Below are positions 1 to 64,000 of a stretch of 64,000 nt of DNA, in pieces; within the stretch, counting starts at the first letter, position 1, and every line of letters starts with the position of its first letter. This stretch comes from an uncultured Candidatus Saccharibacteria bacterium. GTDB taxonomy: Bacteria > Patescibacteriota > Saccharimonadia > Saccharimonadales > JALRHH01. The notes beneath the pieces were generated by a model. The model did not search any database, was not told the DNA's origin, and saw only the letters and a list, made by a program, of their open reading frames with translations. Both the position numbers and the translations under genes were made by a program. The stretch covers positions 42,926-106,925 of the forward strand of contig CAZPVS010000001.1 of the NCBI GenBank assembly GCA_964590315.1, given 5' to 3'.

Positions 1-56
1 AGGTATCAGGGAGTCGGTCACCCCGTTTAGATTTCACGGCTGATAGAGCAGCTGCA

Positions 57-470
57 GTGCGCGGGGGTATGAAGGCAGTCGAACGCGAGAAGAACACTCT
101 TGAGACGTATCGCGATAAAACACTTTCCTCGCAGCATGCCACCGTCAAATGGCTTGCGCATGCGGCCAATAGTCCTGGGTACGCCTGGAAACAGGGTATT
201 GATCTTCGGCTGACTATGACTACTGTCAGGAGTTTTGTGTTTGCTGACATGCTCACGGCTATGAGCGAATCGCAGGGCTGGAGCCCTGAGAAGACGCAGG
301 GCGTTCAGCGTGTGATAGATTATCGCCTGTTTTTCGACAGGCAGCGGAATCGACATATCGGTAACTGGAAACAGATGCTCGGATTGGCAGATGAATATCT
401 CGCTTATAAAACCGCGCTCTACAATGAGAAAATTTGGAAAGCAGGAAAATTTTTAAGTTCTCATGAGTAA
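57..470 (+). CDS. hypothetical protein; the frame stays open back to the window start, so the gene may begin upstream
   Basis: ORF ends 7 nt into the dus start and is co-oriented with it. I recognise no domain. The antisense ORF 27-356 is discounted. Confidence 0.3.
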   Translation: MRGGMKAVEREKNTLETYRDKTLSSQHATVKWLAHAANSPGYAWKQGIDLRLTMTTVRSFVFADMLTAMSESQGWSPEKTQGVQRVIDYRLFFDRQRNRHIGNWKQMLGLADEYLAYKTALYNEKIWKAGKFLSSHE

Positions 471-1449
471 TAGCGAGCGTACTATGCCGAAGCCTTTTTT
501 TGTATTGGCACCAATGGATGATGTCACTGACACGGTGTTTCGTCAGATGGTGCAATCAACCGCCGCTCCGGATATGTTCTTCACTGAGTTTGTGAATGTG
601 GATGGGCTGCAAAGCCCGGGACGGAGCAAGCTCCTCAAGAAAGTGCGTTTTGTTGCCGCGGAGCAATCACTTGTTATTCAGCTGTGGGGCAAGGATCCAG
701 AGAATTTCCGTAAGACCGCGTCGCAAATCGCGGACGGCACATTGGCGCGGGAAGTGGGGCTGCCGGAAGGCATCAACTTTATTGGGATTGACCTTAATAT
801 GGGGTGTCCTGCCAAATCAGAAGTCAAGAATGGAACCTGCAGCGCCCTTATACTCAATAGGCCGCTCGCACATGACATTATTACGGCAACACAAGCCGGA
901 GCCGGTGATATACCGGTGAGCGTCAAAACACGTTTGGGCTGGAGTGAAATTGATCATAGCTGGCTCGAGTTTCTGCTTGGCCATAAACTTAACATGTTAA
1001 CTATTCATGGGCGTACTAAAAAGGAAATGAGTAAAGTGCCGGCGCACTGGGACGAGATTGGCATTGTCCGAGCAGCCCGTGATCGGATTGCACCAGATAC
1101 CCTTTTGGTTGGGAACGGTGACGTTGCATCTCGCGAACAGGGAGTGCAGCTTGCCATGCACTATGGGCTGGACGGCATTATGATTGGGCGCGGAGTATTC
1201 CATGATCCATATGTGTTTGCTGAGAAATCCCCGTGGCACGAGGTTTCTCGAGAAGATAAAATTGCATTATATCGTCGTCATGTGGAGCTTTTTGCCCAGT
1301 CATGGCAACCAGGCGATCGCCCTATCCATACCCTGAATAAGTTCTGCAAGATCTACGTCAACGGATTTGATGGTGCCAAGGAGCTACGAGAGCACCTGAT
1401 GGCCGCAGATTCTACCGATCGGTTGCTCGCCATACTCGCTGAAGCCTAA
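463..1449 (+). CDS. dus: tRNA-dihydrouridine synthase (Dus family)
   Basis: N-terminal LAPMDDVTD and the LNMGCPAKSEVKNGTCSALI block are the FMN/TIM-barrel Dus signatures. Confidence 0.85.
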   Translation: MSNSERTMPKPFFVLAPMDDVTDTVFRQMVQSTAAPDMFFTEFVNVDGLQSPGRSKLLKKVRFVAAEQSLVIQLWGKDPENFRKTASQIADGTLAREVGLPEGINFIGIDLNMGCPAKSEVKNGTCSALILNRPLAHDIITATQAGAGDIPVSVKTRLGWSEIDHSWLEFLLGHKLNMLTIHGRTKKEMSKVPAHWDEIGIVRAARDRIAPDTLLVGNGDVASREQGVQLAMHYGLDGIMIGRGVFHDPYVFAEKSPWHEVSREDKIALYRRHVELFAQSWQPGDRPIHTLNKFCKIYVNGFDGAKELREHLMAADSTDRLLAILAEA

Positions 1450-1534
1450 AACCGGTGTTTTGTATAGTGAAATTATTTACTGAGCTTTTTGTGCTGCCTC
1501 GATATAGTGTGTCCAGTAACTAGAGGAGGAAATC

Positions 1535-1906
1535 ATGGCACGAGCACATCACGTACAACCAGTGCAAACCGCATATGTCGAACGAGAAGAAGTGACGCCT
1601 GCTGACCGCGGCATGAGTGTCGCAGAGCGTATTGTTAACCTTATCGGTGGTATTATTGTCGGCTTGCTGGCACTGCGATTCTTACTATCGCTCTTTGGGG
1701 CGAACAGGGAAAATGTCATTGCAGACTTTATCTATACCACGAGTCAGCCGTTCGCCGCACCATTCTTTGGCCTGTTTAACTACACGCCACAGTTTGGGGT
1801 CGTGCGATTTGAGTTTGAAACTTTGATTGCGATATTGTTCTACGCACTTGCGACAGCAATTATCGCCCGATTAGTGACTCTTGGTCGCCGTACCGATTCG
1901 TACTAG
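1535..1906 (+). CDS. hypothetical small membrane protein
   Basis: ATG preceded by an aggagga RBS. Two predicted TM helices. No recognisable domain. Confidence 0.45.
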   Translation: MARAHHVQPVQTAYVEREEVTPADRGMSVAERIVNLIGGIIVGLLALRFLLSLFGANRENVIADFIYTTSQPFAAPFFGLFNYTPQFGVVRFEFETLIAILFYALATAIIARLVTLGRRTDSY

Positions 1907-1930
1907 TCCAGATACAGCATGTATGCGTTA

Positions 1931-1963
1931 AAACGCCGGTTCTTTATGAGCCGGCGTTTCATT
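1931..1963. terminator. hairpin terminator between convergent genes
   Basis: aaacgccgg-N11-ccggcgttt stem. On the minus strand it is followed by a TTTT run directly after the gltS stop. Confidence 0.4.
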
Positions 1964-3335
1964 AACCTAGATTAGAGGACTTAGATAGGGTAGAAGATCG
2001 TTTTTTGCCAAGCCGTAGGCCAACAATAACCCAGAATATCGTTACGATAGTTGCACTGATAAGTGCTGGCACCGACCCGAATTCGACAATGACGATTGCC
2101 GCGGTGGCAGTGACCAGGCCGCCACCCATGAACGGCTCAAAGGCCAGTTGCTTATAGGCAAAACTTTCCTTGATTTTTAAGGAATTGCTGGGGTCAGCTA
2201 GGCGGTTCATGAGCATGCCCGTAGCGGTCATTCCCATTGCCTGTCCATAGTCGGTGATACCGCGTTCGAACCAGTGGTCTTTGAAATATCGTGGCGCCAG
2301 CAACAGGAAGCAGCCGATAATCCAGAGTATGCCGGCAAATCCCAGGGTGATGAATATCGCCAAATTATGACTGATGGCATGCAGTGAAACCGTCGCGATG
2401 GCACTTGCTATCAACAGGTCAAGCGCAATGGTACTAAATACCTGAGCCGTATGTCGCTGTATGAGATGCTGGTGGTGGAATTTCCTGAGCGTCAGTTGCA
2501 GGATCAAGCCGCCGATCATGGCGAGTGGGAACAAGGGAACGAAAGCAAAGAAGCGCACATCGGTCATCCCTTGCAGGAGTACATCTTCAATCACAATCAG
2601 ACCCTTCAACAGTATCCAGCCAATTCCGATGGCAAAGGCAAAGGCCAACGCGTTGATTAGGACGGCTTTCGGATTGGTGTTGAGCCGTTGGGTGAAAGTC
2701 AGGAGATTATAGCCACTGCGCGCAAGATGACGTTGTTGTTCCTTGATGTGTTTCTGATCAGCCCTACTTGAGCGTCGGCTATGGATGTTGATCATGATGA
2801 TGCCAGTGAGTACCGCGGTGATGATGCTGAGTGTCGCCAGGCCGAGAGCGATATCCGTGCCGTCCTCCCAGCCGAGTTTTTCGAAGGTTGGCGCCAGACC
2901 TGCAGCGGTACCGTGACCCCCAGCAAAGCTAATCTCAATCAGTGATCCTGCCAACGCCGGAGCACCGAAATACGGTCCTAGGAACAGAATTGTTAACAGA
3001 ATACCAATGACGTATTGTCCCCACGCCATTGTATTGCCGAACGCGATCATGGGACCGGCAAGCCGCCACATATCTTTCCTGTTCGGGATGACACGCCCCA
3101 GAAAGAGGCCCGCAAATACGATGCTTATCAGATACTGGGGCAACTGTGCCCATATATCGGTCACTTCTGCCGAGATAGTTCCCAGTACCTGAGGCCCAAG
3201 CAAGAGGCCACCAATACCTGCGATTAAGGAACTGGGAATGAAAAATCGCTGGAGAAGACCCGAACCTCGTTTAATATAACGAGCGATTATAAGAACTACG
3301 GCAAGAACGATGAGACTGTCAACGAATGCTGGCAT
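1962..3335 (-). CDS. gltS: sodium/glutamate symporter, GltS family
   Basis: Multi-TM protein. The SFAGGHGTAAGLAP and GQAMGMTATGM blocks align with E. coli GltS motifs (SGGHGTGAAW / GFGLGATPTA). Confidence 0.75.
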   Translation of the reverse strand: MPAFVDSLIVLAVVLIIARYIKRGSGLLQRFFIPSSLIAGIGGLLLGPQVLGTISAEVTDIWAQLPQYLISIVFAGLFLGRVIPNRKDMWRLAGPMIAFGNTMAWGQYVIGILLTILFLGPYFGAPALAGSLIEISFAGGHGTAAGLAPTFEKLGWEDGTDIALGLATLSIITAVLTGIIMINIHSRRSSRADQKHIKEQQRHLARSGYNLLTFTQRLNTNPKAVLINALAFAFAIGIGWILLKGLIVIEDVLLQGMTDVRFFAFVPLFPLAMIGGLILQLTLRKFHHQHLIQRHTAQVFSTIALDLLIASAIATVSLHAISHNLAIFITLGFAGILWIIGCFLLLAPRYFKDHWFERGITDYGQAMGMTATGMLMNRLADPSNSLKIKESFAYKQLAFEPFMGGGLVTATAAIVIVEFGSVPALISATIVTIFWVIVGLRLGKKRSSTLSKSSNLG

Positions 3336-3555
3336 ATAGACTCATCATAAAGCACCTGAGACCGATGGTGCAAATACTCGCCGCTGCAGGGATAGAGATA
3401 CTTATGGTGGGGGTGGTAGGAAAGTTCACGACTGCACCCAGGCTCGGAGTAAACTCCTGCGCTTGGGTTTGTCGACCGAACCTCGGCTACGCCGTCCGGT
3501 TTGACTCCTGCCCACCTCATAGAAAAAGCCCCAGCCAAGGCTGAGACTTATTCTA

Positions 3556-3775
3556 TGGTGGCTTTGTATTCCAAAGCTCGAACCTATTTTAACACAAGAA
3601 ACTGATGTGAGCCGCGCCGCCTGCGCGGGCAAGCCCGCGCTCGCCCCACCAGAAAACACCCTTTACAACTAAAAAGAAATCTAGGCGGGGAAATCAAAAA
3701 AATAGGCAAAGGGTTTTTCTGGTGGTGGCGTGTCGCTGCAATCAGTGGGAGTAAGGAGTTTTTAGGGTTGGGAGG
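3556..3775. repeat. R1a: 220-bp copy of a perfect inverted repeat (partner at 7361-7580)
   Basis: Reverse-complementing 7361-7580 by hand gives an identical string. It starts with tggtgg plus a tRNA 3'-end-like stretch (..cgaacc) and contains the GC hairpin gcgcgggc-aa-gcccgcgc. Confidence 0.85.
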
Positions 3776-3777
3776 TC

Positions 3778-4323
3778 TTACGGCTCATTAAAACTAGAAA
3801 CGTCTACTGGTTCGTAGCCATATTTATCACGTAATATAGCGAATAGCTCTTCATGTTTCAGACCCGAAAGAATACCACCAGCGATTGCATCTTCCAGCGT
3901 GACGTCAGCCGAACAGAAGCTGGGCTGACCAAATTTTTCTTGGTCGTCTGTATTTGCAAACTCAAAGTCCACTAGTACAAGACCGGCGTGCTCCCCGCCG
4001 AATACGTCCAGCTCACCTTCGAAGCCCTCGTACGTCAATGGCACGCGCAATTTTTCAATCCTACGCGTAGAAGCACCCAAGAGTGCATCGAATTCTTCTT
4101 TTGTCAGCCCGATAGTTTCCTCTAGCTGTTGAGACGGATCGTTATCAACAGGTGTTTTTTTGGTGATCTCATACGTATTGCCTTTTTGACGCAGACGCAG
4201 CTTTGGGTGGTCTGATACCTCTGGTATATAAGCATCAATCATACGTGTCGGTTCACCAGATATATACTGCGTGGGTATCTCTGGGCACAAATACGTTTTT
4301 TCAAATTCCATAGAACTAGCCAT
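3778..4323 (-). CDS. CYTH-domain protein (triphosphate tunnel metalloenzyme family)
   Basis: The N-terminal MEFEKTYL start and the overall ~180-aa acidic pattern are typical of the CYTH/CyaB-like fold. The stop lies 2 bp from R1a. Confidence 0.55.
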   Translation of the reverse strand: MASSMEFEKTYLCPEIPTQYISGEPTRMIDAYIPEVSDHPKLRLRQKGNTYEITKKTPVDNDPSQQLEETIGLTKEEFDALLGASTRRIEKLRVPLTYEGFEGELDVFGGEHAGLVLVDFEFANTDDQEKFGQPSFCSADVTLEDAIAGGILSGLKHEELFAILRDKYGYEPVDVSSFNEP

Positions 4324-4425
4324 GATTATAAAAAATCTCCTTTGTTATATTACTTCTTTCATACGGATTTATAATCTATATTGTATCATATTTACCCCTG
4401 TAATGAGATGAGGTATAGTGAATCC

Positions 4426-5484
4426 ATGAAGAATCTTAAAGTTATTGTGGTTGGCATTGGCAAACAGGCCTCAGAAGATCATATCCCTGCATTACTGGCG
4501 TCTGCTAGCTATGAGCTAGTAGGTCTCATCGAAAAAGATACCAACAAACATCACGAGATAAAGAGACAATATGGCGTTGCTGTGCATGCATCAATCGAGG
4601 AAGCTATCGCCACAGATACGCCCGATATTGCTGTCCTGACTCTGCCGCACAGTGAATACCGACATGCGATAGAGCTACTCGCCGCAAAAGGCGTTCACAT
4701 CATCAAAGAAAAGCCATTTGCTGTCAGCCTCGACGAAGCGATACTATATCAACGCTTGATGGAGAAGTATGGCGTCAGTATTCATGTCACGTTGCAACGA
4801 CGCTTCAACCCAATATTCACCAGCGTGCCTCAGCTGATACGTTCGATAGGCAAAGTCTTTGCTATTGAGGGTAAATATACGTTCAATATCGGCCATTTGG
4901 ATGAAGGGTGGCGCGCAAACTCTTACCAGTCAGGTGGCGGTGCACTCATTGACATGGGATACCACATCGTGGATCTACTAGTCTGGTATTTTGATTTGCC
5001 GAGTTATATCACAGCATCGACTGCTGATGGTAATCGAGAAGGTCAAAAATATGATGTCGAAGACACTGTATATCTTAATTTTCGATATGGAGAAGATGAT
5101 GGAGATTCGATGCTAGGCAATGTCATAGTGAGTCGAGTATTTCCCGAGAAGCAAGAATATTTGCATATGTATGGCACGCGAGGTAGTGTGCGCGTAGAAC
5201 GTGGACGAGTTGAACGTTTTGATATCAATGGTGAACCAGTCGAATCACTTGTACGAGATGGGCAGTGGCCATCCGCACTAGTTGAGCAATACGAAGTCTT
5301 CGCGTATGAGATTACCCACGACAAGGATAGTCGTGCAAACGGGAGAGTGGTGACGTTACACGACCACCTAAAGCATATGGCAATCGTAGAAGCCAGCTAT
5401 CAATCTGCCAGAAGTAAATCAACCACCAACGTGCAAAGCATCTACAATGAACTAGTACGGCAACTACAGGAAAGGAATGAATAA
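4426..5484 (+). CDS. Gfo/Idh/MocA family NAD(P)-dependent oxidoreductase
   Basis: N-terminal Rossmann motif VIVVGIGKQASEDHIPAL. The track start at 4381 is TTG; the ATG at 4426 has a gagg RBS. Confidence 0.7.
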   Translation: MKNLKVIVVGIGKQASEDHIPALLASASYELVGLIEKDTNKHHEIKRQYGVAVHASIEEAIATDTPDIAVLTLPHSEYRHAIELLAAKGVHIIKEKPFAVSLDEAILYQRLMEKYGVSIHVTLQRRFNPIFTSVPQLIRSIGKVFAIEGKYTFNIGHLDEGWRANSYQSGGGALIDMGYHIVDLLVWYFDLPSYITASTADGNREGQKYDVEDTVYLNFRYGEDDGDSMLGNVIVSRVFPEKQEYLHMYGTRGSVRVERGRVERFDINGEPVESLVRDGQWPSALVEQYEVFAYEITHDKDSRANGRVVTLHDHLKHMAIVEASYQSARSKSTTNVQSIYNELVRQLQERNE

Positions 5485-5486
5485 GC

Positions 5487-6719
5487 ATGAACTTAGCGAT
5501 TAATGGAGGTGTCCCTGTGTCTGCTGCTCCCCTGTACTTTGACTGGCCGATTATCAACGAGTCTGTTGGACAAGCAATCATCACGCAGCTCCACGAGAGT
5601 ATATCGATTTACGATGACTCAGGCATCTTTCAACAATTTGAGACTGAATTTGCAGAATATCATCATATGCCACATGCACTGCTTGTTAACTCTGGAACAT
5701 CGGGTCTACAAAGTGCGTACTACAGTATGATGTTGCAGCCAGGCGATGAAGTAATATGTCCAGTATACACATTCCACGCTACAGTCAGTCCGATGATGCA
5801 TTTTGGTCTCGTACCTACCATGGTTGACTGCGATATGTATGGACAAATTGATCCTGCGCTTATAGAAAAAGCCATCACTGATAAAACCAAGGCGGTTATT
5901 ATCACGCACATGTGGGGCTATGCCGTCGATATCGAGAGAGTTCGTGAAATTTGCGACAGACACAGCCTGCTCCTTATCGAAGATTGCTCTCATGCGCATG
6001 GTGCAACATTCGGTGGCCAGCCTCTTGGTTCGTTTGGTGATATATCCGTCTGGAGCTTACAGGGTCAGAAAATCATCACTGGCGGCGAAGGTGGTATGAT
6101 GCTATTTAAAAACAAGCAGCACTTCGAACGTGCTGTGCTGTACGGACACTACAATAAGCGCTGCAAACAGCAAGTTGAAGATGATTCGTTGAAAGCGTAT
6201 GCGCTGACAGGTGCTGGCCTAAAGCTGCGAGCAAGTACATTAAATGTCGCGATGGCACGGCATTATTTCAATCAAATTACTACAATCAACACCGAAAAAT
6301 CCCAAAATGCGGAGTGTTTTAGTCGTGGCATTCAATTGATTGACGGCATTCAAGTTCTTGGGCCACGACCTCATTCAACCAATAGCTGGTACGCACAAAA
6401 TATTATGTACGATGAGGCGGTCGTTGGTGTACCGCGCGAGCGGTTCGTCGCCGCACTCCATGCTGAGGGTCTTGTGGAAGCCGATATTCCTGACTCAACT
6501 GGACCAATTCACCGCGAGCCTTTGTTCAATGAGCCGCACGTTGTTTTCCCATACTTATATAATTCGTCACTTCACAACAAGGATCGTACATTTGAACGTG
6601 CGGAATCTTTTTATAGTCGGATCATCAAACTACCCGTCTGGACAGCGACTGACAATGCCACTGATCGATATATAGAGGGATTCAACAAGGTTATCGCCAA
6701 TATTCATGAGTTACAATAA
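5487..6719 (+). CDS. DegT/DnrJ/EryC1/StrS family sugar aminotransferase (PLP-dependent)
   Basis: Fold-type I aminotransferase blocks (IITHMWGY, DCSHAHGAT, LQGQKIITGGEGGM) match the DegT family. Translationally coupled to the neighbouring genes. Confidence 0.8.
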   Translation: MNLAINGGVPVSAAPLYFDWPIINESVGQAIITQLHESISIYDDSGIFQQFETEFAEYHHMPHALLVNSGTSGLQSAYYSMMLQPGDEVICPVYTFHATVSPMMHFGLVPTMVDCDMYGQIDPALIEKAITDKTKAVIITHMWGYAVDIERVREICDRHSLLLIEDCSHAHGATFGGQPLGSFGDISVWSLQGQKIITGGEGGMMLFKNKQHFERAVLYGHYNKRCKQQVEDDSLKAYALTGAGLKLRASTLNVAMARHYFNQITTINTEKSQNAECFSRGIQLIDGIQVLGPRPHSTNSWYAQNIMYDEAVVGVPRERFVAALHAEGLVEADIPDSTGPIHREPLFNEPHVVFPYLYNSSLHNKDRTFERAESFYSRIIKLPVWTATDNATDRYIEGFNKVIANIHELQ

Positions 6720-7374
6720 AGAGGGTTTACTAGTATCATTTGAAGGTCAAGACGGATCCGGTAAATCAACCTTACTTGAGCTGGTCGGTGCCGCACTAGA
6801 AGAGAATGGGTACGCGGTAGAGATTGTGCCTGAGTTTTCAGAGCGAGTAATTGGCTCCTACCTCGTCAATCAACTCACTGAAAACAAGTTCTTGCGCATG
6901 AATCGTGATGGTACGAGCGCCTTGACAGAGACATTGTATATCGTTGCTGACCTTTACTCGCAAGATGAGTTTGATATCAAGCCAGCGCTTGCTCAAGGAA
7001 AAATCGTCTTAAAGGAGAGGCACCTTGATTCGATATTCGCCTGCCAAATTCCAAAAATACTTGCAGACTATCCTGATAGAAGAGAGGGTGAACTAACAGG
7101 GTGGCTTGACAGTCTTTGTAGTAGTCTAAAAGAGCCTGACTTGACAGTATTTCTTGATGTTCCCGAAATTGAGTTACGCAATCGAATAGTCGGTAGAGGT
7201 GAAGCTATCAGCGAGAGCGATGTCACCGTATTCAAGTCAAGACAGGCTATATATGACCGAATTGCAGCCACTGGAATTAAACGATGGATGAGAGCAGATA
7301 ATCGGCATAGCCCCGACCGAACAGCAGAAGTCATTATTAGAAAAGTAGAAGAAATCCTTTCCTCCCAACCCTAA
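6706..7374 (+). CDS. thymidylate-kinase-like P-loop nucleotide kinase
   Basis: VSFEGQDGSGKST matches the Tmk P-loop IxxEGxDGxGKsT. The last four codons and stop (SSQP*) lie inside repeat R1b. Confidence 0.6.
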   Translation: MSYNKEGLLVSFEGQDGSGKSTLLELVGAALEENGYAVEIVPEFSERVIGSYLVNQLTENKFLRMNRDGTSALTETLYIVADLYSQDEFDIKPALAQGKIVLKERHLDSIFACQIPKILADYPDRREGELTGWLDSLCSSLKEPDLTVFLDVPEIELRNRIVGRGEAISESDVTVFKSRQAIYDRIAATGIKRWMRADNRHSPDRTAEVIIRKVEEILSSQP

Positions 7375-7580
7375 AAACTCCTTACTCCCACTGATTGCAG
7401 CGACACGCCACCACCAGAAAAACCCTTTGCCTATTTTTTTGATTTCCCCGCCTAGATTTCTTTTTAGTTGTAAAGGGTGTTTTCTGGTGGGGCGAGCGCG
7501 GGCTTGCCCGCGCAGGCGGCGCGGCTCACATCAGTTTCTTGTGTTAAAATAGGTTCGAGCTTTGGAATACAAAGCCACCA
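7361..7580. repeat. R1b: inverted copy of R1a
   Basis: Exact reverse complement of 3556-3775. It ends with ccacca, which is shared with the start of R2b. Confidence 0.85.
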
Positions 7581-7680
7581 AAATGGAACTTTCTGAGATT
7601 TGGTCGCCCGAATGGGCGGCTTTTTCTCTGGCCGCGCGCAGCGCGAGCCAGCTGTTTGCTTGGGGGGAATTGGGAAATTG
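7575..7680. repeat. R2b: 106-bp inverted copy of the tRNA 3' flank (partner at 9363-9468)
   Basis: Exact reverse complement of 9363-9468 by hand comparison. Confidence 0.8.
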
Positions 7681-7712
7681 ACGCGCCACAGGTGGCGCGT
7701 ATTTTTGTTTTG
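7681..7712 (+). terminator. rho-independent terminator after the cassette operon
   Basis: Palindrome acgcgccac-ag-gtggcgcgt followed by atttttgttttg. Confidence 0.5.
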
Positions 7713-7751
7713 TAAGTCGGCATAGCCGACACGCTCCGCGTCTTCGCTTCG

Positions 7752-7760
7752 TGATATAAT
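7752..7760 (+). promoter_or_regulatory. extended -10 promoter (TGaTATAAT) upstream of the recombinase gene
   Basis: tgatataat sequence. It lies ~135 nt upstream of the ATG at 7896. Confidence 0.4.
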
Positions 7761-7768
7761 GATAAGTG

Positions 7769-7854
7769 CAATACAAATCAATCGGCAAAACTTTTCTATT
7801 TGAGAACTCAAATAGCCGTTTCGCACAAGTTAGGTTTTGCCTGATTTGTATTGC
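7769..7854 (+). promoter_or_regulatory. nested inverted repeats in the recombinase leader; candidate operator, att-like site or structured 5' UTR
   Basis: gcaatacaaatca..gcaaaac pairs with gttttgc..tgatttgtattgc. An inner palindrome ctatttgag-aa-ctcaaatag is enclosed. Confidence 0.4.
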
Positions 7855-7895
7855 AGCGAAGCGGCTTTTTGAGTGCAAGTGGAAAGGTGGCGTAT

Positions 7896-9506
7896 ATGTT
7901 CCCAAAACTCATATATTTCTTGTATGTCCGTAAGAGTACCGATGTAGAGGACAAACAAGTGTTATCTATTGCGGCGCAAATTGCCGAACTCAAAGAGTTC
8001 GCCGCTCGCATGGGCATATACATCGTCGAGGCCATCATAGAAAAGCAGACAGCCAAAAAGCCAGGACGAAAAAAGTTTAACAAAATGCTGGAGCGCATAG
8101 AAAACGGCGAAGCTAACGGGATTTTAGCGTGGATGCCTGATCGACTGTCGCGCAATTCGATAGATAGCGGCAAGATTATTTATATGCTCGACGAGCATGT
8201 TTTACTCGACTTAAAGTTTCCGCATTTCTGGTTTGAGAATACGCCACAAGGAAAATACATGCTGGCTAATGAGTTCAATTCGTCCAAGCAATACGTGGAC
8301 AATTTGTCGGTAAACACCAAGCGAGGGCTACGCCAAAAGGTGCGCGAGGGCTATTACCCAAGTCGTGCGCCGATTGGCTATTATAACGACATCAAGACCA
8401 AGACGGCAAAAGTGGACAAACGGCATGCGCCGATTGTCCGTCAAGCGTTCGAATTGTACGCTGGCGGCGATAAACGATTAGACGAAATCGCGGACTTTCT
8501 GTATGCCAATGGCATACAGACACGCAGCGGTAAAGTGCGCGGCAAGAAAACGACAGGCAAAAAGCCGTATCATAAAAATCGTATCAAGCGTATGCTGACA
8601 AATCCGTTTTATTATGGACATTTTTGCTATCTCGGCGAAATCCATGAGGGCAACCATAAAGCTATTGTCTCGAAACGGCTTTTTGACCAAGTGCAAACGG
8701 TGCTAGAGCGTCGCGGCAAGCCGCGCCACAAGGCGAAGAATGAGCCAAAACCGCTCTGCGGTTTGGTATATTGCTCGTGCGGCATGATGTTCACCTCAGA
8801 ACGTCAGACAAAACGACAGAAAAATGGCAATGTGCATATCTATGATTATTATCGTTGCACGCGCAAGAGCAAGACAGTTGTTTGTCGTGAGCCACATATT
8901 CGCGCCGAAGAGCTGGACAAACAACTGTCTGCGTTACTGGCTGGCTTTTCTTTACCCATTGCGTGGGCGGACAAACTGCGCGAGCTAATGCGCAAGGACG
9001 AGATGAGTGAAAAGGTGGACTATGAACGTATTATCGGGAATGATAAAGACAAAATCGCGCAGTTGTCTGAGAAAATGCAGCGATTGCTTGATGGCTACCT
9101 AGACGGCGACATTGAGCGCGAATTATACCAAGACAAACGCGCGGAATTACTTGGACAGAAGAAACGGCTGGAAGAAAAAATTGAGCAAGCGACGGTGGGC
9201 GTTTTGACGTGGGTCGAACCGATGAATACATGGCTTGAGCGAGCCGTTTCTATCTGTAAAATCGCAAAGAGTGATGACTTACTCGCCAAAAAGTCGCTTT
9301 GCCTCGAAATCTTCGGGTCGAACCTAAAAATGCAAAACAAAAATGTCGTCGCACGCGACGACCAATTTCCCAATTCCCCCCAAGCAAACAGCTGGCTCGC
9401 GCTGCGCGCGGCCAGAGAAAAAGCCGCCCATTCGGGCGACCAAATCTCAGAAAGTTCCATTTTGGTGGGGGTGGTAGGAATCGAACCTACTACCAAGTGG
9501 TTATGA
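7896..9506 (+). CDS. large serine recombinase (resolvase catalytic domain + recombinase domain + zinc ribbon + coiled coil)
   Basis: YVRKSTDVED (Ser nucleophile) and LAWMPDRLSRN resolvase motifs. Zinc ribbon CGLVYCSCG..YYRCTRK..C. Long coiled coil. RBS ggaaaggtgg before the ATG at 7896; the track start 7851 is TTG. The last ~48 codons run through repeat R2a and antisense into the tRNA. Confidence 0.85.
   Translation: MFPKLIYFLYVRKSTDVEDKQVLSIAAQIAELKEFAARMGIYIVEAIIEKQTAKKPGRKKFNKMLERIENGEANGILAWMPDRLSRNSIDSGKIIYMLDEHVLLDLKFPHFWFENTPQGKYMLANEFNSSKQYVDNLSVNTKRGLRQKVREGYYPSRAPIGYYNDIKTKTAKVDKRHAPIVRQAFELYAGGDKRLDEIADFLYANGIQTRSGKVRGKKTTGKKPYHKNRIKRMLTNPFYYGHFCYLGEIHEGNHKAIVSKRLFDQVQTVLERRGKPRHKAKNEPKPLCGLVYCSCGMMFTSERQTKRQKNGNVHIYDYYRCTRKSKTVVCREPHIRAEELDKQLSALLAGFSLPIAWADKLRELMRKDEMSEKVDYERIIGNDKDKIAQLSEKMQRLLDGYLDGDIERELYQDKRAELLGQKKRLEEKIEQATVGVLTWVEPMNTWLERAVSICKIAKSDDLLAKKSLCLEIFGSNLKMQNKNVVARDDQFPNSPQANSWLALRAAREKAAHSGDQISESSILVGVVGIEPTTKWL
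9363..9468. repeat. R2a: native 3' flank of tRNA(CAU), including its CCA end
   Basis: Inverted partner of 7575-7680. Ends at tggtgg, which is the reverse complement of the tRNA ACCACCA terminus. Confidence 0.8.
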
Positions 9507-9538
9507 GCCGCCTGCTCTAACCGATGAGCTACACCCCC
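9463..9538 (-). tRNA. tRNA with CAU anticodon (elongator Met or lysidine-modified Ile2)
   Basis: Reverse complement GGGGGTGTAGCTCATCGGTTAGAGCAGGCGGCTCATAACCACTTGGTAGTAGGTTCGATTCCTACCACCCCCACCA. Cloverleaf has a 7-bp acceptor stem and a GTAGG/CCTAC T-stem, with one mismatch in the anticodon stem. It is close to E. coli tRNA-Ile2. Confidence 0.8.
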
Positions 9539-9613
9539 TCGATTAGAAACTTAATCGTTTCTGATAGTATTGTAACAGAGGAGAGTATAGCATTTAATGT
9601 ATAATTAACTCCA

Positions 9614-10066
9614 GTGATGATAGAAAAAATCAAAAAATATCAGCATTCAACGCTCGTACAGCAATTTCGAGACATTCGGTTTGTCGGCTTCGTGGTCTTT
9701 GGCATCCTTGTTTTGTTGGTGAGCTGGAGCGGTGTTTCGGTAATTGAGACGAATTATGAGCTCCAGAAGCAAGTTTCACAGCTTGAGCAAGAGATTGATG
9801 TTGCAGAACTTGAGAACAACAACCTTCGTTTGCAAAACGAATACTACAACAGCACACAATACCTGGAGTTGACCGCGCGGCGGCAATTTGGGAAAGGCCT
9901 ACCAGGAGAAACATTACTGTTGGTGCCCGATACGGTCGCGCTTAAATACACCAAGGACATATCCAAAGCAGTTGAAGAAAGCACACGTGAGCCACTACTC
10001 ACCAAGCCGCGATATCAGCAGAATCTTGAGGCTTGGATAGACTTCTTTACGCACCGTGATAGCTAA
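9614..10066 (+). CDS. septum formation initiator family protein (FtsB/DivIC-like)
   Basis: Single N-terminal TM helix followed by a coiled coil (ELQKQVSQLEQEIDVAELENNNLRLQNEY). Confidence 0.55.
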   Translation: MMIEKIKKYQHSTLVQQFRDIRFVGFVVFGILVLLVSWSGVSVIETNYELQKQVSQLEQEIDVAELENNNLRLQNEYYNSTQYLELTARRQFGKGLPGETLLLVPDTVALKYTKDISKAVEESTREPLLTKPRYQQNLEAWIDFFTHRDS

Positions 10067-10148
10067 GATTGACATAAGTACCTCTGTTTGATACTATATG
10101 TCAGCTAAACAGCGGCAGGAACGGGCGAATGTCCGTTCCTGCAACTAC

Positions 10149-10223
10149 CGCGGGGTAGAGCAGTGGCAGCTCGTGTGGCTCATAACCACAAGGTCGCAGG
10201 TTCGAGTCCTGCCCCCGCTACCA
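10149..10223 (+). tRNA. tRNA-Met (CAU), initiator-like
   Basis: CGCGGGGTAGAGCAGTGGCAGCTCGTGTGGCTCATAACCACAAGGTCGCAGGTTCGAGTCCTGCCCCCGCTACCA. Near-identical in layout to E. coli tRNA-fMet, including the unpaired 1:72 position (C:U). Confidence 0.85.
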
Positions 10224-10226
10224 TTT

Positions 10227-11069
10227 CTATGTAACATAGAAATTACTAGAACCGTTACGCGGTTCTTTTAATTTCAGAGATTCTAGCAATTTAGATTTAA
10301 CAACTTTGTTACTAAAAATAACTAGGTCATCTTCTAACTTAATGTCATGACCGTCTAGGTTATACGCGACACCACCAGCTTCTTGAATTATTAGTAAGCC
10401 TGCGGCTATGTCGTATTTTTGAGCAATACCACTAATCAAAAACTCAACTGCACCTTCTGCTACTGCCGGCAAGTCAAATACTGCAACACCAAAAACACGA
10501 ATCATATTTATTTGGTCTGCCAGTTTGAGCATAAGCTCTGTGCTTTTATTTGTTGATTTACCAACTTTGGCATCAAAGATTCCAATTGCGTCATTGAGGT
10601 CTCGCTCAGATACATTCAAATTACTTTTCTCGCCTGTTAAATTATTTCTATACTGGGCACCTTCACCTTTTGTGGCAGTATAAATCTCTTGGTTAAGGGG
10701 GCGATGGATTAATCCATAGATTGGAATGCCGTCCTTAACGATTGCTAGCTGAAAGCCGCATAGTGGAAGCCCTCTGATATAATTATTGGTACCATCAATA
10801 GGATCTACTACCCATTCAAAACCATTTTTTGATTCGACCCCTACATTTTCTTCTCCATAGAAACCATCGTCTGTAAACTGTTGAAGAACAGTTTTGACCG
10901 CCATGGATTCTATGTTTTTATCAAGTTCCGTAGCATAATCATGTGCTTGCTTTTCTTCGAAACGCATTTTTTTGTGGAATAAATCAGAAATCAGTGAGCC
11001 AGCGTTGCTGGCAATATATTCAGCTACAGGAATACGTTTATTTAATTCTTGTTTTATGTCATCAGTCAT
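10227..11069 (-). CDS. inositol monophosphatase family protein (SuhB/CysQ-like)
   Basis: WVVDPIDGTNNYIRG metal-binding motif. AT-rich gene inside the island. Confidence 0.75.
   Translation of the reverse strand: MTDDIKQELNKRIPVAEYIASNAGSLISDLFHKKMRFEEKQAHDYATELDKNIESMAVKTVLQQFTDDGFYGEENVGVESKNGFEWVVDPIDGTNNYIRGLPLCGFQLAIVKDGIPIYGLIHRPLNQEIYTATKGEGAQYRNNLTGEKSNLNVSERDLNDAIGIFDAKVGKSTNKSTELMLKLADQINMIRVFGVAVFDLPAVAEGAVEFLISGIAQKYDIAAGLLIIQEAGGVAYNLDGHDIKLEDDLVIFSNKVVKSKLLESLKLKEPRNGSSNFYVT
10248..10270. terminator. hairpin terminator after tRNA-fMet
   Basis: agaaccg-ttac-gcggttct followed by tttt. Confidence 0.5.
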
Positions 11070-11177
11070 TCAATATATTTTACTCTATAATAGATGGTTC
11101 GAGTATTAACTGTTGGACCAAACTATACTGTTTTTAGTCATATCGTTATTCCAACGAAGTAATTCTAAAGAAATTGG

Positions 11178-11247
11178 GTTCCAATTCGAATGGACATACT
11201 CTACCAAGCATAAGCATTATGACCTCAGAGGAATCTGGGGTCTTTTA
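11178..11247 (+). promoter_or_regulatory. copy 1 of a conserved ~65-nt motif (guuccaauucg..cuaccaag..) ending in a terminator hairpin + U-run
   Basis: Aligns with the copies at 12236-12301 and 13765-13832. Hairpin is gaccucag/cuggggUc. A partial extra copy sits at 11141-11161. Confidence 0.5.
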
Positions 11248-11282
11248 CTTGATTAAACAATTTTTGGCTTATACTACTCTTC

Positions 11283-12152
11283 ATGTGGTTTATTTACGCC
11301 CTACTTGGAGCAATCGGTAAGTCTTACTCGGGATTTTTTAGGAAGAAAATCGCCAAAAGTGTCAGTGGCTCAATGTACATCTGGATTGGGTATACGTTAA
11401 TACTTGTTGTTATGACGCCCTTCATGGTTCCACAAGCTTCAGCTGTTATCGATTCGTTGGTGAAATACCCGCTTGTTGTATTTGGAGCTGCCTTCTCTTA
11501 CATGGTGGCTACTCAATTAAACCTTGAGGCTTTAAAGCGTGAGGACTTATCCTATACAGCACCTTTAAATGCTTTTGTACCTGTCTTCACACTCGCAATA
11601 GCCGTTCCTATTCTTGGTGAAACACCGCCCAGGTTTGGCTTACTTGGCATAGCAATCGTTGTAGCAGGCGCCTACATTGTTAGTATTAAGCCTGAACGAA
11701 TACATTGGTATGACCCCCTTAAGCGATTGGCTACCAGTACTGGGGCGCAGCTAACACTGGGTGTAGCACTTTGCTATGCAATCAACACAATTCTTATGAA
11801 GGTTCTAACAAATAACGACTTTAACGCTTTTGTAGTTTTATACGTAACCACGCTCGTTGGGTGGCTACTACTTATTAACGTACCTATATCTCGTAGAAAT
11901 GAGTTTAAGGAGATTAAAAGTTCTGACAGGTTCTCAGTCCTAGGTGGTAGTTTAGGCTCATTTGCTGGTAGCTTTTTCCATATTCTTGCGCTATCAAACA
12001 CATACACCAGTTATGCAACTGCAGTACGCCGTCTTGATTCTGTAATATCAGTTCTACTGGGCTGGCGCTTCTTAAAAGAGAAAAGTATTCGTGTTAAGTT
12101 AGTGGGCAGCATTGTTATGACCATCGGTGCTGCTGTAATGCTAGTTGCCTAG
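11283..12152 (+). CDS. EamA/DMT-superfamily transporter
   Basis: Ten TM helices with a duplicated EamA-domain pattern (GETPPRFGLLGIAIVVAGAYIV). Confidence 0.7.
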   Translation: MWFIYALLGAIGKSYSGFFRKKIAKSVSGSMYIWIGYTLILVVMTPFMVPQASAVIDSLVKYPLVVFGAAFSYMVATQLNLEALKREDLSYTAPLNAFVPVFTLAIAVPILGETPPRFGLLGIAIVVAGAYIVSIKPERIHWYDPLKRLATSTGAQLTLGVALCYAINTILMKVLTNNDFNAFVVLYVTTLVGWLLLINVPISRRNEFKEIKSSDRFSVLGGSLGSFAGSFFHILALSNTYTSYATAVRRLDSVISVLLGWRFLKEKSIRVKLVGSIVMTIGAAVMLVA

Positions 12153-12235
12153 TTGTTCTAGTCTGCTGCGGTAGAGTAACTTAGCCCTGTTCTCTCTAGA
12201 GAGTTGTATCCATCTACTTAGTTCCGTAAGGATAT

Positions 12236-12301
12236 CGTTCCAATTCGATTGTACTTGGGCTACCATAAGCACTTTGACCTCTATTAATCAGAGGTCTTTT
12301 A
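12236..12301 (+). promoter_or_regulatory. copy 2 of the conserved motif + terminator hairpin
   Basis: cguuccaauucgauuguacuugggcuaccauaagcac followed by the hairpin gaccucu-auuaauc-agagguc and UUUU. Confidence 0.5.
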
Positions 12302-12303
12302 TA

Positions 12304-12332
12304 TTGACAATTCGTATATTTTGTGCTAATAT
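12304..12332 (+). promoter_or_regulatory. sigma70-like promoter (TTGACA-17-TAATAT) for the 12339 gene
   Basis: Consensus -35 box, 17-nt spacer and -10 box immediately after copy 2. Confidence 0.45.
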
Positions 12333-12338
12333 ATAATT

Positions 12339-13664
12339 ATGGACCAAATACCTGATTCGGAATTAGTTTCATCCGCTCGTAGGCATGATGTCGAATCTAA
12401 AATATTTGATGGTAGCGCGAGTAAGGCTGAAGTCCGCGATTGGTATTTCTCTTTAGACCCCCTGAGGGACGACTACTATGCATCCCTTACAGAATCTTCT
12501 TTAGGTACAACTGAATCGGACCTAGTTCTTCATAACGTTGAGTATTCGCTCAGCCAGGTAGCATTGTATGGCACAGCTGCACAAATACTTTCGGATGATA
12601 AAATCGAACATACTAAGCTTAGTGTTCCAATTAATACCTCTCCTTTTGGTCGGCAAAAATCTGAAGACACTAAGCCTCAGTTCAAGCATGTAGAATACAG
12701 CCAATTCAGTATTACCAAGCTCAAAGATATTGAATCTATAAATGAGCTGAACATTGCTCAGGACTGTTTTTCTCGAGCAAGTCGATATTGTTTAGATGTA
12801 CTACGCGTACTAGAGAATAACGAATCCGAGAAGAAATTCGTAGACTCTTTATTCGAGCTACAACGTTACTATGATCGACAGTCTGTTTATGCAAATAAAA
12901 CCGTAACCAGCCTAGCAGCAGGGTGGTTATTAACTGGATCAGAAGAGCTCAGGCCTGAGCCTCATGTACTCGACTCGATTATAGATGCTCAAATGCAGTG
13001 GCTTGGAAGCCAATTTTATAACCTGGGCATCAATAAAGATTATTCATCCCTTAAACCGGCTTTCTCAAACACAATTGAGACGATTGAAGAGTTTATAATT
13101 AATCCGACGAAAAATGCGGGTCGTAAAACTGTAAAAGATCCAGCTATGAAGGGTTATTTGCATGAATTGCTTTGGATGCTCGACGCAAACTTCGTCTTAA
13201 GTAATAAATATGAAAATCTGGGACCATGTGTGGTCCCGGCTCCATTAGGTTTTGACCGTCCCGAAATCAATCATCCAGAGTTGAAACGAGGCTACGACAT
13301 GGTATTGGTAGGTCACCACGCAAGAATGCCGATACAGCTAAAATCTGGTGCATTTAGTGCAAGCCGACATAAGTATGATGAACGGATATATCTAGCACAG
13401 GAAACCAACTTCAAAGATGTGGATTTAAGAAGACTGTCATCGAGAATTAATGATTACAGAAAATGGATAGAGAGTGATTTCAATGATAGCTCTATGGCTG
13501 ATAAGATTTCATCCAGAATTTTAGCAACAGTACCTGAAGCCATTGTCGCCCTCGAAGAGTATGATGCTATTGGTCGGGTTGATGAGGCGGTAGTTAAACA
13601 ATTAGGGAAGCAAGGCGTTCAGTTCCTGTCTAACACTTACCCGATTTATAAGCCTAAGAAGTGA
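12339..13664 (+). CDS. hypothetical protein, 441 aa, no recognisable domain
   Basis: Long AT-rich ORF with its own promoter. Island cargo. Confidence 0.5.
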   Translation: MDQIPDSELVSSARRHDVESKIFDGSASKAEVRDWYFSLDPLRDDYYASLTESSLGTTESDLVLHNVEYSLSQVALYGTAAQILSDDKIEHTKLSVPINTSPFGRQKSEDTKPQFKHVEYSQFSITKLKDIESINELNIAQDCFSRASRYCLDVLRVLENNESEKKFVDSLFELQRYYDRQSVYANKTVTSLAAGWLLTGSEELRPEPHVLDSIIDAQMQWLGSQFYNLGINKDYSSLKPAFSNTIETIEEFIINPTKNAGRKTVKDPAMKGYLHELLWMLDANFVLSNKYENLGPCVVPAPLGFDRPEINHPELKRGYDMVLVGHHARMPIQLKSGAFSASRHKYDERIYLAQETNFKDVDLRRLSSRINDYRKWIESDFNDSSMADKISSRILATVPEAIVALEEYDAIGRVDEAVVKQLGKQGVQFLSNTYPIYKPKK

Positions 13665-13764
13665 GAATTAGTAACATTTTCATTCCTCTATCTCTCGGGT
13701 AGAGCAGCCCTCAGACCGTCTGCTTCAGAAAATTGTATCCACCTTACTATTTCTTTGCATATTT

Positions 13765-13832
13765 CGTTCCAATTCGGGCGTACCTGGGCTACCAAGAGAA
13801 ATTTGAAACCGTCCCATCTGGGGCGGTTTTTA
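13765..13832 (+). promoter_or_regulatory. copy 3 of the conserved motif + terminator hairpin
   Basis: cguuccaauucgggcguaccugggcuaccaagag followed by the hairpin ccguccc-aucu-ggggcgg and UUUUU. Confidence 0.5.
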
Positions 13833-13966
13833 ATTTCTCCTTGTATCGGCGCAAGCCCCTAACCTGCGTCCTGCCAGCTTCAGATGGCGAGGTCGCACGG
13901 TTCGTTCGTAACGAGCACGCGCAGGTGCTTGCACCGAGCATGCTCGGCAACGTGCCGCAGGCAGCC

Positions 13967-13982
13967 CCTGCCCCCGCTACCA
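13967..13982. repeat. 16-nt direct repeat of the tRNA-fMet 3' end (attR-like island boundary)
   Basis: cctgcccccgctacca is identical to the tRNA T-stem 3' half + acceptor + ACCA. A chance 16-mer match is very unlikely in 64 kb. Confidence 0.55.
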
Positions 13983-14124
13983 AGCAAAAAGAATAACCGG
14001 AAGTAGTCTTTCTTCGTGGTAGGGAACTGGTCGGTGAAGTAAGCCCCCACCCCCTAAACCCTGTACATCTACGACTACTTGTGTTTATTATTGAGCTATT
14101 ACATAAAAACGGGATTACCCTTAA

Positions 14125-14760
14125 ATGGCCAGTGCTGCAAAACTACATACCAGGATTAAGCGCTATTTCATATTTTTTTCTATCGTAGGACTGCTACTGT
14201 TGTCGCTCATAGTTCTGCTAACGGTGAATCTGGTGCGGCAACACGAGCTGGTGAGCAAATATGAGCTTCTAGAGAAGATTGATAATCAAGCGTGCCGCTA
14301 TCTTGACAGACAAGCAGGGGTGAACGGAGGATTCGATCTTGAAGCTGACTCGCCGCAGGATAAGCCTCGTCTGACATACTGGTGTCTGACCGGCGAGCGA
14401 GTGTTTGCCAGACAAGTGCAGGATAAGTTTGTGGATGAGTATGATTTTGGCGCCCGCGTGCTGTACTTTAGTTCCCGAGAGGAAGCAGAGAAACATGCGC
14501 AGCAGAGCCTGAGTCCTCTCCGAAACTGGGGAGTTGATGAAGAAGGCCAACGCAACGGTATGCCACAAACATCTCGGTTTACGTTCATTGTCAGCGATGT
14601 TGAGCATCCGTATTTTGACGCGTATACCGTCAAAGCAAACGCTGTATTACGGGTTAGCCTCCCGTGCGGCACCCCTGAAGAGCGGTATGATCTTGTGGCC
14701 TGTCAGGCCCAGGCTGACGCACTATTAAATAGGGAACTCAAGGGAATAAACGTCCTGTAG
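14125..14760 (+). CDS. hypothetical membrane-anchored protein
   Basis: N-terminal TM helix (FIFFSIVGLLLLSLIVLLTV), then a soluble domain with conserved Cys residues. No recognisable family. Confidence 0.45.
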   Translation: MASAAKLHTRIKRYFIFFSIVGLLLLSLIVLLTVNLVRQHELVSKYELLEKIDNQACRYLDRQAGVNGGFDLEADSPQDKPRLTYWCLTGERVFARQVQDKFVDEYDFGARVLYFSSREEAEKHAQQSLSPLRNWGVDEEGQRNGMPQTSRFTFIVSDVEHPYFDAYTVKANAVLRVSLPCGTPEERYDLVACQAQADALLNRELKGINVL

Positions 14761-14847
14761 AACAGAGGTGAATACAGGACAGTACTACTAATAGCATATG
14801 CTTAGTGGTATTGTAGATTTACTACTATTTAGTAAGAAGGAGTCGAA

Positions 14848-15417
14848 ATGTTAGCACGAATCATTGAAGAAGCAACGGATGCGGTAGCAGCAGCGGTGCG
14901 TGGTGTGGACAATATTCTCGATGCAGTGACAAATAGTGTTAAAGATCAGGTTATTAACGTCTTACAGGGTACCGGAGAGGTTGCAGGGGCTGGCGTAGAG
15001 GCAGTTGCTTCGGTGGCTAGTGGTGCTATCCGCGGCGCAGGCCAGGTCGGAACATCATTAACCGAGACAGTAGCTGGTACGATGAGTGGAATCGTGAAGG
15101 GTGTCAGCCAGTTGGGTGGTGATGTCATCGGTGCTATCCATGAAGGCGCAAAAGGCGTTGTAAGCGCCACGGCAGAAACAGGTGGCGACATTGGAACGGC
15201 TGCAGTATCTGCGGTGAGCGGAGCCATCAAAGCAGCAGGCGACGTAGGGGCAGACACTGCGGCGGCTGCGAAATCTGCGGTCGGTGGCGTGCTTGATGCG
15301 GCGACCAGTGTAGGTGGCAGCGCTGTAGACACAGTTCGCAAGGCGCTTCTCGGTGCAGCCGCACTCCCTCGGGATGTGATTGAATCCGCACTGAAGGGTA
15401 GCGACAAAGAACGCTAA
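14848..15417 (+). CDS. Gly/Ala/Val-rich protein built of ~11-residue periodic repeats
   Basis: At least 11 tandem 11-mers (e.g. SGAIRGAGQVG / SGAIKAAGDVG) with a charged N-terminus and C-terminus. Resembles amphipathic 11-mer-repeat proteins. Confidence 0.5.
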   Translation: MLARIIEEATDAVAAAVRGVDNILDAVTNSVKDQVINVLQGTGEVAGAGVEAVASVASGAIRGAGQVGTSLTETVAGTMSGIVKGVSQLGGDVIGAIHEGAKGVVSATAETGGDIGTAAVSAVSGAIKAAGDVGADTAAAAKSAVGGVLDAATSVGGSAVDTVRKALLGAAALPRDVIESALKGSDKER

Positions 15418-15614
15418 CAAAATTCGTAGATTTTTGGTACTTAGCCCCGTCGTAGTACGGGGCTTTGTAGTGTTGCGGCCAACAGGGCAATTAGGTATTC
15501 CGCCTCCGTAAGCGTACAATAAGAGGTAACAAAGCTGCTGCAACCGTACGTTTTAGGTGGAGTACAGAAATGATTGTCGTTGGATTGTAGCAATAACTAT
15601 CTGAAAGGGTACAT

Positions 15615-15863
15615 ATGGCAGTTCAAAAAAGAAAACAGGATTTCTTCACTACAACTGAAGGTATGGAGTTGAAGGAAAAGCTTGAAGCCATGGAAATAAG
15701 CGAGCGATACAGCACCGAACCAAGCTATAGCCCTGTGACGGAAGTATACGGTGACAACCTCATTCCATTTGCTGAAAAGCACATGAAATATCTGTTGTCT
15801 CACCCCAGTCTTGACCCACTACACTACATATCCAATCTTGAACTTATGACGCGCGTGCGCTAA
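15615..15863 (+). CDS. hypothetical small protein
   Basis: ORF only. Acidic. Confidence 0.25.
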   Translation: MAVQKRKQDFFTTTEGMELKEKLEAMEISERYSTEPSYSPVTEVYGDNLIPFAEKHMKYLLSHPSLDPLHYISNLELMTRVR

Positions 15864-15917
15864 GCACAGAGCGGTCATTGCGTATGCACGAGAAGTGCTT
15901 ACAACAGGACGTATTAC

Positions 15918-16130
15918 TTATAGAAACTTGAGAAGATCGTAGACCAGAAAAGCTGGCCAGACGAATGCTTTTAATATTGCTACGATGACCGCCCAGAATC
16001 CATCAGCCTGCTGAATGTAGTACACCAGTGCCCCGATGAGACCCAATCCGTACACGGCACCGTTGCCGGGAGTACCATAGTTAGAATTTGACTTACCCAT
16101 ATATATCCTCCATTTGTCTGTGCTCATCAT
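15918..16130 (-). CDS. hypothetical small membrane protein
   Basis: 70-aa ORF with two hydrophobic helices. Confidence 0.35.
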   Translation of the reverse strand: MMSTDKWRIYMGKSNSNYGTPGNGAVYGLGLIGALVYYIQQADGFWAVIVAILKAFVWPAFLVYDLLKFL

Positions 16131-16254
16131 GACCCATATGAGACAAACTGTAAATGATATATGTCACGAGAAAGCTGGACTGTAAAATAGCTTATAAAAG
16201 TATGTGGTGAAGTGCGCTAGGCTATATAACAGGAATTAACAAAGGATTGTAGGT

Positions 16255-16503
16255 ATGACCGGACTAGAACAGACATTTTATATTATGGGCATCGTCTTTA
16301 TGAGCGTCATGTTCATCCTCATGATAGCGATGGTAGCGGCGGTGTTTGTGATTCGCGCCAAGATCAATAAGATTCACGATGCGATTGAGGATAAACTGGA
16401 TATTGCGATGACGCTGGCCGAAAAAGGTGGTGAGCTGGCGGCTGTCGCGAGTACGAAAGTGTTTGATACGGCAAAACGAGCCTTTAAATCTTCTAAAAAA
16501 TAA
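16255..16503 (+). CDS. hypothetical membrane-anchored small protein
   Basis: N-terminal TM helix, then an amphipathic helix. Abuts the YihY gene. Confidence 0.35.
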   Translation: MTGLEQTFYIMGIVFMSVMFILMIAMVAAVFVIRAKINKIHDAIEDKLDIAMTLAEKGGELAAVASTKVFDTAKRAFKSSKK

Positions 16504-17453
16504 TGCCACTCATCCTATTTTTGCGACAGGTTATACAACAGGCTGGGCAACACAAGATTGGCCAAATGAGTGCAGCGTTTGCGTACGGTGCGGTCTTTTC
16601 CTTGGGGCCACTGCTCCTGATATTTATAAGCCTCCTGGGGATAGTCTATGGGCAAGCAGCCACTGAGGGGCGCTTGTACGGACAGCTGGCGGGTACTTTT
16701 GGTTCTGAGATGGCGCTCAGCTTACAAGATATGGTAGCCAGACTAAGCGAAACAGGAAACGGTGTGATAGCCGTTGTCGCGGGCACGATTGGTGTGCTGC
16801 TCGGTGCAGCGGGCATGAGCAGTCAGCTGCAAGACTCATTTAATACAATTTTTGGGGCAGTGCGTGATCCGAGGGGCGGAATTAAACGGACGGTCCTGGT
16901 CAAGGTGAAGAATATACTGATCATTTTATTATTTGGTCTATTCATTATTGTGTCTGTTGCGGTGACTGCCTTCACAAATGCTATCGGTTCTACAGTCCAA
17001 GAATCACTTGGACTGCCAACTGTTATCCTGGAGATCCTGAATACTCTCGTATCGCTTGGCATACTCACCGGTCTATTATTTGGCGTGTACAGGGTACTCC
17101 CCGATGTTCTCATCCCCAGACGCATAGCGCTTGTCGGTTCCCTGATAGTTGCATGCCTGTTTGCTGTTGGCAAAATCATACTGGCACTTATTATTGCCAA
17201 TAACGCGACGGCGAGTGCATATGGTGCAGCCGCAGTGCTCATATCGTTGCTTCTATGGACCTATTACCTCGGTCAGATACTGCTCACGGGCGCGCTAGGT
17301 ATGCAGGTGTATGGCCATAATCGTCTACTGGTGTATAAACCGAAGAAACACGCGCTGCAAAGAACGACCGTCCATGTGGACGGCTCCCAGCACCGGAGTC
17401 GCATAATCACCGCGTGGCTACGGGGATACCGTAGACGTAAAAATGCGAAGTAA
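16503..17453 (+). CDS. YihY/BrkB (virulence factor BrkB / former RNase BN) family membrane protein
   Basis: MSAAFAYGAVFSLGPLLLIFISLLG start and a 6-TM layout typical of the YihY family. Confidence 0.7.
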   Translation: MPLILFLRQVIQQAGQHKIGQMSAAFAYGAVFSLGPLLLIFISLLGIVYGQAATEGRLYGQLAGTFGSEMALSLQDMVARLSETGNGVIAVVAGTIGVLLGAAGMSSQLQDSFNTIFGAVRDPRGGIKRTVLVKVKNILIILLFGLFIIVSVAVTAFTNAIGSTVQESLGLPTVILEILNTLVSLGILTGLLFGVYRVLPDVLIPRRIALVGSLIVACLFAVGKIILALIIANNATASAYGAAAVLISLLLWTYYLGQILLTGALGMQVYGHNRLLVYKPKKHALQRTTVHVDGSQHRSRIITAWLRGYRRRKNAK

Positions 17454-17535
17454 TGATCAAAATCACACGGTATACATAGGAAAGGTCACAGCAATACTTC
17501 CCAGACATCACTACACTGGATAGAAGAGGGAGGAT

Positions 17536-18048
17536 ATGGTCATGTATGCAATTAACCACGTGCCACTTATTAGCCTCGCAGATTCCACAACAGGATGCTG
17601 CACGCTTATCAATCCAAAAGAATGGGATGAACAGACGTTTATCTTCAAAAACAAACTGTTTGCCAAGGCTCAGACTCGGAGCTTCATGCATATACCGCTC
17701 AATATGTCTTCTGTCATGGCTAAGGCGCAAGCGCTCATTGACGCAGCCGGTGCACGGAGTGACGAATGGATGATTCTCAGTTACGAGAAGTCTCCGTGGA
17801 AGGCCGAGCATTTTTTTGCCGTAACGAAAGAAGTACCTGGTCTTGAAACAGAGGAGCTTTCAGGAACATATATGACCAAAGTGTTCGAAGGCCCCTACAA
17901 GGATGCCGGGCGGTGGTATAAACAGTTGCAGTCATACGTTCAGGAACGAGGCCAAAAACCCCTGAAGACCTACTTCTTCTATACCGTATGCCCCGGCTGC
18001 GCACAGAAGTATGGCAAGAACTATGTTATCGGGTTTGAGCAGATCTAG
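17536..18048 (+). CDS. hypothetical protein (weak GyrI-like effector-binding resemblance)
   Basis: The FEGPYKDAGRWYKQLQSYVQERG segment resembles the GyrI-like pattern. Low certainty. Confidence 0.4.
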   Translation: MVMYAINHVPLISLADSTTGCCTLINPKEWDEQTFIFKNKLFAKAQTRSFMHIPLNMSSVMAKAQALIDAAGARSDEWMILSYEKSPWKAEHFFAVTKEVPGLETEELSGTYMTKVFEGPYKDAGRWYKQLQSYVQERGQKPLKTYFFYTVCPGCAQKYGKNYVIGFEQI

Positions 18049-18102
18049 TACATACTTTTCCGTTCGCTCATACCCCTATATCTGTTATGCTATACGTACG
18101 GT

Positions 18103-18531
18103 ATGGCAATGCGCGATAAGGTAAAACTTGGACTGACATTTGTAGCACTGAGTGTGGCGTTATCTCTATTTGCCTGGAGTAGCTTAGTTAACTATATACG
18201 CCATACAGGCAAGCAACCGCTCCCAGTGGTAGCGACACTAGATACACCCCGGTCAGCTGAAGCCGTACTCCTATCTCAAGAACCGGTAGCGCCTGCGCCA
18301 GTAACACCACAAGCTGCCAACACAGCCCCGTACGCAGCAGCTCAACAGGACTGTGCTTCTCTGCAAAACACTGACCGCTCAGATGCTCGTGCGGCACAAT
18401 CACCATCCGTTCATTGCATGAGCGAGCAACGGACAACAAAAGGTACCACGCATGACACAGAGCAGGACAGCCAAGAACACGTCTATTCCGAAGTAAAGCA
18501 GATGGTGTCTCGTATCATATTTTCACTCTAA
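18103..18531 (+). CDS. hypothetical Pro/Ala-rich membrane-anchored protein
   Basis: N-terminal TM helix, then a low-complexity P/A-rich region. Confidence 0.35.
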   Translation: MAMRDKVKLGLTFVALSVALSLFAWSSLVNYIRHTGKQPLPVVATLDTPRSAEAVLLSQEPVAPAPVTPQAANTAPYAAAQQDCASLQNTDRSDARAAQSPSVHCMSEQRTTKGTTHDTEQDSQEHVYSEVKQMVSRIIFSL

Positions 18532-18684
18532 ATCGGCTCGGGCAATGCTCATATTGATTCCTGTGGCGCAGGTAACTATGTGACCGGTATCAAGTGCGTA
18601 TGGTGACGGTGGTCATGGCAGCATACAGAGGTGAGCGCATAATAGGAGATGACACGGCGTACCGTGTAGAGAGAGGAGTCCGTT

Positions 18685-19170
18685 ATGAGCAGTATTGTAC
18701 ACAGCAGTGAGAAGCACGAGCGTATTTACGAGTTCTTGCAAGAAAACCCTGTGGCAGTGCTTGCCACGGTTGATAACGCGAAGCAGCCGCACGGCTCCGT
18801 CATTTATTTTCATGTCGACGACAACTTCACCGTGACGTTTACAACAAAGCACGATACAAAAAAACACGAGAACCTGAAGCACTCGCCCAAAGTAATGCTG
18901 GTGGTTTTTGAAGCAGCCTCACAGACGGTTGTGCAGATATCTGGTGAAGCAGAGGCCCTGACTGACAAGGCAGACATCAATGATGTCTTCACCCATGCCC
19001 TTGCTGCATCAATGCGCACGAGCATGGCAGGATTACCGCCTATTTCTAAACTGCAGGCAGGAAATTATTCGGCGTATCGTGTTTCTCCGACTGAAATACG
19101 TATGGCGGTGTTTGCTCGGCCAGACTCAGGTGGGTACGAGTTATTCGAGACGGTTGACCTGGCCCGCTAG
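18685..19170 (+). CDS. pyridoxamine 5'-phosphate oxidase-like FMN-binding protein
   Basis: PVAVLATVDNAKQPHGSVIYF matches the split-barrel PNPOx family N-terminus. Confidence 0.65.
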   Translation: MSSIVHSSEKHERIYEFLQENPVAVLATVDNAKQPHGSVIYFHVDDNFTVTFTTKHDTKKHENLKHSPKVMLVVFEAASQTVVQISGEAEALTDKADINDVFTHALAASMRTSMAGLPPISKLQAGNYSAYRVSPTEIRMAVFARPDSGGYELFETVDLAR

Positions 19171-19850
19171 ACAGTAGCGCCGAGTTTTGATTCAAATTCA
19201 TCCAGATTATGGACGGTGATTTTTCCCCGACTGACTGCAAGCAGTGAATCGTTGATAAGTTTGCGCATCTCACGACTGACGGTTTCTCGTGATAGCCCGG
19301 CTCGGGAAGCAAGCTCGTTTTCGGATATGACGACCACGCAACTGGCGTCAGGCTTAATGTCACCAAATCGACGACATTGCACAAGTATTTCATACATCAG
19401 CCTGCCCTTTGCACTTCCTCCCATCAAATGCACCATGCGTCGCAAGATGCCGTCTGTCCCGGCATAGACTCGGCTCAATAAATCAAACAATATGTCAGGG
19501 TTTTCCTTAACGAAGGAAATAACTTCTTCAGGGCGGGCAATGGACACTTCGCAATCTTCAGATGCCTGGTAGAAATATTCATTCGGTGTATTATTGACTG
19601 CCCACGACATAGGAAAGAACGTGCCTGGCTTAAAAACATTTATAACAATCTCGTCACCGCGATACGACAAATCGTACTGTCTGATCAGTCCTTTTTTTAA
19701 ATAGAAGATGTATTGCGGGTCATCATTTGCAAACACGATTATTTGCCCCTTGTCATACTGGCGAACAGGGTATTTTGCAAAAAATTCGCTGAGTTGTGCG
19801 CTAATCGTGGTTTCCATTGCAGTCTCTTTACCTATTAGTGTGCGGCACAA
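19167..19850 (-). CDS. Crp/Fnr family transcriptional regulator
   Basis: cNMP-binding beta-roll plus a C-terminal HTH (ELASRAGLSRETVSREMRKL). Confidence 0.8.
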   Translation of the reverse strand: MCRTLIGKETAMETTISAQLSEFFAKYPVRQYDKGQIIVFANDDPQYIFYLKKGLIRQYDLSYRGDEIVINVFKPGTFFPMSWAVNNTPNEYFYQASEDCEVSIARPEEVISFVKENPDILFDLLSRVYAGTDGILRRMVHLMGGSAKGRLMYEILVQCRRFGDIKPDASCVVVISENELASRAGLSRETVSREMRKLINDSLLAVSRGKITVHNLDEFESKLGATV

Positions 19851-20176
19851 TCAATAGGGATGCAACCCCGAGTTGTAATGTGACCAGGATCATGGCGCAT
19901 GCATGACACAGGTCAAGGTGTTGATACAGTCCAGCTGTCATAGTAGAAGCTAGACAAGGAGGAGGGGACATGTTTCATGCTAAGCAACATAGCAAAACAA
20001 ACATATCACTAGAACTCGAGCTGGCGTTCACGAATCGGCGGCTCCTCAAGCACCATGTATGGGAAGAGGCACGTCGACACGGCTTACTATAATTGTCGAT
20101 GTAATATTTCCCGCTGCACCGTACAGGTACACATCCTAAACTAATAGATACCAGGTAGTGGTGAAAAGGAGGGTGT

Positions 20177-20446
20177 ATGAAGCATGTGCATCGATTGCCA
20201 AGCAGCAAGGATATTATTTGGCTGAGTAAACTCGCGACGTCGTACCCAGTCACACGTCGGCAGATTGTCCGGGTTGCACGCATGTGGAATTTCAAGAATG
20301 ATCTTATCGCGTTCCTTCGTTTATTTCCCCCCGACGAGATGTTTGAGTCACGTGCAGATTTTGTAACGCGCTGTGAGGACCTGACGATATTGATCAGGCA
20401 AGAGTGGGAATCACCCAAGGAAGTACTCCGTAGCCAACAAGACTAA
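20177..20446 (+). CDS. hypothetical protein
   Basis: ORF only. Confidence 0.3.
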   Translation: MKHVHRLPSSKDIIWLSKLATSYPVTRRQIVRVARMWNFKNDLIAFLRLFPPDEMFESRADFVTRCEDLTILIRQEWESPKEVLRSQQD

Positions 20447-20457
20447 ACATAATTATA

Positions 20458-20485
20458 TTGACAAATACACAAATATGTGTATAAT
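20458..20485 (+). promoter_or_regulatory. strong sigma70-like promoter (TTGACA-16-TATAAT)
   Basis: Consensus -35 and -10 boxes. Confidence 0.45.
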
Positions 20486-20547
20486 AGTAATTGTTATATC
20501 GCGGTAAAACAAACACCCTAAAACCAAAAAACAAGAAAGGATAAAAC

Positions 20548-20652
20548 GTGAGCGTATTTGCGCTTTCGCATCAGCTGGCATATGAATTATTGCCAGCCAC
20601 CAGTGAAGAAATTGTAAACCTCGATAGAGATTTCAATGACATTTACTGCTAA
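20548..20652 (+). CDS. candidate 34-aa peptide (GTG start, RBS aggataaaac), ending in Cys
   Basis: Sits downstream of the strong promoter and upstream of a bidirectional terminator. Below the ORF-track size cutoff. Confidence 0.25.
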   Translation: MSVFALSHQLAYELLPATSEEIVNLDRDFNDIYC

Positions 20653-20749
20653 GTTATGTTGATACAAGACATCAGACCCGCCAAAAGGCTTGGTCAAAAG
20701 AAATTACGGCGTACCAGCCGCACGAGGCACTACATTGTAGTCGCCGCAT

Positions 20750-20780
20750 AAAAAAGAAGCCCCGTTATGGGGCTTCTTTT
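20750..20780. terminator. bidirectional rho-independent terminator
   Basis: aaaaaagaagcccc-gtta-tggggcttctttt. Confidence 0.55.
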
Positions 20781-21213
20781 AGTGTCTAAACCCTAATAAA
20801 TCACCCAACCCTTGTACGACACGATTTGTGTCAGTCGTCACCCCGTGAAATTCGTCAAATTCCTGCAATGGCACCCATTCAGCTTCGTCGTGTTCGTGAC
20901 TCAGCTCGATAACATCGCTCGTGGCTAGTGCGGCGAGCCCATAGACAACAATCATTCTACCGGCGTGTTTGCCTGTAAGGATTTCGCGAGGCTTTAGTAT
21001 CATGGGCCACATGGTTAACATATCAACATCCTGCCCCGCTTCTTCCTGCACTTCGCGGTGGCCAGCTATGACAGCCGGTTCGCCTGGTTGTATGCCGCCA
21101 CCCGGAAACTCCCAGCACCCAACCTGTTGTCCTTCAGCACGCCGCAGTAATAATACGCGGTCTTCATACTGGACAGCAACGCGAGCCGAATGTATTGTTT
21201 CGTATGATGCCAT
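20779..21213 (-). CDS. NUDIX hydrolase
   Basis: Nudix box GGGIQPGEPAVIAGHREVQEEAG. Confidence 0.8.
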   Translation of the reverse strand: MASYETIHSARVAVQYEDRVLLLRRAEGQQVGCWEFPGGGIQPGEPAVIAGHREVQEEAGQDVDMLTMWPMILKPREILTGKHAGRMIVVYGLAALATSDVIELSHEHDEAEWVPLQEFDEFHGVTTDTNRVVQGLGDLLGFRH

Positions 21214-21244
21214 GATTAATTACCCGTTTTCTCTATTAAAACAC

Positions 21245-22189
21245 TTAGTATACTCCAGCTTTCCCAAACTGTTGAGCGGAAGGCGGTCGACGATCTGTTG
21301 CAATGCCCATGGCATCGAGTACGAACCGAGCGGAACGACGATCTGTAGGCATGTGGGCGATGCGGTCACTGCGCTCGTCAATATGAATCTCTGGGGCTTT
21401 CCCCGTGGCCGCGGTGAGCGCTCGGATTGATACATCTTCGTAAATTATCGGATCGGGGTGTCTGCCTCTTATCCAGAGGAGGCGTTCCGGTGTGGTGTTG
21501 AGCGGCTCCATATGGGCTCTTGATAAGTATTTGCACTCCGGTACGACCCGACTTGCCGGCGCTGAAGCAACAGAAGCAAAGTTGCGCCTTTGGAGAAACG
21601 CCCTCCCGTGGTGATCAAGCATGTAACTATAGCCAAGAATACCGACAGAAGTCAGTAGTGCACGTGGCCCGGGCCGTATGGCGCGTTTCCCAATTGGTGT
21701 GGCCCGAAACGCCATCGTAGAGACACGCGCCACCATATCATCCTTGCCATGTTCGAGACCGTAGCGAAGGAAATCCCACCCAAGTAATCCACCCATAGAT
21801 AATCCAAGAAGGAGTACTTCATCCGGGTTGCCGTCTTCTAGTTTTTGATAGGTCTTTTCAAATAAGCGGTGCGGATTAAAACCCGATTGTGGGGCAATCG
21901 GAGCGATAAGATCAACATGTTCATCCAGTTGGGAATAAAACCTGCCGGCAACATCTTGCGTACCCATGCAGAGGCCTCCCATAAGAACGAGTGTCTTGTG
22001 GACGGTTTCTCGCGTGTGCGTAATGACTTCAGGCTCGTCGGTCTCCGATAGGGATATACCGCGTTTGCCCATATAGTGGTCAAGGCTCAAGCCAGCCACC
22101 GTCATGCCAAGGGCCCCAACAGCAGAGGTCAGACCAACTGTAAGGAGTTGCTGTCTTCCGAATTCTGCATGTTTATTTGGGGTATCCAT
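21245..22189 (-). CDS. alpha/beta hydrolase fold protein
   Basis: GLSMGG nucleophile elbow (GxSxG). Confidence 0.7.
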   Translation of the reverse strand: MDTPNKHAEFGRQQLLTVGLTSAVGALGMTVAGLSLDHYMGKRGISLSETDEPEVITHTRETVHKTLVLMGGLCMGTQDVAGRFYSQLDEHVDLIAPIAPQSGFNPHRLFEKTYQKLEDGNPDEVLLLGLSMGGLLGWDFLRYGLEHGKDDMVARVSTMAFRATPIGKRAIRPGPRALLTSVGILGYSYMLDHHGRAFLQRRNFASVASAPASRVVPECKYLSRAHMEPLNTTPERLLWIRGRHPDPIIYEDVSIRALTAATGKAPEIHIDERSDRIAHMPTDRRSARFVLDAMGIATDRRPPSAQQFGKAGVY

Positions 22190-22253
22190 GGTGACATTTA
22201 CCCTTGTGCCTTGTTATACGCCACAAAATGCTTTTGTCAATAATATTCATGCA

Positions 22254-22303
22254 CTAAAAAGACGGACCGATGTCCGTCTTGCTGTTTCCATATGGTAGCG
22301 GCG
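22254..22303. repeat. 50-bp direct repeat (partner at 23524-23573) containing a terminator hairpin and a tRNA 3'-end-like tail
   Basis: ctaaaaagacggacCgatgtccgtcttgctgtttCcatatggtagcggcg versus the partner, with 2 mismatches. The gacggac/gtccgtc hairpin is followed by TTTT on the minus strand. Confidence 0.6.
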
Positions 22304-22375
22304 CTATTAACCACTTGAAACCTGATAAAGCGTGAACTGATTCTAGAGATTCTGGTTATTAGGCGAAAAATACTA

Positions 22376-23299
22376 TCATCGACTGATGCGCACTAAGCGC
22401 GTCTCGCCATTATAAATGACCTTCAAATCAATAATCTTTTCGTTGTTTCTAACGTCTGCTTTAATCTCACCTTGTCTTGTTATGCCTTTGTTTATATCAC
22501 CACCTAGGTCAGATTGCTTATACGGATAGTAGGCATAGTTGAAGGGTGGAACGTAACGAGTACTCAACAACGAATCATAATCAAAATGTGTTTGATCTGT
22601 CTTTAGCTCTCGTCCAGTGTCAGGTAATAATGAAATAGTAATCTTCGAGCTATCGATATTATTGCTGGCGGTCAGTTCATAATTAAGGCTTAGAGTTTGG
22701 TTGTCTGCGATATATTTATTAATCGAGTTACGTGAATCATTTCTCCACTCACAATATCGTCTAGTTGGGTTGTCTTTTTCCCACTGTTCTTCGTCGTGGA
22801 ATACCCATTTGCCCGTCGCCTCATTAAAGTAATCTTGTGGTTGATTATTATCTTCTGGATATTTTGAGCAATCCTCTCTTGCGGTCAAATCTCCATACCT
22901 GCTGATTTTTTCTTGCGGGACGTTAATCTCTACCGCCTTAAAAGATGGTTCTTTTACGGTTAGTACAAAATCTGAAAAATTAATTGCATCGCTAGTGGTA
23001 TAAATCTTATCGTTTAGGTGTTGCTGATACTTGTTGTAGGCAAAGAATCCGCCACATACTAGTAGGAGCAGTAGTATTGGTAATACAAGCCACTTAACGG
23101 ACTTCTTGCCCTTAGACCTCACGACATTTACTGCAAAAAACGCGTACGCAGATAGAAGGATTATTGAGCCCATAATCAGAGACATTCCGATAGTGCTAGA
23201 GGGGTCAATGAAAAAAGATGGTATTAGAATACCCAATATGAGTACAGTCAATCCGATAGCTACTAGATGTACGGGTTTTATATTCAGTCTTTTGCTCAT
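22376..23299 (-). CDS. hypothetical membrane protein (N-terminal TM helices + extracytoplasmic domain)
   Basis: The only gene lying between the two 50-bp direct repeats. Confidence 0.45.
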   Translation of the reverse strand: MSKRLNIKPVHLVAIGLTVLILGILIPSFFIDPSSTIGMSLIMGSIILLSAYAFFAVNVVRSKGKKSVKWLVLPILLLLLVCGGFFAYNKYQQHLNDKIYTTSDAINFSDFVLTVKEPSFKAVEINVPQEKISRYGDLTAREDCSKYPEDNNQPQDYFNEATGKWVFHDEEQWEKDNPTRRYCEWRNDSRNSINKYIADNQTLSLNYELTASNNIDSSKITISLLPDTGRELKTDQTHFDYDSLLSTRYVPPFNYAYYPYKQSDLGGDINKGITRQGEIKADVRNNEKIIDLKVIYNGETRLVRISR

Positions 23300-23523
23300 T
23301 GACTCATAGTATACAAGACTAATAAAAACCCTCTAGTGTGATTTTTGTGTCTCCGCATCAAGCTAAATAAACGTACCCTGTTCATTTAAATCGTGCTAAT
23401 TCGCACTGATATGTCAATGGAATCCACCAAGCCTTAGATAGTAGCTACGATTGCTGATTCCTTATAACTCTGTGGCGGTGTCTCATGCTACTTGCCCCGA
23501 GCAGGTATTGACTTGTCAGTTAA

Positions 23524-23573
23524 CTAAAAAGACGGACTGATGTCCGTCTTGCTGTTTTCATATGGTAGCGGCG
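23524..23573. repeat. 50-bp direct repeat, second copy
   Basis: See 22254-22303. Confidence 0.6.
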
Positions 23574-23604
23574 ACTAGGCTTGAACCACTGACCTCAGGC
23601 TTAT
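23563..23604 (-). pseudogene. degenerate 3' half of the tRNA-Met gene
   Basis: tggtagcggcgactaggcttgaaccactgacctcaggcttat resembles tRNA 23686-23762, but the T-stem no longer pairs. Confidence 0.4.
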
Positions 23605-23668
23605 ATTGCATATAAACTGCAGCCATGCTCGAAGCGAGCTTCTGCGCGTAGCTTTGTTTATGAGTCCT

Positions 23669-23782
23669 ACAATTCAGAACATTTTTGGTAGCGGCGACTA
23701 GGCTTGAACTAGTGACCTCAGGCTTATGAGTCCTGCGCTCTAACCAGCTGAGCTACGCCGCCCCAAAAATGTTCTGAATTGT
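23669..23782. repeat. 18-bp inverted repeats immediately flanking the tRNA-Met gene
   Basis: acaattcagaacattttt on one side and aaaaatgttctgaattgt on the other. Confidence 0.5.
23686..23762 (-). tRNA. tRNA-Met (CAU), elongator-like
   Basis: Reverse complement GGCGGCGTAGCTCAGCTGGTTAGAGCGCAGGACTCATAAGCCTGAGGTCACTAGTTCAAGCCTAGTCGCCGCTACCA. Closely resembles E. coli elongator tRNA-Met. Confidence 0.8.
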
Positions 23783-23786
23783 TAAT

Positions 23787-23812
23787 GCTCTAACCAGCTG
23801 AGCTACGCCGCC
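23787..23812 (-). pseudogene. partial duplicate of the tRNA-Met 5' end (acceptor + D-arm)
   Basis: gctctaaccagctgagctacgccgcc is identical to the 5' portion of the tRNA. Confidence 0.4.
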
Positions 23813-23860
23813 ATGAATAACAGGGGTTAATATAACAGATTTACGAGCGGTTGCATAGTG

Positions 23861-24373
23861 TTATAGAAACCGGACGATTTCGGCGTTGGCAAAGTGACCG
23901 GCACCACGGAAGGGAATTTCTGGGTTAACGACATGACGGAGGGCTCGGCCAGTTGAGCCGTGGCCGATAACGAGAATGGTATCGCCCGGGAGAGTCTGCA
24001 GCCACTCGTATGCTTGTTGGGCTCGGGCAAATAAATCCTGGCTTTTTTCCGCACCTTCAATGGTGTCCATGTCTATATCAGGGTAATACGGCTGCGCTTC
24101 CAGCACGCCGAATGTGCGCTCAATCAAGAGGTCGCTGGTGTAAATCTTTTCGGGTGGGTACCCGATACTTTCTGCAACAATCTCTGCTGTTTCAATAGCC
24201 CGGCTCATCGACGAAGCAGCAATACAGTCAATACCAAGTGATTGTGCTGCTTCACCAGCAAGTCGTGCTTGGTGACGGCCTTGTTCCGTTAAAGGTGTTT
24301 CGGTGCGTCCGGCGAATAGTCCTGCGATATTCAGCTCGGTTAAACCATGCCGCATAAAATAAAGTCTTCTCAT
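23861..24373 (-). CDS. histidine phosphatase family protein (phosphoglycerate-mutase-like)
   Basis: N-terminal RHG motif (MRHGLTELN). Confidence 0.7.
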   Translation of the reverse strand: MRRLYFMRHGLTELNIAGLFAGRTETPLTEQGRHQARLAGEAAQSLGIDCIAASSMSRAIETAEIVAESIGYPPEKIYTSDLLIERTFGVLEAQPYYPDIDMDTIEGAEKSQDLFARAQQAYEWLQTLPGDTILVIGHGSTGRALRHVVNPEIPFRGAGHFANAEIVRFL

Positions 24374-24391
24374 CCTGTAGAATTATAGAGT

Positions 24392-25267
24392 ATGAATATC
24401 AACATTGCACCGGGAACGTATGTGGTGGCCGTGTCCGGCGGGGTGGACAGCATGGTTTTGCTTGATGTGCTTCGGCAACAGCCAGGGGTAAAGCTCATTG
24501 TGGCGCATTTTGATCATGGCATCAGGCATGATTCTCGAAGCGATCGAGAACTGGTGCAGCAGACAGCAAAAAGCCATAGTTTGCCATTCGTGTATCACGA
24601 AGGCAAGCTTGGTCCGGCGGCGAGCGAAGATGAAGCACGCATCGCTCGATACGCGTTTTTGCATGCGGTGAAAGATGCCGCCCGCGCCCGAGCTATTGTA
24701 ACCGCCCATCATCACAATGACGCGCTCGAAACGGCTATCATTAATATGATGCGCGGGACGGGGAGAAAGGGTTTGAGCGCACTTAGTTCAACGGAAGCAC
24801 TCCACCGACCATTATTGCATCTGACCAAAGAGCACATCCATGCCTATGCCCGTGATCAGGGATTGGTTTGGCGAGAGGATAGCACGAATCAAGATACCCG
24901 CTACCTCCGGAACTACGTCCGGCATAAACTACTCGCTCAATTTACCGAAGCGGATAGGCATAAGCTGCGGGATATTATTGCGCACATAGAACAGACTAAT
25001 AGGGAGCTGGATACGGAACTAGTGCATTACCTGCATGTCCAGCCGGCACTCGATAGATTAAGCCGGCATGAGTTTGTGCGCTTGCCACACGCAGTGGCAA
25101 AAGAAGTGATGGCAACATGGTTGCGCCGACATGGGATACGCGATTTTGATCAAAAGATGCTCGAGCGACTGGTCGTCGGTGCCAAGACGTATCAGCATGG
25201 CAAGAAAATAGACGTGGTTAAAGGCAGGCACATTCATGTCAGCCGACACCATTTGGCACTCAGGTAA
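24392..25267 (+). CDS. tilS: tRNA(Ile)-lysidine synthetase
   Basis: PP-loop SGGVDSMVLL. N-type ATP-pyrophosphatase layout. Confidence 0.85.
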   Translation: MNINIAPGTYVVAVSGGVDSMVLLDVLRQQPGVKLIVAHFDHGIRHDSRSDRELVQQTAKSHSLPFVYHEGKLGPAASEDEARIARYAFLHAVKDAARARAIVTAHHHNDALETAIINMMRGTGRKGLSALSSTEALHRPLLHLTKEHIHAYARDQGLVWREDSTNQDTRYLRNYVRHKLLAQFTEADRHKLRDIIAHIEQTNRELDTELVHYLHVQPALDRLSRHEFVRLPHAVAKEVMATWLRRHGIRDFDQKMLERLVVGAKTYQHGKKIDVVKGRHIHVSRHHLALR

Positions 25268-25307
25268 CATGGGCGCTAGCATACGCCCTTAATACTCTGT
25301 ATAATAA

Positions 25308-27182
25308 ATGTCTATGGATAAAAAACCGTTTCGTATACAGAAGAGTGGTGGGGACCCCAAGCGCCGGGGTATGAAAAATGCAGGTTTCATTGCACTATTA
25401 GTGCTGTTTGGTCTGATTATTTTTGCGTCCTACGGCAATCAACAGAAACTTGAGGAAATTGCGCTGAGCCAAGTTGTCCAGCAGGCAAATGATGGCAAGT
25501 TCGAGAAGATTACCGTCAAGGGAAGTACACTTGAGATTACCAAGAAGGGCGAGCAAGATGCCACCCTCAAATCGTATAAGGACCCGCAGGCGAGCTTACG
25601 GGAAGAGGGTGTCAATTATGACAAGGTAACTGTTGATACCAAACCGGAATCTAATTCGGGTGATGTCTGGACAAGTCTTGGGCTAACCTTACTGCCAGTT
25701 ATCATCATTGTTGCCGTACTGGTGTTTATGATGCGAAGTGCCCAGGGTCAAGGCAATCAAGCACTCAGCTTTGGTAAGAGTCGCGCACGACTTTATGGCA
25801 ACGAAAAAGACAAAGTTACTTTCAAGGATATCGCAGGCTATGATGAGTCAAAGCAAGACTTACAGGAAGTCGTTGAATTCCTTAAATTCCCCAAAAAGTT
25901 TGAGGCAGTTGGCGCCAAGATCCCGAAAGGTGTGCTGCTGATTGGTCCTCCTGGTACTGGTAAGACGATGATTGCGCGAGCAGTAGCGGGCGAGGCTGAT
26001 GTACCGTTCTTTAGTATCTCCGGTTCAGAGTTTGTGGAAATGTTTGTTGGTGTTGGGGCATCTCGTGTTCGTGACTTGTTTGCCAAGGCCAAGAAGAATT
26101 CACCATGTATTATCTTCATTGATGAAATTGATGCGGTCGGCCGACGCCGTGGCTCCGGTATGGGTGGTGGTCATGATGAACGAGAGCAGACGCTGAACCA
26201 GATCTTGGTTGAGATGGATGGCTTTGAGCAGGGAACAAATGTCATCGTATTGGCCGCAACGAACCGCATGGACGTATTGGATCCTGCACTGCTTCGTCCC
26301 GGTCGTTTTGACCGTCGCGTGACTGTTGGACTACCGGATCGTCGGGAGCGAGAAGCAATTCTGAAAACGCATTTTTCCAAAAAGCCAGTCGCTAAATCTG
26401 TTGACCTTGACGCTTTGGCAGCGAAGACCGCTGGCTCTTCGGGTGCTGACTTGGCCAATATTGCCAACGAAGCGGCAATTCTTGCGGCACGCCATAACCG
26501 TAAAGAGATTACGCAAGCCGATGTGACCGGTGCCTTTGAAAAAGTTGCCATAGGTCCAGAACGCAAGGGCAAGATAATGAGCGAAAACGAGAAAGAGCTG
26601 ACCGCATATCACGAGGCAGGGCATGCCATTGTCGGACATGTTTTACCTGATAGTGACATGGTCCACAAAGTCACGATCATCCCCCGTGGTGGCACCGGTG
26701 GAGTCACCTGGTTTATTCCACCAGAAGACAAGAGCTACCATAGTATTATCGAGTACAAGGATGTGTTGGCGCGTATGTTGGGTGGCCGAGTTGCCGAAGA
26801 GGTTGTCTACGGCAAAGACCGCGTCACGACAGGTGCCGGTTCGGATCTGCAGAAAGCAGCAGAGCTTGCTCGTGAGATGGTCGTCAATCAGGGCATGGGT
26901 AAAAAGCTCCGTGACCAGGTATTCCACGTAGAAGAAGGTATGATGATTGAACGGATGGTGCACGAGAAACAGTATTCGGATGAAACTGCCAAAGTTATTG
27001 ATGACGAAGTAGAAGAGTTGATTACTGAGGCAGCCACTCGTGCTCGTGAGGTTATTAAGGCGAACAAGCCGAAACTTGAAGAGCTCATGAAAGTACTTCT
27101 TGAAAAAGAAACGGTTGAAGCTGAAGAGGTGATTGAGATCCTAAACGGTTCTATTCTTCCGAAAGCTGCTGCGCTCTACTAG
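25308..27182 (+). CDS. ftsH: ATP-dependent zinc metalloprotease FtsH
   Basis: Walker A GPPGTGKT, second region of homology, HEAGHA zinc motif and two N-terminal TM helices. Confidence 0.95.
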
Positions 27183-27361
27183 CAAGTTACTTGGCCCGTA
27201 CATTACGGAAAGAAGCAGTAGATTTCCGTGTACACTTCCTAAAACTACAAAATATTTGTACGTCTTAGGAAGTGCCGGGAAGGAAGAGAAATATAACGTG
27301 GTTGAGTAGTGCGCGAGGCACCTCGGTTCGTTATATTTTCTCCCCTCCCGGAAACTCCCTG

Positions 27362-27595
27362 TCAGCTGGTGACGCGCTTCCTACGCCTCTTCTGCTTCTT
27401 GTACTCCTTTGACCTGTACCACTTGATGTAGTCTTCGGCTTGGTCCTTGACGTCACAAGGTGCAGAGCAGTCTTCGTCGTGACTCTTGACGAGCCTATTG
27501 GCCAAGTTGAGCGATTGCTGCTTCAAGCCGACGTAGTACATCACTTTCATGGCGACTATATTGCTTTTACCATCGCTTTTGTTCATGAACACCAC
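27362..27595 (-). CDS. hypothetical small basic protein
   Basis: ORF only. A possible 43-aa membrane ORF follows it on the same strand (~27659-27790). Confidence 0.25.
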   Translation of the reverse strand: MVFMNKSDGKSNIVAMKVMYYVGLKQQSLNLANRLVKSHDEDCSAPCDVKDQAEDYIKWYRSKEYKKQKRRRKRVTS

Positions 27596-27996
27596 CTTCT
27601 AGTATGGATCATCATTGCATGAGGAATGGCACCAGGAAGAGGCTGCCAGAACACCAGAGCAGGCCTAGAACGGCTTGCCCGTACGCCAGTAGTGAATACC
27701 GACGAGCAAGAGTACAGCAATAACCATACCGAGCACCACATCTGCAACAAAGTACAGATCTGGCATCGACGGCATGGTCGGTGGTTTTGTTGTCATCACA
27801 CGCCCCCCTTATTGTGACTACAAATATACAAATTGGTGCGTAAAACTAATTTGCATATCTGTAATCACAACCAGGCACAGCGAAACAGGGAATTTATAAA
27901 GTACGCTGGAGTGTTTACTCGACAGCATCAATTATTGTGTAATATTAAACATAAAAAGTCAATATATGGTGGGCATTAGTAACACCTTATAATGAA

Positions 27997-29631
27997 GTGT
28001 TGATGATGAAGCCCCATGCCAAGCTCCTCAAGCGAGCCAATAAGCGTATATCACTAGGCGGCGCTGCCGTCCTCTTGATTGCGGCTGCGCTTTTTGGGCA
28101 GATGTTGGGGTTCTTGCGCTTGAAGCTGATCAATGCAAACTTTGATGAGCTTGGTCCACAGAGTACCGATGCGTTTTTTGCCGCATTTAAGATACCTGAC
28201 TTCTTCTTCTATACCATTACTGCGGGAGCCCTTGGTGTCGCGTTTATACCTGTTTTGTCGGATTTGTTAGAGAAACACAACCGTAAGGGTGCGTGGGAAC
28301 TTGCGGTAAGCCTTTTGAACCTTCTTGCGGTACTTATGGCTGCAGTCGGAGTAATTATATTTGTGTTTGCCGAAAGTTTACTGCAACTTGTTGCGCCAGG
28401 GCTGACGAATGAGCAGGCGCATACAGCGGCAATCATTATGCGGCTGATCGCGTTTAACCCGTTTTTGTTTACGCTCTCCGGCATCATTACCGCAATGCAG
28501 CAGACTATCGGGAGATTCTTCTTCTTTGCAATCGCTCCCTTCTTCTATAACGGTGCGATTATCGTCAGTGCAATCGTATTCAGTTCCGTCGAACCGACCA
28601 ATGGCGGGCCGGGTGGACTTGGCCTGGTAGGGCTTGGTATTGGCGCACTCGTGGGCGCAATATTGCAGCTGGTCATCGTGAGTATAGGTATGCAGGGTAC
28701 CGGGTTCAAGTGGCGACCGAAAATAATGAAGACGTCCGAACTAAAAGGTGTCTTACAACGTCTGCCGGCCCGTTCGATTGACCAGGGTCTCGATTCTATT
28801 AACAGTATTGTTGAGACACGGTTCGCGAGTAAGCTCGGTACCGGAAACATTTCATACTATGAGAACGCATATACACTTCATACGGTGCCAATTCAACTGG
28901 TTGGAACGACGGTCGCGACAGCGGCCTTCCCGCGTTTGACCGAGCGGTTATCTCAGGGGAGGAAGGATCTCTTCCGCAAGGATTTCCTAATGGTGCTTCG
29001 GGCAATGATATGGGTGATGATGCCGATTGTCGTTATCAGTTACTTCGCCAGAGGCTACCTCTCTCGTTTGATTTTTGCAGAGGGTGTTTCTCAGATCACC
29101 CTGATTTTTGGGTATTTGGCGGGGGCAATCTTCTTCCGGACTATTTATGCCATTATATCGCGGTGGTTCTACGCGCAAAAGGACACCAAAACACCACTTT
29201 TCGTATCACTTTTTACCATTGGGCTTAATATTTATCTGGCATACACCTTATCACAACCGGATGCGTATGGGGTGGCAGGGCTTGCGATGGCGCAATCTAT
29301 TGTGGCGGCGGTTGAAGTACTTATCCTCACGATTATTATGCTCATCCGAGACCATAAATTGTTTGATAGTGAGTTCTGGCACGGAGTACTCCGCATCATG
29401 TCAGTAACTGGGTTTAGTGTACTGGCAGCGTTTATTATGCTCTCACTCTTGCCACTCCAAGCCGATGACGTCGGATTTATCACCTTTGCATCTAAGCTGG
29501 GCGCGATTACGCTCGTAACATTTGGCGTTCACGTTGGTGTGTCACTACTCTTCGGCCTAAGTGAAGCACGACCGATAGTACATAGAGCTAAAGCCATCAT
29601 CCTGAAACCAATCAAACCGATTCGTTTCTAG
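27997..29631 (+). CDS. murJ: lipid II flippase MurJ (MviN)
   Basis: 14-TM layout with the characteristic FFAAFKIPDFFFYTITAGALGVAFIPVLS N-terminal block. Confidence 0.85.
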   Translation: MLMMKPHAKLLKRANKRISLGGAAVLLIAAALFGQMLGFLRLKLINANFDELGPQSTDAFFAAFKIPDFFFYTITAGALGVAFIPVLSDLLEKHNRKGAWELAVSLLNLLAVLMAAVGVIIFVFAESLLQLVAPGLTNEQAHTAAIIMRLIAFNPFLFTLSGIITAMQQTIGRFFFFAIAPFFYNGAIIVSAIVFSSVEPTNGGPGGLGLVGLGIGALVGAILQLVIVSIGMQGTGFKWRPKIMKTSELKGVLQRLPARSIDQGLDSINSIVETRFASKLGTGNISYYENAYTLHTVPIQLVGTTVATAAFPRLTERLSQGRKDLFRKDFLMVLRAMIWVMMPIVVISYFARGYLSRLIFAEGVSQITLIFGYLAGAIFFRTIYAIISRWFYAQKDTKTPLFVSLFTIGLNIYLAYTLSQPDAYGVAGLAMAQSIVAAVEVLILTIIMLIRDHKLFDSEFWHGVLRIMSVTGFSVLAAFIMLSLLPLQADDVGFITFASKLGAITLVTFGVHVGVSLLFGLSEARPIVHRAKAIILKPIKPIRF

Positions 29632-29726
29632 GACACACAACCCATTATTAATCACAGAATAAAATAAGTCGCTGTCAATATATTACTGATTGTATAACAG
29701 GGGTAGATGCGGTATACTCGCATGAG

Positions 29727-31508
29727 ATGAATCAACAAAATATCCGAAACTTTTGCATTATTGCGCACATTGACCATGGCAAGTCGACACTGGCCGACCG
29801 TTTGTTAGAAATGACGGGTACGGTGGAGATGCGTGATATGAAGGCGCAACTACTCGACAGGATGGATTTGGAGCGGGAAAAAGGTATCACGATTAAACTC
29901 GCCCCTGTCAGGATGAGTTATAAAGAATTCGAACTGAACCTGATTGATACGCCAGGCCATGTAGATTTTAGCTACGAGGTATCACGAAGTTTAGAGGCAT
30001 GCGAAGGTGCGCTGCTTGTTGTAGATGCCAGCCAAGGGATTCAGGCCCAGACACTCGCTAACGTATACCTCGCTATGGACGCAGATCTGACGATCATCCC
30101 CGTGCTGAACAAAATAGACTTGCCGGCTGCCGATGTTGATCGGGTGAGCGAAGAAATCATCAGTCTCCTTGGCTGTAAAAAAGAGGATATTCTCCAGATA
30201 TCAGCCAAGACCGGTAAGGGCGTCGATGCAGTGTTGGAGCGAATTGTACACAATGTGCCACCACCCAAGGGCGACACCGCGCTTCCGACGCGGGCACTGA
30301 TATTTGATAGTTATTATGATGATTACCGCGGCGTTATACTCTATGTGCGAACTGTTGACGGTACGATTTCCAAAGGTGAACAGATTCAGATGATGGCCAC
30401 CGGCAGTCAGGGCATTGCACTGGAAGTCGGCGCGCTGAAACCACATATGTCACCACTACCTGCGTTGAATGCGGGTGAAATTGGCTATATCGTCACAAAC
30501 TTGCGGAGCACTCGGGAAGCAAAAGTTGGTGATACCGTGACGGTGGTAAAACACCCGGCCACACAGGTGCTTCCGGGATATAAAGATGTCCAGCCATTTG
30601 TGTATGCTGGATTTTTCCCAGAGAGCAATGAGCAATATAACGAGCTGAAGGAAGCAATTGAGAAATTATCGCTCAGTGATTCGGCATTGGTATGGGAGCC
30701 AGAAAATTCACCGGTGCTTGGTTTTGGTGTTCGGATTGGCTTCCTCGGGTTACTACACATGGATATTGTCCGAGAACGGTTGGAACGCGAATATAACCTC
30801 GACCTTATCGTGACGAATCCTAGTACGGATTATCAGGTAGATCTGACCTCTGGTGAGACACTAGATATTCGTAGTGCTGCTGACCTACCTGAAGTAGCGA
30901 AGATTGCAGAAATTCGTGAACCTTGGATTAAAGGTGAAGTGGTGGTACCGAAGGATTATGTCGGTCCCGTCATACAACTGATCATTAGTAAGCGGGGTAT
31001 TCAGAAGAACTTATCATTTGTTGATGCGCAGTTGGCTGTGGTGGCGTTTGATGCACCACTCGCCAATCTTCTGACAGACTTTTATGACCAGCTCAAAAGC
31101 GTCACGAGTGGCTACGGATCATTCAATTACGAACTCGATACCTATCGCCCTGAAGATTTAGTACGCGTTGATTTTTATATCGCGGGTGACATGGTGGCTG
31201 CCCTGAGTGTCATGGCGCATAAGACTGAGGCGCAGCCACTCGGACGTGACACGGTCAAGAAACTAAAGGAAGTCATTCCCCGTCAGAATTTCCAGGTTGC
31301 ATTACAAGCAGCGGTTGGTGGTCGGTTCATCGCCCGTGAAGATCTCAGCGGATACCGCAAGGATGTCACTGCCAAACTATATGGTGGTGACGTGACGCGG
31401 CGTAAAAAGTTGCTCGAGAAACAGAAAAAAGGCAAGGCACGCATGAAGCGCTTCGGCAAAGTCGATATTCCTGCCGAGGCCTTCACGGTCATGCTCAAAC
31501 GCGATTAA
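29727..31508 (+). CDS. lepA: elongation factor 4 (LepA)
   Basis: NFCIIAHIDHGKSTLADRLLE G1 motif and the LepA-specific C-terminal domain. Confidence 0.95.
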   Translation: MNQQNIRNFCIIAHIDHGKSTLADRLLEMTGTVEMRDMKAQLLDRMDLEREKGITIKLAPVRMSYKEFELNLIDTPGHVDFSYEVSRSLEACEGALLVVDASQGIQAQTLANVYLAMDADLTIIPVLNKIDLPAADVDRVSEEIISLLGCKKEDILQISAKTGKGVDAVLERIVHNVPPPKGDTALPTRALIFDSYYDDYRGVILYVRTVDGTISKGEQIQMMATGSQGIALEVGALKPHMSPLPALNAGEIGYIVTNLRSTREAKVGDTVTVVKHPATQVLPGYKDVQPFVYAGFFPESNEQYNELKEAIEKLSLSDSALVWEPENSPVLGFGVRIGFLGLLHMDIVRERLEREYNLDLIVTNPSTDYQVDLTSGETLDIRSAADLPEVAKIAEIREPWIKGEVVVPKDYVGPVIQLIISKRGIQKNLSFVDAQLAVVAFDAPLANLLTDFYDQLKSVTSGYGSFNYELDTYRPEDLVRVDFYIAGDMVAALSVMAHKTEAQPLGRDTVKKLKEVIPRQNFQVALQAAVGGRFIAREDLSGYRKDVTAKLYGGDVTRRKKLLEKQKKGKARMKRFGKVDIPAEAFTVMLKRD

Positions 31509-31611
31509 AAAAGTACAGAAAACTGGTGATTTACACCTTGTCTGGAGCTGTTAATTCCGGCATAATGTAAAGCACTAATGCTTACAAAAAATAAGGGAAA
31601 ATCGGCACTTA

Positions 31612-32850
31612 ATGGCGAGATTACCAGTACCTGGCAGTGATGATGGCACCTGGGGCGGGGTGCTGAATGATTTCCTGGCCCAGGAGCATAATGCTGATGG
31701 CACCCTCAAGATAAAGACTGACGGTACCCTTGCCGCCAAGGCTAATGATAGTACGGTTGTTCACGTTTCTGGGAACGAATCAATCGGTGGAACGAAAACG
31801 TTCGTGTTGTCGCCGGTAGTTCCCGCTCCCACTCTCGGATCGCAGGTAGCTAATAAAACCTATGTAGATACACAAGTTGCTTCGGGAATACCTGATGGGT
31901 CAGTCACTGCTGCAAAGATTGCAAGCGATGCTGTAGATGATTCTAAGGTTGCCCCGAGTGCGGCTATTGCCCAGAGCAAGGTTGCTAACCTTACGACAGA
32001 CTTAAGTAACAAGGCCGATAGTTCTGCAGTTATCATGCGTTCTATTGCAGATGCCAAAGGCGACCTAATCGTGGCGACCGCGAATGATACGGTAACACGA
32101 CAGGCTGTGGGAGGTGACGGTCAGATTTTGTTTGCAGATTCAGCGGAGCCAACAGGTATACGCTGGGCAAATGCGCCTGCTAGTGGAGAGACAAATACCG
32201 CAAGCAATGTTGGTGCTACTGGTGTCGGTGTGTTCAAGCAAAAAAACGGTGTAAACTTTGAATTTAAGAATATCGCAGCGGCATCTAGCAAAGTCACTGT
32301 CACAGATGATGGCGCAAACGATGAGATTGATGTAGATGTGAATGAAGCTAACTTCAGCGGCATTCCTCAATCGGCTGTGACCGATCTAACCACCGACTTA
32401 GCTGCTAAAGTTGATGATACTGAGAAAGGTGTGGCTAATGGTATAGCAACACTCGATGCGGGCACTAAAATTCCTGTCGGCCAATTACCTACAGCAGCTA
32501 CTGCGAGGGTCCTACCATATTCATATTACGGTAGTTTGATGGTAAGCACGGGCACCTTCCGGCTCTATAATGATAGTGGAACAGATTGGACAGTTACGGG
32601 TGTTCGCGCTTCACTCGGCACGGCGCCAACAGGAACAAGTGTCATTATTGATATCAACAAAAACGGAACAACGTTGTTTACCAACCAAGCCAACAGGCCA
32701 ACTATTGCGATTAGTTCTAATACGTCAGGAAATGTTACAAATATGGATGTCACTACTATTGCAGACGGTGAATACTTAACGGTTGATATCGATCAAGTGG
32801 GCTCCGGAACTAAAGGTGCAGATCTAACAGTACAGGTAGGAGTAGCGTAA
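31612..32850 (+). CDS. phage-tail-fibre-like secreted protein
   Basis: N-terminal [19 protein letters not shown] and an internal [17 protein letters not shown] motif of the kind seen in tail-fibre/receptor-binding proteins. T/S/A/V-rich beta repeats. Confidence 0.45.
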
Positions 32851-33866
32851 TGGCATTATTGTTTATGGATGGATTTGGTGGCGGCACCGACGCCACTCAG
32901 AAATGGGATATAACGAGTACTGCATACAGTACGCAGACAGCAACGCCCAGAACGCCCGGTTGTTACTATGGGAGGCTAACATCTGTCCGTAACATGTACA
33001 AATCGTTTACCCCTTCTTCGAAAATTGTTATCGGGATAGGCATATTCTCGCCAGATCGAGCGTGGAATTTTAGTTTTAGCGGGGACGGAGGTGTCACAAC
33101 ACACATCACCATCGTATGGAACATGGGAACGGGCATGCTCGAGCTCAGAAGGGGCACCTCGAGCGGGACTCTTCTTGTCACCGGTACGCAACCGTTATAT
33201 CAAAACCAATGGAACTATATTGAAGCATCCGTGACTATATCAGATACCGTAGGTGAGGTGCATGTTCGTCTAAACGGCTCACCCACTGATGAAATATCTT
33301 TTGTAGGAGATACCAAAAACGGAGGTACGAATACGACAGTTGATAAGTTCACTATATACTCTGGAAACGGTGCAGCGTCATATATTAATATCTCAGACTG
33401 TTACATATTGAATGATACCGGAAGCTCTAATAATGATTTCTTAGGTGACGTCGTTGTCCGTACATTAAGCCCGTCTAGTAACGGGACCTACACGCAGCTA
33501 ACTGGCTCTGACGGGAACCAAATCGACAACTATTTGCTTGTTGATGAGCATCCGTATAGCTCAACTGACTATGTGGGTAGCGCGACCCCCGGAGATAAAG
33601 ATACGTACGTATTTGAAGATTTACCGGGTGGTGTAGCTACTGTTCATGCAGTACAGGTAAACGGTATGATGTCGAAAAACGACGGAGGGGTTGCCTCTGC
33701 ACGGTACGTAATACGATCTGCTGGGAGCGATTATCCAGGCACCACACGTGCTTTGACGACCTCATATACGGCATATCAGGAACTGCACGAGACCGATCCT
33801 GCAACAGGAATATCGTGGACACCAGCAGCTGTCAACGACCTTGAGTCGGGCATGGAAGTCATTTAG
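32850..33866 (+). CDS. hypothetical beta-rich (jelly-roll-like) protein
   Basis: Start codon overlaps the upstream stop (translational coupling). S/T/G/N-rich composition. Confidence 0.4.
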   Translation: MALLFMDGFGGGTDATQKWDITSTAYSTQTATPRTPGCYYGRLTSVRNMYKSFTPSSKIVIGIGIFSPDRAWNFSFSGDGGVTTHITIVWNMGTGMLELRRGTSSGTLLVTGTQPLYQNQWNYIEASVTISDTVGEVHVRLNGSPTDEISFVGDTKNGGTNTTVDKFTIYSGNGAASYINISDCYILNDTGSSNNDFLGDVVVRTLSPSSNGTYTQLTGSDGNQIDNYLLVDEHPYSSTDYVGSATPGDKDTYVFEDLPGGVATVHAVQVNGMMSKNDGGVASARYVIRSAGSDYPGTTRALTTSYTAYQELHETDPATGISWTPAAVNDLESGMEVI

Positions 33867-33892
33867 CTAATCGCATACGGTGAGGGATACCC

Positions 33893-35164
33893 ATGAGCTA
33901 TATTACTGAGCAGGACGCAGATACACCTCTTTCTCGCTGGCAATTTGAGGAAGTTGCTGGCAGTACCATTGATGATGATATTACCGCTACCCGTGATGGC
34001 ACCATTAATGGCGGCGTGACACTAAACCAGAGCGGTGCTTTTAATAATAAAGCAGGTGTAGGCGCGGATTTTGACGGTACATCGGGGTATGTGAACTTTG
34101 GGGACGCTGCTGGCTTGCTCGGTATTGGTACTATCGAAGCCGTTGTACAATTCGATACCATTCCAGGTTCTGCTGCCAATCCTATCTTTACACATGCCTG
34201 GTCTGGTGGACAGATTATTCCACTTGCAATTGGCTTCAATATTGATTCTGCCAACGCAGGCAAACTACAGGTAGGTTATTTTACCGGAGCTGTCTGGGTT
34301 ACTGCTACATGGTCAACCGCCCCAACGGCAGGTGTCGCGTATCACATCGTTGGTACGTATGATGGCACTACACTGAAGCTACGCGTTAATGGCAGTGAGG
34401 TCGCCGTGACAACAGTAGGAACGGTTCGTCCAGGCGCAGGTGTCGTTAATGCTTCAGCATACATTGGCCGGAGGTGGGATACGGCACAATATCATGATGG
34501 CCGTATATTCGATGTTGCAATATATGCTGCAGCGCTTAGTGATGTTAGAGCGAATGCTCACTATGCCGCGCTTGCAAATGAGTTTGCGGATAATTTTGCT
34601 GATGCAGGTATTCTATCCGACGGCTATCAGATTTCGGGAATCGATACAACTACGTGGACAACTGAAACAGGAGAGCCGGGGACGATAGATAAAACAGGAT
34701 GGACAACCCTTACTCCAACTGTGTCTGGTCCGCACACTCTTTCTACGGTTGGCTCGGACCATGACACCATTCTCAATGTGTACACCGGAACAATAATTGA
34801 TAGTCTGGTGCTGGTTGCCTCCGATGATGATTCAGGGGGTTCCGGAACATCTTATCTTACGACGCAGCTCACAAGTGGAACGACATATTACGTGCAGGTT
34901 GGATCACCACTTGCTGGGAGTGGAGGTATCCTTTCGTTCAGTGTTTCTCATAATGCGAATGCACAGCTGTCGGCTATTAGCACTGAGGCGCTCGTTCTCG
35001 CATCTGGCGCAGAGCGAACCATGACTGCCATGGCCGTGGAGGCCTTGATAGACACGGGAATTGCCGAGCGGATGATGAGTAGCATATCTGTCGAGGTATT
35101 AGTACCTGCTCGCCTTACTCATGCTGGCTGGGGCGTGCCAGTGCGTCCTCAGGATTGGACATAG
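33893..35164 (+). CDS. LamG-like (Laminin_G_3 / concanavalin-A-like lectin) domain protein
   Basis: FDGTSGYV...VGTYDGTTLKLRVNG matches the Laminin_G_3 signature. C-terminal 3 x 18-aa repeats (ISTEALVLASGAERTMTAM...). Confidence 0.55.
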   Translation: MSYITEQDADTPLSRWQFEEVAGSTIDDDITATRDGTINGGVTLNQSGAFNNKAGVGADFDGTSGYVNFGDAAGLLGIGTIEAVVQFDTIPGSAANPIFTHAWSGGQIIPLAIGFNIDSANAGKLQVGYFTGAVWVTATWSTAPTAGVAYHIVGTYDGTTLKLRVNGSEVAVTTVGTVRPGAGVVNASAYIGRRWDTAQYHDGRIFDVAIYAAALSDVRANAHYAALANEFADNFADAGILSDGYQISGIDTTTWTTETGEPGTIDKTGWTTLTPTVSGPHTLSTVGSDHDTILNVYTGTIIDSLVLVASDDDSGGSGTSYLTTQLTSGTTYYVQVGSPLAGSGGILSFSVSHNANAQLSAISTEALVLASGAERTMTAMAVEALIDTGIAERMMSSISVEVLVPARLTHAGWGVPVRPQDWT

Positions 35165-35168
35165 CCTC

Positions 35169-35630
35169 CTATGGAGTTTGTAAAAGCCGCAGTTCTTTTA
35201 TTATCTCCGCCGCATGGGTTTGCACGTTAACCCTCGGGTATTCTTTGACTATATAACCTTCAGGATTGATAATATATGTCGATCTTGTTATACCAAAAAT
35301 TTCACGGCCGAATAACTTCTTGGGTTTCCATGCACCGTATGCCGAAATCACGATATGGTCGGGGTCGCTTAGTAACGGAAAGTTGAGCCGGTGCTTTGTG
35401 GCGAAACGTTTATGGTCTGCCACACTGTCCATACTGATACCAATTACCTCCGCGTTGCCAAGCTGACGAATCGCTTCGCGGCCATCCCGAAAGTTGCATG
35501 CTTCAGCAGTACACCCCGGTGTATCATCTTTCGGATAAAAATAGAGGACGAGCCATTTCCCCGTGTAGTCTGAAAGACGGTGACGAATACCATTTTGATC
35601 GAGGAGAGAGAAATCCGGTGCTTGTCTCAT
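35169..35630 (-). CDS. bcp: peroxiredoxin (Bcp / PrxQ family thiol peroxidase)
   Basis: APDFSLLDQNG...YFYPKDDTPGCT active-site motif. The internal ATG (MRQAP..) is the likely start rather than the track start at 35708. Confidence 0.8.
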   Translation of the reverse strand: MRQAPDFSLLDQNGIRHRLSDYTGKWLVLYFYPKDDTPGCTAEACNFRDGREAIRQLGNAEVIGISMDSVADHKRFATKHRLNFPLLSDPDHIVISAYGAWKPKKLFGREIFGITRSTYIINPEGYIVKEYPRVNVQTHAAEIIKELRLLQTP

Positions 35631-35685
35631 GTAGATAATATTGTAACACTCTGAATGCACGCAAACTGGTACAATACCTCTTATC

Positions 35686-36420
35686 ATGCACGTAGAACTC
35701 GCCAACAAACAAGCATTCCAGGAAATCCTTGCCCACTATCAGCCTGCACCCGAATCAATCGGTATACTGAGTCGCATCCCCCTGGTTATTTTATTGGGTG
35801 TTTCAGGGAGTGGGCGAAATACCATTATTAATCATCTCGCTAAGACTGGAAAGTATCGGTACATCATTTCCGACACGACTCGTCCTCCCAAGGTACGAGA
35901 CGGCAAAATAGAACAACACGGTGTCAATTATTACTTCCGGAGTGAAGAAGATGTTCTGCAAGATTTACGTGAGGGGAGATTTCTTGAAGCCGAGCTGATA
36001 CATAACCAACAGGTATCCGGCATGAGTATACGTGCTCTGACGGAGGTTGCCGAAAGCGGCAAAATTCCTATTAATGAAGTCGATATTGGTGGTACCGATA
36101 ATATACTGAATGCCAAGCCGGACACACATTTTTTCTTTATTATCCCCCCTAGCTATGAGGAATGGATTCGTCGACTTAATGCGCGTGAAGTTATGACCGA
36201 GAAAGAGCGCAATAACAGAGTCAGTACCGCAATACGTGTCATCGAGAAGGGACTGAAGGAGGACCATTTTACGTTTGTTATCAATGATTCATCGGAAGCA
36301 TCTGCCCACAAAATCGACGAGCAAATACGCGGGGTTCGGGATACCGGTCATCACGATGAAGCCCGCGAGGTGGCTCGACGAATACTTGAGGATATCAAGC
36401 ACCACTACATACTCAGCTAG
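35686..36420 (+). CDS. guanylate-kinase-like family protein
   Basis: P-loop GVSGSGRNT and the DTTRPPKVRDGKIEQHGVNYYF guanylate-kinase signature region. Confidence 0.55.
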   Translation: MHVELANKQAFQEILAHYQPAPESIGILSRIPLVILLGVSGSGRNTIINHLAKTGKYRYIISDTTRPPKVRDGKIEQHGVNYYFRSEEDVLQDLREGRFLEAELIHNQQVSGMSIRALTEVAESGKIPINEVDIGGTDNILNAKPDTHFFFIIPPSYEEWIRRLNAREVMTEKERNNRVSTAIRVIEKGLKEDHFTFVINDSSEASAHKIDEQIRGVRDTGHHDEAREVARRILEDIKHHYILS

Positions 36421-36500
36421 TACATCGTGGCAAATCTTTGACACAATAAAACACTTGCTTTATTGGCATACCTGGAATACCTTAAGTATAAGCAATATAT

Positions 36501-37991
36501 GTGTTGGAAATTATGAAAAAATTACATTTAGTAGTATCAGGTGCCATATTGGCAGTCTTGGGGTTAGCCATAGGTTTCAGCGGTGTTTTTGCTGCAACAG
36601 GAAGTATTTATCTTGCCCCTGCAACAGTTAGTGTGCAAAAAGACAGTAATGTCACAGTCGCTGTTCGTATTAACCCTGGAACAAATGTCGATGGTGTAGA
36701 GGCCAACCTAACGTTTGATACGACCCAACTGAAATTCATCGGATTTAACTCGGCGGGGACTCAGTTCGATGCCAAGTTAATGGAAAAAGTCACTGGTGGG
36801 ACAGTGAATATCGCTCGAGGGAACCTCAGCGGGGGAGTGAGCTCTGATGCCCTGGTCACACAAGTGATATTTCAGGCTGTTGGGAGCGCAGGTAGCATAA
36901 ATGTAAACCTCACGGGCAATGCCACAAGCAGTGGATCATATACATCACCCAATACAAGTGGTGCAACTATAAAGATTACCGTGCCGACTACTCCGCCACC
37001 AACCACTACGCCGACAACCCCACCACCAACACAGGATCCAGCTCCGTCAGCTCCAACTAGTCCTGCGCCTAGTGCTGACCCAGGCACCACTAATACGCCC
37101 CCGACAAACACGAATGGTTCTGATGGATCATCCTCCCCAGGGCAGGCTGCCTCAAGTGGCTCGGCCGTTAATGTAAGTAGTAGTGACATTCAATTCACGA
37201 AAGCTGGCATTGAACTCAAGAGCGAGAAACCTTTTAAAGCTTATATAGTCTATGGCACCAATGGCCAACTAAACTTACAAACTGCGCCAACAGAATTGGG
37301 AACAAAGCATACGGTTGTGCTGGACGAGTCTAAATTACAACCAGGCACCTCGTATCAGTTTAAGATCATCAGTGAAGATGCAAATGGGGTCCGTTCTGAG
37401 TCAACGGCCCAGACATTTAAGACAAAAGGCTACACACTTCGGATAACCATTCTTGGGAAGAGCAATAAACCACTCAAGAAACAGCAGATTACACTCTATT
37501 CTGACCCGCAAAAGGCAAGGACTGACAATAGTGGCGTGGCACTCTTTGACAACGTTAGCCCAGGTACACATACCGTTGAATATGAACAGGATGGTAAGAA
37601 GTACTCCCAAAAAGTATTGGTAGATAACACCGTAGTAACCGGAGGCGACGGGAAACAAACCGCTGAGCCACAGAATATTGCGGTACTGTATGATGATCTC
37701 GAGGTACCAGCTACACAAAATATACTTATACTGAGTAGTATATTTGCAGGGCTGCTCCTGATCGGTGCTCTATTTATCCTAAAGAAATCAGGCTTCGTGG
37801 CACAGAAGAAGTTTGCTTCAGCTCACAGTGTGATAACTACTACGACAGTCTCGCCGCCATCAAGCGCACCAGCAAACGTTACGGAAAAACCTGAAGACAC
37901 TGCTCCTATATTCCAACAACAATACCAGAGCCTCCCACAGCCAGGCTCGACAGTTAACCCCGTTCGAAACGATAATAACGAGGATAAGTGA
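36501..37991 (+). CDS. membrane-anchored surface protein with an N-terminal cohesin-like domain, P/T linker and a carboxypeptidase-regulatory-like beta domain
   Basis: Signal peptide. The cohesin-type block ATVSVQKDSNVTVAVRINPGTNVDGVEANLTFDTTQLKF. A PTTPPPTTTPTTPPPT linker. C-terminal TM helix ILILSSIFAGLLLIGALFIL. Confidence 0.55.
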   Translation: MLEIMKKLHLVVSGAILAVLGLAIGFSGVFAATGSIYLAPATVSVQKDSNVTVAVRINPGTNVDGVEANLTFDTTQLKFIGFNSAGTQFDAKLMEKVTGGTVNIARGNLSGGVSSDALVTQVIFQAVGSAGSINVNLTGNATSSGSYTSPNTSGATIKITVPTTPPPTTTPTTPPPTQDPAPSAPTSPAPSADPGTTNTPPTNTNGSDGSSSPGQAASSGSAVNVSSSDIQFTKAGIELKSEKPFKAYIVYGTNGQLNLQTAPTELGTKHTVVLDESKLQPGTSYQFKIISEDANGVRSESTAQTFKTKGYTLRITILGKSNKPLKKQQITLYSDPQKARTDNSGVALFDNVSPGTHTVEYEQDGKKYSQKVLVDNTVVTGGDGKQTAEPQNIAVLYDDLEVPATQNILILSSIFAGLLLIGALFILKKSGFVAQKKFASAHSVITTTTVSPPSSAPANVTEKPEDTAPIFQQQYQSLPQPGSTVNPVRNDNNEDK

Positions 37992-39499
37992 TCATGGCGG
38001 TCCTAGGTTTATTCTCACGAAAGACAATCCTCGTCTTATTGGGATCGGTCCTATTACTCATTGCTGTGCAGACAAATTCTGCGCAGGCTGCATGTTCCGC
38101 GCAACCTACGACCTACGGAAGCTCCACAATGACGGTGAACGTACCAAATGCCGGAACGTACCGCGTCTGGAGCCGAATTATGGCACCAAACACAACTGCC
38201 AATTCTTATATTCTTGAGGTAGACGATACAACTTGTAATATTGTCGTGGGTGACAGTGCTATTGCGGCAAATACGTGGACATGGGTTGATTACAAGAGTG
38301 CAACCACAACAAATAAAGTGTCATTAACCCTGACTGCAGGTCAGCATACATTTAAGATGATTGGGCGCGAAGCCAATGTTAAGTTAGATCGTATTATTTT
38401 AACTGCTGACACGACTTGTGTTCCGACAGGAACGGGAGAAAACTGCGCCAATCCACCTGACACAACCCCACCCGTAGTGGCTCTATCTTCACCGGCCGCT
38501 GGTGCAACGGTATCGGGCCCCACTGCAATTCGAGCCACGGCGAGTGATGACGTGGCTGTAAGCAAGGTAGAATTTTATGTTAACAGCACCCTCAGGGGTG
38601 CCGATACCTCTGCAGCAACCGGTGGCGTTTATGAAGTCACCTTTGATATGTCATCATTAGCTCCTGGCCAGCACACTATATATGCCCGGGCTTATGACAC
38701 ATCTTCATCGGGTAATCCCGTCAGCAGCAGCATCCGATCAGTTACTGTCGCAGACAAAACTCCTCCAACGGTCACCCTAACGACACCTACGGCTGGTGCA
38801 ACCGTGTCAGGAACAAGTACGTTCTCAGCAAACGCCACTGATAATGTAGGGGTGACCAAAGTTGAATTCCTCGTTGATGGTGCTGTTGTCGCCACTGATA
38901 CAGCTTCTCCGTATACCGTTTCTGTCGATACAAAACTATTCACTAACGGAGCGCATACCGTTATAGCTCGAGCTTCCGACGCTGGTGGCAATACGACCCC
39001 AACTGCAGGGGTGAATATAACTGTCAGCAACATCACGGTGCCCGTTGACACCACTCCCCCAACGGTATCCATAACGAACCCCGCGTCCAGTGCGACTATT
39101 TCAGGGACAGCAGCATTCTCTGCAAACGCCACTGATAATGTAGGGGTGACCAAAGTTGAATTCCTCGTTGATGGTGCTCTGAAAAGTACTGACACAACCG
39201 CTCCTTATGACTACAGCCTTAATACCTCTACGCTTACTAACGCTGCACATAATCTGACTGTAAAAGCTTACGATGCAGCTGGTAATATGCAGACAAACTC
39301 AGTGAGTGTAACGGTTTCAAACGTGACGTACCTCAGGGAGGACATCAATAGCGACGGTACAGTCAACATCCAAGACTTCAGCCTTCTTGCAGCCAAGTTC
39401 GGGCAAACAGGTTCAAACCTAGGGCGTGAGGACATCAATAGCGACGGTACAGTCAACATCCAAGACTTCAGCCTTCTTGCAGCCAAGTTCGGGGCTTAA
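37988..39499 (+). CDS. secreted protein with three Ig-like (Big) repeats and two C-terminal dockerin-type repeats
   Basis: Signal peptide. Three repeats of TPPTV..P..GATVSG....A.A.DNVGVTKVEF.VDG. Two copies of REDINSDGTVNIQDFSLLAAKFG, which is a dockerin Ca-binding repeat pattern (D.N.DG.VN..D). Confidence 0.6.
   Translation: MIMAVLGLFSRKTILVLLGSVLLLIAVQTNSAQAACSAQPTTYGSSTMTVNVPNAGTYRVWSRIMAPNTTANSYILEVDDTTCNIVVGDSAIAANTWTWVDYKSATTTNKVSLTLTAGQHTFKMIGREANVKLDRIILTADTTCVPTGTGENCANPPDTTPPVVALSSPAAGATVSGPTAIRATASDDVAVSKVEFYVNSTLRGADTSAATGGVYEVTFDMSSLAPGQHTIYARAYDTSSSGNPVSSSIRSVTVADKTPPTVTLTTPTAGATVSGTSTFSANATDNVGVTKVEFLVDGAVVATDTASPYTVSVDTKLFTNGAHTVIARASDAGGNTTPTAGVNITVSNITVPVDTTPPTVSITNPASSATISGTAAFSANATDNVGVTKVEFLVDGALKSTDTTAPYDYSLNTSTLTNAAHNLTVKAYDAAGNMQTNSVSVTVSNVTYLREDINSDGTVNIQDFSLLAAKFGQTGSNLGREDINSDGTVNIQDFSLLAAKFGA
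39338..39493. repeat. tandem 66-bp perfect direct repeat (period 90 bp) encoding the two dockerin repeats
   Basis: gaggacatcaatagcgacggtacagtcaacatccaagacttcagccttcttgcagccaagttcggg occurs twice. A ~64-bp near-identical repeat also sits at ~38822 and ~39116 (the Ig-like repeats). Confidence 0.8.
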
Positions 39500-39510
39500 T
39501 ACAAGCTATC

Positions 39511-39536
39511 TGGCACTCTGGACTTTTGAGTGCTAG
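39511..39536. promoter_or_regulatory. CIRCE operator (HrcA binding site) upstream of hrcA
   Basis: TGGCACTC-N9-GAGTGCTAg versus the consensus TTAGCACTC-N9-GAGTGCTAA. A tacaat -10 box follows. Confidence 0.75.
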
Positions 39537-39556
39537 GAAGCTACAATAGGGTCATT

Positions 39557-40261
39557 ATGACGGAGCGTCAAAATCACATTTTACGCGCTATTGTTGAGCA
39601 GTATGCAGAAGTCGCCAGTCCCGTGGGCTCAAGTTTGCTCGCAAAAGTATTCGGCGTGTCTTCTGCTACCATACGGTCAGAGATGGCTGAGCTTGAGCGC
39701 GCGGGATTCATTATGCAGCCTCATACGAGTGCGGGCCGCATACCAACCGACAAAGGCTATCGACTGTATGTCAATAGTCTTACGGAGCATCATGAGTCTG
39801 CCTCGGAACACCGTGCCCAGCGTGCTTTGGCTGCTCGGGTTGAAGGCGGGGGGTTGCCAGAGCGGACTATTCGAAACGCGGTAGATACACTGGTTGAGCT
39901 GACGCATAACCTTGGTATCGCAACTATTGGGAACCAGTTGTATATGAGCGGATTATCCAACTTATTTGGCCAGCCAGAGTTTGCGAGTGGCAACCAGGTA
40001 CAACAAGTTGCCCGTTTGCTCGATAATCTTGAGCCGTGGTTACGAGAAGCAGCTCCAAATGAGCCGTTGAGTGTTTATATTGGGGCGGAAAACCCGATTG
40101 GCCGGAGTGCTGGCGCCAGTCTCATAATTTGTCGCTTCCGAAGTCCATACAGCGATCATAGCTACATAGGTGTGCTTGGCCCGACACGCCAGCAATATCG
40201 TAATGTTATGAATCTCGTGGAACACGCAGGACGATCACTGGAGGAAGTTCTGTATGCTTAG
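39557..40261 (+). CDS. hrcA: heat-inducible transcription repressor HrcA (compact form)
   Basis: N-terminal winged HTH (RQNHILRAIVEQYAEVASPVGSSLLA) and the C-terminal IGVLGPTRQQYRNVMNLV motif. The track start at 39530 is GTG; the ATG at 39557 is preferred. Confidence 0.85.
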   Translation: MTERQNHILRAIVEQYAEVASPVGSSLLAKVFGVSSATIRSEMAELERAGFIMQPHTSAGRIPTDKGYRLYVNSLTEHHESASEHRAQRALAARVEGGGLPERTIRNAVDTLVELTHNLGIATIGNQLYMSGLSNLFGQPEFASGNQVQQVARLLDNLEPWLREAAPNEPLSVYIGAENPIGRSAGASLIICRFRSPYSDHSYIGVLGPTRQQYRNVMNLVEHAGRSLEEVLYA

Positions 40262-40475
40262 TGATAGCGTGCGTGCAGAGCTTGTTTCGGTACACCTGGA
40301 AGCAGCAAAAGATAGAGATGAGGGGCTACTATTTTGTGCAAATGCACGAATAGAAGCGGCGCGACTCACTATTTTTTTGAGTGGGTTGAGCTGGGAGGAC
40401 ACAGATGTTGCTGACCGGGAAGCTACAGAAATCGTGAATGATTTCAATGAAGAAATGAGGAGGCTGAATGTCTAA
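40254..40475 (+). CDS. hypothetical 73-aa protein overlapping the hrcA end and the grpE start by 8 nt each
   Basis: ORF in a third frame. Acidic. Possibly translationally coupled. Confidence 0.3.
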   Translation: MLSDSVRAELVSVHLEAAKDRDEGLLFCANARIEAARLTIFLSGLSWEDTDVADREATEIVNDFNEEMRRLNV

Positions 40476-40926
40476 GAAACCATCAGTAAAGGAACTAGAG
40501 GAAAAAGTTGCCGAACTCACTGAAGCTTTGCAGCGGGAGCGGGCAGATATTATAAACGTCCGCCGCCGACACGACGAACAGATTACGAGCCTTAAGAGCA
40601 TCGTGAAGGCCGGTATTATCCGTGACCTCCTCCCAATTATTGATAACTTTGAGCGTGCGCTAAAACACGTGCCGGATGATCTGAAGAACAACGACTATAT
40701 TCAAGGGGTGCAGGGTATTGTTAAACAGTTCGAAAAAACATTGGAGGAAATTGGGGTGACACGTATTGCTACCGTAGGCACACTATTTAATCCCGTTGTT
40801 CATGAAGCCGTGAGTATGGAAGACGGCGATGGCACTACGGAAATGGTGAGTGAGGAATTACAATCAGGCTATCAGCTTGGCGATGAAGTGATCCGCCATG
40901 CTATGGTACGTGTACGGATGCAGTAA
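40468..40926 (+). CDS. grpE: nucleotide exchange factor GrpE
   Basis: Coiled-coil N-terminus and the GrpE block IRDLLPIIDNFERAL. Confidence 0.9.
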   Translation: MSKKPSVKELEEKVAELTEALQRERADIINVRRRHDEQITSLKSIVKAGIIRDLLPIIDNFERALKHVPDDLKNNDYIQGVQGIVKQFEKTLEEIGVTRIATVGTLFNPVVHEAVSMEDGDGTTEMVSEELQSGYQLGDEVIRHAMVRVRMQ

Positions 40927-40992
40927 CACTTCTCAAATCTTGTTCATTGGCCAACAGGATGCTATAGTAGCCACTAGCAAGCATAAGCAAAA

Positions 40993-41334
40993 TTGGGGAG
41001 CAGGGACATGTCATTTAGTCCGAGTGGCGGAAATATTTCAGGAGCTGACGATGTTGCACTGAGCAATCCTCAGGACGAACATGTGCTTACGTATGATAGT
41101 GGAACAGCGAAGTGGACCAACCAAGCACTCTCTGCTTCGTCACCAACTTACGAGAATCTCCCTGCCGGCACCACCGTTACGGTGACAAAAACGGCCGGTA
41201 CATGGCCGGCACGCCCCACAGCCCGCACCGATATTGTCGTGATTTGGAAAGGTGCAGACCCCTCGCCAGCAATTGTCTCGTCAGGTACAGGCGGTATGCT
41301 CGATGGCGTTGATATGAGGTTTGTAACTGCATAA
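40993..41334 (+). CDS. hypothetical small secreted or tail-fibre-tip-like protein
   Basis: DDVALSNPQDEHVLTYDSGTAKWTNQ motif. Preceded by its own promoter-like ttgttc-17-tatagt. Confidence 0.35.
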   Translation: MGSRDMSFSPSGGNISGADDVALSNPQDEHVLTYDSGTAKWTNQALSASSPTYENLPAGTTVTVTKTAGTWPARPTARTDIVVIWKGADPSPAIVSSGTGGMLDGVDMRFVTA

Positions 41335-42197
41335 TGGCAAACTTACTCTGGAATGTATCCCAATCGCAATTGCAACGGCGGGGTGTTGCCCAGGACGCCG
41401 TCATAAATATACTCAACACTGATTTTGACGCTTTTCCAGTGTCTGATCCCATAACCATAGAAAATTATCGGACTGCAATGGGCATGACAAGCGGTGGCGG
41501 ATCATCTACAGTCGCTCGGACTGCTATCGTCTCAGAAGCTGGCCGAGGCAATGTTATACGACAGCACTTCCATGCTGGACAGTACGGTACTGCTGACGGT
41601 ATCTCTGTAAACGCGCCGCTAACAATGACTGTCGATGAGGCCACTATCACTTTTGATGTTCGTTTCACTGGTGCCAGTTTTGACTGGGGATGGGGCGGTA
41701 AATTACCGGGGCTCGCGGGTGTACGACCTGGGTACGGGAGTCCACCTTCAGGTGGCGTTCCATCTTCGTACGGATGGTCTTGTCGTGGTATGTGGATTAC
41801 CCCTGGGTCATATCCGGGCTCTTCAAGTGTACCAAATGAATTGGTTGGATATATGTATGACCCTACGCAGCTACCTGGTAATTATGGCCAAAACCGCCAA
41901 ACCAATGTTTCTTTTGTGGCCGACCAGTGGCATACCGTCAGACAGTACTACAAGATGAATACGGTCAATGTAGAGGGGGTATCCGGAAACGCTGATGGGA
42001 TTCATCTTATGTGGCTGGACGACGTTCTTGTCTATTCAAATTATACCCAAGTCTATCGTATCTACGAGGAAGCGCGTATCACACATCTTATGTGGAGTAT
42101 GTTTTACGGCGGTAATACGGTTGACTGGGCGCCAGCCATAGATACCGATATTGATATCGATAATCTACTCATTACCACACCTGTCTGGAGCAATTAG
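41334..42197 (+). CDS. possible polysaccharide-lyase-like jelly-roll protein
   Basis: DWGWGGKLPGLAG...SCRGMW...YMY resembles the conserved core of Polysacc_lyase/PL-like families as I remember it. Not verified. Confidence 0.4.
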   Translation: MANLLWNVSQSQLQRRGVAQDAVINILNTDFDAFPVSDPITIENYRTAMGMTSGGGSSTVARTAIVSEAGRGNVIRQHFHAGQYGTADGISVNAPLTMTVDEATITFDVRFTGASFDWGWGGKLPGLAGVRPGYGSPPSGGVPSSYGWSCRGMWITPGSYPGSSSVPNELVGYMYDPTQLPGNYGQNRQTNVSFVADQWHTVRQYYKMNTVNVEGVSGNADGIHLMWLDDVLVYSNYTQVYRIYEEARITHLMWSMFYGGNTVDWAPAIDTDIDIDNLLITTPVWSN

Positions 42198-42199
42198 AT

Positions 42200-43213
42200 A
42201 TGGCAGTATTACAAAACAATGCTGAAGGAGGAACAGTCGGGGTTACCGTTACAACTGGTAACTCAGGGGGGGCATCAGGTGATGCATTTAATCAGGTCAC
42301 GATAACCGGTGCATCGTCATGCGTGTTCGCCAACAACGTGAGTGCACACGGCACACAGTCCTATCGTATTACAGGCATAGCGGGCGATACGGCTAAGTTT
42401 TATTTAGGTGCTTCAGATACTGCAGAAGGTTCGCTGAGAGTTTATTTTTACCTGAACAATCTACCAAGTACTGCCCAGAGCGTCTTCCAGATGCAGAATT
42501 CTTCGTTTAGTAGCATGGCAAGCATTAATCTGACTGCGTCTAACCAACTGCGAGTGACCGATACAACAGGTGCAACCTTATTCACCGCCGCGGCTTCTTT
42601 GAGTGGATCTACCTGGTACCGTATTGAAATGCAAGTTATCGCCGGAGTAGATGCAAGCAGCGGTACGATACATTTCCAATATTATCAGGGTGATTCAACA
42701 ACCGCTGAAGAAACGTATAGTAGTACTACAGTTAACACGGGCACCATTACCGCTCGCCGACTGCATGTGGGCAAAATCAATTCCAGTCCGGCTCTTGATG
42801 CTAATTTTGATGACATTGCTTATGACTCTACCGCTACGGCAATCGGGCCATATGGGGCGAATGTGCCACCTGTTGCGATCGCTGGCCTGGATAAGAGTTA
42901 TGTTGAGCCTTATGCGACTGTTACGCTCCAGGGGGGTGGATCATCTGATAGTGACGGAAGCATCACAAGTTATACCTGGGTGCAGACGGCAGGTACTCCA
43001 GCTGTGACCTTGAATGGTAGTGGTGCATCACGAACTTTTACTGCGCCGGCTACTATCGCAGGCACGACACTGACCTTCGGGCTTACGGTGACAGATAATG
43101 ATGGCGCCTCGTCCACACAAGATACAGTGTCTATCACGATTCTTCCTGTGACGGAAAGAGCAGTGATTGGCGGTGTGGAAGTACCCGCACAACTCTACGC
43201 AGCACAATCATAG
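42200..43213 (+). CDS. secreted protein with a LamG-like N-terminal domain and a C-terminal PKD/Ig-like domain
   Basis: The C-terminal AIAGLDKSYVEPYATVTLQGGGSSDSDGSITSYTWVQTAGTPAVTLNGSGASRTFTAP...LTFGLTVTDNDGASSTQDTVSITI segment is a classic PKD domain pattern. Confidence 0.5.
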   Translation: MAVLQNNAEGGTVGVTVTTGNSGGASGDAFNQVTITGASSCVFANNVSAHGTQSYRITGIAGDTAKFYLGASDTAEGSLRVYFYLNNLPSTAQSVFQMQNSSFSSMASINLTASNQLRVTDTTGATLFTAAASLSGSTWYRIEMQVIAGVDASSGTIHFQYYQGDSTTAEETYSSTTVNTGTITARRLHVGKINSSPALDANFDDIAYDSTATAIGPYGANVPPVAIAGLDKSYVEPYATVTLQGGGSSDSDGSITSYTWVQTAGTPAVTLNGSGASRTFTAPATIAGTTLTFGLTVTDNDGASSTQDTVSITILPVTERAVIGGVEVPAQLYAAQS

Positions 43214-43223
43214 TCCTGATATA

Positions 43224-43250
43224 TTGGCACTCTTGACACATGAGTGCTAA
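43224..43250. promoter_or_regulatory. CIRCE operator upstream of dnaK
   Basis: TTgGCACTC-TTGACACAT-GAGTGCTAA. A -10 tacaat follows, and a degenerate second half-site TTAGCACTC sits at ~43271. Confidence 0.8.
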
Positions 43251-43316
43251 TTTTTTATGCTACAATAGTATTAGCACTCATACATAGTTATTGCTAACGG
43301 AAAGGGCAAAACCACA

Positions 43317-45215
43317 ATGGGAAAAATTATCGGAATTGACTTAGGAACCACCAACTCTGCTATGGCAGTCATGCAGGCTGGCAAGGCTGAAATCATTGCA
43401 AACTCGGAGGGCAATCGCACAACACCATCCGTCGTTGCTATTAATAAGAATGATGAACGACTCGTAGGCCAAGTTGCGCGCCGACAACAGGTCACCAATC
43501 CTAAAAACACTATTTATGAAGTTAAACGTTTGATTGGCCGTAACTTCAGCGACAAGGAAGTACAGCGCGACCTCAAACTGATGGGCTACGAAATCGTTAA
43601 GGGCAAGACCGGTGTCAAGGTTAAGATGGGCGATAAAGAATATAGCCCCGAAGAGATTAGTGCCATGGTGCTGGCTAAGCTGAAGACAGACGCAGAGAGC
43701 TTTCTCGGTGAGCCAGTAACAGAAGCTGTTATCACTGTACCAGCGTACTTCGATGATTCCCAGCGCCATGCTACAAAAGATGCTGGCAAGATTGCTGGTC
43801 TAGAAGTAAAACGCATTATTAATGAGCCAACTGCTGCTGCATTGGCTTACGGCCTCGATAAGCAGTCCGGTAAAGATGAGAAAATTGCAGTATATGACTT
43901 GGGTGGCGGTACATTTGATGTATCTATCCTGGAGCTTGGCGACGGCGTATTTGAGGTCAAGTCAACGAATGGCGATACCCATCTTGGTGGTGCTGATTTT
44001 GATCGCGCAATCGTCAACTACTTTGTTGCTGAGTTCAAGAAGGAGCATGGCATTGACCTGACTGAGGACAACGCTGCCATGCAACGGCTCCGTGATGAAG
44101 CGGAAAAGGCGAAGATTGAGCTTTCGACGACAAATGAAGTCACGATTAACCTGCCGTTTTTGACTGCTGACGCTGATGGACCAAAGCACTTCGAGCACAA
44201 GCTGACTCGTGCCAAACTGGAGAACCTAGTCGGTGACTTGGTAGATAAAACGGCCGTTCCATGTGAGAAAGCCCTGAAGGATGCCGGCTTGAAAGCAAGC
44301 GATATTGACGCCGTGGTATTGGTCGGTGGTATGACTCGTATGCCAGCCGTACAAGAGAAGGTGAAGCAGATCTTCGGCAAAGACCCAATGAAGGGTGTCA
44401 ATCCCGATGAAGTTGTTGCTATCGGTGCGGCTATCCAGGGCGGTGTTTTGCAGGGTGATGTGAAGGACGTACTCCTTTTGGATGTAACTCCGCTTTCACT
44501 CGGGATTGAAACACTTGGCGGTGTTGCTACTAAGCTGATTGAACGAAACACAACCATCCCGACAAGCAAATCAGAGACGTTTAGTACTGCGGCTGATAAC
44601 CAGCCACAAGTAGAGATCCATGTTGTACAAGGTGAGCGAGAAATGGTAGCTGACAACAAATCTCTTGGCCGCTTTGTACTTGATGGCATTCCTCCTGCCC
44701 CACGTGGCATTCCGCAGATCGAAGTAACATTTAATATTGATGCCAACGGAATATTGAATGTGACCGCAAAGGACAAGGGTTCCGGTAAAGAGCAAAGTAT
44801 CACCATTCAGAACAGCGGTAATCTGGATAAAAATGAAGTAGAGAAGATGGCGAAAGAGGCCGAAGCTCACGCCGAAGAAGATAAGCAGAAGCGCGAAGCT
44901 ATCGATGCTCGCAACCAGCTTGACAGTGTCACATACCAGGCAGAGAAAATGAAGATCGATTACAAGGACAAGCTCTCAGAAGAAGATGTCAAAACACTTG
45001 ATGAAGCAGTCGCAGCCGCCAAGAAAGTCGTGGCAGATGAAAAAGCCAGCAAGGACGATCTAGAGAAGGCAGCCAAAGAGTTGCAGGACAAGATCATGCC
45101 TATTGGTGCCAAAATGTATGAGCAGGCTCAAGCAGCAGAAACACCAGCTGATACTGATGCTAAAAAGTCTGACAAGGACGAGCCGGTAGAAGGCGAAGTC
45201 GTCGACGAGAAATAA
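43317..45215 (+). CDS. dnaK: molecular chaperone DnaK (Hsp70)
   Basis: [14 protein letters not shown] and [10 protein letters not shown] motifs. Full-length Hsp70. Confidence 0.97.
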
Positions 45216-45298
45216 CACACAACTGGACTGTATAATAGTTCACTTACTTCAGCATCGCGGTATCGTACGATAGATCCATAACGTAAAGGAGTTATAGT

Positions 45299-45550
45299 AT
45301 GAATATACTGGCATGGATCGTTCTCGGAGGTGTAGCTGGCTGGATCGCATCAATGTTTGCCAAAACAAACGAGAGTATGGGCATCTTTGCAAATATTATC
45401 GTTGGTATAGTCGGTGCCTTTTTAGGCGGTTGGCTGTTTGAGACATTTGGTAGCACTGGAGTGACAGGATTTAATTTCTGGAGCCTCTTCGTAGCAGTTG
45501 TCGGCGCATTTGTACTGCTGATGGTTGTGCGGGCTTTCCGCCGCGCGTAA
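45299..45550 (+). CDS. GlsB/YeaQ/YmgE family transglycosylase-associated membrane protein
   Basis: MNILAWIVLGGVAGWIASMF with repeated GxxxG helices. Confidence 0.7.
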   Translation: MNILAWIVLGGVAGWIASMFAKTNESMGIFANIIVGIVGAFLGGWLFETFGSTGVTGFNFWSLFVAVVGAFVLLMVVRAFRRA

Positions 45551-45570
45551 CCCGTTACGGCAACTTTATA

Positions 45571-45596
45571 AAAACACCGGTACATCCGGTGTTTTT
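45571..45596 (+). terminator. rho-independent terminator
   Basis: aaaacaccgg-tacat-ccggtgttttt. Confidence 0.6.
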
Positions 45597-45659
45597 ATAG
45601 TGCAGCTAAACTATATAAATTCCTGCACTTTGGCGTATTGATATATAATAATACTGAAG

Positions 45660-46319
45660 ATGAGTAAGACAAAAATTCCTAACCCCATGCATGGCCGCCG
45701 CCGCGTATTCATGGGTGTTACCATTCAGCAGGCATTTCCCTATATTCTTATCATAACGGCAATTATTGGATTCGTTGCGTCCTTTGTTCTGACACTTGAG
45801 CATATGGAATTACTGAAAGATCCAAATTATGACCCGACATGCAGTATTAACCCTATTTTAAGCTGTGGACCCGTTATGGGAAGTCCAACAGCCACGCAGT
45901 TTGGCTTTCCGAATCCTCTGATGGGGCTGGCCAGTTTTGCCGCTCAGGCCGTTATAGGACTTGCCCTCCTAGCAGGAGCTCGTATCAAAACATGGTTTTG
46001 GCGGTTATGGGGTATGCAGGTGGCAGGTAGTGTGGCGTTTACGTTGTTCCTGATGCAGCAGAGTATTTTTGTTATCAAGGCGCTCTGTATCTACTGCATG
46101 GCGGTGTGGATAATCATGAGCATTAGTGCATGGTACACCGTACAGTACCTCCTTGCAGAGGGGCATATCGGGAAGCAACAGAGTAAGACTACCCAACTGG
46201 TTCGTAAATACCACGCCGATATCCTTCTTGTATGGTTCTTGTTGGTCATTTGTTTGATTTTGTGGGAATTCTGGTACTTTTTTGGGCCGAAGTTAGGGCT
46301 TGCATCACTGGCACTCTAG
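45660..46319 (+). CDS. vitamin K epoxide reductase (VKOR) family protein
   Basis: Loop cysteine pair CSINPILSC and the active-site CIYC in a TM helix. Confidence 0.7.
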   Translation: MSKTKIPNPMHGRRRVFMGVTIQQAFPYILIITAIIGFVASFVLTLEHMELLKDPNYDPTCSINPILSCGPVMGSPTATQFGFPNPLMGLASFAAQAVIGLALLAGARIKTWFWRLWGMQVAGSVAFTLFLMQQSIFVIKALCIYCMAVWIIMSISAWYTVQYLLAEGHIGKQQSKTTQLVRKYHADILLVWFLLVICLILWEFWYFFGPKLGLASLAL

Positions 46320-46334
46320 ACTTTTGAGTGCTAA
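46309..46334. promoter_or_regulatory. CIRCE operator upstream of dnaJ
   Basis: TGGCACTC-TAGACTTTT-GAGTGCTAA. Confidence 0.8.
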
Positions 46335-46354
46335 TTTATTATCATTGATACCAG

Positions 46355-47455
46355 ATGAGTAAACGAGATTATTATGAAGTTCTTGGCGTCGATAAGGGCG
46401 CATCAGCCGACGAAATAAAAAAAGCATTTCGTCGTCTTGCCGTGCAGTATCACCCTGATAAAGAGGGTGGGGATGAAGCCAAGTTCAAGGAAGTCAACGA
46501 GGCATATGAAGTCTTAAAAGACGATAAAAAGCGTCAGCGCTATGATCAGTTTGGACATGCCGGTGTCGGGGGCGCGAGCGGCGGCGGTAACCCCTTCGAA
46601 GGCTTTAGTGGTTTTGGTGGCCAGGGACAAAACGTTAATTTCGATTTTGGAGATCTCGGCCTTGGCGATATTTTTGGCAGTTTCTTTGGCGGAGGGCATC
46701 AACGCAAACAACAGCATCGCGGGAATGACATCGAAACATTGGTGGAGGTGGAATTTGAGCAAGCGGTGTTCGGCACAGAAGTTGATCTTAACCTCAATCT
46801 TGAAGATAACTGTGAACACTGCAAAGGTACGACCGTTGAGCCTGGCCACGAGCTGAAGACGTGTGATGAATGTCACGGCTCCGGGCAAACCGTGCGTGTC
46901 ATGCGCACGATGTTCGGTAATATCCAGCAAGCAACAGTTTGCCCGACGTGTAAGGGGAACGGCAAGGTCCCAGAGAAAGTATGTTCCGTTTGTCGCGGTA
47001 GCGGCACACAGCGTACTAAGCAAACAGTTGCCCTCAAAATTCCTGCGGGCGTGGACGATGGGGCGGTTATTAGATTACGTGAACACGGTGAAGCCATTGC
47101 CAACGGGCCAAAGGGCGATCTGTATGTCAATATTCGCGTCAAACCGCACAAGAAATTCACCCGTGAAGGCGACTTAATTCTTTCTGAAGAAGCAATAGAT
47201 ATGGTTGACGCAGCACTTGGTATCGAAATAAAGGTAGATACTGTCGATGGCCCAATCACCATGAAAGTTCCTGCCGGTACCCAGAGTGGTACGGACTTTA
47301 AATTATCCAACCACGGCGTACCTCATTTACGTAAAGAAACTCGAGGTGCCCACATTGTGACGGTCGTCGTTCAGACCCCGACCAAGCTCAATAAGAAACA
47401 ACAGCAACTACTCGAAGAATTCAAAAATTCCAAAAAAACCGGCCTCTTCAACTAA
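46355..47455 (+). CDS. dnaJ: molecular chaperone DnaJ
   Basis: J domain with HPD (YYEVLGV...YHPDK), a G/F-rich region and 4 x CxxCxGxG. Confidence 0.95.
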
Positions 47456-47504
47456 CAAGCGTACTGAGCTAGACAAAAGTACAAAAAGTAGTATAATATC
47501 GTGT

Positions 47505-49331
47505 ATGATTGAGCAAAGCTCAGAAGCCCTTTGGCCATTCTCTGAACGCAATGGTGTCAATGTTGCCGCGGATATTGAAGTTTTGCTAGCAGAGCCTGAA
47601 ATACAATTGAGCTCAGAAGATCGCTTTGCTGCCCAAACCTTCGCCCGTGAAATATTCGAGGGTAACATTGAAGGCGGCCCACACTGTAAGGCAGAAAGAA
47701 GCCTAGAAGAGGTTAATAAACTATCTGTTCTGGCGAGTGAGCAGACATTCTACACCGGCTATTTCAATACTGAAGCAGGAAAAAGTGACCTAGCAGGTAT
47801 GAGAATTGACCCTGCCACTAACAATATCGATAAGTACTTACTGGATGTGATCACGGTTAGCGACACTGTTGACGAAAAAGTACGTAAACAAGTTGCCATC
47901 AACAGCTTGAACTGGTATAAGGAGCAGGTTGCCGAACACCTGAAGGGCGACGGAACGAAAGACGCGCTGTACGAAGATGCAGAATCGATTACAGTCAATT
48001 ATGAACCAGATAAGCTCCTCGACAAGCTTGAATACCTCCAAAACTATCGTCGTTTTTACCGACATGTGCGCGCAGGGCTAGGACAAGAAGAGCCGTCAGA
48101 CCTTCTGACAGCAAAACAGACAGTGCTTGATGTCCATATTGCTCGGGTAAATAACTTGATGGCCGGTTTGTACACAAGTGCAGCAAATCTGGCACGACAG
48201 CTTGATGCGTGCGAACCCGGCGTTGATAATGAGCGCTGGACTGAGCGTCTTGTAGCCATCGCTCCAGTTATTAGCAACGCATGTAAAGCTGCGAACAGAG
48301 AACACTTTGAGCAATTTGCCGATACATTTGCGCGTCGCCTTGATTTGGTTCGTAACGGGGCGGCACTTGACGAAAACGAACAGCCCGTACCGATAAGCAA
48401 AGAACTGAAGATACTCGCAGAACAACTCACGGGCGCACCGGAAGGTACGGTAACTGCTGAGGCAAGAGTGACGCCTGAGCAACTCAAGATTATGGACACC
48501 ACTTTCTGGACAGGCGAACAGCTTAAAGAATTTAACGAAACAATTTTAGCAAAATGGGGCTTACTTAGTGAGCATCAAACTGACTGGGTAGAGGCTGGCA
48601 AACGAAGTGGCACCGCCCTTGATGGAAAATGGCAGTATGTCGTAGATCCAAAACGGAAATCTCTAGCCGTTGATGGTACGAAGAAGATTGTATTTGGACC
48701 GGAAGTGTTCGGGCGTAATCTTACGGATGAGAGTCCAGCCGGTGGGCTGCCAGTGTCCGCGCATGAGCTGACGCATGTTTTGCAGAATGAGTATGACGAA
48801 GAACTTGCCAAGCAAATTCCACTGGCTAAGACTAAGGGAGCACGATACGTTGCGGTTCGGGAGATGGCCGGAATTATGCAAGAGAATGTAGTTCAGGGAT
48901 ATTTTGGTCGCTCACGTGGTACGAATCTGCATTACCTTCGCGCACTTCAAACAAAACTAGACGGCGGTAACTTAGTGCAAACTGCGAGAGCATTCTATGA
49001 ATCTCAGCGCGAAGGCAAGCAACTTAGTGAGGCAACTGACAAAAAACTCAGAGATATGGCGGTAGACAGATCGCTCCGTCTGTACCGAAACGACGGTCAC
49101 GAATCGCAACCACTTGATTATGCTGAACAAGACCTTATTGCCCGCGGCTTCAAGAATGTTTTGCCAACTGAACGTTCGGCAATTGCAATTGCTGGTGGCA
49201 GCTTCTCGCTCCGACACAGTGCAGCCCTGCATAGAGTCGGCTTACTTGAAGTGCCTAAGGAAGTCGCCGACAATCCTGCTGAAGATGTCTGGAGCCTATT
49301 TGTTGAGGAGTACTTACCTGAACTTAAGTAA
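47505..49331 (+). CDS. hypothetical 608-aa protein with an HExxH motif (candidate zinc metallopeptidase)
   Basis: SAHELTHVLQNEYDEE. Sits immediately upstream of the retropepsin-like/RimK/DUF192 cluster. Otherwise unrecognisable. Confidence 0.5.
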   Translation: MIEQSSEALWPFSERNGVNVAADIEVLLAEPEIQLSSEDRFAAQTFAREIFEGNIEGGPHCKAERSLEEVNKLSVLASEQTFYTGYFNTEAGKSDLAGMRIDPATNNIDKYLLDVITVSDTVDEKVRKQVAINSLNWYKEQVAEHLKGDGTKDALYEDAESITVNYEPDKLLDKLEYLQNYRRFYRHVRAGLGQEEPSDLLTAKQTVLDVHIARVNNLMAGLYTSAANLARQLDACEPGVDNERWTERLVAIAPVISNACKAANREHFEQFADTFARRLDLVRNGAALDENEQPVPISKELKILAEQLTGAPEGTVTAEARVTPEQLKIMDTTFWTGEQLKEFNETILAKWGLLSEHQTDWVEAGKRSGTALDGKWQYVVDPKRKSLAVDGTKKIVFGPEVFGRNLTDESPAGGLPVSAHELTHVLQNEYDEELAKQIPLAKTKGARYVAVREMAGIMQENVVQGYFGRSRGTNLHYLRALQTKLDGGNLVQTARAFYESQREGKQLSEATDKKLRDMAVDRSLRLYRNDGHESQPLDYAEQDLIARGFKNVLPTERSAIAIAGGSFSLRHSAALHRVGLLEVPKEVADNPAEDVWSLFVEEYLPELK

Positions 49332-49600
49332 GCAGCAGTGTTGAATATTTGTCGCTTATGGTAAATAATAAGAGGTAATGAAGAAGCTTATTCCCGCACA
49401 AGCTGGTTTTATTCCTATGATTATCATGTTGCTCTTGATGATTGTTGGCGCAATTGCCTTGGCTTATTGGCGTGTTTCCAACGCAGGCAGCTAAGCATAA
49501 CAGTATTGCAAAAAGAATCAATACATGTTATAATGATAAATATTGTGCTATTGCTTTTGCGGCCAATATGCTTACAATGCGTTCATAGACAAGGAAAACC

Positions 49601-50086
49601 ATGGCAAAATACCAGATTATTATCGGGCGCGCAGAGAATATTGACTTTGTCGGTACTTCTTTAGGAGTGCCCGCTAAAATTGATACCGGAGCCTTTCGAT
49701 CCTCTGTACATGCTACCAATATACGGGAGAAGACGGATTCAAATGGCGAAAAGATCCTTACGTTTAATTTGTTTGGACATAAGTGCGCACCCGTCAAGCG
49801 GTCGCTTCAGGCTGAGAGGTATGATCTGATTCCGGTTAAAAGTTCTAATGGCGAAGTAGAAACTCGTTATGAAGTAACACTCAAGATTAAAATCGGACCA
49901 AAAATATTCAATACTAGCTTTACGCTTGCCGATCGCACAAATAATGTCTACCCCGTGCTAATTGGTAGGAAAGCATTAAAAAACCGCTTTATGATAGATC
50001 CAGCACGAGCGTCTGTTAATCGTATGGAGCTACGTAAGAACTTTGGCCTATCGGGTGCATATTCAGAGGAAGACTTCGAGGATTAA
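49601..50086 (+). CDS. RimK-associated retropepsin-like putative ATP-dependent zinc protease (DUF785-like)
   Basis: GRAENIDFVGTSLGVPAKIDTGAFRSSVHA...VYPVLIGRKAL pattern. It directly precedes rimK, as in many genomes. Confidence 0.55.
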   Translation: MAKYQIIIGRAENIDFVGTSLGVPAKIDTGAFRSSVHATNIREKTDSNGEKILTFNLFGHKCAPVKRSLQAERYDLIPVKSSNGEVETRYEVTLKIKIGPKIFNTSFTLADRTNNVYPVLIGRKALKNRFMIDPARASVNRMELRKNFGLSGAYSEEDFED

Positions 50087-50088
50087 GC

Positions 50089-51000
50089 ATGAGAATAGCA
50101 ATTTTATCTAACGGTCCCGGTAACTACTCTACAAAGCGCCTTAAGGAAGAGGCGAAATTACGTGGACATGAGGTACAGGTCATTAAGTACAAAAATTGTT
50201 ATGCGGCCATGGAGCAGAGTAATCCCGTGGTGCGCTATGACGGCGAAATTCTTACTGATTTTGACGTGGTGATACCCCGCATTGCGAGTTACATGACACG
50301 ATATGGTTCTGCAATAGTTCGCCAGTTTGAGATGCAAGGCGTGTACACCCCGACCAGTTCTATTGCGATAGTGCGATCCCGAGATAAATTGCGCAGCCTG
50401 CAGTTATTGGCCCGTGCCGGCGTGGGTATTCCTAAGACTGTTTTTGCACGTTCGGCCGCTGACGTAAATGACCTTATTGATGAATTGGGTGGAACGCCAG
50501 TGATTATTAAGTTGGCTCGTGGCACGCACGGAAACGGTGTGGTCTTGGCAGAGACGAAGAAAGCTGCCAAGTCAGTATTACAGGCGTTTTATGTGATGGA
50601 CGAAGATGGTACCAACATATTGCTGCAGGAATTTGTAAAAGAATCTGCTGGTACTGACATTCGTGCATTTGTGGTGGGTGGCAAAGTGGTTGCAAGTATG
50701 CAGCGCCAGAGCCTCGATGACGATTTCCGTTCAAATTTGCACCAAGGAGGCGAGGGTCGTGCTATTAAATTAACTGATCAGGAACGCCGCACAGCAATTA
50801 AGGCTGCGAAGGCAATGGGTTTGGCTATCTGTGGTGTTGATATGATGCGTAGTGCACGTGGTCCACTGGTTCTTGAAGTGAATGCCAGTCCTGGCTTCGG
50901 TATAGAAAAAGTGACTAATCGCGATATAGCTGGGCAGATTCTTGACTACATTGAGTTAAATGCTCGAGGCAAGCGTCGTCGTGATCGCGTCGGTGCCTAG
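50089..51000 (+). CDS. rimK: RimK-family alpha-L-glutamate ligase (ATP-grasp)
   Basis: MRIAILS start, ATP-grasp motifs and RimK length and layout. Confidence 0.85.
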   Translation: MRIAILSNGPGNYSTKRLKEEAKLRGHEVQVIKYKNCYAAMEQSNPVVRYDGEILTDFDVVIPRIASYMTRYGSAIVRQFEMQGVYTPTSSIAIVRSRDKLRSLQLLARAGVGIPKTVFARSAADVNDLIDELGGTPVIIKLARGTHGNGVVLAETKKAAKSVLQAFYVMDEDGTNILLQEFVKESAGTDIRAFVVGGKVVASMQRQSLDDDFRSNLHQGGEGRAIKLTDQERRTAIKAAKAMGLAICGVDMMRSARGPLVLEVNASPGFGIEKVTNRDIAGQILDYIELNARGKRRRDRVGA

Positions 51001-51442
51001 AAAATATCGCCTAGTACTACTAGCTATTGCTGTGATCTTGCTGGTAATGGGATACGGTATTGCCAGTAGAGCTGGACACACGAGACGGCCCGCAGCTCCC
51101 CCTGTGCAGGATATTACGGCCAGCTTTTCTCTTGAGACGGTAACGACGTATGAACAGCGTCAGAAAGGTCTTTCTGGTCGCATGAGTCTTGCCCAGGATC
51201 GGGCAATGCTTTTTGTGTTTGATGGCGAAAGTAGACGATGTATTTGGATGAAAGATATGCAATTCCCGATAGATATTGTGTGGCTAAGTGGCAGCAAACA
51301 AATTGTCGCCATTGAACGTAATGTCAGCCCCTCGACATATCCGTCTTCGTTTTGTCATGATGACTCACACTATGTGCTAGAGTTTGCAGCCGGAGCCGTA
51401 GACGCAGCTGACTTACGTATCGGCGAGCACGTACGTCTCTAG
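50960..51442 (+). CDS. DUF192 family protein
   Basis: DMQFPIDIVWLSGSKQIVAIERNVSPST...HYVLEFAAG matches the DUF192 (COG1430) pattern. N-terminal TM helix. The 41-nt overlap with rimK suggests the real start is later. Confidence 0.55.
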   Translation: MLEASVVVIASVPRKYRLVLLAIAVILLVMGYGIASRAGHTRRPAAPPVQDITASFSLETVTTYEQRQKGLSGRMSLAQDRAMLFVFDGESRRCIWMKDMQFPIDIVWLSGSKQIVAIERNVSPSTYPSSFCHDDSHYVLEFAAGAVDAADLRIGEHVRL

Positions 51443-51460
51443 TCATGCTATCATGAGCGT

Positions 51461-51940
51461 ATGATACCGCTTATTGTAATCGGCGCACTTGCTGTCTTGC
51501 CTGTGTTTCTTGCGCTTATATTGCGGGTGAATGCCGTATTTGTCTTCCTGAGCATTGCGGCCGGTTACTTTCTACAGTACGCACTGAGTGATGACGTAGA
51601 CCTGGTAATTGCCACAGTTGTCCAAGGAAGCAATGCGATGGTTGCAGCACAGTTCATACTGCTGTGTGCCCCAGTACTCGTGACAATGCTATTATTGCGT
51701 CGCACACGGGGCAAGGGTCTTTTGTTCCAGCTGGTACCACTAGTATTTTCTGGCATGTTGCTTGCAACGCTTGCGCTGCCCCTACTGCCGCCAGATATGG
51801 CGCAGCAAGTGTACGATACGGCATATGGTAGTGGCATCAAGCAGTCACAAGATTTGGTGATTGCCGCTGCCGCAATATCAAATCTGAGTCTCTCATATGT
51901 CCTATTCAAGCATAAGGATAGACACGGCAAACATCGGTAA
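51461..51940 (+). CDS. hypothetical membrane protein (4 TM helices)
   Basis: Hydrophobic ORF upstream of the histidine kinase. Confidence 0.4.
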   Translation: MIPLIVIGALAVLPVFLALILRVNAVFVFLSIAAGYFLQYALSDDVDLVIATVVQGSNAMVAAQFILLCAPVLVTMLLLRRTRGKGLLFQLVPLVFSGMLLATLALPLLPPDMAQQVYDTAYGSGIKQSQDLVIAAAAISNLSLSYVLFKHKDRHGKHR

Positions 51941-51964
51941 TCACAGGAAGCACTCTTTCTCTAT

Positions 51965-54457
51965 GTGAAAAGCGGGTATAATAGAGTTATCAGCAAGGAG
52001 AACGCTGTGCCAAGGCGTCAGCAGCCGAGGAAAGAACTCGCCCGCAATGAACATTATCAGGCTTTCATACAGGCCAGTAGTGATGGTATATGGCGTTTCG
52101 AATTGCAGCAATCGGTATCGATCCAGCTACCCCCACATGACCAGATAAAGCACTATTATAAATATGCATTCTTGGCTGAAGCCAACCGTGCGATGGCGCG
52201 TATATGTGGCTTTCGGTCGATTTCGCCAATGATTGGGCTATCGTTTGGTGATGTTTTACCTGCAAAGGACGCCCAGAATAATGCACTACTACGGGCATTT
52301 ATTGCTGCGAAATATCGTCTTAGTGACTACACGACTCGACAGGTATATGGAAAGGGCAAGGAACGGTATTATCGAAATAGCATGACTGCTATTGTTGAGG
52401 AGGGTTCTGTCGTACAGATATGGGGAACGTGCCAAGACATAACTGATCAACAGCAGACAGCCGAGGCATTGCTGTATAACAAGGAGCGGCTTGATCTGGC
52501 TCTCAGGGGTTCGCACATGGGTTTGTGGGAATGGAACGTGCTGACAAATCAGCTGTTCTGGTCACCCCAACTCAAAAAAATGTACGGGCTAAAGCAAAAC
52601 AAACGAGTAACGTATGAAGATTATTTGGCGATGTTGCCCGCGGATGATCGTGCACGTACGCAGAAGCTTATTGCAAAAAGTCTAAAAACAGGGCAACCGT
52701 ATACAATGGAGCATCGTGTTATATGGCCGGACGGTACGGAGCATTGGATATTGGGTCAGGGGAAGGCGTATAAAGAGTCAGGGCAAATCGTGCGTATGGT
52801 TGGTACTGCTTTGTCGATTGATCGACAAAAGAATATTGAGACAACCCTGCAGCGACAAAACGCATATCTTGAAACACTGCACATCACTGCACTGGACGTC
52901 AGTCTTGGTCTCAAAAAACATACGCACGTGCTGAAGACTATTTTAGAACGGGCAGGGAAAATTAACGGCACGCATGATGGCTATATATACTTGAAAGATC
53001 CGCAAACCCAGAAGCTTGTCGTACGAGTGGGAACAGGGTTGTTTAAGGAATATGTCGGCCATACAATTAATTTTGGCGAAGGACTTGCCGGGAGGGTATG
53101 GGAGACAGGTCAACCGCTCACCGTTCCAGATTACGAGACATGGGATAAGCGCCAGAGTAGTTTCCCAAAGGGGCTAGTGCGTACGGTTATTGGCATGCCG
53201 CTACGGACAGACGAGGGGGTGATCGGTGTAATGACACTAGCACATCGGTATGTGAATAACGATTTTGATAGTGAGCAAATGGCAGCATTATCGCGACTAG
53301 CGGACCTTGCGAGTGTGAGTCTTCGCAATGCCCGTGTTTTGGAGGACGTAAAAGAAAGTGAACAGCGTTTCAGAACGATGGCTGATACGGCACCCGTAAT
53401 GATCTGGCTGTCTGGCGCCGATAGACAGGTAACATATTGCAATAAGTCATGGCTTGAATTTACGGGGCAGGCTGCGGCAGGGAAATGCAGTGCGGAGTGG
53501 ACAGGTAATGTGCATCCTGACGATGTAGCAAAATACCAGAAAACGTATGAAACTGCTTTTGATTCTCAGCAGTCGTTTAGTGTGGAATATCGCCTACGTC
53601 GGCATGATGGTGAGTACCGGTGGATATTGGATGTTGGTCGACCACGCTTTTCTCCAGAGGGAAAATTCGTTGGATATATTGGATCAGGCACTGATATACA
53701 TGATTTGAAGCGAGCAAGTGAGTTGATACTTGCTAATTCGCAGCTGAAGAACCAGCGTCGACAACTTATTGCGCTGAACAAAGCTAAAGATGACTTTGTT
53801 GCGCTTGCCTCACATCAACTGCGTACTCCTGCAACCGCCGTAAAGCAGTATATAAGTTTGCTGATAAATGATTATGCCGGGCCAGTTACCCCTGATCAAC
53901 TGCAGTATTTGCAAATTGCCTATAATAGCAATGAGAGGCAATTAAAGATTATTAATGATTTGCTGAAGACTGCGCAACTAGATTCGAGTCGGTTCGCGCT
54001 CGATATGGAACCACACGATATCGCGCGCATAATCACCGCAGCTGTTGACGAGCTTGAAATAACCGTTGAGCTGAAAAACCAACGGATAGTATTACGAGAT
54101 ATCTCTTCTGAAACCATAGAAATTGATGAGACAGAGATGAAGCTTGTCCTCGTGAACTTACTCGAAAATGCCAGCAAGTATAGCTATCCTCACTCAGAGA
54201 TTGTGGTAACTATGCAAAAGCAGGACGGCTTTCTAGAGATTGCAATTAGGGATAAGGGGGTTGGCATCAGCCGTGAAAACAAGCAACGTATATTTGATAA
54301 GTTTACCCGAATTGATAACGATTTGTCAGATACGGTGAGTGGCTCTGGGCTGGGGCTGTATTGGGTGAAGCGAATCGTGGCAATGCACGGGGGGAATATT
54401 AAAGTGAACTCTGCATTGAGTAAAGGCTCGACGTTTACAATAAGGTTGCCGCTATGA
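51965..54457 (+). CDS. multi-sensor histidine kinase (PAS/PAS/GAF/PAS + HisKA + HATPase_c)
   Basis: H-box ASHQLRTPATAV. N, G1 and G2 boxes (NLLENASKYS, DKGVGIS, GSGLGLYWVKRIV). Confidence 0.85.
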   Translation: MKSGYNRVISKENAVPRRQQPRKELARNEHYQAFIQASSDGIWRFELQQSVSIQLPPHDQIKHYYKYAFLAEANRAMARICGFRSISPMIGLSFGDVLPAKDAQNNALLRAFIAAKYRLSDYTTRQVYGKGKERYYRNSMTAIVEEGSVVQIWGTCQDITDQQQTAEALLYNKERLDLALRGSHMGLWEWNVLTNQLFWSPQLKKMYGLKQNKRVTYEDYLAMLPADDRARTQKLIAKSLKTGQPYTMEHRVIWPDGTEHWILGQGKAYKESGQIVRMVGTALSIDRQKNIETTLQRQNAYLETLHITALDVSLGLKKHTHVLKTILERAGKINGTHDGYIYLKDPQTQKLVVRVGTGLFKEYVGHTINFGEGLAGRVWETGQPLTVPDYETWDKRQSSFPKGLVRTVIGMPLRTDEGVIGVMTLAHRYVNNDFDSEQMAALSRLADLASVSLRNARVLEDVKESEQRFRTMADTAPVMIWLSGADRQVTYCNKSWLEFTGQAAAGKCSAEWTGNVHPDDVAKYQKTYETAFDSQQSFSVEYRLRRHDGEYRWILDVGRPRFSPEGKFVGYIGSGTDIHDLKRASELILANSQLKNQRRQLIALNKAKDDFVALASHQLRTPATAVKQYISLLINDYAGPVTPDQLQYLQIAYNSNERQLKIINDLLKTAQLDSSRFALDMEPHDIARIITAAVDELEITVELKNQRIVLRDISSETIEIDETEMKLVLVNLLENASKYSYPHSEIVVTMQKQDGFLEIAIRDKGVGISRENKQRIFDKFTRIDNDLSDTVSGSGLGLYWVKRIVAMHGGNIKVNSALSKGSTFTIRLPL

Positions 54458-54837
54458 GTAAGCAAAAGACCATACTGATTGTTGAAGATGAGCTGATACT
54501 GCAGGATGTGTACCGACTAGTGCTCTCAAAAAGCGGCTATGTTATTTATACTGCCGAAAATGGTGTGGATGGCCTGCACAAAATGAAGAAGATTAAGCCC
54601 GATCTTGTGCTGCTCGATATATTTATGCCGCTCATGGATGGGAGGGAATTTTTACGCAATATTGATATGGCGGAGTACCCACATACAAAAATAATCGTGT
54701 ATACGAATATGTACGATAAGGCAACCGAGAACGAGATGGCATCGCTGGGGGCTGATGCTTTTGTGTTGAAGTCGAGCATGACCCCTAACGATCTCGTCAC
54801 TATTGTTGAGCAATATCTCGGACCGGTATCGCAGTAG
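54454..54837 (+). CDS. response regulator receiver (CheY-like, single domain)
   Basis: ILIVEDE...DLVLLDIFMP with conserved Asp and Lys positions. Start overlaps the kinase stop. Confidence 0.85.
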   Translation: MSKQKTILIVEDELILQDVYRLVLSKSGYVIYTAENGVDGLHKMKKIKPDLVLLDIFMPLMDGREFLRNIDMAEYPHTKIIVYTNMYDKATENEMASLGADAFVLKSSMTPNDLVTIVEQYLGPVSQ

Positions 54838-54855
54838 GCACTCTCTGGCGTAGTA

Positions 54856-56193
54856 TCAGTTTGCTGGTAGCGTCAATATGATCGTTGTTCCGACGTTTTC
54901 TTCTGAGGTAAAGCTCACATTGCCGCCATGCTGTTCCATGACGGTTTTAACGAGATAGAGGCCCAGGCCGGTCCCGGGAATGTTACTTGCGACAGCATTA
55001 CTGGCCCGGTAAAAGCCTTTGTATACCTTGCTGTGTTCTTCTTTCGGTATGCCGATACCCTGATCGCTGATATGGATTGATTGCATGAGGCCGGTTTTGT
55101 TCCAGGAGAAGGTGACAGCAGTATTAGGCTTGGTGTATTTGATACCATTGGACACGACATTGTAGAGCACGCGTTTCATCATCGTCACGTCGCAGTTAAT
55201 GATAAGCTCCCGCGGCCATGATGGATCAAGCACAAATGAGACGTTCTTCTGCTGCGCGGTGAGCATTTGCACATCAGTGATTTCAGCGAGTAAGGCGTTT
55301 ATATCAGTCGGCTCACGATTTAGCTTTCGGCGATTCATGGCATGAGAAAGCTCAAGTATGTCGTCGGTACTTGCTTGTAAACGTTCTGCACTTGCGACGA
55401 TAGAATGTGCCAATTTTTTAGCTGTTTCTTCCTGTGCGTATGGTTCAAGACTGGTTGCTGCCCAGCGGATACCTGTCAGTGGATTTCGGATCTCATGTGA
55501 AGCAACCGACACGAGCTCTGATCGCAGTGCCATCAGCTGCGCATTGCGTCGTCGTATCCACTCAAAGAACAATAGAATGATAATCAGCGTTAGCCCGGTG
55601 CTGAGCGGGATGATCGCAGCCACTAAAATATCGCGCCAATAGGTCGATGATGCCACATCAATACCCAACACTGCTACTACGTCACCCGTAGATGGGTCGT
55701 ACATGGGCGCCAGGCCGGAAATAAATGTACCAAAATCATCAGTCACGGGGCCTTCGACCACCGTGCCTTTTGTCTGGAATATACCCTTAAATTCTTCAGT
55801 TGCATCATCGTAGGGTTCACCTGCTGGTGAGTAATCTTGGCTTTCGGGGTCCTCTGAATCAACATAGAAAAATAGCTGACCATCGCCGCGGTCGCCCGCG
55901 ATATACACGCTGCGGATTTTAGCATCGGATGCGGCAACATTATGTAAGTGTCGCTTGAGCTCACGGTAGGAAGAAGTGTTCTCGTCGGACGTATCGCCCG
56001 CCAGACTCATGATCTTTTGCGCATCAAGCGCCGCAGCGGCAATCTCACTGTTTTTCTTGAGGTCGGTGCGTATACGCTGGGCAGCCTGCTGGCCAGAATA
56101 TACTGCTGAAAGCACACTGATGAGTACGACTACACCAATACACGCCATGACGAAGGTGTGAATTTTGTCGCTAATCTGAGGAGTTAATCGCAT
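54856..56193 (-). CDS. membrane sensor histidine kinase
   Basis: N-terminal TM helix, periplasmic domain and second TM helix. ASHEIRNPLTGI H-box and GTGLGLYLVKTV G2 box. Confidence 0.8.
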   Translation of the reverse strand: MRLTPQISDKIHTFVMACIGVVVLISVLSAVYSGQQAAQRIRTDLKKNSEIAAAALDAQKIMSLAGDTSDENTSSYRELKRHLHNVAASDAKIRSVYIAGDRGDGQLFFYVDSEDPESQDYSPAGEPYDDATEEFKGIFQTKGTVVEGPVTDDFGTFISGLAPMYDPSTGDVVAVLGIDVASSTYWRDILVAAIIPLSTGLTLIIILLFFEWIRRRNAQLMALRSELVSVASHEIRNPLTGIRWAATSLEPYAQEETAKKLAHSIVASAERLQASTDDILELSHAMNRRKLNREPTDINALLAEITDVQMLTAQQKNVSFVLDPSWPRELIINCDVTMMKRVLYNVVSNGIKYTKPNTAVTFSWNKTGLMQSIHISDQGIGIPKEEHSKVYKGFYRASNAVASNIPGTGLGLYLVKTVMEQHGGNVSFTSEENVGTTIILTLPAN

Positions 56194-56570
56194 GTTTTGC
56201 TTTTTTACTGGTTATGCTTATAGTACGTCTTTCCTGCAGATTGGTCTAGTATTAGAGTTCTATGTAAATCAATGTTCAGGAATATCTACAATAAAATCAT
56301 TCAAAAATAATCTCAGTACTCATGTTCAATCCCCAAGACAGCTTCCGTTAAATGAAAAAGTCCTACGTTTTCAGGCAGAAATTATTTCAATGGAGGGATA
56401 GGAGGACTCTCTCACATTCCGCGGGACTAGAACTTCTGCCACGGCAGCATAGTTGCCAGGTGAAAATTCTCTTGCAAAATGCCACTGGCAATCCCGTTCA
56501 AGTCCTCACTGAATACTGGGCCAAATAAAATACCCACTTTTTAGGGGGGCACTTTATTTGGAGGGTCCAG

Positions 56571-56596
56571 TGGGACTCGGTCACTTCCAGCGACCC
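56571..56596 (-). pseudogene. duplicated 3'-end fragment of tRNA-Lys
   Basis: tatttggagggtccagtgggactcg is identical to the tRNA 3' end plus 8 nt of flank. Confidence 0.4.
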
Positions 56597-56752
56597 CGTA
56601 GCAACATCTTTGCAAACTAGTTTGCAAGAGTTGACTCCCTTGCAAAATGCCACTGGCATTTTTCACCCCCAACACCATTCTGGCGCGTCGTGGGTTAAAG
56701 CTCAATAGAACTGCCAAATAGAAAACCCCACCTTTCGGCGAGGTTCTCTATT

Positions 56753-56829
56753 TGGAGGGTCCAGTGGGACTCGAACCCACGACACCCTGCTTAAAAGGCA
56801 GGTGCTCTAACCGGCTGAGCTATGGACCC
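56753..56829 (-). tRNA. tRNA-Lys (UUU)
   Basis: Reverse complement GGGTCCATAGCTCAGCCGGTTAGAGCACCTGCCTTTTAAGCAGGGTGTCGTGGGTTCGAGTCCCACTGGACCCTCCA. Perfect anticodon stem CCTGC/GCAGG. Confidence 0.85.
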
Positions 56830-57015
56830 TTATTGTGGGTAAAATCCGGTTACATTGTTAATGTATTACGCATAATTCTACCGGCTAGAGCACGTGTGCA
56901 GTTTTTTGATTTCTGCAGCAAGCTGCGCCGACTGAGTTATGGACCCGTAGTAATCTATGGGTTCCGTGTGAGGAATTAACCCCTTACATTATCCTGATTT
57001 ACAGGGAAAAGTCAA

Positions 57016-57711
57016 TCACTCGACTCGAGCAGAGGACTTGTTGACTGGGCGGGTTGGTTTTGGGCGGCGTTGCAACGGCTCGATATTATAAATACGGACG
57101 TGCCGGAATAAAGCATAGGATAGCCAGCCAATAGCAATACCGCCAAGCAAATCAAGGGGCACATGTACGCCAAGATACATCCTCGACAGCGCAACTCCAG
57201 TAATCCATATGATAGGTACCCAATAATATGTACGTGGGAGATAGTACGCAACGGTGAGGGCAAGTGCTACCGCCAATGCGACGTGACCCGACGGAAAGCC
57301 GGGGCCTTGTATGAAGTCGAGTGTCGTGACACCTTCTAGTAATTCGTGCGGGCGGGCACGACCCCATAAATTTTTAGCAAATCCTGCGAGCAGATACGCC
57401 ATCGTTCCGACCATTAGTAAACGAATAACGATATGGTAGCGTTGCCTGAATAGATAAAACACGAGTAGCCCCCCGAGCACATATATGCTGCCAAGTTGTG
57501 TCACTGCGTAGAAGAACGGATAGAGAAATTCTGGTAGTCGATATATTGCCCAAAATATATCTGCTTCCCATGTTGATAATTGCGGGCCCCGTGAGGCGAG
57601 GAGTGCAATACCGAATAGACCGAGCGCTAAGATCACCTGGAGCGTAGAGGGGATCTTGTAGGGGAATGAGTGTTTTCGCCGCGTTGGTTTTTGTTTTACT
57701 ACTGGTTTCAT
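57016..57711 (-). CDS. PAP2 family phosphatase
   Basis: PSGH motif (GFPSGHVALAVALA) and an SR..H-type third motif in a multi-TM protein. Confidence 0.75.
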   Translation of the reverse strand: MKPVVKQKPTRRKHSFPYKIPSTLQVILALGLFGIALLASRGPQLSTWEADIFWAIYRLPEFLYPFFYAVTQLGSIYVLGGLLVFYLFRQRYHIVIRLLMVGTMAYLLAGFAKNLWGRARPHELLEGVTTLDFIQGPGFPSGHVALAVALALTVAYYLPRTYYWVPIIWITGVALSRMYLGVHVPLDLLGGIAIGWLSYALFRHVRIYNIEPLQRRPKPTRPVNKSSARVE

Positions 57712-57715
57712 ATAA

Positions 57716-58468
57716 TTACTCTGTTTGATGCGCTTTCAGCTGCGCAATGGCCTTTCTAACGGGTGCAACACGGTATCGTTCGAGGTAGTCGACCACCGCA
57801 TAGAACATAGTTATGGTGCCTAATAATTCAAGCGATTCCTCAATAGCTACAAGTACGCCTTGGCTCCAGAAGGTATGCTTCATTTCAGTACTCGTCAGGA
57901 TATCTATACCAACCGCGCCAATCAAAAAGATGGTGGCACTAAAGACAAACAGCATGACGGTGCGCCGAGGGAATATTAGATACATTTTGTATGCCAACCA
58001 GAGTCCAAAGAATAGGACGAATGGAATGATGAGCACCCAGGCGTTGTTAAGGAAAGTGGGTATGGCCTCTTGGTAGAACAAAAGATGTACAAACTGCAGG
58101 ATAAATTCATGAATGGCTGCCACTTCGTCTACCCAGAATATCAGCGCAACACAGGCAATAATGTTCCATAAGCGGCGCGACATCGCGTCCTTTTGTAGAA
58201 AACCAGCCAAAAGAGCAGCGACGCCAATGCCAAGAAATTGCGCTTGTGCAAACCATGTCGGTAGGCTCGACTCATCATCAAAATCTAACCGATTTGATAA
58301 CTCAAATATCTGCCCGTGCAGCTCTTTGTATACTTCAAGATTCAGATATTGGAACAGAAGATGTAAAGCCACCAACACCATCCAAAACAAGAGGAGGCCT
58401 ACTAGTAAGCGAGGGGCAAAACGTCGATGCGTCGAATTATCAGGGGAGTGGCTGTTATTATGAGACAT
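57716..58468 (-). CDS. hypothetical membrane protein
   Basis: Seven hydrophobic helices. An internal Met start is chosen to avoid overlap with the divergent nuclease gene. Confidence 0.4.
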   Translation of the reverse strand: MSHNNSHSPDNSTHRRFAPRLLVGLLLFWMVLVALHLLFQYLNLEVYKELHGQIFELSNRLDFDDESSLPTWFAQAQFLGIGVAALLAGFLQKDAMSRRLWNIIACVALIFWVDEVAAIHEFILQFVHLLFYQEAIPTFLNNAWVLIIPFVLFFGLWLAYKMYLIFPRRTVMLFVFSATIFLIGAVGIDILTSTEMKHTFWSQGVLVAIEESLELLGTITMFYAVVDYLERYRVAPVRKAIAQLKAHQTE

Positions 58469-58541
58469 AATATCCTCTATATCATACCAAAAAGCACCAT
58501 GTATTGCGCAGCAAGATGGTGTAGGGCTATGGTGGGGTATA

Positions 58542-59270
58542 ATGCGAGCCATGCATAGGCGACGGAGGGTAACAACACTAGTATTGGCGTTGCTGATATT
58601 TTTGGCCGGTTTTATATCCGACGCACTAACGAACTGGCAGCAAGCTGATACTCCTGCAGCATCTGATACTTCGCAAACAGCGCTCTCTGCAGATACGCGT
58701 TTGGCGCGGGATGCACTTTTGGACCTGGAAGTAAAAGGTCGCGCCCCAAAGACTGGCTATGACCGTGCACTATTTAGCACTGACTGGGGAGAGATAAACG
58801 ATTGCAGTATCCGTGAACTGATTCTACAACGTGATTTAGAAGCAGCCGTGCTCCATGAAGATGGGTGTCGTGTCATGAGCGGATTACTAAGGGTTGATCC
58901 CTATACGGGCACAGAAATTGCTTTCCTTCGCGGGCCTACCACAAGCGACGATATTCAGATTGATCACGTGGTAGCGGTATCGGATGCGTGGCAAAAAGGC
59001 GCACAGGCATTATCGTCAGAGCAGCGCTATCGATTCTATAACGACCCACTTAACTTGTTAGCAGTGGATGGCCCGACAAATAATAAAAAAGGCGATGCTG
59101 ATGCTGCAACCTGGTTGCCGCCGAACAAGGCTTATCGGTGCCGCTATGTCGCCCGCCAGATTGCCGTCAAGCTAAAGTACCATCTCTGGATGACAGAAGC
59201 TGAGCGATCCGCGTCAGAACGCGTGCTCGATACCTGCCCGACGCAATTATTGCCCGTGACCGAAGGATAA
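58542..59270 (+). CDS. secreted HNH/His-Me-finger nuclease (DUF1524-like)
   Basis: Signal/TM N-terminus. DIQIDHVVAVSDAW...NLLAVDGPTNNKKGDADAATWLP matches the DUF1524 GmrSD-C-type nuclease motif. Confidence 0.55.
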   Translation: MRAMHRRRRVTTLVLALLIFLAGFISDALTNWQQADTPAASDTSQTALSADTRLARDALLDLEVKGRAPKTGYDRALFSTDWGEINDCSIRELILQRDLEAAVLHEDGCRVMSGLLRVDPYTGTEIAFLRGPTTSDDIQIDHVVAVSDAWQKGAQALSSEQRYRFYNDPLNLLAVDGPTNNKKGDADAATWLPPNKAYRCRYVARQIAVKLKYHLWMTEAERSASERVLDTCPTQLLPVTEG

Positions 59271-59271
59271 T

Positions 59272-60744
59272 ATGAAACAGCCGCTCCTTCCACATACTTC
59301 ATACGTTATGAGACGAGTACATGCCTCCTGGCATATTGCTGCGCTGTCACTCGGTATCTTGATAGGGATTGCTCTATCGCAGCGGGCACATGGTGCATTT
59401 GGAACACCTGAATGGGTAGTGCTCGCTGTTGCTTTATTCAGCATAGCCTTAATAAAGCGCACCGTAGCGGTAATTATATTTGCCGTAATCGCCGGCTGTT
59501 TGCTGGGTATGTGGCGGGGTAGTGTGGAGTATCAAGCATTGAACAATTACCAGGAGTGGTATGGCAAACATGTAGTAGTGCATGGTGCCGTGAGTGAGGA
59601 TACATCGATTGGCAAGAATGGTGATCAGCGGATGCGGCTCAGTAACGTATCGATTGGAGAAGAGATGCTTCCGGGATCTGTGTGGGTATCTACACCCGTA
59701 CATCGTGATATTAAGCGCGGTGACACGGTTCATGCAGAAGGATTACTGACAGAAGGATTTGGAACGATGCCAGCCAGCATGTACCGTGCCAAGCTGTCTC
59801 ATGTCGAGCGGCCCCAGCCAGGTGACGTTGGTCGGCAGGTTCGCGATTGGTTTAGTGGCGGGGTGTATCGAGCTTTACCGCCGGAACATGCCGGTCTTGG
59901 CCTCGCATATTTAGTGGGACAAAAGCAAACCGTATCGGAAGAATTGAGTGAACAGTTCCGTACGATTGGCCTTATTCATGCGGTCGTAGCGAGTGGGTTT
60001 CACCTTACGGTACTTGTATTAGTCGTGCGACGACTATTTGGCGGAATCTCAAAATATCTCACTGCTTTGAGCGCCGCTCTGATGATAATTGGTTTCATCG
60101 CAATCACCGGACTCAGCCCTTCAATGTCACGAGCAGGTCTCATAACGGGGCTTTCACTCCTGGCATGGTACTATGGACGCGCCATACACCCCTTTGTTCT
60201 TTTACCTTTTGCCGCTGCTGTGACGGCGCTGTTTCGTCCTGCTTATGTATGGGGTGATATTGGGTGGTATCTCTCATTCGCAGCATTCGCAGGAGTCATT
60301 ATCATAGCGCCACTTGTCCATGACTATTTTTGGGGTACCGCGCGTCCAGGAATTATACGTACTGTCGTTATCACGACCATTGCAGCGCAGTTAGCCACGC
60401 TGCCACTCACTATTTTGGTGTTTGAATACTACTCCGTATGGGCATTGCTGGCTAACTTGCTGGTTGTTCCGTTGGTACCACTCGTAATGTTGTTAGTATT
60501 TTTAGCAGGGATGGGCGGACTGCTTCTCCCATCCATAGCGCCCCTTATCGGCTGGCCCGCGCGGGCGATGCTGGAATACATGATTCGCGTCGTTGAGTGG
60601 GTGTCAGCACTTCCTTATGCCAAGACAGAAGTTACCATTACAATGCCAGCACTGATAGCCGCCTATGTAATTATAGGGAGTGTAATGGTGGTTGTATGGC
60701 GCATAACTCACCATAATTTTAGAAAAGATTCTGATGTAGTTTGA
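59272..60744 (+). CDS. comEC: ComEC/Rec2 family DNA internalisation channel protein (no recognisable C-terminal hydrolase domain)
   Basis: DUF4131-like N-terminal region plus the competence domain with the GLIHAVVASGFHLTVLV motif (compare GxxHLLAISGLHV). Multi-TM. Confidence 0.7.
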   Translation: MKQPLLPHTSYVMRRVHASWHIAALSLGILIGIALSQRAHGAFGTPEWVVLAVALFSIALIKRTVAVIIFAVIAGCLLGMWRGSVEYQALNNYQEWYGKHVVVHGAVSEDTSIGKNGDQRMRLSNVSIGEEMLPGSVWVSTPVHRDIKRGDTVHAEGLLTEGFGTMPASMYRAKLSHVERPQPGDVGRQVRDWFSGGVYRALPPEHAGLGLAYLVGQKQTVSEELSEQFRTIGLIHAVVASGFHLTVLVLVVRRLFGGISKYLTALSAALMIIGFIAITGLSPSMSRAGLITGLSLLAWYYGRAIHPFVLLPFAAAVTALFRPAYVWGDIGWYLSFAAFAGVIIIAPLVHDYFWGTARPGIIRTVVITTIAAQLATLPLTILVFEYYSVWALLANLLVVPLVPLVMLLVFLAGMGGLLLPSIAPLIGWPARAMLEYMIRVVEWVSALPYAKTEVTITMPALIAAYVIIGSVMVVVWRITHHNFRKDSDVV

Positions 60745-60794
60745 GCTTTACATGGTCACCGGAGCATAGTACGATTCTGCTAATGCTTCGTATA

Positions 60795-62375
60795 ATGAAT
60801 AGTTTAGTGGGTGTTATTGTAGTAGTGAGCTTTGTACTCGTGCCACTACAGGCTGTGGCCGATACGGAGGTACTGCCAGCCACCCCCAGTGTGATACATC
60901 CACTCATCACTGAGCTGAAGGTCCGGAATGATAGTACGGGATATGATGAATTCATTGAACTGTATAACCCGTCAGATACTTCTATAGATTTGAGCCTGTA
61001 CGCATTACATTATTACAATGTTCTCAATCCGGGCCCAGCAGTCGTACCATCCAAGAAGACATTCGGGACATCTGAAATAGAACTGGCTCCCTATACGCAT
61101 ACATTGTTTATGAAGAAGCCAACAGTGCTTGGCGCTTTTACCCTATCCTCAAGCTGGCTTGATGCAAACGGCATAGTGCAGCTTGTCTATGGCGCGGATG
61201 AGCATGTTGTTGACCAAATCGGATGGACAAACAATATTGAAGCAGCAACAGTACAAAACGTCTTCCCGCCGGTACTGCTTCATTGCACTGAGGGCAGTAG
61301 CTGCACTGCTTCTACACAAAGCTTTACTCGCTTTCAGAATGAGGCAGGCGTTTATAGTATGGAACATCCACAGTGGGCGCTACATGAACCATCTCCCGGA
61401 CTTGGTGAACAGTTTGAGTTACCTGATAACAACGAGGAAGTCCTTCTCCCCGATGATACCTCTGTGCCCCCGGACTCCCTCCCGGTTGTGCTTCCCCTGG
61501 CATCTTGTGAGGGTGTGGTTATAACTGAGCTACTACCAAATCCAGACGGAGCTGATACTGGTCGTGAATTTATTGAGCTATTGAATACTTCGACGGACTT
61601 TATTCCGCTCGAAGGCTGTGCGCTACAGACCTCTGCAAATAGCAGAACATATGTCTTTGGAGATGTAACACTATCTCCTGGCGAATATCTGGCATTGAAA
61701 GATTCATTAACGGGTCTGACCCTGCCGAATGTGGCAGGAGGTACAGTATGGCTCATCGACGTCGACGAATCTGAGATACAGAACGTGGTCTATGCTCCTG
61801 GTCTAGATGAAGATGTGGCGTGGGCAGTGTTTGCGGGCCAGTGGAGACAGACCTATGCTCCCTCACCAGGCGTTGAAAATATTAATATGTCACAGCCGCT
61901 CTGTCCAGAAGGTCAAACTCGTGATTCGCTCACAGGTAAGTGTCAGGTCATAGTCAGTGCTGCGAGCATGTCGTTGGTGTCGTGTAAGCCTGGGCAGGAA
62001 CGTAATCCTCTGACTAATCGATGTCGAACAATTGCCCGTCCTGTCACAGCCGGAACCGGTCTCGTGCCATGTAAGCCTGGACAAGAGCGGAATCCGGAGA
62101 CTAACAGATGCCGTATGATCAGTATTAGCGATCTTGCACCTTGTCCAGAGGGCCAGGAACGTAACTCGGAAACGAATCGCTGCCGCAAAATAGCCGCTGC
62201 AGGGAATACCCTCGCGGCCGTGACTGACGTACCTAGTGTATCTACACCACCCAGTCCCAAGTGGTGGATTGCGTTTGTAGCAATTGCGGTCGCGCTAGGC
62301 TACGCAGCGTATGAGTGGCGGCAGGATGTGCGCCAGGCCATCGTACATCTCACCGAAAGGTTGATTCGCAGATAA
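60795..62375 (+). CDS. surface protein with two lamin-tail (LTD) domains, four Cys-rich CxxGQERNxxTNRCR repeats and a C-terminal TM anchor
   Basis: ITELKVRNDSTGYDEFIELYNPS and VITELLPNPDGADTGREFIELLNTS are LTD signatures. Four repeats of C[KP][PE]GQERN.[LE]TNRCR. C-terminal helix WWIAFVAIAVALGYAAY. Confidence 0.55.
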   Translation: MNSLVGVIVVVSFVLVPLQAVADTEVLPATPSVIHPLITELKVRNDSTGYDEFIELYNPSDTSIDLSLYALHYYNVLNPGPAVVPSKKTFGTSEIELAPYTHTLFMKKPTVLGAFTLSSSWLDANGIVQLVYGADEHVVDQIGWTNNIEAATVQNVFPPVLLHCTEGSSCTASTQSFTRFQNEAGVYSMEHPQWALHEPSPGLGEQFELPDNNEEVLLPDDTSVPPDSLPVVLPLASCEGVVITELLPNPDGADTGREFIELLNTSTDFIPLEGCALQTSANSRTYVFGDVTLSPGEYLALKDSLTGLTLPNVAGGTVWLIDVDESEIQNVVYAPGLDEDVAWAVFAGQWRQTYAPSPGVENINMSQPLCPEGQTRDSLTGKCQVIVSAASMSLVSCKPGQERNPLTNRCRTIARPVTAGTGLVPCKPGQERNPETNRCRMISISDLAPCPEGQERNSETNRCRKIAAAGNTLAAVTDVPSVSTPPSPKWWIAFVAIAVALGYAAYEWRQDVRQAIVHLTERLIRR

Positions 62376-62431
62376 CACACAACGTGCTACAATAACAGAT
62401 AAGAAAAGTTATAATTAGTGGAGTTTTGCCC

Positions 62432-63160
62432 ATGTCTGGACATTCAAAGTGGGAGACAATCAAGCGTCAAAAAGGCGCAAATGATGCCAAGCGCGGTATT
62501 TTGTTTACAAAGTTAGGCAATGCAATTGCACTCGCAGCTCGTGGCGGTACGGATCCTGATACTAACTTTGCTCTGCGCCTAGCCATTGATAAAGCCAAGG
62601 CTGCAAATATGCCGAGCAGCAACATTGACCGCGCTATTCAGCGTGTAGCCGACAAAAGCGCTGCACAACTACAGGAGCTACTGTACGAGGGCTATGGTCC
62701 TGGGGGTGTAGCGGTGTTGGTTGAAGCCGCAACGGACAACACAAATCGAACTTTCCCGGAGGTCCGCCTGGCATTTACAAAACACGGTGGTAGCATTGCC
62801 GAGAAAGGTGCAGTGGCGTTTCAGTTTACCCGAAAGGGCGTTATCCGTGTAAAGGGCAATGGCGACGATCTTATGTTGCAAGTTCTAGACGCGGGTGCCG
62901 AAGACATGCAGGAAGAGGGAGAGGAATCGATTGTATACACCGATCCAAAGGAACTCGCGAAAGTCCGTGATACGTTGAAGGAAGCTGGTGTCGAGATTTT
63001 GGAGGCACAGCTAACATATGTGCCAAATAACACGGTGGTAGTAGAGGACGCAGCTACGGCAGGGAAAATCATGCGCATGATGGATGCGTTGGATGATGTT
63101 GATGATGTAACTGCCACGCACGTCAATTTTGATATCCCGGAGGAGTTACTTGGCGCCTAA
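62432..63160 (+). CDS. yebC: YebC/PmpR family DNA-binding transcriptional regulator
   Basis: MSGHSKWETIKRQKGANDAKRG start. The track start at 62426 is TTG. Confidence 0.9.
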   Translation: MSGHSKWETIKRQKGANDAKRGILFTKLGNAIALAARGGTDPDTNFALRLAIDKAKAANMPSSNIDRAIQRVADKSAAQLQELLYEGYGPGGVAVLVEAATDNTNRTFPEVRLAFTKHGGSIAEKGAVAFQFTRKGVIRVKGNGDDLMLQVLDAGAEDMQEEGEESIVYTDPKELAKVRDTLKEAGVEILEAQLTYVPNNTVVVEDAATAGKIMRMMDALDDVDDVTATHVNFDIPEELLGA

Positions 63161-63632
63161 GCGCATACTGGGTATTGATCCGGGCACCGGTATCCTGGGC
63201 TTTGGTGTTATTGATATAGATGGCCGTGGGAAGGCTGCGCTGATTGACGGAGGAGTTATTAGAACACCGGTCAATCAACCCGATAGCGAGCGTCTCAGTA
63301 CGATATATGATGAGCTGCACGAAATCATTACCGAGTTGAAGCCACAGATTATGTCAGTTGAGAAGCTGTTCTTTGCACAAAATGTCACTACCGCTATGAG
63401 CGTAAGTCAGGCTCGTGGGGTAGTGCTGCTGTGCGGCAAGCAGCACAGCATGGAGTTGTATGAATACACGCCGCTACAAATAAAAATGGCGATAACAGGG
63501 TATGGGAAAGCCGACAAGAAACAAGTACAGGAGATGGTGCGAATTATTCTTGATCTAGACGAAGTGCCCAAGCCGGATGATTGTGCAGATGCTATTGCGG
63601 CAGCCCTGACCTGTGCGCAGAGTATGCGATAA
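63150..63632 (+). CDS. ruvC: crossover junction endodeoxyribonuclease RuvC
   Basis: RILGIDPGTGILGFGVID catalytic N-terminus. TTG start at 63150 after a ggagg RBS is preferred to the track start at 63129. Confidence 0.85.
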   Translation: MAPKRILGIDPGTGILGFGVIDIDGRGKAALIDGGVIRTPVNQPDSERLSTIYDELHEIITELKPQIMSVEKLFFAQNVTTAMSVSQARGVVLLCGKQHSMELYEYTPLQIKMAITGYGKADKKQVQEMVRIILDLDEVPKPDDCADAIAAALTCAQSMR

Positions 63633-63639
63633 TGCCACT

Positions 63640-64000
63640 ATGAAAATCGTGGCCGTTCGACACGGGGAAACGAATGAGAATGTTGCGGGCATTGTGCAAG
63701 GACAAGCGTTTGGTACGCTGTCTCCTCAGGGCGAATTGCAAATTCTCGCGCTCGCCAAGAAACTACAGAATAGACAGTTCGATATCATTTATTCCTCGGA
63801 CTTGCCCCGCTGCGTTAAGACTGCAGATGCAATTATGCGTTTTCAGGCACGTACAGAGATGCAGTATGACGAGCGTTTACGGGAGCGGAAGCTGGTGCCC
63901 TATGAGGGTATGCCATTCCGAGAGCTTGGATGGGGCCATGATGAGGTGCACGACCTTGATTTGAGACCACCAGGTGGTGAGTCGTGGCGTGATGTACACG
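63640..64000 (+). CDS. histidine phosphatase family protein (5' portion; continues past the window end)
   Basis: My manual translation starts MKIVAVRHGETNEN (RHG motif) and has no stop before position 64000. Not in the ORF track because no stop is reached. Confidence 0.5.
   Translation, partial: MKIVAVRHGETNENVAGIVQGQAFGTLSPQGELQILALAKKLQNRQFDIIYSSDLPRCVKTADAIMRFQARTEMQYDERLRERKLVPYEGMPFRELGWGHDEVHDLDLRPPGGESWRDVH

Follow-up and report, generated by a model that had tools for sequence, protein, structure and literature searches.

Cohesin-dockerin pairing is best known from cellulosomes, and its occurrences elsewhere are mostly uncharacterised domain matches. Pairs serving purposes beyond cellulose degradation include those of Archaeoglobus fulgidus (cohesin 2xdh), whose cohesin and dockerin genes are neighbours, and of the glycoside hydrolase modules of Clostridium perfringens (2w1n, 2jh2, 2vo8), which join secreted enzymes and toxins. 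Cultivated Saccharibacteria live attached to other bacteria, by mechanisms that are, to our knowledge, largely unknown. In the anchoring scaffoldins of cellulosomes, such as ScaE of R. flavefaciens and SdbA, OlpA and OlpC of C. thermocellum, a cell-bound cohesin captures a dockerin-bearing partner, and attachment to the cell is by a sortase LPXTG signal or by SLH modules (reviewed in PMC12484212). A described Saccharibacteria protein, SEML1_0315 of Southlakia epibionticum, is an essential 'dockerin domain' envelope protein that, in the view discussed by Wang et al. (2023, PMC10633639), might act as an adhesin or break down host glycans.

In this study, we describe two adjacent genes in a 64-kb stretch of DNA (the window) from an uncultured Saccharibacteria (CPR/Patescibacteria) bacterium; statements on this single genome refer to the window, and further cohesins or dockerins may lie elsewhere in the genome. 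With a probability of about 0.72, we read the pair, from its sequence and models, as a non-cellulosomal surface-display module in which the cohesin of the first protein would bind the dockerin of the second. Sequence, fold and gene neighbourhood all lend support to this reading. The pair is a membrane-anchored, non-cellulosomal variant of the already known cohesin-dockerin interaction. As in the anchoring scaffoldins, a cell-bound cohesin would capture a dockerin partner. Unlike them, the anchor has a transmembrane (TM) helix and a predicted cytoplasmic tail, one cohesin and no scaffoldin hierarchy, the locus holds no CAZyme cargo, and the organism is a CPR bacterium. Whereas the C. perfringens modules join secreted enzymes and toxins, the predicted parts here are an anchor integral to the membrane and, as its counterpart, either a protease or a lectin-like stalk.

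The membrane anchor and its cohesin-fold domain

Gene 1 (Table 1) encodes 496 residues from its GTG codon, and the database model P0001 starts at ATG 36513 and has 492. A signal peptide, a cohesin-like domain, a Pro/Thr linker, one further beta domain and a TM anchor had been read from the sequence; this layout stands except that two beta domains follow the linker. The first (aa ~222-309) is FN3/purple-acid-phosphatase-N-like and the second (aa ~310-397) CarboxypepD_reg/prealbumin-like, with Pfam matches that are sub-threshold in gene 1 and stronger in homologues. The linker, of about 55 residues, is variable in length among homologues. In the family alignment G34 never varies and A31 and A32 hardly do; the tail has a conserved P-x-PG-S/T motif near its C-terminus, and P481 is nearly invariant. 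A Lys-rich flank, KKSGFVAQKK, directly follows the TM helix, and the tail is probably cytoplasmic by the positive-inside rule.

The family is widespread: searches at E<=1e-30 placed 597 cluster representatives in it, with full-length matches in most of the best 150 of these, and every named record belongs to Candidatus Saccharibacteria or Saccharimonadales. The literature searched held no description of this family.

Table 1. Features of the two-gene locus; positions are those of the window
Feature	Position	Strand	Evidence
Gene 1, membrane-anchored cohesin protein	36501..37991	+	ORF; identical database protein P0001; family alignment; AF2 model
Gene 1 signal peptide, aa 1-31/32, ...GVFA/AT	36501..36596	+	read from sequence; conservation in family alignment
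Gene 1 type-I-like cohesin-fold domain, aa ~33-162, ~130 aa, all-beta, helix-free	36597..36986	+	homologue Pfam matches, profile, Foldseek
Gene 1 Pro/Thr/Ser-rich linker, aa ~163-221, predicted disordered	36987..37163	+	pLDDT <50 at residues 169-220; composition
Gene 1 two membrane-proximal beta domains	37164..37691	+	sub-threshold Pfam, stronger in homologues; pLDDT ~90
Gene 1 C-terminal TM helix, aa 404-429	37710..37787	+	AF2 helix; hydrophobic stretch in sequence
Gene 1 predicted cytoplasmic tail, aa 430-496, ~67 aa, disordered	37788..37988	+	pLDDT <50; topology from positive-inside rule
Gene 2, secreted dockerin-bearing cargo	37988..39499	+	ORF; database protein P0012; GAGGA upstream
Gene 2 signal peptide, aa 1-34, ...NSAQA/AC	37988..38089	+	read from sequence; conservation in orthologues
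Gene 2 N-terminal CBM6/CBM35-like beta-jelly-roll domain, aa ~35-157	38090..38458	+	AF2 model, Foldseek, profile
Gene 2 three Big_7 Ig-like domains, aa ~158-255, 256-353, 354-447	38459..39328	+	Pfam Big_7
57-nt exact repeat, copy 1, in Big_7 domain 2	38828..38884	+	
57-nt exact repeat, copy 2, in Big_7 domain 3	39122..39178	+	spacing 294
Gene 2 dockerin, aa 449-503, two identical 22-aa Ca-loop/helix repeats EDINSDGTVNIQDFSLLAAKFG	39332..39496	+	Pfam, PDB match, orthologue alignment
66-nt perfect direct repeat, copy 1 (dockerin repeat 1)	39338..39403	+	exact repeat comparison
66-nt perfect direct repeat, copy 2 (dockerin repeat 2)	39428..39493	+	start-to-start spacing 90 nt (30 codons)

The claim that the N-domain of gene 1 is a cohesin found no direct match to Pfam cohesin PF00963 at E<=1 in the sequence of gene 1 itself, but drew support from its family and fold. 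PF00963 was matched by 5 of 11 anchor-family members (best E 2e-7), and the N-domain profile of the family matched the solved cohesins 1g1k, 2vn5, 5nrm and 5nrk at marginal E-values of 1e-3 to 2e-3, the alignment to 1g1k and 2vn5 spanning almost the full length. Residues 35-160 of the AF2 model are all-beta with pLDDT 70-88, and the model and Foldseek place it among the jelly-roll beta-sandwiches of ~140 residues that typify type I cohesins, which lack the helix of type II. The top Foldseek match was 2w1n, a cohesin+FN3 construct (E 2.3e-10), and cohesins 6kgf, 6kgc, 2xdh, 2jh2, 5nrm and 3ul4 matched at TMt 0.71-0.76 with rmsd of 2.4-3.5 A, the range for 6kgf, 2xdh, 2jh2 and 5nrm being 0.73-0.76. 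The best structural matches include the non-cellulosomal cohesins of A. fulgidus and C. perfringens, to which 2xdh and 2jh2 (TMt ~0.75) belong and to which sequence identity is only 16-20%; the OlpA/OlpC type-I cohesins (3ul4, 4dh2) are also among them. Family-level profiles and predicted fold thus support a cohesin, and a cohesin-like beta-sandwich by itself is no proof of dockerin binding.

The lack of a direct Pfam cohesin match in gene 1 and the marginal profile E-values against PDB cohesins would also suit a different explanation, in which the genes lie side by side but their products do not bind each other. A generic beta-sandwich with the cohesin fold would then make up the N-domain of gene 1, and the ligand of the dockerin-like module of gene 2 would be something else, for instance a glycan, the cell wall or a cohesin from another locus; many orphan non-cellulosomal dockerins have been proposed to act in this way. 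In other ultrasmall bacteria, proteins with a dockerin only have been interpreted as adhesins (PMC10066038). The gene neighbourhood, described below, makes this explanation unlikely.

The dockerin-bearing gene and its DNA repeats

Gene 2 encodes 503 aa from GTG 37988, and the database model P0012 of 501 aa corresponds to ATG 37994. The reported 4-nt overlap of the genes therefore exists with the GTG start only; the ATG lies 2 nt past the stop of gene 1, with GAGGA (37980-37984) 10-14 nt upstream. The signal peptide, three Ig-like domains and two dockerin repeats described earlier are present, but an N-terminal domain of ~125 aa had been missed. The Ig-like domains are Big_7 (Pfam E 1.2e-53, 3 stretches; PDB matches 3pdd and 9kvu). 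A34 and A35 are nearly invariant among 31 orthologues.

The N-terminal domain has conserved cysteines (C36, C83, C144 and C153) and was modelled by AF2 with pLDDT 88. Almost all of the Foldseek matches listed are CBM6, CBM35 or CBM36 domains, free-standing or embedded in enzymes (E 3e-4 to 2e-2, TM ~0.45-0.55, identity 13-28%), and the top-ranked ones (E 3e-4 to 1e-2) are so without exception. Its profile matches 2vzp (CBM35, E 0.003), 2wz8 and 1uxz, and a weak Pfam match to GH115_C was also found. The model thus has the jelly-roll fold of the CBM6/35/36 group at moderate fold similarity (TM ~0.5), and the tip of gene 2 is probably CBM6/35-like and putatively lectin-like, the similarity being remote and moderate.

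The dockerin assignment was borne out. Dockerin_1 (PF00404) matches residues 451-500 at 32.3 bits against a curated cutoff of 22.9 (E 1.2e-7), and the PDB dockerin 2y3n_B matches at E 4.9e-6. The module consists of two ~22-residue segments, in each of which a helix comes after an EF-hand-like Ca loop (D-x-N/D-x-D-G-x-x-N/D-x-x-D); DINSDGTVNIQD plus FSLLAAKFG is present twice, and both Ca loops (DxNxDGxxNxxD) are intact. D452, D463, D482 and D493 are invariant in the 31 aligned orthologues, which were selected mostly for having a recorded dockerin hit. The preliminary description had made its case depend on significant cohesin or dockerin profile matches, and it came through only narrowly, with the dockerin above threshold and gene 1 lacking a Pfam cohesin match.

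As in the dual-binding-mode type I dockerins of C. thermocellum and of P. cellulosolvens Cel48, the module has two 22-residue Ca-loop and helix repeats with internal symmetry, and this symmetry is kept across orthologues. Mean identity between repeats is 0.73 within a protein versus 0.54-0.57 between proteins, a value reached in 0 of 10000 permutations. In the related locus L001, 18 of 21 residues match between the repeats, but only 3 of the 18 codons do, which indicates that symmetry is being preserved in the protein sequence and that both repeats have been retained long-term. Unlike the dual-binding-mode dockerins, the repeats of gene 2 are identical even at synonymous sites, and this points to recent gene conversion or duplication in this genome. 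Since the two repeats are identical, a dual-binding mode could occur.

At the DNA level, the perfect 66-bp repeat claimed for the dockerin proved exact (Table 1). It is specific to this lineage, the dockerin repeats of relatives being symmetric with different codons. The perfect repeat of ~64 bp claimed for the Ig region was not upheld; there, 57 nt match exactly, inside a longer stretch of 132 nt (38753-38884 vs 39047-39178) that is 82% identical. TRF reported no tandem array in this region.

Variation in repeat number had also been predicted, and this gained partial support only: single-repeat dockerins that end cleanly after one repeat were found in three of the closest orthologues (P0017, P0018 and P0020) at syntenic loci with the anchor gene intact, and these are either genuine contractions or products of assembly collapse. 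Recombination or slippage between the 66-nt copies, at their 90-nt spacing, would delete exactly 30 codons and leave a single-repeat dockerin, so that the manner, or even the presence, of tethering would vary among cells. The perfect repeat itself, the one-repeat orthologues and the occurrence of P0020 in two assemblies from different samples agree with such variation. Single-repeat dockerins can bind cohesins, and the possible one-repeat forms resemble the group-2 dockerins of R. flavefaciens, which are naturally truncated (PMC12270676). However, a perfect repeat of 66 nt can collapse in de Bruijn assembly, which may have generated the one-repeat contigs as artefacts; two repeats are found in 31/31 of the aligned orthologues, most of them chosen for a dockerin hit; the diverged codons of L001 argue for retention of both copies; and two copies do not amount to a high-frequency phase-variation tract. 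We consider variable tethering of this kind rather doubtful.

Gene neighbourhood across related loci

The anchor gene directly adjoins a dockerin gene in all 16 distinct related loci with enough DNA, 11 of them in tandem and 5 convergent. These loci were counted from the anchor side (the window, L001, L003, L005, L009, L010, L011, L012, L013, L014 and L016) and from the cargo side (L021, L022, L023, L024 and L025/26). At least four different genomic contexts occur, with flanks of gmk...hrcA-grpE (the window, L001, L024-26), RNase T...yjbR-dnaG-rpoD (L005, L023), a response regulator and acetate kinase (L010), and DUF1697 and DUF1996 (L021). The claim of a self-contained pair thereby gained strong comparative support, and physical binding is what we infer from it. 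The module is not universal: in cultivated S. epibionticum gmk directly adjoins hrcA, and its genome annotation table contains none of PF00404, PF00963 and PF17957. SEML1_0315 of that organism is likewise a Saccharibacteria surface protein built of Ig/FN3-type domains. It was rejected as an orthologue of gene 2 by architecture and context, since it has 927 aa, no Pfam domain listed and no cohesin neighbour, its neighbours being an alpha/beta hydrolase gene and a tRNA gene.

The tandem cargo is of the CBM-Ig-dockerin type, and the convergent cargo is a kumamolisin/sedolisin-like peptidase with FN3 and a dockerin nearly the same as that of the tandem type. All five convergent partners carry the motifs IAIVDAG, EIALDVE and GGTSLS(S/A)P, and the ORF of L014 matches kumamolisin-As (1sio) at E 1.4e-23 over ~315 residues. 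Similarity to family S53 (MEROPS sedolisin/kumamolisin) is thus a property of the sister-locus cargo and not of the window cargo, and the peptidase is a predicted one. Because in sister lineages this anchor goes together with a sedolisin-family protease bearing a dockerin, it appears to be a general holder for adjacent, exchangeable cargo. Flanking genes, orientation and cargo all change between loci, and the dockerin is the one constant in the neighbouring gene. For genes that were neighbours without being partners, 16/16 adjacency across contexts, orientations and cargos would be hard to explain without a functional link, as would a dockerin that stays while the rest of its protein changes.

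The neighbourhood also bears on whether the pair is a minimal cellulosome-like device for polysaccharide degradation, in which the anchor would hold dockerin-tagged CAZymes encoded elsewhere and gene 2 would be the substrate-targeting CBM subunit. The CBM6/35-like tip and a PL14-like lyase gene ~1.8 kb downstream (41334-42197) speak for this, and cohesin and dockerin matches in CPR genomes have been interpreted that way in the literature. Against it, each anchor has a single cohesin and there is no multi-cohesin scaffoldin with dockerin-bearing CAZymes; by family HMM no other ORF of the 64-kb window, the PL14-like protein included, has a dockerin, leaving gene 2, which has no catalytic domain, as the sole carrier there; and the cargo seen at the convergent loci is a protease rather than a CAZyme. 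Gene 1 ends in a TM helix and tail, with no SLH domain by Pfam, no LPXTG motif in its sequence and no sortase signal. We regard a cellulosome-like role as highly improbable. The earlier view of the pair as non-cellulosomal is upheld by the single cohesin, the TM anchor and the lack of a dockerin-bearing glycoside hydrolase in the locus. Since the two-gene module recurs in every related stretch examined, it is most likely a device that hangs proteins on the cell surface, unrelated to cellulose breakdown.

Proposed mechanism and significance

In the proposed mechanism, signal peptides, as read from the sequence, would export both proteins. The C-terminal helix would keep gene 1 in the cytoplasmic membrane with its tail inside the cell, and its two compact beta domains and Pro/Thr linker, which may span the cell wall, would hold one type-I-like cohesin, a fold taken from prediction and structure search, off the membrane. 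Gene 2 would be released, with its CBM6/35-like tip on a three-Big_7 stalk and a canonical two-repeat Ca-binding dockerin at the end. This dockerin would plug into the cohesin of gene 1, possibly in two alternative orientations that differ by 180 degrees, and so keep the lectin-like tip attached at the cell surface.

The biological role is most likely glycan-directed adhesion. As cultivated Saccharibacteria are episymbionts, its target may plausibly, if speculatively, be a host bacterium. More tentatively still, environmental Saccharibacteria might share a lineage-wide plug-in display, in which an adhesin or a sedolisin occupies the same socket for host attachment and feeding, and recombination from two repeats to one changes how cargo is held.

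A compact, strictly conserved two-gene module of Saccharibacteria constitutes a defined, testable system. New here are anchoring by a TM helix instead of SLH or sortase attachment, and exchangeable cargo, either a lectin-like stalk or a sedolisin protease. For annotation, cohesin and dockerin matches in CPR genomes should not be taken to indicate cellulose degradation, although published work has done so, and for engineering, the small symmetric dockerin and the ~130-aa cohesin could serve as an orthogonal pair. From the module come concrete candidate factors for adhesion at the surface and for feeding. If the more tentative plug-in display for host attachment and feeding is true, it would be the first such cohesin-dockerin system to take part in bacterial episymbiosis.

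Domain structure of the anchor and the cargo

The observation of adjacent cohesin and dockerin genes in the preliminary description proved to be real, and its main interpretation was supported by domains, folds and conserved adjacency. The 4-nt overlap between gene 1 (the anchor) and gene 2 (the cargo) holds for the GTG start of gene 2, which overlaps the gene 1 TGA (37989-37991), but not for the database start, ATG 37994, which lies 2 nt past the gene 1 stop, with GAGGA at 37980-37984. The two ORFs lie on the same strand, take up 36501-39499 and are tightly packed whichever start applies. Coordinates of the features are listed in the table.

The Pfam search proposed earlier detected the dockerin of gene 2 (Dockerin_1, 32.3 bits; cutoff 22.9) but not the cohesin in the sequence of gene 1 itself, for which NCBIfam gave no match at all and Pfam only sub-threshold matches to FN3 / Pur_ac_phosph_N (aa 224-308) and CarboxypepD_reg (aa 312-371). 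Family-level and structural evidence was therefore required for the cohesin call. PF00963 was matched by 5 of 11 gene 1 homologues (best E 2e-7), and the N-domain profile of the family matched two cohesins of solved structure, 1g1k and 2vn5, along nearly their full length (E ~1e-3). In the AF2 model, residues 35-160 form an all-beta domain (pLDDT 70-88). The best PDB match of the model was 2w1n, the cohesin and FN3 of C. perfringens GH84C (E 2.3e-10); its other leading matches were CaCohA2 (6kgf/6kgc), 2xdh (a non-cellulosomal cohesin from A. fulgidus), 2jh2 and 5nrm, the cohesin matches having TMt 0.73-0.76 and rmsd 2.4-3.5 A. The Lys-rich flank behind the predicted TM helix suggests that the disordered tail would be cytoplasmic. 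At its end the tail carries a conserved motif, P-x-PG-S/T-x-[IV]-x-P, with P481 near-invariant in 11 homologues, and this motif might connect the surface anchor with something intracellular.

At E<=1e-30 the anchor family comprised 597 cluster representatives; among the best 150 of these, most matched over the full length (420-590 aa). Five giants of 3100-4400 aa (P0133, P0205, P0225, P0238 and P0256) matched the anchor profile via 18-26 repeated stretches, the top-scoring one lying at profile positions ~204-303, within the FN3-like segment, and are unrelated to the family in architecture.

Gene 2 carries three Big_7 domains (Pfam E 1.2e-53), and its dockerin matched 2y3n_B, the dockerin of P. 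cellulosolvens Cel48 in the PDB (E 4.9e-6), both 22-residue repeats, EDINSDGTVNIQDFSLLAAKFG, having the canonical Ca loop. An N-terminal domain of about 125 residues, overlooked in the preliminary description, was modelled confidently from 18 orthologues (AF2, pLDDT 88); its structural matches were almost all CBM6, CBM35 and CBM36 modules (E 3e-4 to 1e-2, TM about 0.5), and its profile weakly matched CBM35 (2vzp, 2wz8) and CBM6 (1uxz). By prediction and comparison, gene 2 thus consists of a signal peptide, a CBM-like tip, three Ig domains and a dockerin.

Features of the window and of related loci (L numbers; L005/6 and L025/26 each one locus)
Feature	Position or loci	Strand	Remarks
Gene 1 ORF	36501 (GTG start)	+	496 aa; identical database protein P0001, 492 aa, matches ATG 36513
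Gene 1 Pro/Thr linker	residues 169-220		disordered (AF2)
Gene 1 two beta domains	residues 224-396		confident, pLDDT about 90 (AF2)
Gene 1 TM helix	residues 404-429		AF2
Gene 1 tail	37788-37988		disordered (AF2)
Gene 2 ORF	37988 (GTG start)	+	503 aa; database protein P0012, 501 aa, matches ATG 37994
Exact 57-nt repeat	38828-38884 and 39122-39178	+	spacing 294; part of a 132-nt stretch with 82% identity
Exact 66-nt repeat	39338-39403 and 39428-39493	+	spacing 90
CIRCE-like repeat	39510-39536		10 nt past gene 2 stop, upstream of hrcA
CIRCE-like repeats	43224-43250 and 43271-43297		upstream of likely dnaK at 43317
CIRCE-like repeat	46308-46334		upstream of ORF at 46355
Tandem pairs (n=11)	window, L001, L005/6, L010, L012, L016, L021, L022, L023, L024, L025/26
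Convergent pairs (n=5)	L003, L009, L011, L013, L014
S53 (sedolisin/kumamolisin-like) peptidase + FN3 + dockerin	L003 7350-8840; L009 4294-5775; L011 7667-9484; L013 7477-9357; L014 3714-5534	-
Single-repeat cargos	L024 2133-3566; L025 3472-4902; L026 2406-3836
Flanks gmk and hrcA-grpE	window, L001, L024-26
Flanks RNase T...yjbR-dnaG-rpoD	L005, L023
Flanks response regulator + acetate kinase	L010
Flanks DUF1697 and DUF1996 genes	L021

Pairing of anchors and dockerin cargos across loci

Related loci were collected on the anchor side from contigs with gene 1 homologues and from genome and metagenome scans, and on the cargo side from contigs with gene 2 orthologues. The scans used one peptide pattern only from A1, the gene 1 family alignment, and gave 3 and 7 loci. 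All six-frame ORFs of the loci were searched with HMMs built from the family cohesin and dockerin segments. Comparison established that the anchor gene directly adjoins a dockerin ORF in 16/16 distinct loci with enough sequence, a sample that is neither random nor independent, the loci having been found via one or other partner. In the 64-kb window the same HMMs detected exactly one cohesin and one dockerin.

Cargos of tandem pairs consist of a CBM-like domain, one to three Big_7/FN3 stalk domains and a dockerin. The middle Big_7 is swapped for an FN3/purple-acid-phosphatase-N-like domain in the cargos of L012 and L016 and in P0123; the P0102 cargo has a CARDB-like insertion and that of L005 a single Big_7. 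From these differences the stalk is modular and lineage-variable, with tip and dockerin kept. Convergent cargos are without Big_7 and carry FN3 and dockerin behind a domain that matches kumamolisin/sedolisin (E 1.4e-23) and bears the motifs IAIVDAG, EIALDVE and GGTSL; their peptidase identity comes from the PDB sequence search and these conserved motifs, Pfam having given FN3 and dockerin only for the two scanned. The anchors of the protease type are more alike (60% identity). A clean split of anchors by cargo type was rejected, since L011 groups elsewhere and the protease-type anchors are thus not a clean clade. The dockerin is the only constant of the neighbouring gene, which is the main argument for an interaction of the two modules, and we infer that cohesin and dockerin bind each other.

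Dockerin repeats and repeat number

The perfect 66-bp repeat described earlier in the dockerin was confirmed. The direct repeat of the Ig region is likewise real and exact, at 57 nt rather than ~64. TRF found no tandem array in gene 1 or gene 2. Across 31 orthologues, the two dockerin repeats within one protein had a mean identity of 0.73, a value reached by 0/10000 permutations; the same repeat compared between proteins gave 0.57 and 0.56, and repeat 1 against repeat 2 across proteins 0.54. Repeats being more alike within than between proteins, they co-evolve. At the codon level, 63/63 nt are identical in the window and the same codon is used at 16/18 shared residues in L009; in L001, 18/21 residues are identical and the same codon is used at 3/18 of those. 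Such codon differences suggest that the symmetry is selected at the protein level, as a dual-binding dockerin, the mode we infer here, would predict. The perfect repeat of the window is a recent, lineage-specific homogenisation and not a feature of the family.

Three of the closest gene 2 orthologues (P0017, P0018 and P0020; 63-64% identity) are ~27 residues shorter and stop cleanly after one dockerin repeat (...KFGQ*). The single-repeat loci share the gene order of the window (gmk, anchor, cargo, hrcA), each with an intact anchor gene, and no remnant of a second repeat was found ahead of the hrcA operator; P0020 was present in two assemblies, each from a different sample. These features match the product expected of recombination between two copies, a real contraction being one possible origin; collapse of a perfect repeat by the assembler, another possible origin, would give an identical pattern. 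Expansion and contraction of the gene 2 repeats, as proposed in the preliminary description, is accordingly possible. Dockerins with one repeat can be functional: the natural group-2 type of R. flavefaciens binds ScaE, and full affinity is retained by some engineered half-dockerins (PMC12270676).

Genomic setting and comparison with known systems

A promoter and terminator scan of 35600-40400 gave counts no different from shuffled sequence and was thus uninformative on operon structure. Four CIRCE-like inverted repeats were found in the window, with 1-3 mismatches to the consensus TTAGCACTC-N9-GAGTGCTAA (0.02 expected by chance). The listed GTG start of hrcA (39530) lies inside the operator, which makes ATG 39557 the more plausible start. 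A functional tie of the gene pair to the hrcA-grpE-dnaK operon was rejected, because the pair turns up in unrelated settings and because hrcA is preceded by a CIRCE operator of its own.

Synteny is otherwise conserved across LepA...gmk and grpE...dnaK but is broken by two gene blocks. The block at 31612-35164 encodes a BppL_N-like (phage baseplate/tail-fibre-like) protein of 412 aa, a 338-aa protein with no Pfam match and a Laminin_G_3 protein; that at 40993-43213 encodes a protein of 113 aa, one resembling Polysaccharide lyase 14 (E 3e-24) and one with a PKD domain. No obvious signal peptide was seen in the two proteins inspected at the N-terminus (encoded at 33893-35164 and 40993-41334). A BppL_N/Beta_helix protein also lies behind grpE in L022. 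Both blocks may be phage-derived.

Known anchoring scaffoldins attach via sortase or SLH modules (2025 review, PMC12484212), whereas gene 1 has a predicted TM helix. A cellulosome reading was rejected: each anchor has one cohesin, the sole dockerin of the window is on gene 2, which lacks a catalytic domain, the other cargo type is a sedolisin-like peptidase, and there is no SLH or sortase signal. The nearest structural neighbours of the gene 1 cohesin, non-cellulosomal cohesins from A. fulgidus and C. perfringens, differ in architecture. In the literature searched on dockerin or cohesin in Saccharibacteria, Patescibacteria or CPR, no description of the module was found; CPR cohesins and dockerins appear there as domain matches only, sometimes interpreted as evidence of cellulosomes and elsewhere read as adhesin-like domains (PMC10066038, PMC10633639). 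No orthologue of the module with genetic data was found in the genetically tractable Saccharibacterium Southlakia epibionticum, in which gmk and hrcA are adjacent without the module; PF00404, PF00963 and PF17957 are all missing from its annotation table, and its 'dockerin' protein SEML1_0315 is unlike gene 2 in architecture and context.

The evidence supports genes 1 and 2 as a non-cellulosomal cohesin-dockerin pair, a membrane-anchored display socket with an exchangeable dockerin-tagged cargo. The module is widespread in environmental Saccharibacteria, all named records belonging to Candidatus Saccharibacteria or Saccharimonadales, and, speculatively, it might serve in adhesion toward host glycans.

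Follow-up and report, generated by a model that had tools for sequence, protein, structure and literature searches.

A divergent HExxH protein encoded beside rimB and rimK in Saccharibacteria: a probable MATCAP-superfamily relative and candidate tail-editing peptidase

Does a protein with an HExxH motif, encoded close to a RimK glutamate ligase in a Saccharibacteria genome, edit the tails which that ligase writes? Few reversible protein-tail modifications are known in bacteria. One is the RimK-type glutamylation of tails on the ribosome, whose erasers are, to our knowledge, known from Pseudomonas RimB only. That the MATCAP family acts as a tubulin detyrosinase/deglutamylase came to light only in 2022-2023. 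Saccharibacteria genomes are of ~1 Mb, and ultra-small epibiotic bacteria have very few conventional regulators. The window, that is the whole stretch of 64,000 nucleotides analysed here, comes from an uncultured Candidatus Saccharibacteria bacterium, as its homologues also suggest by name and similarity, and a preliminary description of it had proposed that RimK and a 608-aa HExxH protein, possibly a distant relative of the DUF1704/MATCAP carboxypeptidases, make up a candidate reversible add-and-trim system.

The gene cluster and its neighbours

All the genes named in the preliminary description are present on the same strand in the ORF list, and the cluster with its 5' neighbours reads as follows.

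43317..45215, + strand: dnaK (ORF translation); context only, a conserved neighbour 5' of the cluster
46355..47455, + strand: dnaJ (ORF translation); conserved gene directly 5' of the cluster
47470..47497, + strand: promoter-like site TAGACA-16-TATAAT (11/12), a consensus match only, ending 8 nt 5' of the ATG of the HExxH gene
47505..49331, + strand: gene of the 608-aa HExxH protein (ORF list)
49378..49494, + strand: small ORF for a hydrophobic peptide of 38 aa in the HExxH-rimB spacer, with the Shine-Dalgarno sequence AAGAGGT
49506..49534, + strand: promoter-like site TTGCAA-17-TATAAT with extended TG, 5' of rimB, a consensus match only
49601..50086, + strand: rimB-like retropepsin gene (PF05618 and the NCBIfam RimB model)
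50089..51000, + strand: rimK (NF007764, PF08443, PF18030)
50960..51442, + strand: DUF192 protein gene (PF02643), start codon uncertain
51461..51940, + strand: gene of a hydrophobic 159-aa multi-pass membrane protein, the conserved last gene of the cluster

The two chaperone genes, absent from the preliminary description, are the most conserved neighbours of the cluster, with DnaK 77-86% identical to the DnaK of 12 related loci and DnaJ 65-76% identical to the DnaJ of related loci. Promoter-like sites precede both the HExxH gene and rimB, and the regional total of such sites is not above that of shuffles.

RimK scored 340.3 bits against the S6--L-glutamate ligase model NF007764, which is over the cutoff of 331, and 262.8 bits against TIGR00768; it also matched PF08443 (ATP-grasp, 2.5e-59) and PF18030 (Rimk_N, 2.7e-34), and is 66-81% identical across related loci. 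The gene for its ribosomal target in studied systems, rpsF, is absent from the window and from every related locus fetched. The upstream ORF, whose end lies 2 nt from the start of rimK, matched PF05618 at 1.3e-21 with RimB as the best NCBIfam model (6.9e-19), and its DTG (residues 28-30, nt 49682-49690) is kept as DTG(A) in 19/19 orthologues. Its score of 68.1 bits against NF052261 falls under the equivalog cutoff of 200, so the product, which ends in an acidic C-terminal tail (...SEEDFED), is RimB-like and a putative RimB equivalent at most.

This retropepsin had been described as a mere companion of RimK. A RimB-like gene does stand beside rimK, but RimB is an experimentally established protease which takes glutamate off RimK-modified (polyglutamylated) RpsF (PMC11957791, PMC7343187). 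Since RimB already trims the glutamates added by RimK, the HExxH protein is not needed for reversibility; the RimK/RimB pair adds and trims without it. A carboxypeptidase activity of the 608-aa protein itself is something that we purely infer.

The 608-aa protein and its family

As the preliminary description had it, the 608-aa protein is unannotatable: no Pfam or NCBIfam model matched, and the lone signal was a sub-threshold eCIS_core hit at the HExxH. Its family comprises ~416 representatives (50% clustering), and all of the named members are from Saccharibacteria or other Patescibacteria. The following parts of the protein could be delineated.

~residues 1-320: N-terminal helical region, family-specific (AF2 model)
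48477..49331, + strand (~residues 325-608): predicted zincin-type catalytic domain with MATCAP/DUF1704-like homology (hhalign; AF2)
48762..48776, + strand: the HELTH motif already noticed in the preliminary description, residues 420-424; H420 and H424 are predicted metal ligands and E421 the predicted catalytic base
48861..48863, + strand: E453, located on the helix that follows the HExxH helix and predicted to be the third ligand of the metal (conservation, MATCAP alignment)

HELTH is invariant in alignment A1, and HExxH occupies the same site in ~95% of 157 family sequences, with ~5% lacking it. E453 is conserved at >=90% in the 108-sequence family alignment and is followed by small or Gly residues (consensus REMGG; REMAG in the window protein). 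H420, E421, H424, Q427 and E453 are each invariant or >=90% conserved across the family alignments.

The AF2 model has a pLDDT of 89 and a pTM of 0.87 for the full-length protein, and a pLDDT of 90 for the domain alone. The C-terminal region runs from a helix and a beta-sheet to the HExxH helix, the Glu helix and the C-terminal helices, with strands modelled at 376-405, the HExxH helix at 414-435 and the E453 helix at 449-466. The predicted order of beta-sheet, HExxH helix and Glu-bearing helix matches the zincin core layout, as in generic gluzincins such as M1 LTA4 hydrolase, M61 and minimal selecase. When the AF2 models were compared with solved structures by Foldseek, neither MATCAP (structures 7z5g, 7z5h and 7z6s were not matched) nor any other protein matched significantly, and the sub-threshold list for the domain model contained mostly gluzincins (e.g., LTA4H/M1, M61 and selecase), all non-significant with E >=0.13 and TM-score <=0.35.

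Profile-level relationship with MATCAP/DUF1704

The MATCAP family comprises TMCP1-2 (KIAA0895L, KIAA0895) and bacterial DUF1704, which corresponds to PF08014 and TIGR02421, the latter carrying the names 'QEGLA motif protein' and 'tyrosine/phenylalanine carboxypeptidase domain-containing protein'. The window protein had no match to PF08014 or TIGR02421 up to E 0.1, nor had 67 distant family members up to E 1, whereas both models recognise the true MATCAP genes nearby (PF08014 2.1e-17, TIGR02421 6e-16). When the 108-sequence HExxH-family profile was aligned by hhalign to 30 Saccharibacterial PF08014 proteins, however, the two matched at 92.2% probability (E 6e-07, 198 columns), with query 331-567 on MATCAP 196-429 and ~16% identity in the aligned part. 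The match held with independent subsets (74% for the close clade only, 91% for the distant clades only) and with the HExxH and Glu motif masked (73%); the helix and beta-sheet before the HExxH gave 92% (E 5.5e-07) by themselves, and the reversed-profile control gave 0.1%. HMM-versus-sequence searches in both directions returned weak collinear matches in the same region. The generic gluzincin families named above gave no sequence-profile match, and single-sequence matches to eCIS_core, M48 and Zn_peptidase_2 were sporadic and covered the motif only.

MATCAP/TMCP enzymes carry HExxxH and an EEG motif, the putative third metal ligand, and take Tyr and Glu off the C-termini of acidic tubulin tails (PMC10499314). 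The HExxH family shares with them a collinear catalytic-domain profile, including the helix and beta-sheet before the metal-binding helix, and a His-Glu...His followed ~25-30 residues on, in the next helix, by a conserved Glu-x-Gly; E453 aligns within the 'EEG' motif. It differs in having HExxH instead of HExxxH (a one-residue gap is needed to align HELTH to HEVLVH), in its length, which exceeds theirs by ~170-200 residues, in a ~320-aa N-terminal region for which no counterpart could be detected, and in the restriction of its named members to Patescibacteria. By Pfam criteria the 608-aa protein is outside the MATCAP family, while at the superfamily level its catalytic domain shows profile homology. 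The distant kinship guessed earlier is thus borne out at profile level: the protein is probably a very divergent relative, a new variant of the MATCAP superfamily, and plausibly a tail-editing peptidase. For the bacterial MATCAP relatives (DUF1704), no experimental study was found in the literature searched.

Gene neighbourhood in related loci

Among 22 related loci (cited by L numbers), 17 carry rimB-rimK within 3.7 kb downstream of the HExxH gene on the same strand. A subfamily only ~27-30% identical to the window protein is rim-linked in 4/4 loci, with 1-3 extra ATP-grasp ligases intercalated, and RimB-RimK hybrids, which have been described before (PMC11957791), occur in relatives. The co-occurrence with rimK on which the earlier proposal depended is seen in most loci, and one divergent subfamily shows linkage in 0/4 loci; neither of the findings that were to overturn the proposal was made. 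True PF08014 MATCAP genes stand in tandem with the HExxH gene in L012 and L018. In GCA_016789455.1, the only close relative with its HExxH copy away from rimK (L001), the slot is occupied by a MATCAP gene immediately next to rimB (L019).

The loci away from rim genes have other neighbours: ychF in L022 and L023, tuf at 2.4 kb in L020, and in L001 a position between nusG and rplK. These neighbours, and the ~5% of the family without HExxH, would suit a zincin-fold factor of translation, catalytic or not, which is unrelated to RimK, has the ribosome or a translation GTPase as its partner and resembles MATCAP by shared zincin ancestry only. We hold such a factor to be very unlikely. As a rule, these bacteria have small, gene-dense genomes with many translation genes, so that chance alone would be expected to produce neighbours of this kind; the hhalign signal comes from regions outside the motifs, which are not common to generic zincins; and true MATCAP genes replace the HExxH gene beside rimB. 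As the known RimK target is a ribosomal protein, a ribosomal link would also be compatible with a peptidase working along with RimK.

On the upstream side, the window and L002-L005, L007, L008, L010-L016 and L018 have a same-strand dnaJ 5' of the gene; all rim-linked loci with a long enough upstream flank except L017 have dnaJ 5' of their HExxH/MATCAP genes. Conceivably, the protein could be a quality-control metalloprotease of the chaperone operon which acts with DnaK/DnaJ in protein turnover, the proximity to rimB-rimK being inherited gene order with no functional link. The promoter-like site of its own before the HExxH gene and the close kinship of the rim-linked genomes (DnaK ~84% identical) also speak for this explanation, which we nevertheless judge distinctly improbable. 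L017 keeps the order HExxH-ATP-grasp-rimB-rimK with a P-type ATPase upstream in place of dnaJ, L001 and L020-L023 have no dnaJ nearby, and GGDEF genes, genes for 780-950-aa proteins and MATCAP genes frequently split dnaJ from the HExxH gene. Moreover, the homology detected is to a tail-trimming carboxypeptidase family and not to known quality-control proteases.

The accessory ligases (L007, L008, L010, L014-L017) resemble cyanophycin synthetase, N-acetylglutaminylglutamine synthetase and BacD/DdaF L-amino-acid ligases, which are enzymes that make free peptides. Free poly-alpha-L-glutamate is also a product of RimK, and its synthesis is stimulated by RimB (PMC11957791). The 608-aa protein might then hydrolyse free poly-alpha-glutamate or other small peptides that RimK and the accessory ligases produce, for their recycling or maturation, instead of editing protein tails. 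We regard this as unlikely: the window offers no accessory ligase beside RimK, those MATCAP-family members that have been characterised work on the C-termini of proteins (PMC10499314), and the large family-specific N-terminal region may suggest a macromolecular substrate.

Proposed function and comparison with known systems

The best explanation, in which we place moderate confidence, is a cytoplasmic MATCAP-type metallopeptidase within an expanded Rim module 3' of dnaJ. What we observe is which genes are present, how the family is distributed, its homology at profile level, its synteny, and the fact that true MATCAP genes can take its position; from these we infer metal binding, peptidase activity, exo- over endo-cleavage, the substrate and any functional coupling to RimK. 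The C-terminal ~285 residues would form a highly divergent MATCAP/DUF1704 catalytic domain of zinc type, in which H420, H424 and E453 would be the metal ligands and E421 the residue that activates water, and the ~320 helical residues before it may choose the substrate. RimK would add alpha-linked glutamates to a protein C-terminus (that of ribosomal protein S6 in studied systems), while the accessory ATP-grasp ligases of many relatives may attach other residues. RimB would cleave the polyglutamate, as shown in Pseudomonas, and the MATCAP-type peptidases, the 608-aa protein included, would trim residues from the end of the C-terminal tail.

Pseudomonas RimABK consists of the RimK ligase, the RimB retropepsin and the c-di-GMP phosphodiesterase RimA. 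As in that system, rimB is directly 5' of rimK, RimK scores above the S6--Glu ligase cutoff, and some of the Saccharibacteria clusters contain genes for c-di-GMP enzymes (here GGDEF). Unlike it, these clusters have no RimA/EAL gene and contain in addition 1-3 MATCAP-superfamily peptidases, up to 3 further ATP-grasp ligases, a DUF192 gene and a membrane protein, and the RimB of the window is far below its equivalog cutoff (68 vs 200 bits). In the eukaryotic tubulin tail cycle (TTL/TTLL versus MATCAP/TMCP and CCP), ATP-grasp ligases attach Glu or a terminal residue to an acidic C-terminal tail, and characterised MATCAP members trim C-terminal residues, Glu included, from the acidic tails so written (PMC10499314). 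True PF08014 genes adjoin the HExxH gene and rimB-rimK in Saccharibacteria, and both superfamilies, ATP-grasp writers and MATCAP-type erasers, stand side by side here as well. This is an analogy of mechanism only; there is no tubulin, and the erasers here include a retropepsin.

Saccharibacteria may therefore hold an unusually rich tail-editing toolkit. A wider reading, which is speculative and rather unlikely, is that of a dedicated multi-enzyme 'C-terminal tail code' locus with up to 4 ATP-grasp writers and up to 4 erasers, joined by c-di-GMP enzymes in some genomes. The writers would be RimK, a divergent RimK, cyanophycin-synthetase-like and L-amino-acid-ligase-like enzymes, and the erasers would be the RimB retropepsin, two MATCAP paralogues and the new HExxH branch. 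This branch would be a so far unrecognised class of tail-editing carboxypeptidases, which would recognise the substrate by an N-terminal domain of their own and act on S6 or another target. Such a locus would be a prokaryotic counterpart of the TTL/TTLL-MATCAP tubulin tail cycle and might even be related to its ancestor. Should the HExxH proteins indeed be divergent MATCAP-type peptidases that cooperate with RimK, ~400 orphan protein clusters could be assigned to a family and given a function open to testing. A single bacterial gene cluster would then unite the writers and erasers of a tubulin-like code, and ultra-small epibiotic bacteria might prove to have a further layer of regulation (ribosome/proteome tuning). 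Without a link to RimK, the family would still be a new zincin family restricted to Patescibacteria.

Minor genes of the cluster

The 38-aa spacer ORF is not conserved in sequence in other loci, and it is uncertain whether it belongs to the system. The DUF192 protein matched PF02643 at 8e-28 (96.9 bits vs a cutoff of 27), and 12 of the 17 rim-linked loci have its gene. The preliminary description had this gene overlapping rimK; the DUF192 ORF is there, but the 41-nt overlap hinges on the choice of start codon because the exact ORF-list sequence is absent from the public protein collection. The N-terminus is hydrophobic in all orthologues, as a membrane anchor or signal sequence; the protein is probably extracytoplasmic and therefore an unlikely direct participant. 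The 159-aa membrane protein matches no Pfam/NCBIfam family, and homologues of it are found at the same position in at least 9 related loci.

Gene content of the RimK cluster

The ORF list and the Pfam and NCBIfam searches recovered the gene set of the preliminary description, in which a RimK ligase, a retropepsin-like partner, DUF192, a membrane protein and a large HExxH protein were read as a candidate module for adding and trimming peptide tails.

Genes of the cluster and its upstream flank (window positions, all on the + strand)
43317-45215, dnaK (ORF list)
45299-46319, Transgly_assoc membrane protein and VKOR homologue, a same-strand run between dnaK and dnaJ (ORF list)
46355-47455, dnaJ (ORF list)
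47505-49331, HExxH protein, 608 aa; HELTH at residues 420-424 (nt 48762-48776)
49601-50086, RimB-like retropepsin, 161 aa; PF05618 at 1.3e-21, best NCBIfam model RimB
50089-51000, RimK (S6--L-glutamate ligase), 303 aa; NF007764 at 340 bits against a cutoff of 331, Rimk_N and RimK ATP-grasp domain
50960-51442, DUF192 protein, 160 aa; 8e-28
51461-51940, hydrophobic protein, 159 aa (ORF list)

The RimB-like protein scored 68 bits on the NCBIfam RimB model, under the equivalog cutoff of 200, and for the 608-aa protein Pfam and NCBIfam gave nothing but a sub-threshold eCIS_core match at HELTH. The DUF192 protein and the downstream membrane protein have N-terminal hydrophobic anchors and are probably extracytoplasmic, so we assign them no role in tail editing. 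The 41-nt overlap of rimK and DUF192 (50960-51000) hinges on the ATG that the ORF lister picked; the public protein collection lacks a DUF192 protein of exactly this sequence, though it contains the other four cluster proteins, and public annotation probably uses a different start. On the 3' side (51965-56193), judged from translations only, an 830-aa ORF resembling a sensor histidine kinase is accompanied by a response regulator and, on the opposite strand, another histidine kinase. Neither these neighbours nor those at 45299-46319 are conserved in related loci.

A probable divergent branch of the MATCAP superfamily

Among 5.8 billion proteins, a word-indexed search picked up only 16 relatives of the HExxH protein (38-47% identity), the few named ones being Candidatus Saccharibacteria. 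When 1.84 billion cluster representatives were searched exhaustively with a profile, 416 proteins passed E <= 1e-3, of which 256 passed E <= 1e-30. Listed members are mostly about 580-640 aa long, and about 95% of the 157 sequences inspected carry HExxH at the equivalent position. Across 108 aligned sequences (mean column identity 25%), H424, G285, R525 and Y539 are invariant, with conservation of at least 90% for H420, E421, Q427, E453, G455, Y477 and E541. Scanning 67 distant members against Pfam at E 1 gave no recurring family, only sporadic motif-level matches to other zincin models, and a direct search of all PDB chains with the protein and the 108-sequence profile gave nothing relevant.

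The MATCAP/TMCP enzymes (DUF1704, PF08014) combine HExxxH with an EEG third-ligand motif and act on acidic tubulin tails as carboxypeptidases and deglutamylases (PMC10499314). From 65 Saccharibacterial homologues of a PF08014 gene found beside the HExxH gene in a related locus (L012), we aligned 30, which share HEVLVH (= HExxxH) and EEGLGVLVE; through the same motifs the resulting profile connects with human MATCAP in the structures 7z5g, 7z5h and 7z6s.

Profile-profile comparison of the HExxH family with the MATCAP profile
108-sequence HExxH profile: 92.2%, E 6e-07, 198 columns (query 331-567 against MATCAP 196-429)
Close clade only: 74%
Distant clades only (no shared sequences): 91%
HExxH and Glu motifs masked: 73%
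Residues 325-416 alone (helix and beta-sheet): 92%, E 5.5e-07
Residues 1-324 (N-terminal) alone: not significant
Segment past residue 463 alone: not significant
Reversed profiles (control): 0.1%

In the main alignment HExxH pairs with HExxxH by way of a one-residue gap, and E453-x-G falls on EEG. Plain HMM searches in both directions gave weak, collinear matches in the same region. The link emerged only with deeper profiles on both sides; a 16-sequence profile against one MATCAP sequence was not significant. The distant DUF1704/MATCAP relationship that had been guessed thus gains a profile match that survives masking and reversed controls, and on this sequence evidence the C-terminal half is probably a divergent member of the MATCAP superfamily. 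Membership at the family level fails, with no HMM match and a different motif spacing. The protein would represent a previously unclassified branch of the superfamily, its metal motif altered and its N-terminal region new, so far seen only in Patescibacteria and situated in an unusually elaborate cluster of ATP-grasp and peptidase genes.

The full-length AlphaFold2 model, built from a 16-sequence alignment, is largely helical (pLDDT 89, pTM 0.87). A small beta-sheet (376-405) is predicted right before the HExxH helix (414-435), with E453 on the following helix (449-466), and in the model these elements have the arrangement of a zincin core. Foldseek searches of the PDB with this model and with a model of residues 322-608 (pLDDT 90) gave no significant match (best E 0.13). 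The full-length model returned helical-repeat noise only; the sub-threshold list of the domain model consists mostly of gluzincins (LTA4 hydrolase/M1, cold aminopeptidase, M61, selecase), and MATCAP structures are not among its top 50 matches. The fold evidence is therefore compatible with a zincin and discriminates no further.

Linkage to rimB and rimK, and substitution by MATCAP genes

We compared 22 loci with an intact family gene, the window included. Of the 14 loci that belong to the window's own subfamily, 13 have the order dnaK-dnaJ-[HExxH]-(variable insert)-rimB-rimK, in most cases followed by DUF192 and/or the membrane-protein gene. A second subfamily, about 27-30% identical to the window protein, keeps the rim link in all four loci and adds ligases (cyanophycin-synthetase-like, divergent RimK, BacD/DdaF-like). 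The co-occurrence with rimK holds up in both subfamilies. A DnaK/DnaJ-associated quality-control protease was considered in view of this gene order; one locus of the second subfamily (L017) has a P-type ATPase upstream in place of dnaJ.

The inserts of the own subfamily include an L-amino-acid-ligase-type ATP-grasp gene (L003/L010, L007, L008), glycosyltransferase genes and, in three related genomes, GGDEF diguanylate-cyclase genes within the dnaJ...rimB cluster:
L005:3853-4500 (-)
L007:7410-8195 (-)
L013:7131-7784 (-)
These embedded genes recall the control of Pseudomonas RimK by c-di-GMP via RimA; there is no GGDEF gene inside the window's own cluster.

True MATCAP genes lie within the same cluster in all three contexts examined:
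L012: dnaJ-MATCAP-HExxH-rimB, the PF08014 gene lying between dnaJ and the HExxH gene
L018: dnaJ-MATCAPb-MATCAPa-HExxH-rimB
L019: dnaJ-...-MATCAPb-MATCAPa-rimB
Our literature search found no published statement of a DUF1704-RimK linkage; the neighbourhood named in the preliminary description is seen directly in these three Saccharibacterial loci. L019 comes from the same assembly as L001, the sole close-subfamily locus with its HExxH gene away from the rim genes, flanked by nusG and rplK. In this assembly the place next to rimB is taken by a true MATCAP gene, and of the contextual evidence this exchange of position argues most strongly for a shared role.

Four loci encode large proteins (780-1094 aa) between dnaJ and the peptidase genes (L014:7250-9925, L015:7618-9966, L016:7146-10004, L019:5120-8404), which could be a further uncharacterised part of the expanded cluster. 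Those of L015, L016 and L019 had no Pfam or NCBIfam match, and that of L014 has only a precomputed TrbL_3 (PF19590) entry. An ORF of ~600 aa upstream of dnaJ in L014 and L015 was rejected as a paralogue, not being a family member.

RimB as the established trimmer, and a possible role for the HExxH protein

RimB is more than a passive companion of RimK, and active RimB-RimK hybrids are on record (PMC11957791; PMC7343187). A DTG motif at residues 28-30 of the window RimB-like protein is kept in all orthologues examined. Given the known role of RimB, an add-and-trim pair is already present in 49601-51000 without the HExxH protein, and add-and-trim by RimK and RimB is established biology. The HExxH protein is therefore not needed for reversible RimK tailing, and RimB had been given too little weight.

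Described hybrids are mostly from Flavobacteriales and Rhodobacterales (PMC11957791), and two kinds occur among the related loci:
RimB with a divergent RimK-like domain, followed by a separate canonical rimK: L002:9936-11276, L004:12028-13380, L005:4809-6140, L006:1688-3007, L011:10097-11425, L013:9939-11279
RimB fused in-frame to canonical RimK itself: L007:15079-16494, L008:13365-14771

By analogy with MATCAP/TMCP, the HExxH protein would take residues off the C-terminal end of an acidic tail written by RimK and, where present, by accessory ATP-grasp ligases. H420, H424 and E453 would bind a divalent metal, with E421 as general base. RimB would cleave inside polyGlu while MATCAP-type enzymes edit the terminus, and the N-terminal region of ~320 residues may confer substrate choice. 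We also considered a hydrolase of free poly-Glu or of the ligases' peptide products, which has the added ligases of several loci beside it; the activity of characterised MATCAP members is on protein tails. As to substrates of the proposed terminal trimming, searches found rpsF (S6) neither in the window nor in any fetched locus, and DnaK/DnaJ tails were dropped as candidates, their ends looking like ordinary bacterial ones.

The window RimB-like protein itself ends in a strongly acidic tail, ...SEEDFED (about nt 50063-50083), and its closest orthologues end in ...DEEEGRQS, ...DEEDGRDA and ...DEEANDED (L014:15471-15968, L015:14027-14524, L017:5157-5651). Such tails could serve RimK or a peptidase as substrate, or have an autoregulatory function.

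Limits of the linkage and features of individual loci

Because the rim-linked genomes are closely related (DnaK 77-86%, DnaJ 65-76% and RimK 66-81% identical, as against 26-46% for the HExxH protein), some of the shared gene order may be inherited. A third subfamily was sampled by a narrow eight-sequence alignment scan as four metagenome loci (L020-L023), which lack rim, DUF192 and dnaJ genes in their vicinity; two of these contigs have short flanks. Copies outside the rim context repeatedly have translation-related neighbours:
L022:1-759 and L023:2756-3856, ychF directly upstream of the family gene
L020:12920-14107, tuf (EF-Tu), 2.4 kb from the family gene
L001:7143-7688 and 11972-12397, nusG and rplK flanking the family gene
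These may reflect chance in small gene-dense genomes or hint at a ribosome-related role, and a translation-associated zincin with no relation to RimK was considered accordingly; against it stands the positional substitution by true MATCAP genes next to rimB. Overall, the homology and the co-occurrence proposed for the HExxH protein held, but the linkage is not universal across the family and the putative trimming function is dispensable for reversibility.

In L009 (4409-4824), all that is left of the HExxH gene is a C-terminal remnant of ~84 residues, split between two frames and flanked by intact dnaJ and rimB. This suggests that loss of the HExxH gene need not entail loss of the rim genes. 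Promoter-like sites precede the HExxH gene and rimB alike, which counts against assuming co-transcription. The best such site in the region (47470-47497, TAGACA-16-TATAAT) stops just 8 nt short of the HExxH gene's ATG and would imply a leaderless or very-short-leader mRNA.

The HExxH-rimB spacer holds a 38-aa hydrophobic ORF (49378-49494, +; MKKLIPAQAGFIPMIIMLLLMIVGAIALAYWRVSNAGS) with an AAGAGGT Shine-Dalgarno sequence. It was rejected as a precursor-peptide gene since, despite its good Shine-Dalgarno, it is not conserved elsewhere; small hydrophobic ORFs at the same place in L011 and L012 have no sequence similarity to it.

Two MAG contigs with a Saccharibacteria-type cluster are labelled Bacillota (L003, DATIJU010000025.1, near-identical to L010 in the cluster region) and Nevskiaceae (L004, DATLCF010000001.1). 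Their DnaJ proteins are about 74-75% identical to that of the window and the DnaK of L004 about 84%, so these labels are probably binning errors.

Follow-up and report, generated by a model that had tools for sequence, protein, structure and literature searches.

A short-ComEC competence locus of Saccharimonadia with a candidate DNA-processing nuclease and a conserved LTD surface protein

We analysed a 64,000-nucleotide stretch of DNA (hereafter the window) and found that it carries a competence (DNA-import) locus of an ultrasmall Saccharimonadia/CPR bacterium. Here we describe the gene content, domain architecture and conserved linkage of this locus, in which three consecutive plus-strand genes encode a DUF1524-family nuclease, a short ComEC and an LTD surface protein. 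We tentatively propose that, at this comEC locus of a deep-branching clade, the DNase made with ComEC processes incoming DNA; we regard this as possible, short of probable. The short ComEC would provide an extracytoplasmic OB fold and a channel for ssDNA, without a nuclease domain of its own. The exported His-Me DNase would be made together with ComEC and would work on the outside of the membrane, where it would cleave duplex DNA as it arrives, strip off the non-imported strand, or do both. The LTD protein would present two very acidic Ig-like LTDs upon a basic stalk of Cys-bounded hairpins. The protein families at the locus are already known and their arrangement is a lineage variant. The interest is chiefly that the locus nominates a knock-out target, as the DNase can be tested as a candidate for the enzyme that acts on incoming DNA where ComEC has no nuclease of its own. 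The features are as follows.

56753..56829, minus strand: tRNA-Lys(UUU), conserved landmark upstream of the comEC locus
58542..59270, plus strand: ORF1, putatively exported His-Me finger nuclease (DUF1524/GmrSD_C family), 242 aa (Pfam, model, conservation)
58563..58637, plus strand: basic stretch and hydrophobic segment, nuclease aa 8-32 (hydrophobicity scan)
58896..59207, plus strand: catalytic DUF1524 His-Me domain with QIDHVVA motif, nuclease aa 119-222 (Pfam, homologue alignment)
59272..60744, plus strand: ORF2, ComEC/Rec2 of the short 'DC' type, 490 aa (Pfam, NCBIfam models, homologues, alignment to solved ComEC)
59419..59748, plus strand: DUF4131/OB-fold region, ComEC aa 50-159 (Pfam, 30.8 bits, cut-off 31.6)
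59911..60702, plus strand: Competence (channel) membrane domain, ComEC aa 214-477 (Pfam, E=1.8e-45)
60741..62375, plus strand: ORF3, LTD gene, 544 aa, predicted type I membrane protein with signal peptide, two LTDs, four Cys hairpins and C-terminal anchor (Pfam, model)
60903..61418, plus strand: LTD 1, Ig-like beta-sandwich, aa 55-226, net charge -14 (model strands, lamin Ig-fold matches)
61506..61865, plus strand: LTD 2, aa 256-375, net charge -14, pI 4.1 (Pfam, model pLDDT 90-97)
61902..62189, plus strand: four Cys-bounded beta-hairpin repeats, aa 388-483, basic stalk of pI 9.1 (regex, charge, model, Pfam TNFR_nem)
62259..62324, plus strand: C-terminal hydrophobic helix, then conserved YEWR motif and basic tail (model helix aa 507-543)
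62426..63160, plus strand: yebC (TACO1 family), conserved neighbour
63129..63632, plus strand: ruvC, conserved neighbour downstream of the LTD gene

Gene order and the short ComEC

At E<=0.001, the database contains over 1,700 homologues of each of the three ORFs, and length is conserved among the best 120 listed for each. Because length-conserved homologues are so many, none of ORF1-3 is a chance ORF, and the three consecutive plus-strand genes of the initial annotation are confirmed. The ATG of comEC starts two bases past the stop codon of the nuclease gene and is preceded by a GAAGGA ribosome-binding site, at most 38 nt separate the comEC stop from the first ATG of the LTD gene, and a search for terminators between the genes gave no convincing one. 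The three genes are predicted from the sequence to be co-transcribed. Among the database homologues, contigs of only 4-6 kb hold all three families. The gene order here is nuclease-comEC-LTD-yebC-ruvC; in most species yebC lies between comEC and the LTD gene. tRNA-Lys(UUU) is found upstream of comEC in most related loci, and stands beside comEC in Southlakia epibionticum ML1.

ORF2 matched the Competence domain (PF03772) with 155.8 bits against a cut-off of 23 bits and TIGR00360 with 61.4 bits against 36.5. DUF4131 fell just below its gathering cut-off (30.8 vs 31.6 bits); PF13567 is precomputed for most close homologues, and ECOD gives the ML1 orthologue an OB fold. The protein has about 10-11 hydrophobic segments, and in an alignment with the solved N. 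carbonis ComEC its invariant PSMSRAG motif falls on PSVSRAG. A beta-lactamase fold was sought at the C-terminus: Pfam gave no Lactamase_B match, and the protein ends 13 residues past the Competence domain. The full-length model ComEC_Rec2 (TIGR00361) reached 45.4 bits, far below its cut-off of 190 bits. ORF2 aligned solely to residues 214-492 of a solved 801-aa ComEC (30bt_A), and residues beyond about 492 of the solved 801- and 827-aa ComECs have no counterpart in it. The initial annotation was thus right that this ComEC lacks the usual nuclease domain. The short architecture is common to all of the best 120 homologues listed, one of which is named Saccharimonadales, and ComECs of other organisms were at most 61% identical to that of the window among the species loci and database matches examined, ML1 apart. 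Lack of the nuclease domain is the usual state in CPR bacteria and is seen in about half of all ComECs, and DUF4131 plus Competence ranks among the commonest profiles in bacteria (PMC6299819). According to the literature, no nuclease is known for ComECs without the C-terminal domain.

The nuclease and the LTD protein

The nuclease matched Pfam GmrSD_C (PF07510, formerly DUF1524) at aa 119-222 with E=1.7e-17. The database version is 222 aa long, with a later start. Its aa 8-32 are predicted to be an export signal or a membrane anchor, and RRRR followed by a hydrophobic segment is kept in most homologues. Thus the exported HNH/His-Me DUF1524 nuclease of the initial annotation holds, export being a prediction. 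In an alignment of 30 homologues, H142, N167, D168 and N180 are invariant and D141 is nearly so. Cys 88, 109, 200 and 232 are also invariant among them, which suggests two disulfides. The structure model (pLDDT 84.8) found its best solved-structure matches in Vvn and Vibrio endonuclease I by Foldseek with a probability of 0.84-0.98, a modest fold match at E=0.03-0.15 and TM 0.33-0.42; ECOD places the ML1 homologue in e1oupA1. Pfam gave no match to PF04231 (Endonuclease_1) or to Endonuclease_NS, the motif being QIDH and not DRGH, and a PDB sequence search found no match. With a pI of 5.3, the mature protein is mildly acidic. Activation by oxidation after export has been described for the Vvn/endonuclease I class, and the four invariant Cys together with a VKOR gene present within the window fit such activation.

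The start of the LTD gene is uncertain: it may be TTG 60741, ATG 60795 or ATG 60783, the last being the one used in the database (530 aa). Pfam LTD (PF00932) matched ORF3 twice (E=4.2e-22, 79 bits vs a cut-off of 34.3 bits; best stretch aa 256-351), and the model matched the Ig folds of lamin A/C, B1 and B2 with a probability of 1.00 and TMt of 0.45-0.59. Both searches uphold the two LTDs that had been assigned from the sequence. Four Cys hairpins are present as well, of the form C-x2-G-Q-x-R-[ND]-x2-T-[NG]-x-C, although the stricter pattern of the initial annotation fits three of them (aa 415, 444 and 468) and the fourth, from aa 388, is degenerate; orthologues carry 2-6 copies. TNFR_nem (PF25314) scored 30.8 bits against a cut-off of 27 bits as the sum of four short stretches, each spanning just profile positions 18-33 of 34. 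The match is best read as a generic disulfide hairpin and hardly as homology to nematode receptors. The C-terminal helix lies under the Kyte-Doolittle threshold of 1.6 and is probably a membrane anchor in view of the model; W526 and R527 are invariant. The protein is probably exported by the Sec pathway. The ectodomain has a net charge of -13 to -46 and a pI of about 4.1 in all 40 orthologues, and no whole protein in the window is as acidic.

Linkage and the roles of the nuclease and the LTD protein

We compared synteny across 80 Saccharibacteria species, with 70 species loci for the nuclease and 58 informative loci for the LTD gene. Of the 70, 16 have the nuclease gene directly upstream of comEC, often at a distance of 0-40 nt, and in many clade members the two abut or overlap by up to 4 nt. 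These 16 loci all belong to coherent deep-branching groups; the adjacency is absent from about 77% of species. We infer a role of the nuclease in uptake, and an EndA-like helper role is plausible because its model resembles the secreted, non-specific Vvn/endonuclease I.

A rather unlikely alternative is that the enzyme is a general extracellular DNase, mechanistically apart from ComEC, which serves nutrient release from DNA of the environment or the host, or biofilm remodelling, or limits transformation, and whose adjacency to comEC arose from loose co-regulation or from chance insertion near a tRNA gene. The locus does lie beside tRNA-Lys, the family is very large and mostly away from comEC, and the closest structural relatives (Vvn, EndoI and Dns) lower transformation, which speaks against a helper role. 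CPR bacteria cannot make nucleotides and need an outside supply, yet not via ComEC. The S. epibionticum homologue, SEML1_0519, shows no linkage to comEC and does not belong to a core family. However, SEML1_0519 is also non-essential for growth and therefore not an essential nucleotide source there. The two-base spacing in the window, the abutting or overlapping genes of other clade members and the persistence of the arrangement over a deep clade whose ComECs are just about 50% identical also argue against a general DNase and are consistent with processing of incoming DNA. The initial annotation had proposed that the nuclease function was outsourced from ComEC. A putatively exported DNase does adjoin a ComEC without a nuclease domain, but the short ComEC is typical of the lineage; since adjacency is limited to 16 of 70 species loci and the S. 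epibionticum homologue is unlinked, outsourcing is at best a clade-specific helper arrangement.

The LTD gene is linked to comEC more widely; in 52 of 58 informative loci (90%) it follows comEC on the same strand. Its product, predicted to lie in the envelope, is a conserved companion of this neighbourhood, and any role given to it below is our inference. The S. epibionticum counterpart, SEML1_0775, comes from a core family enriched in Patescibacteria and was scored as class II essential in co-culture. ComEC, ComF and DprA of this organism are dispensable; deletion of comEC left a viable mutant with no detectable transformants (PMC10633639), and competence genes were not among the significant contributors to fitness (PMC10633639). 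The viability of this mutant and the lack of a significant fitness contribution weaken the DNA scavenging suggested in the initial annotation. Because the counterpart is needed for epibiotic growth and ComEC is not, the role of the LTD protein would extend beyond ComEC-dependent uptake. The Tn-seq phenotype of SEML1_0775 may partly be a polar effect on downstream ruvC, a transglycosylase gene and ruvA.

The LTD protein might be an envelope or host-interface protein (adhesin, spacer or cell-wall-associated factor) unrelated to DNA, whose position reflects only the strong conservation of gene order in small Saccharibacteria genomes. This would suit the essentiality of the core family, an acidic Ig-like ectodomain on a stalk, as in many surface proteins, and the proposal that LTDs direct proteins to membranes. 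yebC and ruvC are as strongly conserved neighbours as the LTD gene, as is tRNA-Lys, and the comEC-LTD linkage could thus be inherited gene order. Nevertheless, comEC and the LTD gene stay adjacent in 10 of 11 loci in which yebC does not separate them, having moved away or being missing from the flank, and these pairs often overlap by 4 nt. Elsewhere in the class, the comEC neighbourhood is joined by genes for type IV pilins in 9 species and for a YfbR-like 5'-deoxynucleotidase in 3, which indicates that it recurrently holds genes of DNA uptake and DNA processing. Together with the possible polarity of the phenotype, these observations leave a role unrelated to DNA somewhat doubtful.

It is improbable that the LTD protein is a surface DNA receptor that replaces ComEA and feeds a ComEC whose nuclease has moved to a secreted enzyme, as the initial annotation had suggested. 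The linkage in 52 of 58 loci would fit, as would the basic Cys stalk and the fusion of LTDs to extracellular nucleases (ExeM, haloarchaeal MBL 'ComA', thermonuclease Hvo_1477), and the comEA search that it called for found no entry for ComEA, K02237 or HHH_3 in the S. epibionticum annotation tables. However, the acidity of the ectodomain in all 40 orthologues argues against electrostatic DNA binding, and Pfam and NCBIfam found no HhH or other known DNA-binding domain in ORF3. The LTD of ExeM is dispensable, since ExeM without it still clears DNA in vivo, and the literature calls the role of LTDs 'not yet elucidated'. Furthermore, with SEML1_0775 essential and comEC, comF and dprA dispensable, the LTD protein cannot act in competence alone. 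It is probably not a ComEA-type DNA receptor. Finally, a GmrSD-like type IV restriction or defence nuclease, to which the name of the Pfam family points, is effectively refuted for ORF1, which has no DUF262/GmrS domain (Pfam, NCBIfam) and no match in a PADLOC search, and carries a predicted N-terminal export segment and invariant Cys pairs; putative extracellular DUF1524 nucleases are recognised as a subgroup of their own.

Comparison with known systems

The short ComEC matches the 'DC' profile (Pimentel & Zhang 2018), whereas canonical ComEC of the DCL type has a C-terminal metallo-beta-lactamase-like domain. The nearest characterised case is ComEC of S. epibionticum ML1 (SEML1_0777), which has the same architecture of DUF4131 (just under the cut-off in ORF2) and Competence in about 480-490 aa, without a beta-lactamase domain, and shares the neighbourhood of tRNA-Lys, yebC, LTD gene and ruvC. 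Natural transformation of ML1 depends on it. The order there is comEC-yebC-LTD-ruvC, however, and the DUF1524 nuclease is encoded at another place in the genome.

LTDs are tied to extracellular DNA processing in ExeM/Xds (LTD+OB+EEP), Haloferax Hvo_1477 (LTD+thermonuclease) and haloarchaeal 'ComA' (LTD+MBL). In contrast, the LTDs of the window are fused to no catalytic domain, and nuclease and channel are encoded by neighbouring genes of their own. The stalk of Cys hairpins and the C-terminal anchor occur specifically in the Saccharibacteria LTD family. Like the LTD protein as predicted here, ComEA spans the membrane once, has a domain outside the cytoplasm and is encoded with comEC. It is a membrane-anchored helix-hairpin-helix DNA receptor, whereas the LTD protein is acidic, has no HhH and has a growth-essential counterpart in S. 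epibionticum.

As for the nuclease, Vvn, endonuclease I and Dns are the best, though modest, structural match; they are exported, as it is predicted to be, and like it have features that suggest disulfide stabilisation, but they belong to PF04231, which the nuclease did not match. To our knowledge, they are not encoded next to comEC. EndA of S. pneumoniae and NucA of B. subtilis are exported or membrane-tethered beta-beta-alpha-metal (His-Me) nucleases, as the nuclease of the window is predicted to be. Both act in trans with ComEC as DNA-entry nucleases, with transforming DNA proposed to be processed on the outer side of the membrane. EndA is of the Endonuclease_NS family with a DRGH motif, in contrast to DUF1524, and pneumococcal ComEC keeps the C-terminal domain that the ComEC of the window lacks. 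Loss of EndA cuts transformation about 100-fold (PMC8579336). Elsewhere, incoming DNA is processed by EndA, by NucA or by the C-terminal domain of ComEC; the uptake role is proven for EndA and NucA, and the nuclease described here is a candidate for such a role.

A short ComEC between a probably exported nuclease and an LTD protein

The initial annotation had claimed three consecutive genes on the plus strand, and all three ORFs are present at exactly the coordinates that it gave.

Genes of the locus (window positions; LTD, lamin-tail domain)
58542-59270, plus strand: ORF1, nuclease, 242 aa; Pfam GmrSD_C (former DUF1524), E=1.7e-17
59272-60744, plus strand: ORF2, ComEC, 490 aa; Pfam Competence at aa 214-477, E=1.8e-45
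60741-62375, plus strand: ORF3, LTD protein, 544 aa; Pfam LTD twice, E=4.2e-22

The comEC ATG, preceded by a GAAGGA ribosome-binding site, begins two bases on from the nuclease stop codon, and at most 38 nt lie between the comEC stop codon and the first ATG of ORF3. No convincing terminator was found between the three genes. Database versions of all three proteins begin later (222, 478 and 530 aa; start regions at 58542-58604, 59272-59310 and 60741-60797). With the 222-aa call, the nuclease would lose half of its conserved hydrophobic export segment, and the alignment of homologues favours the longer form. For the LTD gene, the start is ambiguous among TTG 60741, ATG 60783 and ATG 60795.

As the initial annotation had proposed, ComEC lacks the C-terminal metallo-beta-lactamase (MBL) nuclease domain; Lactamase_B was not matched, and the protein ends 13 residues past the Competence domain. 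DUF4131 scored 30.8 bits, just below the Pfam cut-off, and the full-length ComEC_Rec2 model gave 45 bits against a cut-off of 190 bits. Aligned with solved structures, it covers only residues 214-492 of one ComEC (801 aa) and 220-490 of another (827 aa), and it shares a PS(M/V)SRAG motif with the solved ComEC chain. The numbering of the functionally tested residues (R285 and others) in the 2026 ComEC structure paper does not match the deposited chain. Among the homologues of ComEC, the best 120 listed all have a length of about 480-490 aa and the same two domains; one is named Candidatus Saccharimonadales. Lactamase_B is present in only 52% of Competence-domain proteins, and DUF4131+Competence is among the most abundant profiles (Pimentel & Zhang 2018, PMC6299819). 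Méheust et al. report ComEA for just 31% of CPR genomes and suggest that DNA is bound there by another mechanism. Southlakia epibionticum is naturally transformable, and its comEC deletion mutant is viable but gives no detectable transformants; ComEC, ComF and DprA make no fitness contribution there (Wang et al. 2023, PMC10633639). Its ComEC has the same DUF4131+Competence architecture (tables of Wang et al. 2023). Together, these studies indicate that a ComEC without the nuclease domain is the norm of this lineage and is functional in transformation, as shown in S. epibionticum. A split ComEC with a separately encoded MBL was rejected, as none was found in the window and the one candidate in S. 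epibionticum is a protein of 211 aa with a Lactamase_B_3 domain beginning at residue 4.

The remaining window is ordinary chromosome, with genes for FtsH, LepA, MurJ, DnaK/DnaJ/GrpE, HrcA, RimK, VKOR, two-component systems and surface proteins. The initial annotation had called for a search for comEA and pilus genes. Pfam identified no comEA, pilin or separate MBL gene in 43 of the 58 window ORFs of at least 150 aa (the 15 left out include some that overlap scanned genes on the opposite strand). Neither did inspection by eye of the small ORFs in the gaps, and a prepilin regular expression had no match. The search thus came out negative for the window, which with 64 kb is only part of the genome, so that this absence says little genome-wide.

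Other features of the window
7851-9538: large serine recombinase gene (Resolvase+Recombinase+Zn_ribbon), its 3' end overlapping a tRNA-Met gene
10149-10223 and 23686-23762: two further tRNA-Met genes near the recombinase
about 10000-14000: low-GC stretch (0.40-0.43 vs about 0.48), with several Pfam-less ORFs near the recombinase
31612-39499 and 41334-43213: probable surface-protein genes (BppL_N-like, Laminin_G_3, CarboxypepD_reg, three Big_7 + dockerin), followed by genes for a polysaccharide lyase (PL14) and for a PKD-domain protein; most of the proteins are strongly acidic
45660-46319: VKOR (vitamin K epoxide reductase family) gene, between dnaK and dnaJ
49601-51940: cluster of genes for RimK and a RimB-like Zn protease with small ORFs downstream, within a few kb of comEC
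51965-56193: gene for an 830-aa histidine kinase; next, a response regulator gene, overlapping the kinase gene by 4 nt at its start; another histidine kinase gene, convergent
57016-58552, minus strand: PAP2 phosphatase and 278-aa polytopic membrane protein genes, between tRNA-Lys and the nuclease gene and divergent from the latter

The recombinase, tRNA-Met and low-GC region may be an integrated element.

Gene order around comEC in related species

Conservation of gene order was examined in 80 comEC loci from a scan of species-representative genomes (ComEC identity 43-61%), of which the named ones belong to Saccharibacteria/Saccharimonadia or Patescibacteria MAGs. The ORFs that we called in these loci were searched using profiles of the window proteins. 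Exact look-ups of the window ComEC and of its database twin matched no recorded contig, and synteny was taken from the relatives' loci. Of the 58 loci with sufficient flanking sequence, 52 (90%) carry the LTD gene downstream of comEC in the same orientation. The order comEC-yebC-LTD-ruvC is the most frequent one (40 loci), and the usual upstream landmark is tRNA-Lys(UUU). This gene order is also that of S. epibionticum ML1, where tRNA-Lys adjoins comEC. The nuclease gene lies directly upstream of comEC in only 16 of 70 loci (23%). On a neighbour-joining tree of ComEC they fall into a deep-branching clade with 14 members, the window among them, and a small second group; the large clade with Nanosynbacter has none. 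In nuclease-type loci without yebC in between, the LTD gene still follows comEC in 10 of 11, often with a 4-nt overlap, which argues for more than inherited gene order. The LTD protein is a real, conserved partner of the comEC neighbourhood.

Six comEC loci of related species (handles L017, L048 and L064, which form one clade, and L024, L029 and L079) have no LTD gene within 8 kb downstream, and the gene may have moved or been lost there. A tRNA-His gene follows yebC in L017 and L064; the tRNA scan did not cover L048. Nine other species carry type IV pilin genes (Pfam N_methyl; prepilin N-terminus GFTIVELL), one to three per species, between comEC and yebC and on the strand of comEC; the window does not have this arrangement. 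In three species this position holds a gene for an HD_3/YfbR-like 5'-deoxynucleotidase, a nucleotide-salvage enzyme beside the gene of a DNA-import channel. These two kinds of insert indicate that the comEC neighbourhood repeatedly gathers DNA-uptake and DNA-processing genes.

Genes inserted between comEC and yebC (locus-internal coordinates)
Pilin genes, same strand as comEC: L031, 9471-10526; L039, 9479-9970; L044, 9479-9970; L047, 10661-12602
Pilin genes, continued: L053, 9462-10028; L061, 9486-10085; L066, 9491-10060; L069, 9495-10046
YfbR-like 5'-deoxynucleotidase genes, minus strand: L028, 4329-4925; L040, 1482-2162; L052, 9440-10033

Other window neighbours recur in part. The RimK cluster is also found in L003 and L004 (11593-13467), whose ComEC is only about 49% identical, and its small ORFs are DUF192 there. 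The nearest relatives, too, have the kinase-regulator pair upstream of their comEC locus (L001 and L002, 1-388), and the counterpart of the first kinase in relatives has PAS domains. The PAP2 and 278-aa protein genes are kept only in the closest relatives, L001, L002 and L006.

Properties of the two flanking proteins

Thirty nuclease homologues share a basic-plus-hydrophobic N-terminus, a variable linker and four invariant cysteines; H142, N167, D168 and N180 are invariant and D141 nearly so. The AlphaFold model (pLDDT 84.8) is closest to Vvn and Vibrio endonuclease I (probability 0.84-0.98, TM about 0.35-0.42), and the S. epibionticum ML1 homologue has the same ECOD assignment (e1oupA1). A PDB sequence search with the nuclease profile gave nothing meaningful. 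A GmrSD-like defence function was rejected, as PADLOC matched none of the five proteins tested and the nuclease has no GmrS domain. The homologue features, the model and the lack of a defence match suggest that ORF1 is very probably a non-specific DNase that is exported. DUF1524 nucleases that are putatively extracellular and anchored in the membrane have already been catalogued (Jablonska et al. 2017). VKOR would supply extracytoplasmic disulfides, consistent with the four invariant cysteines of the nuclease and the 12 cysteines of the LTD protein.

The two lamin-tail domains proposed for ORF3 were recovered by Foldseek as well as Pfam, with the tail domains of lamin A/C, B1 and B2 as matches (probability 1.00); a PDB sequence search with the LTD profile gave nothing meaningful. 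From N to C terminus, the model (pLDDT 77.6) consists of a signal helix, Ig-like sandwiches at aa 55-226 and 259-371, four beta-hairpins bounded by Cys pairs, and a C-terminal helix at aa 507-543. Pfam reports four TNFR_nem-like stretches. The strict motif of the initial annotation, C[KP][PE]GQERN.[LE]TNRCR, fits three of the four Cys-rich repeats, but the fourth copy, which precedes them, is degenerate. In orthologues the Cys stalk has 2-6 repeats and is basic (median pI about 9.1).

Whether this protein is a surface DNA receptor substituting for ComEA was then considered. Its linkage to comEC is real, but three observations disfavour the receptor role. First, LTD1 and LTD2 each have a net charge of -14, and the ectodomains of all 40 orthologues range from -13 to -46 (median pI 4.1). 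No whole protein of the window is as acidic per residue, yet other surface proteins are acidic too, so that this argument is moderate rather than decisive. Second, LTDs recur with extracellular DNA enzymes (Shewanella, haloarchaea), but ExeM does not need its LTD to degrade DNA in vivo, and what that LTD does is reported as not elucidated. Third, SEML1_0775, the S. epibionticum counterpart with the same two-LTD and TNFR-like architecture and syntenic position, belongs to a core, Patescibacteria-enriched family and is a class II essential gene; its insertion count, 53 in the input, dropped to 30, 6 and 1, whereas ComEC freely tolerates insertions. This phenotype could also stem from polarity on the genes that follow (ruvC, the transglycosylase gene and ruvA). 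The evidence leans away from a ComEA-like receptor and toward a broader envelope function.

A possible role of the nuclease in DNA uptake

On the best reading, this is the Saccharibacterial comEC locus in a clade-specific form that also includes a closely abutting gene for an exported DNase. The initial annotation had suggested that the nuclease function of ComEC was outsourced to this enzyme. At best, this describes a helper arrangement of some clades, since the short ComEC is the lineage norm and the adjacency is infrequent. Judged from gene context, the most economical mechanistic reading is that the DNase would act as an EndA/NucA-like helper of ComEC uptake. However, its nearest structural relatives counteract transformation: Vvn, EndoI and Dns, which become active through oxidation once exported, reduce it (Jablonska et al. 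2017). The enzyme may help uptake, hinder it or have no bearing on it. A more far-reaching reading, which we regard as unlikely, casts the DUF1524 nuclease, perhaps held in place by the LTD protein, as the missing partner that processes DNA outside the cell for ComEC channels without an MBL domain; single-stranded DNA would then be prepared for import independently of both ComEA and MBL. If true, this would answer, at least in Saccharibacteria, how roughly half of ComEC-bearing bacteria remove the non-transforming strand. The essential LTD protein might also link the DNA-processing machinery to a route of nucleotide acquisition from the host. If neither flanking gene affects DNA uptake, this is simply the lineage's ordinary comEC neighbourhood.

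No paper found in our literature search linked DUF1524 with ComEC, or LTD proteins with CPR bacteria or competence, save annotation rows in the supplement of Wang et al. Within the literature searched, the conserved comEC-LTD linkage and the nuclease-comEC arrangement are new; the component families and the short ComEC were already known. The locus highlights a comEC-linked, Patescibacteria-enriched LTD membrane protein needed for epibiotic growth, and it nominates as a deletable candidate the DUF1524 nuclease, whose homologue SEML1_0519 is non-essential. Almost half of ComEC proteins have no nuclease domain, the fate of the non-transforming strand there is 'an open and interesting question', and only pneumococcal EndA has been identified (Silale et al. 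2021, PMC8579336). The helper reading of the DNase bears directly on this gap, the missing nuclease of ComECs without the C-terminal domain, and Saccharibacteria, now genetically tractable, are naturally transformable with exactly such a short ComEC.
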